A program made the translations under genes and the position numbers. The notes under the pieces are model-generated. The model saw only the letters and a list, made by a program, of their open reading frames with translations. It was not told the DNA's origin and searched no databases. Shown here piece after piece: positions 1 through 24,000 of a stretch of DNA of 24,000 bases. Every line of letters starts with the position of its first letter. The first letter of the stretch is position 1. This DNA is from Chloroflexota bacterium (GTDB taxonomy: Bacteria; Chloroflexota; Limnocylindria; Limnocylindrales; CSP1-4). The stretch lies in NCBI GenBank assembly GCA_041691435.1, contig JBEPUS010000001.1, positions 5,274 through 29,273 of the forward strand, written 5' to 3'.

Positions 1-306
1 CGACGTGTTGAAGTCGCCCGTCTTCTGGTTGTAGATGCGGGTGCCCACGAGGTCGGCGGGGACCAGGTCGGGCGTGAACTGGATCCGCTTGAAGTCGCCG
101 CCGATCGCGTCGGCCAGCGTCTTGATGGCCATCGTCTTGGCCAGGCCGGGCACGCCTTCGACCAGCAGGTGGCCGCGGGCCAGGAGTGCCACGACCATCG
201 CCTCGAGCAGGTGGTCCTGTCCGACGATGACCTTCTTGACCTCGTAGAGCAGGCGCTCCATGGCATCGTTGGGCGTCGTGACGCCTGCCTCGCGAACGGC
301 TGTCAT
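1..306 (-). CDS. MoxR-like AAA+ ATPase, N-terminal 102 codons only (gene runs off the left edge)
   Basis: Own translation of the minus strand from ATG (complement of 304-306): MTAVREAGVTTPNDAMERLLYEVKKVIVGQDHLLEAMVVALLARGHLLVEGVPGLAKTMAIKTLADAIGGDFKRIQFTPDLVPADLVGTRIYNQKTGDF. The GVPGLAKT Walker A and the RIQFTPDL.P.D stretch are typical of MoxR. A GGAGGAGGAG Shine-Dalgarno lies at complement of 312-321. Absent from the ORF track because it is truncated by the window edge. Confidence 0.85.
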   Translation of the reverse strand, partial: MTAVREAGVTTPNDAMERLLYEVKKVIVGQDHLLEAMVVALLARGHLLVEGVPGLAKTMAIKTLADAIGGDFKRIQFTPDLVPADLVGTRIYNQKTGDFNTS

Positions 307-324
307 CCGGTCTCCTCCTCCTGG

Positions 325-1173
325 TCAGTACTGGGGCAGGCCGGCTGCGCCGCCGGCCACATCGATGGGCACGGCCAGGCCGATGCCGATGAACACGTCC
401 TGCTTGGTGGGATTGACCAGGCCGGTCACGATGCCGATGACCTGGCCGTTGCGATTGAGCAGGGGTCCGCCGGAGTTGCCCGGATTGATCGCAGCGTCCA
501 CCTGGATCAGGCCCTGGAGGACCGCTCCGCCGGGCACCTGGAATGACCGTCCCAGCCCGGAGACGACCCCGGCGCTGAGGGAGTCGACGAGGCCGAACGG
601 ATGGCCGACGACATAGGCCTCGCTGCCTACCTGGACCGAGTTCGGGTTGCCCAGGGTGGCGGGAACCGCCGCGGCCGAGAGGACGCTGGGCTGGATGACG
701 GCGATGTCGTGGTCGGGTTGGCGGACCGAGACCGTGCCTGTTGCCGTGGTGCCGTCGGCGAAGGTCAGCTTGATCGTCGTGGCCCCTGTCACGACGTGGA
801 GCGCCGTGAGGATGTCGCCCGCGGCGTCGACGACGACACCGCTGCCAAGGCCCGTGTCGGCCTTGCCCTGGGCGTCGACGCCGGTGGTCTGGATCGTGAC
901 GAGTGACGGGGCCACGGCCGCATAGACGAGCTGCGAGAACGCCGGCGGCGGGGTCTCGGACGCCAGGGCCTGGTCCACGCCCTGCTGGATGTCCGCCTGG
1001 GTGAGCGGGCGGGGCGCCGGAACGAGGAGGCCATAGGCCAGGATCGCGATGAATGCAGCGAGGATCCCGGCCGCGAACGTGCCGGTGCGGCGAGCCCGTG
1101 CTGCGATGCGCGTGCGACGCCGGGACGGTTCCGGGTTGGGAGCCGGAGCCGACGCGTCGATCTGGTGGGTCAT
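325..1173 (-). CDS. Membrane-anchored trypsin-like serine protease (S1C/HtrA-like, no PDZ domain visible)
   Basis: 282-aa ORF. N-terminal Arg-rich segment followed by a TM helix (FAAGILAAFIAILAYGLLV). Catalytic-triad contexts are LTALHVV (His), DHDIAVIQ (Asp) and GNSGGPLLN (Ser). The protein ends shortly after the protease fold. The stop lies 18 nt upstream of the moxR start, so an operon is likely. Confidence 0.85.
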   Translation of the reverse strand: MTHQIDASAPAPNPEPSRRRTRIAARARRTGTFAAGILAAFIAILAYGLLVPAPRPLTQADIQQGVDQALASETPPPAFSQLVYAAVAPSLVTIQTTGVDAQGKADTGLGSGVVVDAAGDILTALHVVTGATTIKLTFADGTTATGTVSVRQPDHDIAVIQPSVLSAAAVPATLGNPNSVQVGSEAYVVGHPFGLVDSLSAGVVSGLGRSFQVPGGAVLQGLIQVDAAINPGNSGGPLLNRNGQVIGIVTGLVNPTKQDVFIGIGLAVPIDVAGGAAGLPQY

Positions 1174-1319
1174 GAGGCGGAGCGAGCTCCCGTCCGTCTG
1201 GTCAGTCGCACCGGGGCTCGACCGGCTGACCGTGAGGCTGGCCCGATTATCCCCCGATCGCCTGACAGGAGCCTGACGAACCGGCCCGCCTCCGACGCTC
1301 GCGCCTGCCGACTACGCTT

Positions 1320-4300
1320 GTGGCGATGCGAACCTGCCCGGCCTGCGGCCACGCCAATCCCGACGTCGCGCGTTTCTGCGCCTCGTGCGGGGCGGCGCTG
1401 GAAACATTCGCGGGTCGCGAGACTCGCAAGATCGTCACCGTCGTGTTCGCCGACGTCGCCGGCTCAACCGCGCTCGGCGAGACGCTCGATCCCGAGGCCC
1501 TCCGCCAGGTGATGGCACGCTATTTCACGATCGCCAAGGCGAGCCTGGAGGCGCACGGCGCATCGGTCGAGAAGTTCATCGGCGATGCGGTCATGGCGGT
1601 CTTCGGCGTGCCGGCGACGCACGAGGACGATGCCCTTCGGGCGGTGCGCGCGGCTGCGGACCTGCGGGCGGCGATGCTCACGCTTAATGCGGAGCTCGAG
1701 ACCAGCTTCGGCGTATCGCTCCATCTGCGGATCGGGGTGAACACCGGCGACGTCGTGGTCGGCACCGAAGAACGCCTGGCGACGGGCGATGCCGTGAACG
1801 TAGCTGCGCGCCTGGAGCAGGCGGCCAGCCCTGACGAGATCTTGCTCGGCCACGAGACCCGTGCGCTGGCCCGTGACGCGATCGAGGTCGAGCCCGCCCG
1901 CCAGGTCACCGTCAAAGGCAAGTCCGATCCCGTCGTCGCCTATCAGCTGGTCCGGGTCATCGAGGGGGCAGCCGCGTTCGAGCGGCGGCTCGACGCCCCC
2001 TTGATCGGCCGGCGCGCCGAGCTCGACGTGATTCGGGCCGCGTTCGCGGCGGCCAGCGTCGAGCGACGCGGGCAGCTCGTTACGATCTACGGGCCGCCGG
2101 GGATCGGCAAGTCACGCCTGGCCCACGAGATCGCCGCAGAGCTCAGCGAGGACGCCCGGATCCTGGTTGGCCGGTGCCTGCCGTACGGCGAGGGCATCAC
2201 GTACTGGCCATTGCGCGAGATCTTCGCCGCAGACGGCGCGGAGGGCGAGCTCGCCAGCGCGCTCGGGAGCGGGGGTGCCGAGGAGGTCTTCCTGGCTGTC
2301 CGCAAGCTGATCGAGCGCCGGGCACGAGTGCGACCGCTGGTGCTGGTCTTCGAGGACATCCACTGGGCGGAGGCAACCCTGCTCGACCTGATCGAGCATC
2401 TCGTCGACTGGACGCGTGAGGCGCCACTCCTGGTCCTGTGCCTGGCCCGGCCGGAGCTCCTCGACCAGCGTCCCGCGTGGGCGGCAGGGCGGGTCAACGT
2501 GGGCTCCCTGACCCTCGAACCCTTGGATGAAGTCGAGAGCGGGCAGCTGATCGAGGGGCTGCTGGGCCGGGCCACCCTCGACGCAGCAGCCCGCAGGCGC
2601 ATCCGGGAGGTGGCCGAAGGAAACCCGTTGTTCGTCGAGCAGCTGGTCGTCACGCTCGCCGAAGGCGGCGACCTGGAGCGGATCCCATCGACCATCCAGG
2701 CCCTCCTCGCGGCTCGCCTGGACACGTTGTCGGAGTCCGAGCGTGACGTCCTCGAGCGCGGGTCGGTGATCGGCACGGAGTTCGAGTGGGAGGGCCTCGC
2801 CCGGCTCGACGCCGGCGGACGGCGGCCCACCGGCGCGCTCCTCTCCGGGCTGATGCGCAAGGAGCTGATCCGGCCCAACGAGGCCGTGGACGATGGGTTC
2901 CGCTTTCGCCACGCGCTCATCCGGGACGCGGCTTACGAGCGGATCTCCAAAGGGCGCCGTGCCGACCTCCACGAACGGACGGCAGACTGGCTCGAGGGCC
3001 GCGACGAGGACCTGGACGCGGTCATCGGCTATCACCTTGAACAGGCCTATCGCGCGGTCGCCGAGCTCGGCCGACCGGGGGAGCGCGGCGCCGGCCTGGC
3101 CGTGCGGGCGGCGGGGCGCCTTGGGCAAGCCGGCCTGCGGGCGTATGCCCGGGGCGACCCGGTCGCCGGCACGAACCTGCTGGAGCGGGCCGCGGAACTG
3201 CTCCCGGCAGATGACCGGCGTCGGATCGCCCTCCTGCCGTTCCTCGGTCGCGCGCTGCGGCTGTCGGGCCAGATGGAACGAGCAGAGCTGATCCTTGTCG
3301 ACGCCATCGAGCGCGGCAAAGCGGCCGGCGAGCGCGGGATCGCCGCCGACGCGGCCGTGGCCCTGGTCGATCTCCGCTTCCACCGTTCGGCCTTCACCGG
3401 CGTCACCCGGCGTGACGTGTTCCAGCAACTCGACGCGGCGATCCAGGTGTTCGAGGAGACCGGTGACCAGGCGGGCCTGGGCCGGGCACTCTGCCTCGGT
3501 GGCAAGCTCCGCTTCTGGGCCGGTCAGGCCGCGGCCTCCGTGCGCGACTTCGAACGAGCCGCGAACGTCTCGCGGGACAGCGGCGACCCGGCCGAAGAAG
3601 CCGAGGCCATCCAGGGCTTGATCGGTGCCCAGTTTCGTGGCCCCATGCCAGTCGACGTGGTCCAGCGCACCATCGTGGACCTGGAGGCGCGCGCCGACCT
3701 CAACCAGGGCCTGGCTGCCATGCTGCTGGAGACGCGTGCCCAGCTGGCCGCAATGGGCGGCGACTTCGAGACGGCGCGGGAGATGATCGCCAAGGCTTCG
3801 GCGGCCCCAGGCGTGGCCCCTGTGACCCTCGAGCGGAGCCGGCGAGCCCTTCCCGCCCAAGGGGCTGTCGAGCTGCTCGCGGGCCAACCGGCGGCCGCCG
3901 AGCGCGCGTTTCGCCCCGCTTGCGAGGGGATGGAGCAAGCCGGCGAGCTGGGCTACCTCTCGAGCGTCGCTCCTCTACTCGTAGACGCACTGCATGAACA
4001 GGGTCGGGACGACGAGGCACTGGAGGCTTCGAACCGCTGGCAGGTCGACCGACTGACCGTGCCCGAGGACGCCGACGCACAGCTCTCCTGGCGCCGGTCG
4101 CGGTCCAAGGTGCTGGCCAGTCTGGGCCAGCTCACGGAGGCCGAGCAGCTCGCCCGGGAGGCGGTGGCGATCGCGGCCGGCACCGACTTCCTCGACGATC
4201 AGGGCCGCGCCGCCGCCGATCTTGGCGAGGTGCTCTGGGTGGCCGGCAATGCTGCTGAGGCCCAGGCCGCCACCGAGGAGGCCATCCGCTTCTTCGAGAT

Positions 4301-4370
4301 CAAGGGCAACGTGGCCGCCGTCGCGAGGACCCGCGACCGGGCGACCGCCCGTGGAAGACTCCGTCCGTGA
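1320..4370 (+). CDS. Multidomain signalling protein: zinc ribbon + class III adenylate/guanylate cyclase + P-loop STAND/AAA ATPase + TPR-like C-terminal repeats
   Basis: 1016-aa ORF. N-terminal CPACGHANPDVARFCASCGA (zinc ribbon). Cyclase motifs are VVFADVAGST, EKFIGDAVMAVFG, RIGVNTGDVVVG and GDAVNVAARLE. Walker A is IYGPPGIGKSRLA and Walker B-like is LVLVFEDIHWAE. A long helical Ala/Leu/Arg-rich C-terminus follows. The start may be ATG at 1326 rather than GTG at 1320. Confidence 0.9.
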   Translation: MAMRTCPACGHANPDVARFCASCGAALETFAGRETRKIVTVVFADVAGSTALGETLDPEALRQVMARYFTIAKASLEAHGASVEKFIGDAVMAVFGVPATHEDDALRAVRAAADLRAAMLTLNAELETSFGVSLHLRIGVNTGDVVVGTEERLATGDAVNVAARLEQAASPDEILLGHETRALARDAIEVEPARQVTVKGKSDPVVAYQLVRVIEGAAAFERRLDAPLIGRRAELDVIRAAFAAASVERRGQLVTIYGPPGIGKSRLAHEIAAELSEDARILVGRCLPYGEGITYWPLREIFAADGAEGELASALGSGGAEEVFLAVRKLIERRARVRPLVLVFEDIHWAEATLLDLIEHLVDWTREAPLLVLCLARPELLDQRPAWAAGRVNVGSLTLEPLDEVESGQLIEGLLGRATLDAAARRRIREVAEGNPLFVEQLVVTLAEGGDLERIPSTIQALLAARLDTLSESERDVLERGSVIGTEFEWEGLARLDAGGRRPTGALLSGLMRKELIRPNEAVDDGFRFRHALIRDAAYERISKGRRADLHERTADWLEGRDEDLDAVIGYHLEQAYRAVAELGRPGERGAGLAVRAAGRLGQAGLRAYARGDPVAGTNLLERAAELLPADDRRRIALLPFLGRALRLSGQMERAELILVDAIERGKAAGERGIAADAAVALVDLRFHRSAFTGVTRRDVFQQLDAAIQVFEETGDQAGLGRALCLGGKLRFWAGQAAASVRDFERAANVSRDSGDPAEEAEAIQGLIGAQFRGPMPVDVVQRTIVDLEARADLNQGLAAMLLETRAQLAAMGGDFETAREMIAKASAAPGVAPVTLERSRRALPAQGAVELLAGQPAAAERAFRPACEGMEQAGELGYLSSVAPLLVDALHEQGRDDEALEASNRWQVDRLTVPEDADAQLSWRRSRSKVLASLGQLTEAEQLAREAVAIAAGTDFLDDQGRAAADLGEVLWVAGNAAEAQAATEEAIRFFEIKGNVAAVARTRDRATARGRLRP

Positions 4371-4978
4371 TCGGGTCTGACGAACAGCTTTTGGCCCGGC
4401 GGGCGCTGCCCGCAGATCGCGAGCTCGTGACCACGATCGTGGCGCGGGCTTTCGCGGGCGATCCGCTCTGGAGCTGGGCGCTGCGTGCCGTGGATCGTGG
4501 CGCTGAGACGCGGCGAGAGTTCTGGCAGCTGATGGTCGACGGCGCGCTGCGCTACCCGTGGAGCTCGATCACGACCGGCGGAGAGGCCGTTGCGGTCTGG
4601 ATCCCGCCGGGCGAGGTTGAGCTAGCCAAAGACCAGGAGCAGCACATGAGGACGCTGGTTCGTGAGCACCTGGGCGAGAACGCTGCCGACGTCGAGGAGC
4701 TGCTGGCTCGCTTTGAGGCCGCTCATCCCCATGCCGAACCGTATTTCGCGCTGAGCCTGCTGGCCACGGATCCAGACCATCGCGGCCACCGGATCGGGAT
4801 GCGCCTGCTGGCCCTAGACCTGGAACGGATCGATGCTCAGCATCAGCCTGCGTACCTCGAATCCACGAATCCGGCGAACCTTGCGCGCTACCGCAGCGTC
4901 GGCTTCGAGCCGGTCGGGGAGTTCTCGTATCCGGGCGGCGGTCCCGTCGTGACCACGATGTGGCGACCGGCCCGCTGA
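4367..4978 (+). CDS. GNAT-family N-acetyltransferase
   Basis: 203-aa ORF. The acetyl-CoA-binding type segment HRGHRIGMRLL and the C-terminal YLESTNPANLARYRSVGFE are typical of GNATs. Its GTG start overlaps the cyclase stop (GTGA at 4367-4370), indicating translational coupling. Confidence 0.75.
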   Translation: MIGSDEQLLARRALPADRELVTTIVARAFAGDPLWSWALRAVDRGAETRREFWQLMVDGALRYPWSSITTGGEAVAVWIPPGEVELAKDQEQHMRTLVREHLGENAADVEELLARFEAAHPHAEPYFALSLLATDPDHRGHRIGMRLLALDLERIDAQHQPAYLESTNPANLARYRSVGFEPVGEFSYPGGGPVVTTMWRPAR

Positions 4979-5020
4979 GAACTCTGCCGAGATTGCACCG
5001 GGGCCCGGTACAGTGGTCCG

Positions 5021-5401
5021 GTGGCTGACGTGAGCAATGATTCGCTGATCGTCCGTGACCTGGCGACTCTCGAGCTGCCGCTGCGCAAGCTGGCTCCCTA
5101 CGACCGGCCGATCGGCATGCAGCTGCTCCACGAGGACACCCAGTCGGGTGTCGAGCTGTTCGTGGTCGAGTATCCGGCCGGCACGCAGGCAGCCCAGCAT
5201 CGACATGCGGCGGCGCACACGATGGTCGTCCTCGCGGGACAGCTGGAGGTCAACGGCGAGATCCTCGGACCAGGGTCCCTGTGCCGCATCCCCGCCGAGA
5301 CGCCCATGCACCACGCTCCCGCCGCGGGTGCCTCGTGCCGCTTCCTGATGATCTTCGAGGGCGAGTCCGACGTGACGGTCATCGACGACGACGCCGGCTA
5401 G
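5021..5401 (+). CDS. Cupin-domain protein
   Basis: 126-aa ORF, GTG start. The pattern GVELFVVEYPAGTQAAQHRHAAAHTMVVLAGQLEVNG...PAETPMHH fits a single cupin barrel with His ligand motifs. Confidence 0.7.
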   Translation: MADVSNDSLIVRDLATLELPLRKLAPYDRPIGMQLLHEDTQSGVELFVVEYPAGTQAAQHRHAAAHTMVVLAGQLEVNGEILGPGSLCRIPAETPMHHAPAAGASCRFLMIFEGESDVTVIDDDAG

Positions 5402-5419
5402 GTCGGAGAGAGTGGGCCT

Positions 5420-5442
5420 GGCCCGACGTCGAGAGTCGGGCC
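5420..5442. terminator. Hairpin between convergent genes (possible bidirectional terminator)
   Basis: GGCCCGAC (5420-5427), 7-nt loop, GTCGGGCC (5435-5442), followed by TTCGTCT. It sits between the cupin stop (5401) and the stop of the minus-strand gene at 5448. Confidence 0.4.
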
Positions 5443-5447
5443 TTCGT

Positions 5448-5870
5448 CTATCGCGTCGTTCTCTCCGCGTAGCACCAGGCCCCGTCCTCACCAAGCTCGC
5501 CGATCCGGCCGCCGTAGTAGAGCCAGCCGTGGTCATCGGCCCACGCGTAGTGCGCCTCGCAGAAGGGAACGGGCACCACGCCATCGTGTCCACTCAGGTT
5601 GACCAGGGCGATGATCGACGATGGACCCGCGCAAAGGGTATCGGCGCTGCGGTGTGAAGCCATGTCGGTGGGGTGCTCGACCCGGTTGTGACACTCAAGA
5701 GGACTGCGCCCGCAGCAGTGCAGGCTCCTGGTCGGATGGACCTGCCACAGCGCCAGCCAGCCAGCGAACTCAGAGTGTCGCGCGTGCTCGAGATACGCAT
5801 CGGTGCCTGATCTCGGCACCGGCGCGGAGATGACGCGCTTGGCGTGGATTTCAGGAGAGCGGGTGCGCAT
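5448..5870 (-). CDS. Hypothetical Cys/His/Trp-rich protein (140 aa), no family recognised
   Basis: This is the C-terminal part of the 218-aa track ORF. I place the start at ATG (complement of 5868-5870, MRTRSPEIHAKR...) because it overlaps the upstream gene stop (TGATG). The further N-terminal extension is Arg-rich and overlaps that upstream gene in another frame. Third-position bias is coding-like. Confidence 0.55.
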   Translation of the reverse strand: MRTRSPEIHAKRVISAPVPRSGTDAYLEHARHSEFAGWLALWQVHPTRSLHCCGRSPLECHNRVEHPTDMASHRSADTLCAGPSSIIALVNLSGHDGVVPVPFCEAHYAWADDHGWLYYGGRIGELGEDGAWCYAERTTR

Positions 5871-6292
5871 CAGCGCAGCGGGCGATCTGCTGGCGGGAAA
5901 GACGAGCCGTCGTAGATGGGACGGCCGTCCAATGGTTCGGCCAGGTGGACCTTGACCCATCCTCCGGTGTCGTAGCTGCCGACCGGGCCACTGGCGATCA
6001 TGGCGCGGTAGGCGTCGGTGGGATGCAGGGTCACGACGATGGCCCAGGGTGTGTCGATGACCGCGGGGTCGAGCCAGCCGCCAGGTGGCTCTTGAGCTGG
6101 CCATTGGTTCGCGACATGCACCTCGATGTCAGTCGCGGTCTGACTGGTCGTGGCGTCGAGGGGACGAGCATTGACGCCCGGATAGGCCCAGGCGACCGAA
6201 GGGGTGAAGGGTTTGAGGGCGATCACCCCGACGCCGACCACGCCAACGACCACGACGGCAGCAAGGATGGCGACTCGTTTGCGGATGCTCAT
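5870..6292 (-). CDS. Hypothetical membrane-anchored or secreted protein (140 aa)
   Basis: Track ORF 5870..6397. I prefer the start at ATG (complement of 6290-6292), giving MSIRKRVAILAAVVVVGVVGVGVIALKP. That is a basic N-terminus plus a hydrophobic helix (signal anchor), followed by a roughly 110-aa soluble domain. The stop overlaps the start of the downstream gene. Confidence 0.6.
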   Translation of the reverse strand: MSIRKRVAILAAVVVVGVVGVGVIALKPFTPSVAWAYPGVNARPLDATTSQTATDIEVHVANQWPAQEPPGGWLDPAVIDTPWAIVVTLHPTDAYRAMIASGPVGSYDTGGWVKVHLAEPLDGRPIYDGSSFPPADRPLR

Positions 6293-6407
6293 GACTCGAT
6301 CCTTGATCGGGTCGCGCCCCGGCGCAATAGGACCGAAGGGGTCCGTGTGAACCGTACTGACCTCGGTCCTATTGCCCTGTGTGCTCGGGTCGATCAAGCA
6401 TTGGCCA

Positions 6408-6689
6408 ATGAAGACCTACGTCGTCGTCGGCCCATCGAGCTCGGACGTCTCGGCGGATCGGTTGCTCCCGGTCGGCACGCGGCTCGAGGAGGTGTCGCGG
6501 GACGAGCAGCACGACCACACCTGCGCTGGGACATTCATCACGACCGTCGGTCTGCTGCGAGTTCTCAACGGTCCGCGGTCCGATGAAGAAGTCGTCGTGC
6601 GACTGTCGTCCGGCCTCAAAGGTTCGCGGTTCGTCTGGGCCTCCGAGTGGCTGGATCTCGAGGGAACTGAACAGTTGGCCGGCGCCTAA
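6408..6689 (+). CDS. Hypothetical protein (93 aa)
   Basis: ATG at 6408 (MKTYVVVGPSSSDVSADRLLPVG...). Codon third positions are overwhelmingly G/C, as in the confident genes. No Shine-Dalgarno and no recognisable family. Confidence 0.45.
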   Translation: MKTYVVVGPSSSDVSADRLLPVGTRLEEVSRDEQHDHTCAGTFITTVGLLRVLNGPRSDEEVVVRLSSGLKGSRFVWASEWLDLEGTEQLAGA

Positions 6690-6754
6690 CACACCGGAGA
6701 TCGCGTATGGTTGCCGCCGGCGTGGAGCGCACGCTCGAGACTTCACGCTCGCAG

Positions 6755-6829
6755 GCCGACATAGCTCAGCGGTAGAGCAGCTGTTTCGTAAACAGCAGGT
6801 CCTCGGTTCAAATCCGAGTGTCGGCTCCA
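6755..6829 (+). tRNA. tRNA-Thr (anticodon CGU), CCA encoded
   Basis: Manual cloverleaf. Acceptor GCCGACA/TGTCGGC gives 7 perfect pairs. D arm is GCTC-AGCGGTA-GAGC. Anticodon arm is GCTGT-TTCGTAA-ACAGC, placing CGT at positions 34-36. Variable loop is AGGTC. T arm is CTCGG-TTCAAAT-CCGAG. Discriminator T, then CCA. Total 75 nt. Confidence 0.93.
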
Positions 6830-6891
6830 CTCCACCTCGAACTCGACCAAGAAGATCAAAATCCCGGACGTCTGCGTCGGCATGGCGTCCG

Positions 6892-7572
6892 TCACAACGA
6901 CGGTCCGGGCGGGATGTTGTGGTTGACCCGGAAGAGATTGCCCGGGTCGTAGCGCCGCTTGAGCTCGATCAACCGCTGGAGCTTTGCCGGTCCGTACGCC
7001 TCGAGGGCCTTCTGCGTGGGATTCGTCTCGTCGGCCCCCAGGAAGTTGATGTACTGGCCGGCCAGCGCGTACGGACGCATGGCGTCGGAACAGTCCTTCA
7101 CCCAGCGGATCCTCGCAGCATCATCGGCGGCATCCGGCCAGAAACCGTAGACGTTGAGCCAGTACTGGGCGGACCTACCGGGGAACGCCGTATCGTCGTC
7201 GGCGACTCGGCCGAAGGCGCCGCCCAGGTGGTGGAGGTCGGCCGCGGTCCCGAACCAGGTCTGTGCGCCGCACTGTTCGACGATCGTGTCGATCATCCGG
7301 GCGTCGAACCGACTGAATGACTCATTGCGCCAATACGCGCGGACGCCATTTGGAAGGATCGGGTCGAACGCCGACTGGAATGCGACCCAGCGCGTTGGAT
7401 CCAGGACGGCGACATCTGCAGGGCAGGCGGCCTGGAGCCGCTCAATCGCCACTTCCCCGTCCGCCCGCTTCGTGCCTGCCCACGCAAACCCGAGGAACAT
7501 CAAGACTCGATCGCCAAGCTCCCAGTCGGAGGGTGGAACCATGAAGGTGATCAGGCTGGTCAGTTCATCGGG
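6892..7572 (-). pseudogene. C-terminal half of a BBE/FAD-linked oxidase; the N-terminal FAD-binding (PCMH) domain is missing
   Basis: The translation from PDELTSLITFMVPP onward has the layout of the substrate/BBE half of FAD-linked oxidases: ...FQSAFDPILPNGVRAYWRN...HHLGGAFGRV...YINFLG...LKRRYDPGNLFRVNHNI. No FAD-binding GGGHS-type region exists upstream in frame. The rest of the 383-aa track ORF is antisense to the AraC fragment. Confidence 0.7.
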
Positions 7573-8049
7573 GACGTCGGCGCGAAGGTCTTCCTGCTCG
7601 CCGGGCACGAGGACGGTCAGCTGCCGTTCTCGGCGATGCAGCGGTCCTCCCGAACGGATGACCCGGTGATCCGGGACTGCCTCGCCTGGATCGCAGACTG
7701 CTACGCGACATCGAATCCCGTCACGGCCATGACGGAGCGCTCGGGCCTCACCGGACGAACGTTCGCGCGCCGCTTTGCCGCGGCCACCGGTCGACGACCC
7801 ATCGAATACGTCCACGCGCTCAGGATCGAGGCGGCGAGACAGATCATCGAATCGGGTGTCGGGATGATCGAAGACGTCGGGCCGCACGTCGGCTACGAGG
7901 ATCCGACATTCTTCCGGCGTCTGTTCAGGCGAACGACGGGCGTGACGCCGGCCACCTACCGCCGCAAGTACGCGCCGATCGTCGCGAACCTGCGCCATGA
8001 CGAGGATCGGACGGCTGAGGGACGTGCGAACGCCAGAACGCACCTCTAG
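7573..8049 (+). pseudogene. C-terminal fragment of a GlxA/AraC-family regulator (HTH domains only; N-terminal DJ-1/PfpI-like domain missing)
   Basis: In-frame translation reads ...GAKVFLLAGHEDGQLPFSAMQRSSRTDDPVIRDCLAWIADCYATSNPVTAMTERSGLTGRTFARRFAAATGRRPIEYVHALRIEAARQIIESGVGMIEDVGPHVGYEDPTFFRRLFRRTTGVTPATYRRKY. This is the linker plus double HTH of GlxA-type AraC proteins. Upstream of about 7570 the frame is merely antisense to the oxidase. Confidence 0.7.
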
Positions 8050-8112
8050 CTCACGCCAGGACGATGATTAGGGCCAGTACGTTCGAGCCTTCATGTCAGG
8101 AGCGGTCAAGCG

Positions 8113-9618
8113 GTGAAGCCACTCGATCAATTCGAGCTCTGGTTCATGACCGGTAGCCAGGACCTGTATGGCGAGGCGACCCTTCGCCAGGTCGCGCTGG
8201 ACTCCGAGCGGATCGCCGCGGCCCTTGACGACTCGGCGGCGATCCCGGTGCGGGTCGTGTACAAGCCCGTGGTCAAATCGTCGGCGAGCATCGCCGCAGC
8301 GTGCACGGCGGCCAGCGCCGAGCCAGCATGCGTCGGCGTGATCGCCTGGATGCACACCTTCTCGCCGGCCCAGATGTGGATCGCCGGCCTGCAGGCCCTG
8401 CGCAAGCCGCTGCTCCACTTGCACACCCAGTTCAATCGCGACCTGCCCTGGTCGACGATCGACATGGACTTCATGAACCTGAACCAGGCCGCCCACGGCG
8501 ACCGCGAGTTTGGCCACATCGAGGCTCGGCTCGGTGTCGCTCGCAAGACCGTGGCCGGCCACTGGCAGGACCCGGCGGTCCAGGAGCGCATCGGGTCATG
8601 GTCGCGGGCTGCCAGCGGCTGGTCCGACCTGCATCGCCTGAAGGTCGCCCGTTTCGGCGACAACATGCGCGACGTGGCCGTCACCGAAGGCGACAAGGTG
8701 GAGGCCCAGGTCCGCCTCGGCGTCTCGATCAGCGGATTTAGCGTCAGTGAGCTCGGCGATGCCGCCCGTGCCGTGCCCACGGCGGACGTCGACCGGCTGA
8801 TCGACGAGTACGAGTCCAGCTATGTCCTGGCCGCGAGCCTCCAGGCTGGTGGCGACGACCGCGAGGCGCTGCGCGAGGCCGCCCGGATCGAGGTTGCGCT
8901 GCGCGCGTTCCTGGCCGAGCACGGGTGCGCCGCCTTCACCGACACGTTCGAGAATCTCGATGGGCTGGTGCAGCTGCCGGGGATCGCCGTGCAGCGGCTG
9001 ATGGCCGAGGGCTACGGGTTCGGGGCCGAGGGCGACTGGAAGACCGGCGTCATGGTCCGCCTCCTCAAGACCATGGCCCGCGGACTGCCTGGCGGGACGT
9101 CGTTCATGGAGGACTACACGTACCACCTCGACCCGGCCGGGCCCAAGGTCCTGGGCGCCCACATGCTGGAGGTCTGCCCGTCCATCTCGGACGGCCCGGT
9201 CTCGTGCGAGATCCATCCGCTGTCGATCGGCGGTCACGCCGATCCCGTCCGGCTCGTCTTCGACGCGGGCAGCGGGCCGGCCGTGATCGTGGCCCTGATG
9301 GATATGGGCGAGCGCCTCCGACTCGTGGCCAATGAGGTCGACCTCGTGTCGCCCGACGCGCCCATGCCCCGGTTGCCGGTGGGCCGGGCTGTCTGGAAGC
9401 CGCGTCCGAACCTGACCACGGCGACCGAGGCCTGGCTGATCGCCGGCGGCTCGCACCACACCGCCCTGACCCGGGCCCTGACCATCGAGCCGATCGCCGA
9501 CTTCGCCGAGATGGCCCGCCTCGAGCTGCTGACGATCGATGCAACCACCACCGTGCCCGCATTCACCCGCGAGCTACGCTGGAACCAGGCCTACTACCGC
9601 CTGGCGCGAGGGCTCTAG
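8113..9618 (+). CDS. araA: L-arabinose isomerase
   Basis: 501 aa, colinear with E. coli AraA as I recall it: [107 protein letters not shown] lies 10 nt upstream of the GTG start. Confidence 0.95.
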
Positions 9619-9716
9619 CCCGACTGGGCCCTCGAGGGGCGCGAAGGGCATCGACCCTTAGGGCGTCGCGACAGTAAAGCCGTTGATGCCCGATCCCTGA
9701 GTCGAGCGGGCCGCCG

Positions 9717-9740
9717 AGCGCAGCAATCCCAGGCTGCGCT
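9717..9740. terminator. Hairpin between convergent araA and the small peptide gene
   Basis: AGCGCAGC (9717-9724), 8-nt loop, GCTGCGCT (9733-9740). It begins 9 nt after the small ORF stop on the minus strand and about 100 nt after the araA stop. There is no clear U-tract. Confidence 0.4.
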
Positions 9741-9748
9741 TGCCGACC

Positions 9749-9838
9749 TCAGATGTGGATGACGCCCAGGACGAGCAGGACGATGATCACGATCACGATG
9801 ACACCGATGATCCCGACGCCACCATTTCGGCTGTTCAT
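9749..9838 (-). CDS. Small hydrophobic membrane peptide (29 aa)
   Basis: Inner ATG (complement of 9836-9838) of track ORF 9749..9943 gives MNSRNGGVGIIGVIVIVIIVLLVLGVIHI. GGAGGA lies 4 nt upstream of that ATG. G/C-biased third positions. Hairpin directly downstream. Confidence 0.5.
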   Translation of the reverse strand: MNSRNGGVGIIGVIVIVIIVLLVLGVIHI

Positions 9839-9966
9839 GAATCCTCCGCGCCCGCACTGCTGTCGTCGAGGTCGACCGACATGACCTGGGGCGCAGGTGC
9901 AGCGTACGCGACCACGATCCGTCAGGAAATGGGGCGCAGACAATTCACGCTCATCCCGCGACCGAA

Positions 9967-10170
9967 TCAGCGGATGAGCTGGACCATCGCTCCGCTGGAT
10001 AGCCCGCCGCCGCTGGCCGTCGAGAACGCGAGCCCCAGCCGCCGAAGCTCCGCTCCGAGCCGGGCAGGATTGTTCGTCCAGATCGTCTCTCCGGCCATGA
10101 GCACCTCGATGCCTGCGACGCGGCCACCGGCGAGCACGTCGGCGAGCCGGCGGCCCGCGGCGCCTCGCAA
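9967..10170 (-). CDS. Possible small ORF or gene remnant downstream of the YCII gene (67 codons, TTG start)
   Basis: Coding-like third-position bias (…ADVLAGGRVAGIEVLMAGETIWTNNPARLGAELRRLGLAF…). No family recognised and no good start or RBS. May be the tail of a decayed gene. Confidence 0.3.
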   Translation of the reverse strand: MRGAAGRRLADVLAGGRVAGIEVLMAGETIWTNNPARLGAELRRLGLAFSTASGGGLSSGAMVQLIR

Positions 10171-10527
10171 TTAGGCGATGGGCACGATCGGCCGGATCTC
10201 GACTCCGCCGTGGGGCGCAGTCGCTTCCGGGATCTGGGCTGCAAGGGCGATTGCCTCGTCGATATCGGCAGCTTCGAGCAGGTAGTAGCCGCCCACGATC
10301 TCCTTGGTCTCCAGGAAGGGGCCGTCGGTCACGGACGCCTTGCCGGATCTACCTGCTCGCAGGCTGACCGCGCGCTTCGTGGGCTCGAGCTCGTCGGCGC
10401 CCAAAATGGCCGGGCCGGCCGACGCAATGAACGCCTGGTGCCGGACCGCATTTGCCTGATGCCACGCTGCGGGCGCTTCGGCCCAGGTCCGCTCGTTGCC
10501 GTAGATGAGGACCAGATAGTTCGCCAT
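10171..10527 (-). CDS. YCII-related (DGPF) domain protein
   Basis: 118 aa: MANYLVLIYGNE...SVTDGPFLETKEIVGGYYLLEAADIDEAIALAAQIP. This carries the characteristic DGPF.E.KE / GGY motif of YciI-like proteins. Confidence 0.85.
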   Translation of the reverse strand: MANYLVLIYGNERTWAEAPAAWHQANAVRHQAFIASAGPAILGADELEPTKRAVSLRAGRSGKASVTDGPFLETKEIVGGYYLLEAADIDEAIALAAQIPEATAPHGGVEIRPIVPIA

Positions 10528-10623
10528 GGAATCACCTTCAGCATGCAGGCTCGGGGCGAGCCAGGTTCACTTCGTCGACGAATTGAGCACGTCAAGATCG
10601 ACATGTTCGCTCCATCGTCATCG

Positions 10624-12111
10624 TCAGCTGCCGGGTAACGCGAAGAGGCAGACCTGTGCGCCGCCCCACGCCACGCACGCGACCGCGCGTCGGGCGGCCC
10701 AGGCTGCCGGGTGGAGATCGACCCAGCTGGGCGTATCCCCGGACTGCCCTGGAGCGGCCACCACCCAGCGAACGCCGCGGCTCGTATAGAGGTCACCCGC
10801 ATTCACCTTGCCGCCGGCCCAGACAATCAGCGTCGTCGCGCGGGCCGTCATGGCCAGAAGCGGCGAGTAGGCGCCCTGGACGACGGCGCCCGCCGGCAGG
10901 ACGACCGCGATGTGCGCCTGGTCGGATTGCATCGTGCTCGGCGTCACGGTCATCCAGTGCACGTCGAGCAGCAGGCCGGGCGCCACCAGGGCGCCCAGAA
11001 CGAGGGCCAACACGAGAGTGCGAGCCCGGCGAGGAGCGCGCCGCGGTATCCCGGTTCTGGCGATGACCGCAGATCCGAGCCCCACGATGGCGGCTAGCGC
11101 CGGGAGGAGTGGGACCACATAGCGGTTCGGCCGGTAGGCCACGAGGAACAGGATCCCGAAGCCAGTGACGAGCCAGCAAATCGACAGCACCATGAGACGC
11201 CGCTCGGATGTCGAGAGGCGAGACCAGTGGGCGACGCCAACGGCCGCGGCGATCATGGCGCCAACCAGTAGCGGCGCGGCCAGGGGCCACGCACCATCGC
11301 TGTGAACGAGATACCCCGCCACACGCTTCAGCAGGTCGCCCGGCGACGCGGGCAGCGGTTCGGGTGGGAGTGTCGAAAGCACCGCCGGCAGCTGGCCCAG
11401 GTTGGGCAGCCCTACGACAATGAGCCAGCCGAGGCCGCAGAGCCCCAAGCCGGTCACGCAGCCGACCAGCCAGCGGCGTTCGCATGGATCTCGGATCGCC
11501 ATGATCAGCGCCCCTGCCAGGATGCCACCGCCCGAAACGATGGCGCTCGCCTTCGTCCCGATTGCCAGGGCGAGGGCAATTCCGGCAAGGACGCCCAGAC
11601 CGAAGCGGCGATCGGGATCCCCGCGAACCGCGAGCAGGAGAACCATCACGAGAAAGAGGGTCTCGACCGGTTCGAGGAACGCCAGGCGACCGTAGTACAG
11701 GACGAGCGTCGAAGTGCCGAACGCCAGTGCCGCAACCAGCGCCGGCCCGCGGCCAACGATCGTGCGGAGGCCGATGGCGATCACGGCCACCGTCAGCCCA
11801 GTTGCGAGAATCGCCACGATGCGGGCCTGCACGATCCCAATGCCGAGAACGCCAAAGGCCGCGGCGACGGCCAGGCTGAACGGCGCGGTGATGAGCTGCA
11901 GGTTGTAGTCGTCGGTTGACCATCGCCCGAGCAGGACGAGGTTGCGGGCGTTCACGACATGCCAGGCCTCGTCCGTGAACGGGCTCGCGCTTGCGGTCAC
12001 GCCCGTTGGCGGGTCGACGCGCACGAACCCGAGCAGGAGAAGTCCAACCCCCGCCGCCGCGATCATTCCGGGCAGCCAATCGGCGGCCTTCGAAGCTGCC
12101 CTGCTGTGCAC
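10624..12111 (-). CDS. GT-C fold membrane glycosyltransferase (ArnT / PMT_2-like)
   Basis: 495 aa with about 11-12 hydrophobic helices. Early loop is SPFTDEAWHVVNARNL (Asp-Glu type motif). YYGRLAFLEPVETLF and IGTKAS are typical of dolichyl/undecaprenyl-phosphate-sugar-dependent transferases. A soluble C-terminal domain follows. GTG start lies 8 nt after the kinase stop. Confidence 0.8.
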   Translation of the reverse strand: MHSRAASKAADWLPGMIAAAGVGLLLLGFVRVDPPTGVTASASPFTDEAWHVVNARNLVLLGRWSTDDYNLQLITAPFSLAVAAAFGVLGIGIVQARIVAILATGLTVAVIAIGLRTIVGRGPALVAALAFGTSTLVLYYGRLAFLEPVETLFLVMVLLLAVRGDPDRRFGLGVLAGIALALAIGTKASAIVSGGGILAGALIMAIRDPCERRWLVGCVTGLGLCGLGWLIVVGLPNLGQLPAVLSTLPPEPLPASPGDLLKRVAGYLVHSDGAWPLAAPLLVGAMIAAAVGVAHWSRLSTSERRLMVLSICWLVTGFGILFLVAYRPNRYVVPLLPALAAIVGLGSAVIARTGIPRRAPRRARTLVLALVLGALVAPGLLLDVHWMTVTPSTMQSDQAHIAVVLPAGAVVQGAYSPLLAMTARATTLIVWAGGKVNAGDLYTSRGVRWVVAAPGQSGDTPSWVDLHPAAWAARRAVACVAWGGAQVCLFALPGS

Positions 12112-12119
12112 CAGCTGGA

Positions 12120-13082
12120 CTAGTGAACGCGGGGCAGGGCGAGGCGGAACGTAGAGCCGCTGCCGGGCTGACTGGCCGCCGTGAGGTGGCCGCCTGACCG
12201 CTCTGCAAGGCTGCGGGCAATCGCCAGGCCAAGGCCATTGCCCGCGGGGCTGCCAGCATCGGCTCGCACCCGGTAGAACGGCTCGAAGATCCGGTCCAGG
12301 TCGGGCGAGGCGATCCCCGGGCCACGGTCGGCAACCTCGACGATCGCCTCGCGGTCCGTGGCAGACATTGTGACCTGGACTGCCACCGACGGCCCCCCGT
12401 AGCGCACGGCATTGTCGAGAAGGTTGAGCAGAATTCGATCGCAGCTGTCCGGCTCGCCACGAACCCGGAGGTCGGGCACGAGGTTCACCCGGATGGGCTC
12501 GGAGCCCGGGTGTGCCGTGCGAAATGTCCCGATGGCCTCGGCCACCGCCACCGATAGGTCGAATGGCTCGCGCACCGGGTTCATGAGCCGGTCGCCGGTG
12601 CTCGCGAGGACGAGCAGATCGTTCGTGATCTTCGTCAGTCGCTCGGCCGCGGCGATGATCCGGACCATGTCCGCCCGAAGGTCAGCGGGCCGCACGCTCG
12701 GCTCCAGACCACTCTCCGCGGTTGCCCGAATCGCAGCCAGCGGCGTGCGCATCTCGTGCGAGGCATCGGCGACGAAGCGCCGCTGACGCGCATGTGCATC
12801 ACGAATCGGTCGCAGGGTTCGATTGGCAAGGACCCAGGCGACACCGCCCACGAGTCCGATCGTGAGCACATTCGCAACGACCAGGGCAATCCCCACGCGT
12901 TGGAGCGCGACCTGGTAGGCAAGCCCCGCCGCCTGTGTCGAGGAGAGGTCCGGCGCGACATCGAACGCCGGCCCCAACACCGTCCGGAACGCGACGTAGA
13001 AGATGATGCTGAAGAGCCCGAACACCAACGCAAACAGCGTGAGATACAGGAGGGTGAGGCGACGGCGCGCGCGCTGGAACAT
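12120..13082 (-). CDS. Sensor histidine kinase (two TM helices, short external loop, no HAMP; HisKA + HATPase_c)
   Basis: 320 aa. H-box is FVADASHEMRTPLAAI. N-box is LLNLLDNAVRY. G-boxes are DRGPGI and GNGLGLAIA. The H-box starts about 20 residues after TM2. The start overlaps the response regulator stop. Confidence 0.9.
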   Translation of the reverse strand: MFQRARRRLTLLYLTLFALVFGLFSIIFYVAFRTVLGPAFDVAPDLSSTQAAGLAYQVALQRVGIALVVANVLTIGLVGGVAWVLANRTLRPIRDAHARQRRFVADASHEMRTPLAAIRATAESGLEPSVRPADLRADMVRIIAAAERLTKITNDLLVLASTGDRLMNPVREPFDLSVAVAEAIGTFRTAHPGSEPIRVNLVPDLRVRGEPDSCDRILLNLLDNAVRYGGPSVAVQVTMSATDREAIVEVADRGPGIASPDLDRIFEPFYRVRADAGSPAGNGLGLAIARSLAERSGGHLTAASQPGSGSTFRLALPRVH

Positions 13083-13834
13083 CAGGTTGCCGTATCGGGC
13101 GCGCTGCGCAGGCGGTACCCAGATCCTCGAACCGTCTCAATCAGCCCGTTACGCCGCCCCTCGTCCACCTTGCGTCGAAGGCTACGGATGTACACCTCGA
13201 CGACATTCGATTCGGCCACGAAGTCGGCGTTCCAGAGGGCATCCAGCAGTCGATCCTGGGTGAACAGTTGACCGGCGTTGCTCGCGAGCAGCTCAAGGAG
13301 GGCGAATTCCCGGGTCGTGAGCAGGATCTCACGACCCGATCGCGTGACCCGCATTTCCGCCGGCAAGAGGACGAGATCGCCCACGCTGATCGAGGCGGCG
13401 CGCTCCGTGCCGAGCCGTCGTCGCAGGGCGCGGAGCCGGGCACGGAGCTCCGCAACGGCGAATGGCTTGGCGAGATAGTCATCGGCTCCCTGGTCGAGGC
13501 CGTTTACGCGGTCCTCGATGCTGTCCCTGGCCGTCAGCATCAGGATCGGCGCTGTGAACCGCGCCGCCCGCAGGCGTCTGCACACCTCGAACCCGTCGAG
13601 GCTGGGCAGGAGCACGTCGAGGATGACCAGGTCATACCGATACGTGTCGACCCAGCGCAGCGCCTCCAGTCCGTCGCCCACGATGTCGACCGCATGGCCA
13701 TCTGAGGCCAGGACCACCTTCAGGCCGTCGGCGATGGCGGCCTCGTCTTCCACGACCAGGATTCGCAGCTCGCTTCTCCCAGGCTCGGCCACTTCAGCGA
13801 CAGGCTGCACCGAGGGTGATCCTAGCCCCGTCAT
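13082..13834 (-). CDS. OmpR/PhoB-family response regulator
   Basis: 250 aa. Receiver domain is RILVVEDE...DLVILDVLLPSLDGFEV...PILMLTA...KPF. Winged-helix C-terminus is LTTREFALLELL...VEVYIRSLRRKV...IETVRGSGYRL. Confidence 0.92.
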   Translation of the reverse strand: MTGLGSPSVQPVAEVAEPGRSELRILVVEDEAAIADGLKVVLASDGHAVDIVGDGLEALRWVDTYRYDLVILDVLLPSLDGFEVCRRLRAARFTAPILMLTARDSIEDRVNGLDQGADDYLAKPFAVAELRARLRALRRRLGTERAASISVGDLVLLPAEMRVTRSGREILLTTREFALLELLASNAGQLFTQDRLLDALWNADFVAESNVVEVYIRSLRRKVDEGRRNGLIETVRGSGYRLRSAPDTAT

Positions 13835-13860
13835 CGTTCCACGTCAGGTGCAGAGCCCGC

Positions 13861-13980
13861 CTACCGGCGATGGCGCAGGAGGAGCCAGCCGCCAACGATC
13901 ACGACGGCCATGACCGCCGCCGCGATCAGCAGCTGCCTGCTGGCAATCGTGAAGCCCAGGACAACGATCGCGGGATTCAT
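13861..13980 (-). CDS. Small membrane protein (39 aa), first gene of the two-component operon
   Basis: Inner ATG (complement of 13978-13980) of track ORF 13861..14043 gives MNPAIVVLGFTIASRQLLIAAAVMAVVIVGGWLLLRHRR. GGAG lies 6 nt upstream of that ATG. G/C-biased third positions. It ends 26 nt before the response regulator start. Confidence 0.5.
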   Translation of the reverse strand: MNPAIVVLGFTIASRQLLIAAAVMAVVIVGGWLLLRHRR

Positions 13981-14072
13981 GTTGGGCTCCAGTCGGCCAT
14001 CAGGAGGCGATGGCTCCCGCTGGAGGGGATGCGGTCTCGGCACCGGGAGCCATCCCGGAAACGTTGACGACC

Positions 14073-14117
14073 GAACCTGAGGGGTACCTGAGCGCTATCG
14101 CGCCGTTCACCTGACGC
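14073..14117. promoter_or_regulatory. 11-bp phased direct repeats in a divergent promoter region (candidate response-regulator site)
   Basis: GAACCTGAGGG (14073-14083) is immediately followed by GTACCTGAGCG (14084-14094), 9/11 identical. A third ACCTGA core sits in GTTCACCTGAC (14105-14115). Confidence 0.35.
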
Positions 14118-14262
14118 TCATCTTCGATGGCTAGGCTCAGCTGCCTCACCACTTCGCCAGGCGCTATGAGTTTCTGCCCTGCCTGACCAACGCGAGCGAC
14201 GCCGCTGGCTTCGGTTCATCGGCCTCAGCGCGCTCGGAGCGATCCTCGGGCTCGTCGCGTCC

Positions 14263-15168
14263 TTGCCACCCTTCGCGTCGATCGGGCACGGGCCGCCCGC
14301 GGCCTTCAAGGGTGCTCCGTCGCTCCCGGTTGCTGATTCGCCAGTGCCGGCGACGACCGACACCCTGCCGGCCAGCTCCGCCCGTCGAGTGTGGCTGATC
14401 GTCATGGAGAACAAGGAGGATTCGACGGTCGTGGGCAGCCCCGACGCTCCCTACCTGAACGGGCTGGTCGCGAAGTACGGCCTGGCGACGAACTTCTACG
14501 CGACCGGCCACCACTCCCTGCTCAATTACATCGCCCTCGTCGCGGGCTCAACCCTGGGCGTGACCACCGATTCCCCGCAGAGGCTCATCGGACCAACCAT
14601 CTTCAGCCAGCTGTCGGCCCGCGCCGAGCCCTGGCGGGTTTACGCCCAGGACGATCCGTCGGGCTGCTTCACGGGAATCCGGCAGGACGGCGGAGTCGAC
14701 GGACCGGGCGGTGCGGGTGCGTATGTACGGCGGCACAACCCGGCGATCAACTTCACGGCCATTGCCGATGATCCGGCCCAGTGCGCGAACATCGAGGCGC
14801 TCCACGGCTTCGATCCAACTGCGGCGCGGTTCGAGCTGATCGTGCCCAACCTGGTCAACGACATGCACGACGGCACGATCGCCCAGGGCGATGCGTTCCT
14901 GGCTGCATTCGTCCCGGAAATCACCGGCAGCCCGGCGTTCACAGCGGGCTCTGTGCTCTTTGTCACATTCGACGAGGGCTCCACCCGTGCGGGTTCATTC
15001 GGTGATGACGGCGGCCACATCGCGACCCTCATGATCGCTCCGGGGATGCAGCCGGGCTATCGCGCAACCGCGTACGCCGACCACCTGAGCCTGCTGCGCA
15101 CCACCGAGAACGTCCTGGGCCTGCCCTGCCTGGCCGGCGCCTGCGCGCGAGAGCCCATCGGATACTGA
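14263..15168 (+). CDS. Phosphoesterase-family enzyme (bacterial PLC / acid phosphatase type), probably exported
   Basis: VWLIVMENKEDSTVVGSPDAPYLNGL...ATGHHSLLNYIALVAGSTLGVTTD...RRHNPAINF...VPNLVNDMHDG...FVTFDEG matches the ENxS/HPSxPNY/DMHD layout of this family. The track start is TTG at 14263. The frame is open back to 14170 and encodes a Tat-like leader, so the true 5' end is uncertain. Confidence 0.8.
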   Translation: MPPFASIGHGPPAAFKGAPSLPVADSPVPATTDTLPASSARRVWLIVMENKEDSTVVGSPDAPYLNGLVAKYGLATNFYATGHHSLLNYIALVAGSTLGVTTDSPQRLIGPTIFSQLSARAEPWRVYAQDDPSGCFTGIRQDGGVDGPGGAGAYVRRHNPAINFTAIADDPAQCANIEALHGFDPTAARFELIVPNLVNDMHDGTIAQGDAFLAAFVPEITGSPAFTAGSVLFVTFDEGSTRAGSFGDDGGHIATLMIAPGMQPGYRATAYADHLSLLRTTENVLGLPCLAGACAREPIGY

Positions 15169-15445
15169 GCGCCATTTGGCCGGCGGCGGGAGGGCCAACC
15201 GCGGACCGTTGGGCGGTCGACTACGCCACCAGACCAGCGATGACGACGGTCAGGCGAGGATCAACGCCGCCGGTCCCCGCGCCGAGACCATGCACCCGCT
15301 GGGCGTCCAATCCAATCCCCAAACGACGCCCGTCTGACCGAGCGGGGCTGCGCGCAGTCGGGCCCCGCGTTTCGCCTTGCGACGCGCCACAGTCGATTGG
15401 GAGTTCGATCGGTGCCCACTTGATCCGCTGAGCTAGGCTTCGCGT

Positions 15446-15955
15446 GTGAAGGGATCACTCCTGCAGGACGCCTTCGGGCATCACGTGTGGGCTTCCTTAC
15501 AGCTGCTCCAGGCATGCGCTGCCCTGACCGACGAGCAGCTTCAGGAGACAGTCCCCGGAACGTACGGGTCGATCATCGACACGATGCGCCATCTCGTGGG
15601 CGCAGACTACGGCTACCTGTCCGTCCTCGCACCGGGATCGTTCGGCGACCTTGATGAGGAAGCGGCGGACGTCCCCGCCCTGCAAGCCGCGATGCAGGCG
15701 ACCGGGCCGGTCTGGGCCGCGCTTCTCGACCAGGACCTGGATCCTGCGGCCGTTATCGTTCGACACCGGGACGATGGATCCGAGAGTGCCGCGCCGCTCA
15801 CGATCCGGCTCGCCCAGGTCGTTCACCACGGGACGGATCACCGGAGCCAGGTATGTACTGCCTTGACGACGCTCGGCATCGAGCCGCCGGAGATCGACGC
15901 GTGGGCCTATGCGCGCCAGGACGGTCGCCTGGCCGAGACCCCGCCCCGAAACTAG
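15446..15955 (+). CDS. DinB-family (DinB_2 / mycothiol maleylpyruvate isomerase-like N-terminal) protein
   Basis: 169 aa, GTG start. Contains FGHHVWASLQLL, GSIIDTMRHLVGADYGY and VVHHGTDHRSQV, the His triad spacing of DinB four-helix bundles. Confidence 0.8.
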   Translation: MKGSLLQDAFGHHVWASLQLLQACAALTDEQLQETVPGTYGSIIDTMRHLVGADYGYLSVLAPGSFGDLDEEAADVPALQAAMQATGPVWAALLDQDLDPAAVIVRHRDDGSESAAPLTIRLAQVVHHGTDHRSQVCTALTTLGIEPPEIDAWAYARQDGRLAETPPRN

Positions 15956-16372
15956 CGATCCCCGTGCTGGTATCCGACGATGACGGCCGGTTTGGTGGTC
16001 GAGACGACGGCACCACGGCTGGCTCGTGCGGGAGACGCTTCGTTAGCGCGGCCCGGGCGGTCCTGACTCGGTCTGATTCTCTGATACCAACATCTCCATC
16101 GTTATCCGGCCAAAACGGAGCTGGCGAAGGACCTGCGACGTGTATCGCGGGTCATCCGGGCACAATCGTGTCGGGCTCGATCGGCAGACCGCGAGCAATT
16201 GTGCCGAGTCGGTCGATGTAGCCGTTCCAGCCCATCCTCGAACGCGCCCCGTCGGACTCCCAACGGCTTCACAGCAGGCGGCAACCCCGCCTGGATCCCG
16301 GCGGTCAGCCGATCACATCGCCGATCCCTACCGCCGTGCAGTCGAGTTGCGACATGGGCTGAGTCATCGCCG

Positions 16373-17179
16373 TCAACCAGACGCGATGTCTCGCCTGCCG
16401 AATGCAATCAAGCCGAAGAGGGCGAACCCAACGGCAGGCAGCGCCAATGCCGCATATCGCCAGAATTCGGTGGGCGTGATCAGTGGATTCCCACCAAGGG
16501 CCCAGTACCAGGGCGACAACTGGCGCCACGGCGCCAGGGCGTCGACGAGGGGGAGCAAGGCAGCCCCGAAGTACCCGGCCAAGGCAACCGCGATCGCAAT
16601 ACCGAGAACCGCTGGCGGACGAGCCATTGCTCCTGCGGTCGCAATCGCGATGGCCCCATGGAAGAGCCCCAGGAGCATGCACAGGATGATCGTCGACAGG
16701 AGGAGACTGACGTCGATTGCCAGGCCCACAAGCCCGTCGGCGACCAGCTGGGCAACGGCCATTGCTGCGGTGATCAGGGTCAACCCGATCAGCACTGCGA
16801 TTGCCCGAGCGAGCAACACGGCCCGGTGGTCGACCGACTGCGCGAGGATCAGCTCCATGCGGCCGCTCGTCTCTTCCGACGCGGTCTGGCCCATGACCAG
16901 GCTGATGGCGGCAAGGGTCAGCAGCAGAGGGATGAATAGTTCGTAGAGGTTGCCGCGAAGGTAGCCGGCAGGCGTGTTGAAGTCCTGGAGCCCGAGGGCC
17001 TGCACCAACCCGCCTGGCAGCTGGTCGATAGCGCTGGAGATACCCGACGTTCCCCTGAACGCCGGCCAGAATGCGACGGTGGCTGCGATCAGGGCAGCAA
17101 GGCCTACCGACCACCACAGGACTGCCCGGCGCATTGCCCGCAGCGGAATCGCGACGAGCTCCGCGAACCTGCCCATCAT
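16373..17179 (-). CDS. ABC-2 type exporter permease
   Basis: 268 aa, six hydrophobic segments. The ...GQTASEETSGRMELILAQSV... motif after the first external loop is typical of ABC-2 family permeases. The start overlaps the ATPase stop (ATGA). Confidence 0.85.
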   Translation of the reverse strand: MMGRFAELVAIPLRAMRRAVLWWSVGLAALIAATVAFWPAFRGTSGISSAIDQLPGGLVQALGLQDFNTPAGYLRGNLYELFIPLLLTLAAISLVMGQTASEETSGRMELILAQSVDHRAVLLARAIAVLIGLTLITAAMAVAQLVADGLVGLAIDVSLLLSTIILCMLLGLFHGAIAIATAGAMARPPAVLGIAIAVALAGYFGAALLPLVDALAPWRQLSPWYWALGGNPLITPTEFWRYAALALPAVGFALFGLIAFGRRDIASG

Positions 17180-18072
17180 TCGCTCTCCGCGTAAAGATCG
17201 AGAAATGCCTCCTCGAGGTCCGGCTCCTCCACGAGGAGCGTATTGACCCGACAGCGGGCGAGGAACTCGATGAACGGCTGGATTGGACCCGAGAGCGTCG
17301 CGGTGAAGCGCCGATCGTCGAGGAGCGGGTCGACCAAGCCCGACACGGCCGTGAGGGCCTCCGCGGGTGGTGGGTCCTCGAACCAGACTTCAATGCGCTG
17401 GCGAGCGCGGCCCCGGAGGTCAGCGACGGTACCCTCGATCACGACCTTGCCGGCGCGGAGCACGGCAACGCGGTCCGCGGCCCGCTGGACCTCGCTCAGG
17501 ACGTGCGATGAGAGGAAGACGGTGGTCCCGTGAGAACGAGCCTCACGAACGAGTGCCAGGAACTCGTGCTGGATCAGCGGATCGAGGCCGTTCGTCGGCT
17601 CATCGAGCACGAGGAGCTCGGAGCCCGAGACGAATGCCAGGAGCAGCGCCACCTTCCGCCGATTGCCCGTCGACAGGTCGCGAACCTGCCGCTCGAGATC
17701 GAGATCGAGACGCGCGGCGATCTCATCTCGGCGGCGGGAATCGAATCCGCCGCGCAACCGCCCTATGCTCGCGACGAGTTCGAAACCCGTCGTGCGCTCC
17801 GGCAAGCGCAACTCGCCGGGGATGTACCCGATCCTCGCGCGCACAGCGACGCCTTCAGTTGTGGCGTCCACGCCGAAGGCCGTGACGTGCCCGGCCGTTG
17901 GTCGGAGCAGGCCCATCAGACAGCGGAGGGTGGTGCTCTTGCCCGATCCGTTCGGACCAAGCAAGCCGAGCACCTCGCCGCGCACGACCTCGAGATTGAT
18001 CCCCTGGACCGCCTCGATGGCTCCGAAGCGCTTGATGAGGCCGTCGAATCGAACGAGCTTGTCGTCGCTCAT
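17176..18072 (-). CDS. ABC transporter ATP-binding protein
   Basis: Walker A GPNGSGKST, Q-loop, signature LSTGNRRKV, Walker B LLVLDEPTNGLD, H-loop SSHVL, plus a C-terminal extension domain. I prefer ATG at 18072 (MSDDKLVRFDGL...) over the TTG at 18105 used by the track. Confidence 0.92.
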   Translation of the reverse strand: MSDDKLVRFDGLIKRFGAIEAVQGINLEVVRGEVLGLLGPNGSGKSTTLRCLMGLLRPTAGHVTAFGVDATTEGVAVRARIGYIPGELRLPERTTGFELVASIGRLRGGFDSRRRDEIAARLDLDLERQVRDLSTGNRRKVALLLAFVSGSELLVLDEPTNGLDPLIQHEFLALVREARSHGTTVFLSSHVLSEVQRAADRVAVLRAGKVVIEGTVADLRGRARQRIEVWFEDPPPAEALTAVSGLVDPLLDDRRFTATLSGPIQPFIEFLARCRVNTLLVEEPDLEEAFLDLYAESE

Positions 18073-18117
18073 CGACCGGTAACGATCACAGCCAAACCAG
18101 CTCAACCTTGCTCTTGG

Positions 18118-18131
18118 TTGTCACGTGACAA
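18118..18131. promoter_or_regulatory. Perfect 14-bp palindrome TTGTCACGTGACAA upstream of the ABC exporter operon (motif site A)
   Basis: Read directly. It lies 46 nt upstream of the ATPase ATG, in the 91-nt gap after the antiporter stop. It has the same TTGTC-N4-GACAA architecture as sites at 19710, 20498 and 22629. Confidence 0.5.
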
Positions 18132-18163
18132 TCATATCTCGGGTGCGCCGACCCGGGAGCCTG

Positions 18164-19384
18164 CTAGTCGTCGGTCGGAGCACTCGCCCGCAACGCCCGT
18201 CCGATCACGGCATCCGCCGTCGACCCTTGGACAAGCAGCGTGAACAGGACCACCCCGTACACGGTCGCGGCGATCAGCTCGCGATCCGGGAGATCGACGG
18301 GCAGCGACAGGACAAGGGCGACAGAAACGGCGCCGCGCAGGCCCGCCCAGAACAGGACGTGCAGCCACGCGACGGGTGCAATCGTGCGCCTTCCGCGGGC
18401 GATGAGCCGGCTGGCGCCACCGAGCACGACGTAGACCACCAGGGCCCGCGACACCAGCACTGCGGCGACTGCCCACGCGATGGCGCCGAGGTCGCCGACG
18501 AGTGCGTTGATGTCGATCACGAGCCCAATGAGCAAGAAGATCAACGCCGTGAGCACGAAAGCCAGCAACTCCCAGACGAGGTCGATGGATGCGGCGGCCC
18601 GCGGGCTCAGGCCATGGGCCCGGCCGTACGAACCAAGCGTGATCCCGGCCGCGGTCGTCGCGATCACGCCGGAGCCGTGCAGGGCGTCCGCGCCAAGGTA
18701 AGCGCCATAGGCGAGCACGAGCGAGATCGTGAGCTCCACCAGGTAGTCGTCTGTCAGGCGGAGAACGCGGGTTGCAATCCAGCCTGCGGCACCGCCCAGG
18801 AGAGTGCTCCCCGCGACCACGAGCACGAACCGGACGAAGCCCTCGGCGATCGAACCCGAACCGGCCGTCGCGGCGATGACGATCGAAAAGATGACGATCC
18901 CGGTACCGTCGTTGAGCAGGCTCTCGGCCTCGACCGCCGTCGACAGCCGCCGAGGCGTGGAGAGTCTCCTGAACGTCGAGATGACGGCCGCGGGGTCAGT
19001 GGCTGCCACCATCGCCCCGACGATAAAGGCCGACGCGATGGCCAGTCCGGTCGCGACGTGCAGGACGACGGCCACGACAGTCGCCACGATGAGGACACCC
19101 GGAATCGCCAGGAAAAGCACGCCGACCAGCGCCGGGCGGAGCTCGACGACATCGATCCGGAACGCCGCTTCGAAGATCAATCCCGGCAGCAGGACCGCAA
19201 GCACCAGGTTGGGCGTGATCAGGACGCCCAAGCCCGGGCGGACGAGCGCGACCCCGAGGCCGAGCAGCACGAGACCGACCGTGTAGGGCACGCGAATTCG
19301 ATCCGTCACCATGGCAACGACGACGGCCGCCCCGAGAAGGGCGACAACGGCGCGGATCGCACTCAGGGCGAGGTCGTCCGTCAT
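18164..19384 (-). CDS. Cation:proton antiporter, CPA1 (NhaP-type Na+/H+ exchanger) membrane domain
   Basis: 406 aa and polytopic. Contains FIVGAMVAATDPAAVISTF and AESLLNDGTGIVIF, the conserved TDP and ND motifs of CPA1 exchangers. Confidence 0.9.
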   Translation of the reverse strand: MTDDLALSAIRAVVALLGAAVVVAMVTDRIRVPYTVGLVLLGLGVALVRPGLGVLITPNLVLAVLLPGLIFEAAFRIDVVELRPALVGVLFLAIPGVLIVATVVAVVLHVATGLAIASAFIVGAMVAATDPAAVISTFRRLSTPRRLSTAVEAESLLNDGTGIVIFSIVIAATAGSGSIAEGFVRFVLVVAGSTLLGGAAGWIATRVLRLTDDYLVELTISLVLAYGAYLGADALHGSGVIATTAAGITLGSYGRAHGLSPRAAASIDLVWELLAFVLTALIFLLIGLVIDINALVGDLGAIAWAVAAVLVSRALVVYVVLGGASRLIARGRRTIAPVAWLHVLFWAGLRGAVSVALVLSLPVDLPDRELIAATVYGVVLFTLLVQGSTADAVIGRALRASAPTDD

Positions 19385-19442
19385 GGCGCCGAGTATGAGC
19401 GGTGAGGGTTGCCGGACGCGTCGCGACGACGCCCGGGGAATC

Positions 19443-19480
19443 GATGCAGGGCGGGCGCCGATCGGCGCCCGCCCTGCATC
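19443..19480. terminator. Perfect 38-bp GC-rich palindrome (hairpin) between flp1 and the antiporter gene
   Basis: GATGCAGGGCGGGCGCCGA / TCGGCGCCCGCCCTGCATC are exact reverse complements centred on CGATCG. It begins 14 nt after the flp1 stop on the minus strand and sits 59 nt upstream of the antiporter ATG. No U-tract. Confidence 0.6.
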
Positions 19481-19493
19481 CGGTGCGGCGAGA

Positions 19494-19673
19494 CTAGACG
19501 CTGTGGCCGACGTTGCTCAGGATCTTGGAGACCTGCCCGCCCAGGAAAATCAAGGCGATGATGGCGACGATCGCGATCAGTGCGAGGATGAGGGCATATT
19601 CAGCGAGACCCTGGCCTCGATCGGTCGGCCAAATTCGAGGCATGCTAGCGACGATCCGGTTGATACGGTCCAT
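19494..19673 (-). CDS. flp: Flp/Fap-family type IVb prepilin (flp1)
   Basis: MDRINRIVASMPRIWPTDRG/QGLAEYALILALIAIVAIIALIFLGGQVSKILSNVGHSV carries the G-x4-EY Flp motif followed by a hydrophobic helix. The ATG at 19673 has GGAG 6 nt upstream. The track ORF extends to an alternative ATG at 19718. Confidence 0.75.
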   Translation of the reverse strand: MDRINRIVASMPRIWPTDRGQGLAEYALILALIAIVAIIALIFLGGQVSKILSNVGHSV

Positions 19674-19700
19674 ACCACGCTCCAGATGAATGAAGGTAGA

Positions 19701-19723
19701 GACAAATACTTGTCTCATGACAA
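19701..19723. promoter_or_regulatory. Overlapping inverted repeats GACAA-ATAC-TTGTC-TCAT-GACAA in the flp1/marR divergent region (motif site B)
   Basis: TTGTCTCATGACAA occupies 19710-19723, and GACAAATACTTGTC occupies 19701-19714. The site is 34 nt upstream of the marR ATG and 37 nt upstream of the flp1 ATG (19673). Confidence 0.5.
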
Positions 19724-19756
19724 TGACCTGACGAGTATCGCCGATCGGACGGCGGA

Positions 19757-20194
19757 ATGACAGACGCCGATAGTCCTGTTCTCGATCTGCTCGATCGGCT
19801 GTCCATTGAACTCGTCGCGATCACGAACCGAGCGATTGCCGAGGGCGGCGTGCTTGACCTGTCCTTCCCCCAGTGGCGGCTGTTGGCGGCACTTGGGGAC
19901 GCACCGCATGCGCTCCGGCTCCATGAAGTGGCCGAGCAGGTCAGCGCCTCGATGCCTTCGGCCAGCAGGCTCGTTCAGCGGATGGAACGCCGGGGTTTTG
20001 TCTCGAGCACCCGCGCCCCGAGCGACGGCCGAGGACGGGAGATTGCGCTGACCGCGCACGGCGAATCTGTCCGTGCGGGCGTCATCGGCCGGCGCCGAGC
20101 CCTGATCGCGGCGGGCATCGGCGAGCTCGCGGGAAACGCGAAGGTGCACCCGGACCTCGTGGCGATCGTGGAGCGCCTCGCACGTCGGAAGTGA
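19757..20194 (+). CDS. MarR-family transcriptional regulator
   Basis: 145 aa. LSFPQWRLLAALGDAPHALRLHEVAEQVSASMPSASRLVQRMERRGFVSSTRAPSDGRGREIALTAHG is the winged-HTH and wing pattern (D.R...L T..G) of MarR proteins. Confidence 0.88.
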   Translation: MTDADSPVLDLLDRLSIELVAITNRAIAEGGVLDLSFPQWRLLAALGDAPHALRLHEVAEQVSASMPSASRLVQRMERRGFVSSTRAPSDGRGREIALTAHGESVRAGVIGRRRALIAAGIGELAGNAKVHPDLVAIVERLARRK

Positions 20195-20197
20195 CGG

Positions 20198-20506
20198 TCA
20201 GGGCTTGGGCGTCTTGGTCGGCTTTGGCGTCTTGGTCGGCTTGGGCGTAGGCGTTGCCTTGGGAGTTGCCGTCGGCCTTGGCGTTGGACCGGTCGTCGCC
20301 GCGGGTCCGAACCCGGAGCTGACCGATGCCAACACAGTGCCGATGCCACCGCTCATGACGGTCATCGCCGAGATCGCCAGGACTGCGATCAGCGCGAGCA
20401 CGATTGCATACTCGGCCATGCTCTGGCCGGCTCGTGCTCGGCCACGTCGACACGCAGCGGCACCCGAACGACGAGGGCCCGGCGGGTGGATTGGTAGTTG
20501 TTGCAT
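20198..20506 (-). CDS. flp: Flp-family prepilin with a C-terminal Pro/Thr/Lys-rich repeat extension (flp2)
   Basis: MQQLPIHPPGPRRSGAAACRRGRARAG/QSMAEYAIVLALIAVLAISAMTVMSGGIGTVLASVSSGF has the same G-x4-EY motif and helix as flp1. It is followed by GPAATTGPTPRPTATPKATPTPKPTKTPKPTKTPKP. The only in-frame canonical start is ATG at 20506. Confidence 0.7.
   Translation of the reverse strand: MQQLPIHPPGPRRSGAAACRRGRARAGQSMAEYAIVLALIAVLAISAMTVMSGGIGTVLASVSSGFGPAATTGPTPRPTATPKATPTPKPTKTPKPTKTPKP
20201..20291. repeat. Degenerate 18-bp tandem repeat (about 5 units) encoding the PT(K) tail of flp2
   Basis: Units are GGGCTTGGGCGTCTTGGTC, GGCTTTGGCGTCTTGGTC, GGCTTGGGCGTAGGCGTT, GCCTTGGGAGTTGCCGTC and GGCCTTGGCGTTGGACCG. 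The first two are near-identical (PTKTPK PTKTPK on the coding strand). Confidence 0.6.
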
Positions 20507-20511
20507 GACAA
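20498..20511. promoter_or_regulatory. TTGTTGCATGACAA, one mismatch from TTGTC-N4-GACAA, overlapping the flp2 start codon (motif site C)
   Basis: Read directly. The flp2 ATG (complement of 20504-20506) lies in the centre of the repeat. Confidence 0.4.
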
Positions 20512-20542
20512 CCAGATCATGCGATGGGACGACGCGGTGGGT

Positions 20543-22609
20543 CTATAGGACTTTCGGCGGGGAGACCGTCAGCGGCGGCTCCAGTTCCGTGTCTGGGAGT
20601 GTCGTGGCCGCCAGGAGTGAATCGAGCTCGGCGCGCCCGCTGGGCACGGCAAAGAGCGCTAGCCGGTCGCCGACGAGGAGCGTGAGGTCACCGCGCGGAA
20701 CGATCACCCGATCGCCGCGTTCCACCGACACGAGGAGCGTGTCACGTGGCCAGGGCGCGCTGGCTACAGTCTCGCCGGCCAGCCGCGAGCCCGCTCGAAT
20801 CTCCGCTTCAACCAGCTGACCCGTCGGCCCCACGGAGCGGATCCCTCGGACGTTGCTTGCCAGCGCACTGCGATAGGCGCTCATGACGTCGCCGCTCGAG
20901 AGAATCCCGACCAGTCGATCGCCCGCGACCACTGGAATCCAGCTCCGATGCTGGTCCGTGAGCGCGCCGAGTGCCTCGACCATCGGATCGTCGGCGGACA
21001 CGATGCGATCGTCCAGACGCTGGTCCCCGACGGTCTCGTCACCGTCCGCCGCCCGGAGATCGGTGAGCTCGATCGATCCCTGGAAACGCCCGGTCCTGTC
21101 GACGACCGGCGCACCCGGCAGGTCTGCCGCGCTCAACCGACTGATGGCGGTCGCGATGGTATCTGAAGGGTGGAGCGTGAGACGCGCCGCCCGGGCGGCA
21201 GCCCCGGCCCCGATCGAAGCCATCAGCGGCAGCGCTCCGCGGAACCGATGGGCAGGCGAGTCCGCCCGGCTGCGGAGCTGCTCTGAGTAGATTGAGCGGT
21301 CGCCGACGATCAGGGTCGCGATGCCGATCGCCAGCATGGCTGGAGCCAGCATTGCGAGGCTGTCGGTCATCTCCGCGACCATCAGCATGACAGCAAGGGG
21401 CGCGTGGGCGACGCTTCCGAAGAGGGCCATCATCGCAACGATCACGAACGGCGATGGATCGATGGGCAGCCCCGGGGCGATTGGCTCCAGGAGTCGCCAG
21501 ATCCCAGCCCCAAGCAGTCCGCCAATGACCATCCCCGGGCCGAAGACGCCGCCCGAACCGCCCGAGCCGATCGACAGCGAAGTGGCCAGGATTCGCGCGA
21601 ACGGCAGGGCCAGGACGACCCATAACGGCAGCCCGAGCAGGGTCGTCCGATCGAGCCCGGCCTGGACCCATCCGTAGCCGGTCCCCAGGACCCCAGGGAG
21701 GGCGAGCCCGATAGCCCCGACCACGATCCCGGCCAGCGCCGGCCGGAGCATGCGCGGCATCGACCAACCGCCGATCCAGCGGGTGAACCCATAGAAGCTC
21801 GCGATGTACAACCGACCGACCAGTCCGCAGGCAAGTCCGATCAGCCCGTAATAGAACAGCTGGCGGGCATCGGTGAAGCCAGCTCCTGCCACCTGCCCGA
21901 AAATCGGCGCGAAGCCGAGGACCGCGCCAAAGATCGAAAATGCCACGATCGAGGCGACGAAGGCCGGCACGAGGGCGTCGGATTCGACGTCTTCCCGGTA
22001 CGGAATCTCCGCCGCCAGAACCGCCCCCCCGAGCGGTGCCCGGAAGATCGCACCGATGCCCGCGCCCATCCCGCAGCTGACGGCGATTCGGGCATCCCGC
22101 GCGTCGAGATCAAGGAGGCGGGCGAGGAACGATCCGAATCCGGCGCCGATCTGGGCCGTGGGACCCTCGCGCCCGCCCGATCCACCCGAGCCGATCGTGA
22201 TCGCGGATGCGACGAGCTTCACGAGTGGGATCCGCGTCCGGATGCCGCGAGGGTCATGGTGGATCGCCGCGATCGCAGCGTCGGTGCCGTGGCCCTCCGC
22301 TTCTGGTGCGAACCGGAAGACGATCACGCCGGCGATCAATCCTCCCAGACCCACGACGAGCGGGATCGCCCAGGGCCGGGCCGCCGAGGTGATCGGCGCG
22401 GATCCTTCGCCGAAGGGGGAGGCAGGCGTGAACCCAGCGAGGACGCCCAGCATGGCCCTGGTGGCCAGGTCGAGCGCTCCAAAGAAGACGATCGCCCCAA
22501 CGCCGCTGATCAGCCCGATCAAGGCACCGAGAATGATCCACTTGCGGAGGTAATCGGCCGATCGAATCTGTCTCCGAAGCCTCAGAAGGAGACCGTTGGC
22601 CGGGATCAA
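20543..22609 (-). CDS. ClC-family chloride channel / H+-Cl- exchanger with C-terminal CBS pair and TrkA-C (RCK_C) domain
   Basis: 688 aa. Selectivity-filter motifs are GSGGREGP, GIGAIFRAPLGG and GSGGVFGP. Two CBS-like units follow (PVVDRTGRFQGSIELTDL and IPVVAGDRLVGILSSGDV). Next is VEAEIRAGSRLAGETVASAPWPRDTLLVSVERGDRVIVPRGDLTLLVGDRLALF (TrkA-C). TTG is the only canonical start upstream of the conserved YLRKWIILG. Confidence 0.92.
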   Translation of the reverse strand: MIPANGLLLRLRRQIRSADYLRKWIILGALIGLISGVGAIVFFGALDLATRAMLGVLAGFTPASPFGEGSAPITSAARPWAIPLVVGLGGLIAGVIVFRFAPEAEGHGTDAAIAAIHHDPRGIRTRIPLVKLVASAITIGSGGSGGREGPTAQIGAGFGSFLARLLDLDARDARIAVSCGMGAGIGAIFRAPLGGAVLAAEIPYREDVESDALVPAFVASIVAFSIFGAVLGFAPIFGQVAGAGFTDARQLFYYGLIGLACGLVGRLYIASFYGFTRWIGGWSMPRMLRPALAGIVVGAIGLALPGVLGTGYGWVQAGLDRTTLLGLPLWVVLALPFARILATSLSIGSGGSGGVFGPGMVIGGLLGAGIWRLLEPIAPGLPIDPSPFVIVAMMALFGSVAHAPLAVMLMVAEMTDSLAMLAPAMLAIGIATLIVGDRSIYSEQLRSRADSPAHRFRGALPLMASIGAGAAARAARLTLHPSDTIATAISRLSAADLPGAPVVDRTGRFQGSIELTDLRAADGDETVGDQRLDDRIVSADDPMVEALGALTDQHRSWIPVVAGDRLVGILSSGDVMSAYRSALASNVRGIRSVGPTGQLVEAEIRAGSRLAGETVASAPWPRDTLLVSVERGDRVIVPRGDLTLLVGDRLALFAVPSGRAELDSLLAATTLPDTELEPPLTVSPPKVL

Positions 22610-22628
22610 GTCGCGACCACATGGCTAG

Positions 22629-22642
22629 TTGTCATCAGACAA
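22629..22642. promoter_or_regulatory. TTGTCATCAGACAA upstream of the ClC gene (motif site D)
   Basis: Read directly, 20 nt upstream of the ClC TTG start. On the gene strand it reads TTGTCTGATGACAA, close to site B (TTGTCTCATGACAA). Confidence 0.5.
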
Positions 22643-22756
22643 ATGGTAGAGGTTGATTGGTCAACTTGGCGTTGCCTCGCCGGAGTGATGTCGAGACATT
22701 CACTCGTTCCACGGCGAGATGGGACATCGGGCGCGGCGGGCCGGAGCTCGGTGCGC

Positions 22757-23791
22757 CTAAGGTCCGGACTGCCGCCGCTGGTCGCGCCACGTTGCGGGTG
22801 CGGCCGCGGTTGAGCGCTTGAACGCCCGGCTGAACGCCGCTTCGGACTCGTAGCCCACGTGCGCGGCGACTTCAGCCACGGTCACGTCGCCCTCGCTGAG
22901 CCGGCGCGCGGCGAGCTGCATGCGCCGCCCGGCCAGGTAGCGCATCGGTGGCTCACCCACGAGCCGGGTGAATCGCTCGGCCAGGGTGGTCCGCGAGGCA
23001 CCCGCTTCGCGGGCCAGGGCAGCCAGGGTCCACGGCTCGGCGAGACGCTCATGCAGCAGGGCCAGCGCTCGCCCAACCACCGGATCGCGCAGCCCACCCA
23101 TCCAGTCCGCGTCGGTTGGCAGTCGATCAGGAGCCGGGCTCGCCAAGTGGAGGCGAAGCGTCTCGATGAAAATCGATTCGCTCAGGCGTTCGCGCACCGA
23201 CGCGCCACCGGCGCCGTTCACCTCAGCCAGCGCCAGGTCCACCAGGTCGCGGAGCCGGCCGCTGGCCGCTCGAATGACGAGCATCGGTGGCAATGCCCGC
23301 AGCATCGGATCGAAAGGAGGCACGTCGCACCCCAGGAACCCGCACACGAAACGCGTCTGCTCGAGTCCATTGGGCGCAAGGCCCGAGTTCGGCGGGACCG
23401 CCCCGGACAAGAGGCTGGCGAGGAAGTCCACCATCTGGGTCGCGTCCGCGCTGCCCAGGCGGGGTCGCAGGTCCGGCGCCAGGAAATACGCATCGCCACG
23501 GGGGTAGACGACGACATCCCCGGCTTCCAGGCGCACAGCCGATCCGTCCTCCAGTCCGGTCCAGCACGTGCCTGCCACGAGGACGTGGTACGAGAGCACG
23601 ATCTGGGTGCTCGACCCCATGCCGCTCGACAGGGACGCGCCCTTCGGAACGCGAATCGCCGGCCAAAGGGAAGGGGCATCGACGGTGTAGTAGAGCGCGC
23701 GCGTGAACCGGACCGTCCGGAGTACGACCGAGAGGAGATCTTCCGCCACAAGAACCGGACGCTCCGGCACAAGGACCGGACGCTGGGTCAT
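22757..23791 (-). CDS. AraC-family transcriptional regulator with N-terminal cupin-like sensor domain
   Basis: 344 aa. The N-terminal half is cupin-like (GDVVVYPRGDAYFL). The C-terminal double HTH reads LAALAREAGASRTTLAERFTRLVGEPPMRYLAGRRMQLAARRL...VAEVAAHVGYESEAAFSRAFKRSTAAAPATWR. Confidence 0.88.
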   Translation of the reverse strand: MTQRPVLVPERPVLVAEDLLSVVLRTVRFTRALYYTVDAPSLWPAIRVPKGASLSSGMGSSTQIVLSYHVLVAGTCWTGLEDGSAVRLEAGDVVVYPRGDAYFLAPDLRPRLGSADATQMVDFLASLLSGAVPPNSGLAPNGLEQTRFVCGFLGCDVPPFDPMLRALPPMLVIRAASGRLRDLVDLALAEVNGAGGASVRERLSESIFIETLRLHLASPAPDRLPTDADWMGGLRDPVVGRALALLHERLAEPWTLAALAREAGASRTTLAERFTRLVGEPPMRYLAGRRMQLAARRLSEGDVTVAEVAAHVGYESEAAFSRAFKRSTAAAPATWRDQRRQSGP

Positions 23792-23825
23792 GTACGCCCC
23801 TCCGGGTCGACGATACCTTCAGGTC

Positions 23826-24000
23826 ATGAACAGTATGAACACGGCGCATGACGATCGGATCACGACAGGATCAGCGGAGGCCCAGGTCCGACGTCGCCTT
23901 GACGAGATCTGGACGACGGCGGCTGCGCGCGACTTCGCGAAGCTTGAGTCGTTCCACCTCTACGGACCGCTGTTCACGGAGTTCAAGGAGGGCCGCCCGC
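23826..24000 (+). CDS. NTF2/SnoaL-like fold protein, N-terminal fragment (runs off the right edge)
   Basis: Own translation from ATG at 23826: MNSMNTAHDDRITTGSAEAQVRRRLDEIWTTAAARDFAKLESFHLYGPLFTEFKEGRP. The FHLYGP.FT.F segment resembles NTF2-like proteins I recall. It is divergent from the AraC gene with a 34-nt gap. This is a weak family call. Confidence 0.45.
   Translation, partial: MNSMNTAHDDRITTGSAEAQVRRRLDEIWTTAAARDFAKLESFHLYGPLFTEFKEGRP

Follow-up and report, generated by a model that had tools for sequence, protein, structure and literature searches.

The window, by which we mean the whole 24-kb stretch of DNA that was analyzed, carries a gene for a MarR-family regulator (marR), two genes for Flp-like prepilins (flp1 and flp2), and genes for an ABC-2 exporter, a Na+/H+ exchanger and a ClC-family chloride channel or antiporter (Table 1). 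Pfam searches confirmed the gene calls of an earlier note on this DNA, and all of the genes that it named stood, but its inventory had passed over the Na+/H+ exchanger gene that lies between flp1 and site A. For the ABC ATPase, NCBIfam gave generic matches, the best of which (drrA) was below its cut-off, and the orthologues of the ABC-2 permease carry precomputed ABC2_membrane_2 matches. Orthologues of the ClC protein are very many in Limnocylindrales, at 66–82% identity. Flp1 contains the G/XXXXEY motif and has a mature part that is unchanged or almost unchanged across more than 15 loci, and orthologues of flp2 were found among relatives. The 38-bp palindrome that follows flp1 looks like a terminator or attenuator hairpin, but one without a U tract. 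The similarity of the MarR protein to structurally characterized MarRs is marginal (best PDB match, E-value 1e-6), and the protein contains no cysteine, which excludes an OhrR-type thiol switch.

Table 1. Genes and sequence elements at the locus, in window coordinates.
Feature	Position	Strand	Basis or remark
ABC-2 type permease	16373-17179	-	Weak Pfam ABC2_membrane_2/3, below cut-off; 4-nt overlap with ATPase gene
ABC transporter ATPase, DrrA-like ABC-2 subfamily	17176-18072	-	Pfam ABC_tran, 96 bits
Site A, perfect palindrome TTGTCACGTGACAA	18118-18131	.	~46 nt upstream of ABC ATPase ATG at 18072
TATGAT, -10-like hexamer	18131-18136	-	Last T is first T of site A; sequence reading, putative promoter function
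Na+/H+ exchanger (CPA1), 3′ of flp1	18164-19384	-	Pfam Na_H_Exchanger, 194 bits; NCBIfam a_cpa1
38-bp perfect palindrome between flp1 stop and exchanger start	19443-19480	-	100% complementary; folding energy -42.2 kcal/mol
flp1, 59-aa Flp-like prepilin: leader MDRINRIVASMPRIWPTDRG, then QGLAEY and hydrophobic helix	19494-19673	-	Pfam Flp_Fap, 17.7 bits, below cut-off
Site B, putative composite operator GACAA-ATAC-TTGTC-TCAT-GACAA	19701-19723	.	Sequence reading; 83-nt flp1/marR divergent region
Site B, 14-bp palindrome TTGTCTCATGACAA	19710-19723	.	flp1/marR divergent region
GATACT, putative flp1 -10 element	19734-19739	-	10 nt upstream of operator
marR, 145-aa MarR-family winged-helix regulator, proposed palindrome binder	19757-20194	+	Pfam MarR_2, 47 bits, and MarR, 37 bits, both above cut-offs
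flp2, 102-aa Flp-like prepilin: Arg-rich leader, G/QSMAEY, C-terminal TPKPTK repeat tail	20198-20506	-	Pfam Flp_Fap, 20.7 bits, below cut-off
Site C, TTGTTGCATGACAA	20498-20511	.	One mismatch; centred on flp2 ATG at 20506-20504
ClC-family chloride channel/antiporter with CBS pair and TrkA_C	20543-22609	-	Pfam Voltage_CLC, 294 bits, CBS, TrkA_C
Site D, perfect palindrome TTGTCATCAGACAA	22629-22642	.	20 nt upstream of ClC TTG start at 22609
TACCAT, directly upstream of site D	22643-22648	-	Sequence reading

The earlier note had reported a palindrome, TTGTC-N4-GACAA, at four positions, and a pattern search combined with direct reading of the sequence recovered these four matches in the 24 kb when up to one mismatch was allowed (sites A–D); the distances that it gave from sites A, C and D to their start codons agreed with the gene map. 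All four copies lie in 5′ regions. The Na+/H+ exchanger gene has no palindrome site of its own and may be expressed by read-through from flp1; in the related locus L033, a Na_Ca_ex gene lies 3′ of flp1 in a like arrangement. Well under one chance occurrence had been predicted for the motif, and the expectation at this stringency was indeed 0.28 matches (sd 0.57), with four sites reached in none of 100 dinucleotide-preserving shuffles of the window. The 12-bp core TGTC-N4-GACA was observed three times in the window, versus 0.41 expected. Raising the tolerance to two mismatches added only six matches, all with two mismatches, at a setting where 4.8 are expected by chance; all of those with an assignable place on the gene map are intracoding, and the six look like chance. 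Thus, the window holds no further paired copy, as had been claimed, and the isolated half-sites that had been mentioned were also found (nine of TTGTC and 16 of GACAA).

An additional overlapping copy claimed for site B proved to be real: a GACAA half-site at 19701-19705 makes this a site of three half-sites that form two overlapping palindromes. We compared the locus with ~25 non-redundant loci of Ca. Limnocylindrales relatives (uncultured Chloroflexota, given by handles such as L034), in which MarR orthologues (41–90% identity) almost always adjoin a Flp-like gene with the same palindrome. Fourteen distinct flp1/marR divergent regions have GGACAA-aTAc-TTGTCc-N3-TGACAA-T in common, and within them only the block GGACAAaTAcTTGTCc.aTGACAAT.AC and a GA.T.Ta box are strongly conserved, the central spacer being variable (TCAT, CGAT, CTAT, CATC, CTCT or GTAT) and the remaining intergenic sequence having diverged. 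At the equivalent of site B, L034 has a symmetric variant, GGCAA-ATAC-TTGCC. More than 20 loci, unrelated in their other flanking genes (among them BTAD-STAND, DnaG, HtrA, MMPL and exchangers), have the palindrome within ~35–50 nt of the start of marR, and the only constant neighbors of the site across loci are marR and an flp gene. Across relatives the half-sites do not vary and the 4 nt between them are unconstrained, and in 21 MarR homologues the recognition region SASMPSASRLVxRMERRG is almost invariant, such that a near-invariant DNA-reading region of the protein is matched by invariant half-sites. The full palindrome was not found at MarR homologues of ≤40% identity without an flp neighbor; those at 39–40% identity keep a similar PSASRLV helix in the absence of the motif, and the helix alone is therefore no predictor of the site.

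The 119 kb of MarR-anchored relatives contained 14 perfect sites and 23 at up to one mismatch, versus 0.04 and 1.1 expected, and a further 90 kb of loci fetched through ClC orthologues contained five and seven, respectively, versus 0.02 and 0.6. Nearly all of these sites are in the 5′ regions of genes from a few recurring families, and within the fetched loci the motif is thus not a dispersed repeat; its conservation in orthologous loci tracks marR. Sites at ClC and ABC-2 genes are also conserved elsewhere, in L033, L034, L035 and L041, and occur in degenerate form in L026 and L029. The flanks of site A recur nearly identically (tTATGA-TTGTCAYRTGACAA-CCAA) in L041, 47 nt upstream of ABC-ABC2-ClC (TATGA-TTGTCATATGACAA-CCAA), and in L034, where a perfect site lies between divergent ABC and ClC genes. 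A one-mismatch site precedes ClC in L033, and in L026 the core before ClC, TGTCATCAGACA, is identical to that of site D, with the conserved flank of the ClC-type site inverted relative to ClC. In L035 a perfect site is located 25 nt upstream of a ClC gene that has neither marR nor flp within 8 kb, an arrangement that points to control in trans. Of the ClC site in L002, the nearest different species, a single half-site is left, indicating that membership of ClC in the regulon is not universal. On the gene strand site C reads TTGTC-ATG-CAACAA, and flp2-type genes in L002, L007, L009, L016, L019, L024, L025 and L033 start with GTTGTC-ATG-CRR-CAA; the flp2-type start codon occupies a fixed position inside the palindrome in nine loci.

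A simple consensus scan of 17900-22900 found no sigma-70 promoter, and our putative -10 assignments are therefore based only on conserved TAnnnT hexamers without -35 partners. At site A and at six orthologous sites (two each in L034 and L033, and one each in L035 and L019), the last base of such a hexamer is also the initial T of the operator. The hexamers that abut the operator in orthologues are TATGAT (L041, and two sites in L034), TATCCT (L035) and TATGCT (L033). The flp1 -10-like column reads TAGAAT, TACAAT, TATAAT or TACACT in orthologues, and at flp2-type sites the register of the -10-like hexamers is not constant. The presence of a TAnnnT hexamer abutting or just upstream of the operator at many sites suggests repression by promoter occlusion.

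The four sites exist, are non-random and conserved, and co-occur with marR, flp, ClC and ABC orthologues. Comparative genomics supports the proposal of the earlier note that flp1, flp2, the ABC-2 exporter and ClC are under the joint control of this MarR, which also regulates its own gene, and we give a probability of roughly 0.78 to the reading in which TTGTC-N4-GACAA is the operator of this MarR and the four units form one small repressed regulon; we infer the identity of the binder, repression as its effect and the positions of the promoters from sequence. Each of the two 5-bp half-sites, the centers of which are 9 bp apart, would take one recognition helix of a MarR dimer. Bound to GACAA-N4-TTGTC-N4-GACAA just downstream of the flp1 -10-like box and between both start codons, MarR would shut off flp1 together with its own gene, in an arrangement of classical autoregulation, and single copies of the operator would add three further targets: the ABC-2 exporter, at which site A abuts TATGAT, ClC, at which site D directly follows TACCAT, and flp2, at which site C straddles the start codon. 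There, MarR would occlude a -10 element, the transcription start or early transcription. A signal acting on MarR would then release repression, and the Na+/H+ exchanger may belong to the regulon only by way of transcripts that pass the hairpin after flp1. As a gene switch this would be of an ordinary type, a MarR repressor that regulates its own gene from a palindromic operator, placed over an unusual gene set in which Flp-like pilins are joined with ion transporters.

We considered four other explanations. That the copies are a functionless chance cluster, or fragments of a dispersed repeat, could be argued from the shortness of the motif (10 specified bases) and from the tendency of A/T-rich words to cluster between genes in a sequence of 68% G+C, a tendency that shuffles of the whole window model incompletely. 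However, the motif is found at orthologous positions in ~30 loci whose surrounding intergenic sequence has diverged, no extended repeat body surrounds the sites, and the shuffles together with the counts in the 119 kb and 90 kb effectively refute this explanation. The elements might instead act in RNA, as small 5′-leader hairpins with an effect on translation or stability; flp2, whose AUG would fall in the loop, is the most plausible place for this. All four sites would be transcribed if their promoters lie upstream, and, beyond the fixed place of the flp2-type start codon, the A-to-G variant CAGCAA (L007 and L025) would still permit a U-G pair. Nonetheless, the stems of 5–7 bp are only marginally stable (-4.3 to -8.2 kcal/mol), the half-sites are invariant rather than co-varying while the loop is free, which is the signature of protein–DNA recognition, Rfam has no match here at the curated gathering threshold, and divergent gene pairs share one element that serves genes in either orientation (in L034 and at site B). 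An RNA role for the palindromes is unlikely, and we give it very little weight.

The operator could also be real but bound by another transcription factor encoded elsewhere, for example a global regulator of the envelope or of ion homeostasis, with marR as a mere target. Such a factor would accommodate the perfect ClC site of L035 in its marR-free surroundings, an extra perfect site before a STAS-domain gene in L034, and the distant MarR homologues that have a similar recognition helix without the motif. We give it little weight, as the distance between site and marR start that recurs in more than 20 loci is the textbook position for MarR autoregulation, the site has no consistent link to any other regulator gene, and it is missing where ClC/ABC has its own MarR paralogue, suggesting that a MarR-type input is what the site provides. 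Similarly doubtful is the idea that MarR binds the sites as an activator or anti-silencer, as SlyA and RovA do. Some MarR-family proteins, these two included, activate surface-structure genes, and promoters with no detectable canonical -35, as here, are common among activator-dependent ones, but the sites overlap or directly follow -10-like hexamers and probable transcription starts, and the flp2 site covers the start codon, positions that are typical of repression rather than of class I or class II activation.

As a repressor of its own gene and of the other units, this MarR would resemble E. coli MarR/marO and other members of the family (OhrR-ohrA, HucR and MepR), in that a small single-domain winged-helix protein, here of 145 amino acids, is encoded next to a divergent target, autoregulation is expected from the overlap of a short palindromic operator with the promoter region, and additional operators precede transporter genes. 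Its proposed targets set it apart: Flp-like pilins, ClC and an ABC-2 exporter take the place of a drug-efflux or peroxide-defense operon. To our knowledge, neither the half-site TTGTC/GACAA with its N4 spacer nor a composite operator of three half-sites resembles the operators of characterized MarR-family proteins. Linkage of MarR/SlyA-type regulators to fimbrial or pilus-type genes, with control of surface structures, is known from PapX, SlyA and RovA, proteobacterial regulators of chaperone-usher fimbriae, flagella or invasin genes that often work as anti-silencers. The marR gene of the window is likewise linked to pilus-type genes, although these encode Flp/Tad-type prepilins in Chloroflexota, ion transporters would be co-regulated with them, and the operator geometry suggests plain repression. 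We found no paper on MarR control of Flp pilins in the searchable literature and no precedent there for a MarR circuit that combines pilins with ion transport, and it is in this sense only that the novelty claimed in the earlier note holds. The prepilins themselves are like those of Tad/Flp pilus loci (Aggregatibacter flp-tad and Caulobacter cpa) in being small and in having a G/XXXXEY processing motif before a hydrophobic helix; unlike in those loci, Flp_Fap scores are below cut-off, the mature Flp1 peptide is unusually conserved, Flp2 has a long Pro/Thr/Lys repeat tail, and neither the window nor any of the fetched loci contains tad/cpa assembly genes.

A close parallel within the same lineage is provided by MarR2-ClC(-ABC-ABC2) operons (L007, L012/14, L037, L038/39 and L040), in which orthologous ClC and ABC-2 genes have a dedicated MarR-family regulator. 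Unlike the marR of the window, MarR2, which is 35–38% identical to the flp-linked MarR, is the co-transcribed first gene of its operon; TTGTC-N4-GACAA is absent from these modules, which have different inverted repeats upstream of MarR2, such as TAGCCAGGTGGCTA in L007. Through sites A and D, the flp-linked MarR of the window seems to have assumed the role that MarR2 has in these operons.

The TTGTC-N4-GACAA palindrome was first described in an earlier note, which proposed that the MarR-family protein encoded at 19757-20194 autoregulates and also controls flp1 and flp2 (two Flp-like prepilin genes), an ABC-2 exporter and a ClC channel. Searching the window for TTGTCNNNNGACAA with at most one mismatch, and reading 17900-22900 directly, returned precisely the four copies on which that proposal was based (sites A–D, listed in the table). 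The mean count expected by chance was 0.28, and none of 100 dinucleotide-preserving shuffles reached four; likewise, the 12-bp core TGTC-N4-GACA occurred three times against 0.41 expected. Allowing two mismatches added six matches, which look like chance occurrences (4.8 expected at that setting), and lone half-sites were dispersed over the window (nine of TTGTC and 16 of GACAA). The additional GACAA that had been reported beside site B (19701-19705) was also real, giving the composite GACAA-ATAC-TTGTC-TCAT-GACAA. Other features that we annotated in the window (a 1016-aa multidomain protein, a tRNA gene, a glycosyltransferase and a two-component pair) contained no copy of the palindrome.

Positions of palindrome copies, genes and other features (window coordinates unless a handle beginning with L, for a locus from a relative, is given)
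Feature	Position	Strand	Sequence or remark
Site A	18118		TTGTCACGTGACAA; between exchanger stop and ABC start
Site B	19710		TTGTCTCATGACAA; 83-nt flp1/marR divergent region
Site C	20498		TTGTTGCATGACAA, one mismatch; on flp2 ATG
Site D	22629		TTGTCATCAGACAA; 20 nt before ClC TTG start
ABC-2 permease	16373-17179	-	
ABC ATPase	17176-18072	-	
Na+/H+ exchanger	18164-19384	-	
flp1	19494-19673	-	
marR	19757-20194	+	
flp2	20198-20506	-	
ClC with CBS and TrkA_C	20543-22609	-	
AraC-type regulator	22757-23791	-	
1016-aa protein	1320-4370		zinc-ribbon/adenylate-cyclase/STAND-ATPase/TPR
tRNA gene	6755-6826		
Glycosyltransferase	10624-12111		PMT_2-type
Two-component pair	12120-13834		OmpR-type
Pro/Thr/Lys tail of flp2	20198-20330		
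38-bp perfect palindrome	19443-19480		between flp1 stop and Na+/H+ exchanger start
MarR2 genes	L007:4901-5335, L012:4293-4716, L037:7579-8013, L038:8104-8529, L040:3552-3977		
flp1 with identical mature peptide	L033:12044-12193, L034:10062-10235		
Na+/Ca2+-type exchanger	L033:10972-11946		directly behind flp1
flp1/marR operator of L034	L034:10273-10295		
Additional perfect site	L034:4645-4658		identical 22-nt CTTATGATTGTCACATGACAAC
Weaker site	L034:5045		2 mismatches
Internally deleted ClC	L012:4734-5438, L014:7127-7831		after MarR2
Rejected second MarR	L002:7914-8357		candidate ORF

We mapped the genes around these sites with Pfam and NCBIfam scans and found that marR alone lay on the plus strand. 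Its 145-aa product is, by domain score, a bona fide MarR-family member (Pfam MarR_2, 47.0 bits against a cut-off of 27; MarR, 37.1 against 24.6). All of its PDB matches were to the same family (HosA, OhrR, PcaV and SlyA), with a best E-value of 1e-6; its resemblance to members of known structure is only remote. It has no cysteine, so a switch by thiol oxidation seems unlikely. At the sequence level it has a candidate for the autoregulatory operator expected of a MarR protein, site B lying 34–47 nt upstream of its ATG. The ClC protein scored 294 bits for Voltage_CLC and has the GREGP gating-glutamate motif. In the exporter (16373-18072), the ATPase scored 96 bits for ABC_tran; the permease matched ABC2_membrane_2/3 weakly, below cut-off, and its orthologues have recorded ABC2_membrane_2 matches. 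We rejected a NatAB-type Na+ exporter, with the link to salt stress that it would have brought, as NCBIfam returned only generic ABC ATPase matches for the ATPase (drrA, PmtA and NodI at best, all sub-cut-off) and none for the permease. The nearest relatives of MarR, at 90% and 76% identity, come from Candidatus Limnocylindrales MAG contigs (phylum Chloroflexota), and the ClC and ABC orthologues bear the same Limnocylindrales taxon names.

Both Flp-like proteins scored below the 32.2-bit Pfam cut-off for Flp_Fap (flp1, 17.7 bits; flp2, 20.7 bits), and an NCBIfam scan of the two gave no match. Each has a prepilin peptidase motif (...DRG/QGLAEYALILALIAIV... in flp1 and ...RAG/QSMAEYAIVLALIAVL... 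in flp2), and G/XXXXEY with a hydrophobic helix, following a short leader that ends in Gly, is kept in all orthologues of both. The start of flp1 is at 19673, preceded by GGAG. We discarded an alternative start at an ATG within site B, a reading frame that is open in the window, because the frame carries a stop in one relative (L002) and the ATG is absent from most orthologues.

Conservation was assessed in three genome loci, 25 metagenome loci retrieved by a profile built from 21 MarR homologues, and several contigs from an exact-protein look-up. Nearly all MarR orthologues at 51–90% identity had a perfect TTGTC-N4-GACAA tens of bases before their start, in the divergent region common to marR and the flp1 orthologue. 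When 14 distinct intergenic regions were anchored on the site, the sole strongly conserved block was GGACAA-aTAc-TTGTCc-N-aTGACAA-T.AC, in which the central spacer was free (TCAT, CGAT, CTAT, CATC, CTCT or GTAT); the remainder of each region had diverged. After removal of near-duplicates, 119 kb of marR loci held 14 perfect sites and 23 sites with at most one mismatch, compared with expectations of 0.04 and 1.1. The genes flanking flp–marR varied by lineage (BTAD-STAND regulator, DnaG, HtrA, MMPL or exchangers), so that only marR and flp constantly accompany the site. The full palindrome was absent from L003, L028 and L030–L032, in which the MarR homologue is 35–40% identical and has no flp neighbour. 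Conserved at orthologous positions, the palindrome tracks the flp-linked marR, a check that the earlier note had named for its proposal. In L034 the flp1/marR operator reads GGCAA-ATAC-TTGCC-CGAT-GACAA, with its first two half-sites altered symmetrically (A to G, T to C), a change that points to the outer GACAA-N4-TTGTC pair as a functional dyad in its own right.

At flp2-type genes, whose products have an Arg-rich leader and, at the C terminus, a TPKPTK repeat tail, the site takes a different position. These genes begin within the palindrome, as (G)TTGTC-ATG-CRR-CAA, in the window and in L002, L007, L009, L016, L019, L024, L025 and L033; the upstream half-site is invariant and non-coding, and the downstream half-site also encodes codons 2–3 (Gln/Glu/Arg, then Gln). 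A second copy lies 17 bp downstream of the first in L009, L016, L029 and L033. We make no claim for a leaderless flp2 mRNA: the register of the −10-like hexamer is variable at these sites and would fit such a transcript in L033 and L019, whereas the window, L007, L009, L024 and L025 have it out of register. The TPKPTKTPKP... tail was present in all flp2-type proteins (the window, L007, L009, L016, L019, L024 and L033); rich in Pro, Thr and Lys, it is atypical for Flp pilins and could be a linker or glycosylation region.

Membership of the ClC and ABC genes was the most speculative part of the original proposal, and loci fetched via orthologues of ClC and of the ABC ATPase, once scanned for the palindrome, argue in its favour through orthologous sites in L033, L034, L035 and L041. 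In L035, whose ClC is 79% identical, the ClC ATG was preceded at 25 nt by a perfect TTGTCACATGACAA, and neither marR nor flp lay within 8 kb. L034, a locus on the 3.1-Mb contig ERZ25039558 contig_17577, had a perfect site between divergent ABC and ClC genes, with a flp1–marR pair just downstream of ClC, and L033 had TTGTCATATGGCAA 38 nt before ClC. In L041, which encodes the closest ABC orthologue (75%), cTTATGA-TTGTCATATGACAA-CCAAA stood 47 nt before an ABC-ABC2-ClC operon, nearly base-for-base the same as window site A (gaTATGA-TTGTCACGTGACAA-CCAAG). Among more distant relatives, L026 had the identical core of site D, TGTCATCAGACA, between marR and ClC, and L029 had a tandem pair of sites between marR and a ClC-like gene. 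The 90 kb of loci fetched via ClC orthologues contained five perfect sites and seven with at most one mismatch (0.02 and 0.6 expected). L034 has two further sites, one lying 92 nt before a STAS (SpoIIAA-like) domain gene and a weaker one that separates an 87-aa gene from a Na_Ca_ex gene; both are possible further members of the regulon.

In many other relatives the first gene of the ClC(-ABC-ABC2) operon encodes a paralogue, MarR2, 35–38% identical to the flp-linked MarR. The palindrome was absent from the MarR2-headed modules of L007, L012/14, L037, L038/39 and L040, and L036 had a degenerate version; a single transporter module thus appears with two alternative regulatory solutions. This either/or pattern is as expected of a palindrome that provides a MarR-type input in trans. 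One exception was L002, in which MarR2 is lacking and the site is reduced to a TTGTC half; the candidate ORF there for a second MarR before ClC proved not to be a MarR. In L012 and L014 the ClC that follows MarR2 aligns only over residues ~5–198 and 632–675, a large internal deletion that probably makes it a pseudogene or remnant.

A simple sigma-70 consensus scan of 17900-22900 found no promoter, so promoter positions are drawn only from conserved TAnnnT hexamers. Hexamers of this form recur on the upstream side of the operator and overlap it by one base, their final T opening TTGTC. They read TATGAT at site A of the window, in L041 and at two L034 sites, TATCCT in L035, TATGCT and TATTCT in L033, and TATGGT in L019. 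At window site D the hexamer is TACCAT, one base further upstream. The flp1 strand has a conserved box of its own, 10 nt before the operator (TAGAAT, TACAAT, TATAAT or TACACT in orthologues; GATACT, 19734-19739, in the window). If transcription starts ~7 nt downstream of the box, the operator would cover the start and the first ~25 transcribed bases, and from this geometry we infer a repressing position. Activation by MarR, although possible, fits such an arrangement poorly.

Comparative sequence analysis, as far as it reaches, supports a regulon in which MarR would act through the palindrome, and the alternatives fare less well. Both the statistics, with counts in the fetched 119 kb and 90 kb far above expectation, and the conservation of the sites at orthologous positions exclude a dispersed repeat or chance occurrence. 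A function in RNA is unlikely: we rejected an RNA element or terminator because the predicted hairpins are weak (−4.3 to −8.2 kcal/mol) and Rfam gave no match at the gathering threshold, and the conservation is of the protein–DNA type, with invariant half-sites around a free spacer as a dimeric DNA-binding protein would leave, where a base-paired RNA would show co-variation. Binding by a different, unlinked transcription factor would fit a site that seems to work in trans, but is disfavoured by the constant linkage of the palindrome to marR and by its complementarity with MarR2.

The window, L015–L018, L033 and L034 all share one 39-aa mature Flp1 peptide (QGLAEYALILALIAIVAIIALIFLGGQVSKILSNVGHSV), and those of the other loci are near-identical. 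For a pilin, such conservation is unusually strong. The leader peptides of these genomes are wholly different, and their MarR proteins are only 51–60% identical. A cation exchanger lies directly behind flp1 on the same strand (Na+/H+ in the window, Na+/Ca2+ type in L033), and exchangers flank marR in L009 and L010. Between flp1 and the window exchanger, a 38-bp perfect palindrome would form an RNA hairpin of −42 kcal/mol without a U tract; it is probably a terminator or attenuator and would set the ratio of pilin to exchanger expression. No tad/cpa assembly genes (TadV/CpaA, CpaF/TadA, TadB/C) were found in the 24-kb window or the fetched loci. Near-identity of Flp1 across genomes with diverged MarR, the recurrent exchangers, the absence of tad genes nearby and the setting of flp–marR pairs in ion-transport neighbourhoods would all fit a reading in which the Flp-like peptides are not (only) Tad pilus subunits but small membrane peptides working with the putatively co-regulated ClC, ABC-2 and Na+/H+ or Na+/Ca2+ proteins, as part of a module for ion or osmotic stress governed by an ion-sensing MarR. 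We regard this reading as a long shot, the observations on Flp1 weakly suggesting a role with ion transporters rather than a pilus.

Candidatus Limnocylindria is an abundant, uncultured class of freshwater, soil and peat Chloroflexota. Our literature search found nothing on regulation in Limnocylindria and no report of a MarR protein controlling Flp pilins or ClC channels. If confirmed, the regulon would be among the first defined for the class, and would link Flp-type pilin expression with the transport of chloride and cations and with ABC transport, hinting at a common trigger such as ionic strength, pH or attached versus planktonic life. The alternation of a trans-acting operator with a dedicated MarR2 would likewise offer a clean natural example of regulator displacement at one transporter module. 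The system is compact and readily testable, consisting of one small protein and a 14-bp site.

What we present is a well-supported regulon prediction in an uncultured lineage, not a new mechanism, and the regulatory principle itself is not new. The predicted circuit resembles the classical MarR design: it has a divergent target, a palindromic operator through which MarR probably autoregulates, and further operators in front of transporter genes. Its unusual features would be a cargo that joins two Flp-like prepilin genes to transport proteins (a ClC channel, an ABC-2 exporter and possibly a cation exchanger), a composite operator of three half-sites at the putatively autoregulated promoter, and a candidate operator that straddles a start codon.

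Follow-up and report, generated by a model that had tools for sequence, protein, structure and literature searches.

Flp-type prepilin genes beside a conserved MarR-family regulator, with Tad machinery encoded elsewhere, in an uncultured soil Chloroflexota

Introduction

The Tad systems of monoderm bacteria, such as Bifidobacterium breve, Micrococcus luteus and Actinobacteria, are characterized by a core without secretin and by pseudopilins of the TadE/TadG type, and their small Flp pilins may be encoded in multiple copies. Transcription factors of the MarR family are known from autoregulated divergons, with E. coli MarR, OhrR and SlyA as examples. Tad-like pili have been reported in Chloroflexota (PMC7332563; bioRxiv 10.1101/2025.08.19.671072). 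In Pseudomonas aeruginosa, the PprA/PprB two-component system is a dedicated regulator of flp/tad expression (cited in PMC7494200). In the literature library searched, no report was found that connects MarR with Flp pilins, texts that mention both doing so incidentally (PMC7494200 included), and none that deals with the pili of Limnocylindria.

The present analysis concerns a window, that is, the whole stretch of 24,000 nucleotides analysed (NCBI GenBank assembly GCA_041691435.1, contig JBEPUS010000001.1, positions 5,274 to 29,273), from an uncultured soil Chloroflexota. The metagenome-assembled genome (MAG) to which it belongs, of 2.87 Mb, 81% complete and fragmented, was assigned to Candidatus Limnocylindrales. 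An earlier note had described two small open reading frames (ORFs) of this window, placed on either side of an oppositely oriented marR gene, as orphan Flp-type prepilin genes. Two readings had been offered there: either the assembly genes are found elsewhere, or the ORFs encode Flp-like peptides with another role. The reading favoured here, to which a probability of about 0.75 is assigned, is that both genes, named flp1 and flp2, encode real Tad prepilins whose machinery lies elsewhere in the genome, flp1 being a satellite copy of the major-pilin gene and flp2 encoding a tailed pilin, with putative regulation by MarR through a palindromic sequence.

Results

Both small ORFs were found on the minus strand, flp1 at 19494..19673 and flp2 at 20198..20506, with marR (19757..20194, plus strand) between them, and a Pfam scan agreed with the earlier note that the window holds no Tad genes. 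The neighbours are a NhaP-type Na+/H+ exchanger (18164..19384, minus strand; PF00999, 194 bits), a ClC channel/exchanger carrying a CBS pair and a TrkA_C domain by Pfam (20543..22609, minus strand), and an ABC-2 type exporter (16373..18105, minus strand). The exporter is composed of an ATPase (17176-18105; ABC_tran, 96 bits) and a permease (16373-17179), and its ABC2_membrane matches are weak. An AraC/cupin regulator is encoded just past the ClC gene. Directly 3' of the flp1 stop codon there is a perfect GC-rich hairpin (19443..19480, minus strand) with an RNA fold of -47.7 kcal/mol and a z of -5.5, equalled by 0 of 200 shuffles, which is likely a U-tract-less terminator insulating flp1 from the Na+/H+ exchanger gene.

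The flp1 gene was delimited by its ORF, the orthologue alignment and PF04964, and its coordinates cover a 59-aa prepilin and the stop codon. The longest-ORF version would span 19494-19718. Translation most probably begins at the ATG at 19673, since this codon is preceded at a distance of 6 nt by a GGAG, the resulting 20-aa leader is kept in orthologues, and independent gene callers gave the 59-aa product on independent contigs; the alternative ATG at 19718 falls within the candidate operator described below. The leader (residues 1-20; 19614-19673, minus strand) ends at the predicted processing site DRG/QGLAEYALILALIAIVAIIALIFL (DRG/QGLAEYALIL...), after which the predicted mature pilin comprises 39 aa, QGLAEY...GHSV (19497-19613, minus strand). 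Comparison of orthologues revealed 0-3 amino acid changes over the 39 mature residues against 15-21 nucleotide changes over the corresponding 117 positions, while the fast-evolving leader accumulated 9-12 changes in 20 residues. This shift in constraint is sharp, and it is placed at the predicted G/Q cleavage site.

The second gene, flp2, was recognised from its ORF, from PF04964 (E 3.5e-4) and from its homologues, and it encodes a prepilin of 102 aa that shares 36% identity with flp1. Its leader comprises residues 1-27, with the predicted processing site RAG/QSMAEYAIVLALIAVLAISA (RAG/QSMAEYAIVL...) and a hydrophobic helix from Q28. Residues about 67-102 constitute a Pro/Thr/Lys tail that derives partly from 18-bp tandem units (20202-20248); this (TPKPTK)n tail is kept in all flp2 homologues, with a length of 35-70 residues. 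In the AlphaFold2 model, a single helix covers residues 28-65 and begins at the predicted mature N-terminus, with the leader and the tail disordered. Some flp2 homologues are named Flp pilin, and the homologues P0006, P0009 and P0010 had been assigned to PF04964 in precomputed annotation; frameshifted versions occur in the genome G014 and on the metagenome contig L074. The flp2 gene belongs to a separate, lineage-specific subfamily, in which a disordered Pro/Thr/Lys repeat tail follows the mature helix.

The Flp signature pointed out in the earlier note, a Gly followed by four residues, Glu-Tyr and a hydrophobic stretch, was found in both ORFs, and its G, Q, E and Y residues show no variation in the alignments; both products are short proteins in which G/XXXXEY precedes a hydrophobic helix. 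The HMM check that had been proposed gave a divided answer: PF04964 is the top Pfam family for both peptides (E-values of 3.5e-4 to 3e-3 across the two, 1.7e-3 for flp1), but their scores, 17.7-18.6 bits for flp1 and 20.7 bits for flp2, lie below the curated gathering cut-off of 32.2 bits. Class_IIIsignal and DUF4244 match the peptides weakly, at a strength similar to that of PF04964, and a search of NCBIfam with both peptides returned only weak, meaningless matches. Similarity to bona fide Flp pilins was nonetheless reached by routes beyond the Pfam cut-off, as PF04964 is the best Pfam family in all 10 aligned family members (best E 2.5e-6) and the family profile matches the solved Tad pilins 8U1K (E 3e-4) and 8U2B (E 4.8e-4). 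Together with the constraint shift at the cleavage site, these matches show that the Flp motif is no chance occurrence. Neither gene heads a tad locus. Judged by their sequences, flp1 and flp2 are genuine Flp-type (Tad, type IVc) prepilin genes.

A profile search of the contigs located Tad genes and a prepilin peptidase outside the window, as one of the two earlier readings had anticipated; the description of the flp genes as orphans therefore stands at the scale of the window and fails at that of the genome. A CpaF/TadA ATPase gene is accompanied by TadB and TadC genes on C231, a second TadB/TadC set is present on C300, and TadE and TadG-like pseudopilin genes are found on C156, C86 and C34. 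In the MAG, T2SSE scored 221 bits and T2SSF was matched four times, with 63-77 bits. The TadV-type Peptidase_A24 gene is split over the ends of C189 and C44, which overlap by 13 nt; each fragment falls below the cut-off alone, and the relative G006 has an intact gene of 214 aa (47 bits). A TadV/CpaA-type peptidase, TadA and TadB/TadC are, in this manner, all encoded in the same genome as flp1 and flp2. Secretin and RcpC genes were searched for and not found, which fits a monoderm-type Tad machine.

Besides flp1 and flp2, the MAG holds five further Flp genes, the dispersed copies numbering 7-8, and at least three flp genes encode an identical mature peptide (C161 over 24 residues) behind different leaders. 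The paralogue on C248 encodes the flp1 mature peptide exactly, with 16 synonymous differences in 117 positions, and that on C161, at the cut head of the MAG's tad locus, is identical over the first 24 residues, with 9 synonymous differences in 72. These 9-16 synonymous differences rule out that flp1, the copy on C1, is a recent duplicate or an assembly artefact of the tad-locus copy. In the closed same-genus genome G006, the tad locus at ~670 kb has the order RR-HK-small Flp-like-flp-flp-TadZ-like-TadA-(TadB)-TadC-DUF192, with the flp pair at 671 kb, and the mature peptides of its two flp genes differ from that of flp1 at 2 of 39 residues. The marR-flp1 pair of the same genome is placed at 974 kb, 300 kb from the tad locus, and the peptidase gene at 1559 kb. 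A LuxR-type response regulator and a histidine kinase form a pair upstream of the tad-locus flp genes in the lineage. When Flp genes were sought in relatives with an HMM built from the family alignment, 28 of 30 family genomes were found to hold paralogues, at 1-10 copies per genome; dispersed flp paralogues are the norm in the family. Since its mature peptide is the same as in the C248 copy and, over 24 residues, the C161 copy, and near-identical to the tad-locus copies of G006, flp1 is a satellite copy of the major-pilin gene, with a different leader and promoter.

The marR gene encodes a winged-helix regulator of 145 aa, assigned to the MarR family by Pfam with PF12802 (47.0 bits; cut-off 27) and PF01047 (37.1 bits; cut-off 24.6). 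The protein is without cysteine, and an OhrR-type redox (thiol) sensor was ruled out on this basis. Orthologues with 53-90% identity occur in nine other genomes of the genus, each with flp beside it, and an orthologue with an adjacent flp was also found in three more distant genomes, the arrangements varying among all these genomes, and on three independent metagenome contig types. The ClC gene adjoins marR-flp in five genus members and on the metagenome contigs L074 and L076, and the Na+/H+ exchanger gene adjoins marR in G002 too; on contig L075, marR-flp1 is located beside MFS and DnaG genes, and ClC is absent within about 3-4 kb. Where the earlier note had seen in marR a mere separator of the two flp genes, it is the marR-flp pairing itself that is conserved across the genus. 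More distant MarR homologues (~35-43% identity, in the family) and the Actinomycetota locus L057 are mostly without an adjacent flp, so that the pairing holds for the orthologous MarR clade and not for MarR in general.

A palindrome with the consensus TTGTC-N4-GACAA recurs at this locus, and takes a composite form between flp1 and marR. This candidate operator, GACAA-ATAC-TTGTC-TCAT-GACAA (19701..19723), lies in the 83-bp divergent intergenic region of the two genes, and when this region was aligned for eight genus members, no other island proved to be conserved; the motif adjoins marR, with at most one mismatch, in 10 of 10 relatives' loci as well as on independent metagenome contigs. A one-mismatch palindrome, TTGTTGCATGACAA (20498..20511), encloses the ATG start codon of flp2, as is also the case in G005, G002 and the contigs L074 and L076; near the flp2 start of G014, none was found within one mismatch. 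Exact palindromes precede the start codon of ClC by 20 nt (TTGTCATCAGACAA, 22629..22642) and that of the ABC ATPase by 13 nt (TTGTCACGTGACAA, 18118..18131). Equivalent palindromes precede ClC in G010, G006, G004 and L076, and in G006 and G004 a single one lies between divergent ClC and ABC genes. The ClC gene is a probable member of the regulon, and so is the ABC-2 exporter; no palindrome belongs to the Na+/H+ exchanger gene itself.

Only three exact copies of the palindrome occur in the genome of 2.87 Mb, one each ahead of the ABC exporter, between flp1 and marR, and ahead of ClC, all within 4.5 kb around marR, and the window contains four sites against 0.28 expected. The other flp copies of the MAG have no exact palindrome, and the count for one-mismatch sites on their contigs was 0/27. 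No palindrome was found anywhere in the marR locus of G051, though the marR-flp pair is present there. A simple sigma-70 consensus scan of 18000-22800 identified no promoter, and inspection by eye did not reveal a convincing -10 box from which flp2 could be transcribed without a leader. The co-location of the palindromes with marR and the flp genes suggests that MarR would control the latter through these sites.

Discussion

Under the favoured reading, a TadV-type short prepilin peptidase, encoded elsewhere, would cut after Gly20 in flp1 and Gly27 in flp2, and the mature helices would be polymerised by a single secretin-less Tad machine composed of TadZ-like, TadA, TadB and TadC proteins and TadE/G pseudopilins. 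The Pro/Thr/Lys tail of flp2 would then decorate the surface of the filament. MarR may bind the palindromes at its own/flp1 promoter, at the start of flp2, and ahead of the genes for ClC and the ABC-2 exporter; with sites at all of these, one signal would switch them jointly, and a ligand or a stress could in this way turn on extra pilin, the tailed pilin variant, and ion/export functions together. It is tentatively proposed, as a possibility about which considerable doubt is warranted, that the marR-flp module acts as a stress- or ligand-responsive pilus-remodelling switch, in which one MarR would co-ordinate an extra supply of the unchanged major pilin, from a satellite gene with a leader of its own, a surface-altering tailed pilin, and the ion-homeostasis and export genes (ClC, ABC-2).

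The second reading of the earlier note, in which flp1 and flp2 would encode small Flp-like peptides, secreted or in the membrane, that act outside the pilus, such as by modulating the ClC channel, the antiporter or the ABC exporter, draws on the consistent linkage to the ClC and ABC genes, on the motif common to them, and on PF04964 scores that are below the cut-off and hardly distinguishable in weakness from those of Class_IIIsignal and DUF4244. It is nevertheless considered very unlikely, and for flp1 it is unsupported, as the same mature peptide occurs on C248 and, over 24 residues, in the copy on C161 that heads the tad locus of the MAG itself, with the G006 tad-locus copies only 2/39 residues away. 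Moreover, G/XXXXEY coincides with the sharp change in constraint expected for a cleaved leader, and on L075 the marR-flp1 pair persists beside MFS/DnaG without a ClC gene within about 3-4 kb. That both ORFs are decaying duplicates or chance ORFs has a negligible probability: DNA of 70% GC gives many spurious ORFs, and flp2 is frameshifted in G014 and L074, but the extreme purifying selection on the mature part effectively refutes such an origin through its substitution pattern, orthologues are kept across the genus and the family, and independent gene callers agree on the 59-aa product.

Two further alternatives accept the pilins as real in whole or in part. In one, flp2 alone would not serve as a filament subunit. 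Its product, processed by the Tad system, would instead sit at the surface or span the wall, or act as a minor or priming pilin, with the Pro/Thr/Lys tail doing the work; the conserved tail of 35-70 residues is atypical of Flp pilins and predicted to be disordered, and the identity to flp1 is 36%, yet the helix and the processing motif are canonical, and this possibility is judged unlikely. In the other, the palindrome would be a promoter element or the site of another regulator, with marR as merely a conserved neighbour. Here it counts that binding of MarR to the palindrome is argued from co-location, that an AraC/cupin regulator is encoded just past ClC, and that the marR-flp pair of G051 is without the palindrome. 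Against this, the motif tracks marR into differing neighbourhoods (MFS/DnaG on L075, ClC on L076), always in the upstream region of marR, and all exact palindromes of the genome cluster around this gene; the size and dyad symmetry of the motif fit MarR dimers. A palindrome serving another regulator, or as a promoter element, is regarded as quite improbable.

The favoured reading, of Tad prepilins with distant machinery and MarR regulation, resolves the puzzle of the missing machinery: in this soil Chloroflexota lineage, pilin genes, prepilin peptidase and Tad motor are scattered over the chromosome, so that flp genes without tad neighbours are the normal case in this lineage and give no reason to think of non-pilin peptides. 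The regulatory interest resides in an invariant 39-residue pilin produced from several genes, behind different leaders and promoters, one of which, along with a tailed variant, is part of a compact, conserved set of genes centred on MarR, as are those for a ClC channel and an ABC exporter. Confirmation of this arrangement would provide a first link between a MarR sensor and the composition of a Tad pilus, and would furnish an entry point to the surface attachment of uncultured Limnocylindrales. As these are well-known protein families, the impact is rated as moderate.

In comparison with known systems, the protein family found at the locus is an ordinary one, and what is modestly new is the way its regulation is arranged. 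With the Flp/Fap major pilins, such as Aggregatibacter Flp1, Caulobacter PilA (8U1K) and the type IVb pilin 8U2B, flp1 and flp2 share a short prepilin, G/XXXXEY and a single hydrophobic helix; as in those systems, tad loci are headed by genes, here for the same or a near-identical mature peptide, and a TadV-type peptidase and TadA/B/C are present in the genome. They differ in scoring below the PF04964 cut-off, in lying hundreds of kb from the tad locus, in the long Pro/Thr/Lys repeat tail of flp2, and in a genome without detected secretin or RcpC. The secretin-less Tad core, the TadE/TadG-type pseudopilins and the small multi-copy Flp pilins are common to the monoderm Tad systems, whereas the 7-8 dispersed flp genes, at least three with an identical mature peptide, and the one pair tied to MarR set this genome apart.

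With regard to regulation, the likeness to PprA/PprB consists in a transcription factor encoded beside a pilin gene, which here would control pilin supply; in contrast, the regulator belongs to the MarR family, and its candidate palindromic operator is common to the ClC and ABC-2 exporter genes. The classical MarR divergons have in common with the present locus a small winged helix-turn-helix protein, a target gene transcribed divergently from it, and, in the joint intergenic region, a candidate operator with dyad symmetry. Unlike OhrR, the MarR protein of this locus is without cysteine, and its putative targets are not confined to efflux or detoxification but include pilin genes and ion transporters.

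Flp family membership of the two small genes

The window derives from an uncultured member of Candidatus Limnocylindrales (Chloroflexota) that is represented by a MAG (GCA_041691435.1) of 368 contigs, 2.87 Mb, 70% GC and a completeness of ~81%. In the window, two small ORFs on the minus strand, flp1 (longest ORF 19494-19718) and flp2 (20198-20506), flank marR (19757-20194, plus strand). The Flp signature that the earlier note had read in both was confirmed: each has a Gly separated by four residues from a Glu-Tyr pair, which a hydrophobic stretch follows. For both peptides PF04964 (Flp_Fap) was the top Pfam family, with 17.7 bits (E 3e-3) for flp1 and 20.7 bits (E 3.5e-4) for flp2, although both scores lie under the curated cut-off of 32.2 bits. 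Four further lines back this sub-threshold assignment. PF04964 was matched by all ten aligned family members (best E 2.5e-6), and the family profile found the solved Tad pilins 8U1K (PilA, E 3e-4) and 8U2B (a Flp-family pilin, E 4.8e-4), in alignments spanning the Glu-Tyr to the end of the helix. Some database homologues of flp2 carry the source name “Flp pilin” and a precomputed PF04964 assignment. The AlphaFold2 model of flp2, of low overall confidence and with pLDDT ~90 in the helix core only, predicts a single long helix (28-65) from the predicted mature N-terminus, with disordered leader and tail. On this evidence, flp1 and flp2 are assigned to the Flp pilins as new family members; the two share 36% identity.

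Translation of flp1 most likely begins from the ATG at 19673, since a GGAG lies 6 nt upstream, a 20-residue Met-initial leader is kept in all flp1 orthologues, and independent gene callers gave a 59-aa product on metagenome contigs. Directly 3′ of the stop codon lies a perfect GC-rich hairpin (38-bp palindrome, 19443-19480; −47.7 kcal/mol, z = −5.5 vs shuffled sequence) without a U-tract, which probably ends the transcript ahead of the exchanger gene.

Selection on the mature pilin

Constraint along flp1 was compared among orthologues from five genomes of the same genus. In the mature part, the closest genome (G008) differs at 6 of 117 nt and the other four at 15-21, with 0-3 of 39 residues changed. 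In the leader, 23-25 of 60 nt differ in the same four genomes (6 in G008), changing 9-12 of 20 residues (4 in G008). This switch in constraint coincides exactly with the predicted G/Q cleavage site. Two paralogues on other MAG contigs, C248 and C161 (the latter cut at its contig end and compared over 24 residues), encode a mature peptide identical to that of flp1, despite 16/117 and 9/72 substitutions, respectively, all synonymous. This pattern marks the three copies as old coding genes under strong selection, and excludes both chance ORFs and recent assembly duplicates.

Tad machinery and dispersed flp copies

Tad genes are missing from the window, as the earlier note had stated; the flanking genes encode a Na+/H+ exchanger (PF00999) and a CBS- and TrkA_C-containing ClC channel, with an ABC-2 exporter farther out. 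One of its two proposals, that the assembly genes lie elsewhere, was borne out on other contigs of the MAG. Contig C231 carries a CpaF/TadA-type ATPase (T2SSE, 221 bits), TadB and TadC (T2SSF) and a DUF192 gene; C300 holds a second TadB/TadC/DUF192 set, and TadE-like and TadG-like (Tad, VWA) pseudopilins are found on C156, C86 and C34. The prepilin peptidase gene (Peptidase_A24) is split over the start of C189 (1-313) and the end of C44 (14457-14801), with a 13-nt overlap and an unbroken reading frame across it, and C44 and C189 probably lie side by side on the chromosome. Neither a secretin nor RcpC was found in the MAG; this fits a Tad machine of the monoderm type, although the assembly is incomplete.

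The closed, single-contig genome G006, of the same genus, has its tad locus at ~670 kb, in the order response regulator, histidine kinase, 47-aa Flp-like micro-gene, flp, flp, ParA/TadZ-like ATPase, TadA, TadB (not called by the simple gene caller used), TadC and DUF192. The mature peptides of its two flp genes differ from that of flp1 at 2 of 39 residues. Its marR-flp1 pair lies at 974 kb, and a single 214-aa peptidase at 1559 kb is TadV-like, since its A24 domain stands alone. In the MAG, C161 presents a response regulator, kinases, a Flp-like gene and, truncated by the contig end, an flp gene, and is evidently the head of an equivalent tad locus.

The micro-gene that follows the histidine kinase and precedes flp is conserved at 47-51 aa (C161:5717-5872; extracted locus L058, 7225-7368), with a …VDY(A/S)(I/L)IGLL… hydrophobic helix; it is weakly Flp-like (family HMM E 5.6e-4) and has no Pfam match. 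At the other end, a DUF192 (COG1430) gene regularly lies 3′ of TadC in this lineage (C231:97-459, C300:907-1296, L058 14041-14403), accompanying both TadB/C sets of the MAG.

Matches to flp were found in 28 of 30 family genomes, with 1-10 each, and G006 has eight scattered over its chromosome; such dispersal of flp is usual in this family. The description of the two genes as orphans thus holds within the window but not genome-wide, where Tad genes and other flp copies are present. The other proposal, that these are Flp-like peptides with another role, is unlikely for flp1, which is a satellite copy of the gene for the major pilin. A remote Tad machine without a secretin would serve both flp1 and flp2.

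Other flp variants occur in the MAG. A tandem pair (C93:5193-5697), whose mature parts are 4 and 9 aa off flp1, immediately follows the gene for a 687-aa pro-kumamolisin/S8 peptidase. A further Flp (C303:88-417) ends in a long tail rich in Pro, Ser, Thr and Arg and begins with a conserved long leader (~31 aa) of the M-x-R-x-Y-x-W…LWR-x-[KR]-R type, common to database homologues; genes for a universal stress protein and DoxX adjoin it.

Association with marR and a candidate operator

Nine further genomes of the genus have a marR orthologue, with 53-90% identity, and in all nine an flp gene adjoins it: a divergently oriented flp1 in seven and flp2 in three. In four more distant genomes (G020, G024, G003 and G051) a flp with a Pro/Thr/Lys-rich (PTK) tail adjoins marR in differing orientations. 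The pairing recurs on independent metagenome contigs: one from JGI (L075) has marR-flp1 flanked by MFS and DnaG genes, two from ENA (L076, L077) hold ClC, flp2, flp1 and marR together, and L074 carries ClC, a frameshifted flp2 and marR. This MarR clade is small, with 21 of 5.8 billion proteins matching at E ≤ 1e-15, and the flp link is specific to it, because MarR homologues at ~35-43% identity are mostly without an flp neighbour.

The palindrome TTGTC-N4-GACAA, allowing one mismatch, occurs four times in the window vs 0.28 expected: 13 nt upstream of the ABC ATPase start codon; between flp1 and marR, within a three-half-site composite, GACAA-ATAC-TTGTC-TCAT-GACAA; over the flp2 ATG, with one mismatch; and 20 nt upstream of the ClC start codon. 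Only three exact copies exist in the whole genome, all near marR (the ABC, flp1/marR and ClC sites), and none of the 27 genome-wide sites with ≤1 mismatch falls on a contig bearing another flp copy. In the marR-flp1 intergenic alignment of eight genus members, conservation is confined to one island, the composite site, whose spacers vary. In relatives, palindromes again lie upstream of flp2, ClC and ABC; in G006 and G004 one lies between divergent ClC and ABC genes. Together, these sites offer a good phylogenetic footprint of a putative compact regulon, and their co-location and dyad symmetry point to MarR as the protein that would bind them. The window MarR has no cysteine and is therefore not a thiol-based sensor. 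A second candidate regulator in this neighbourhood, of the AraC family and with a cupin domain at its N-terminus, is encoded at 22757-23791, just past the ClC promoter palindrome.

In G051, of genus g22, a PTK-tailed flp lies between two MarR paralogues with 57% and 34% identity to the window MarR (C4:620383-622640); no TTGTC-N4-GACAA palindrome was found at this locus.

The flp2 tail and comparison with known systems

The flp2 subfamily is small and lineage-specific, with a helix followed by (TPKPTK)n-like repeats; the 3′ part of its tail (20202-20248) is coded by 2.6 copies of an 18-bp tandem unit. Frameshifts in flp2 occur within the repeat in genome G014 and upstream of the tail in contig L074 (loci L041 7124-8524 and L074 3122-3883), and may reflect slipped-strand variation or long-read sequencing error.

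In the literature searched, there was no description of one invariant mature pilin being encoded by several genes that differ in leader and regulation, of a MarR-centred regulon, as proposed here, that joins satellite pilins with ClC and ABC-2, or of a PTK-tailed Flp subfamily. In known Tad pilins, as in 8U1K-type structures, the C-terminus points to the filament surface; we speculate on this basis that the PTK tail would give the pilus a brush-like coat that is basic, extended and possibly glycosylated.
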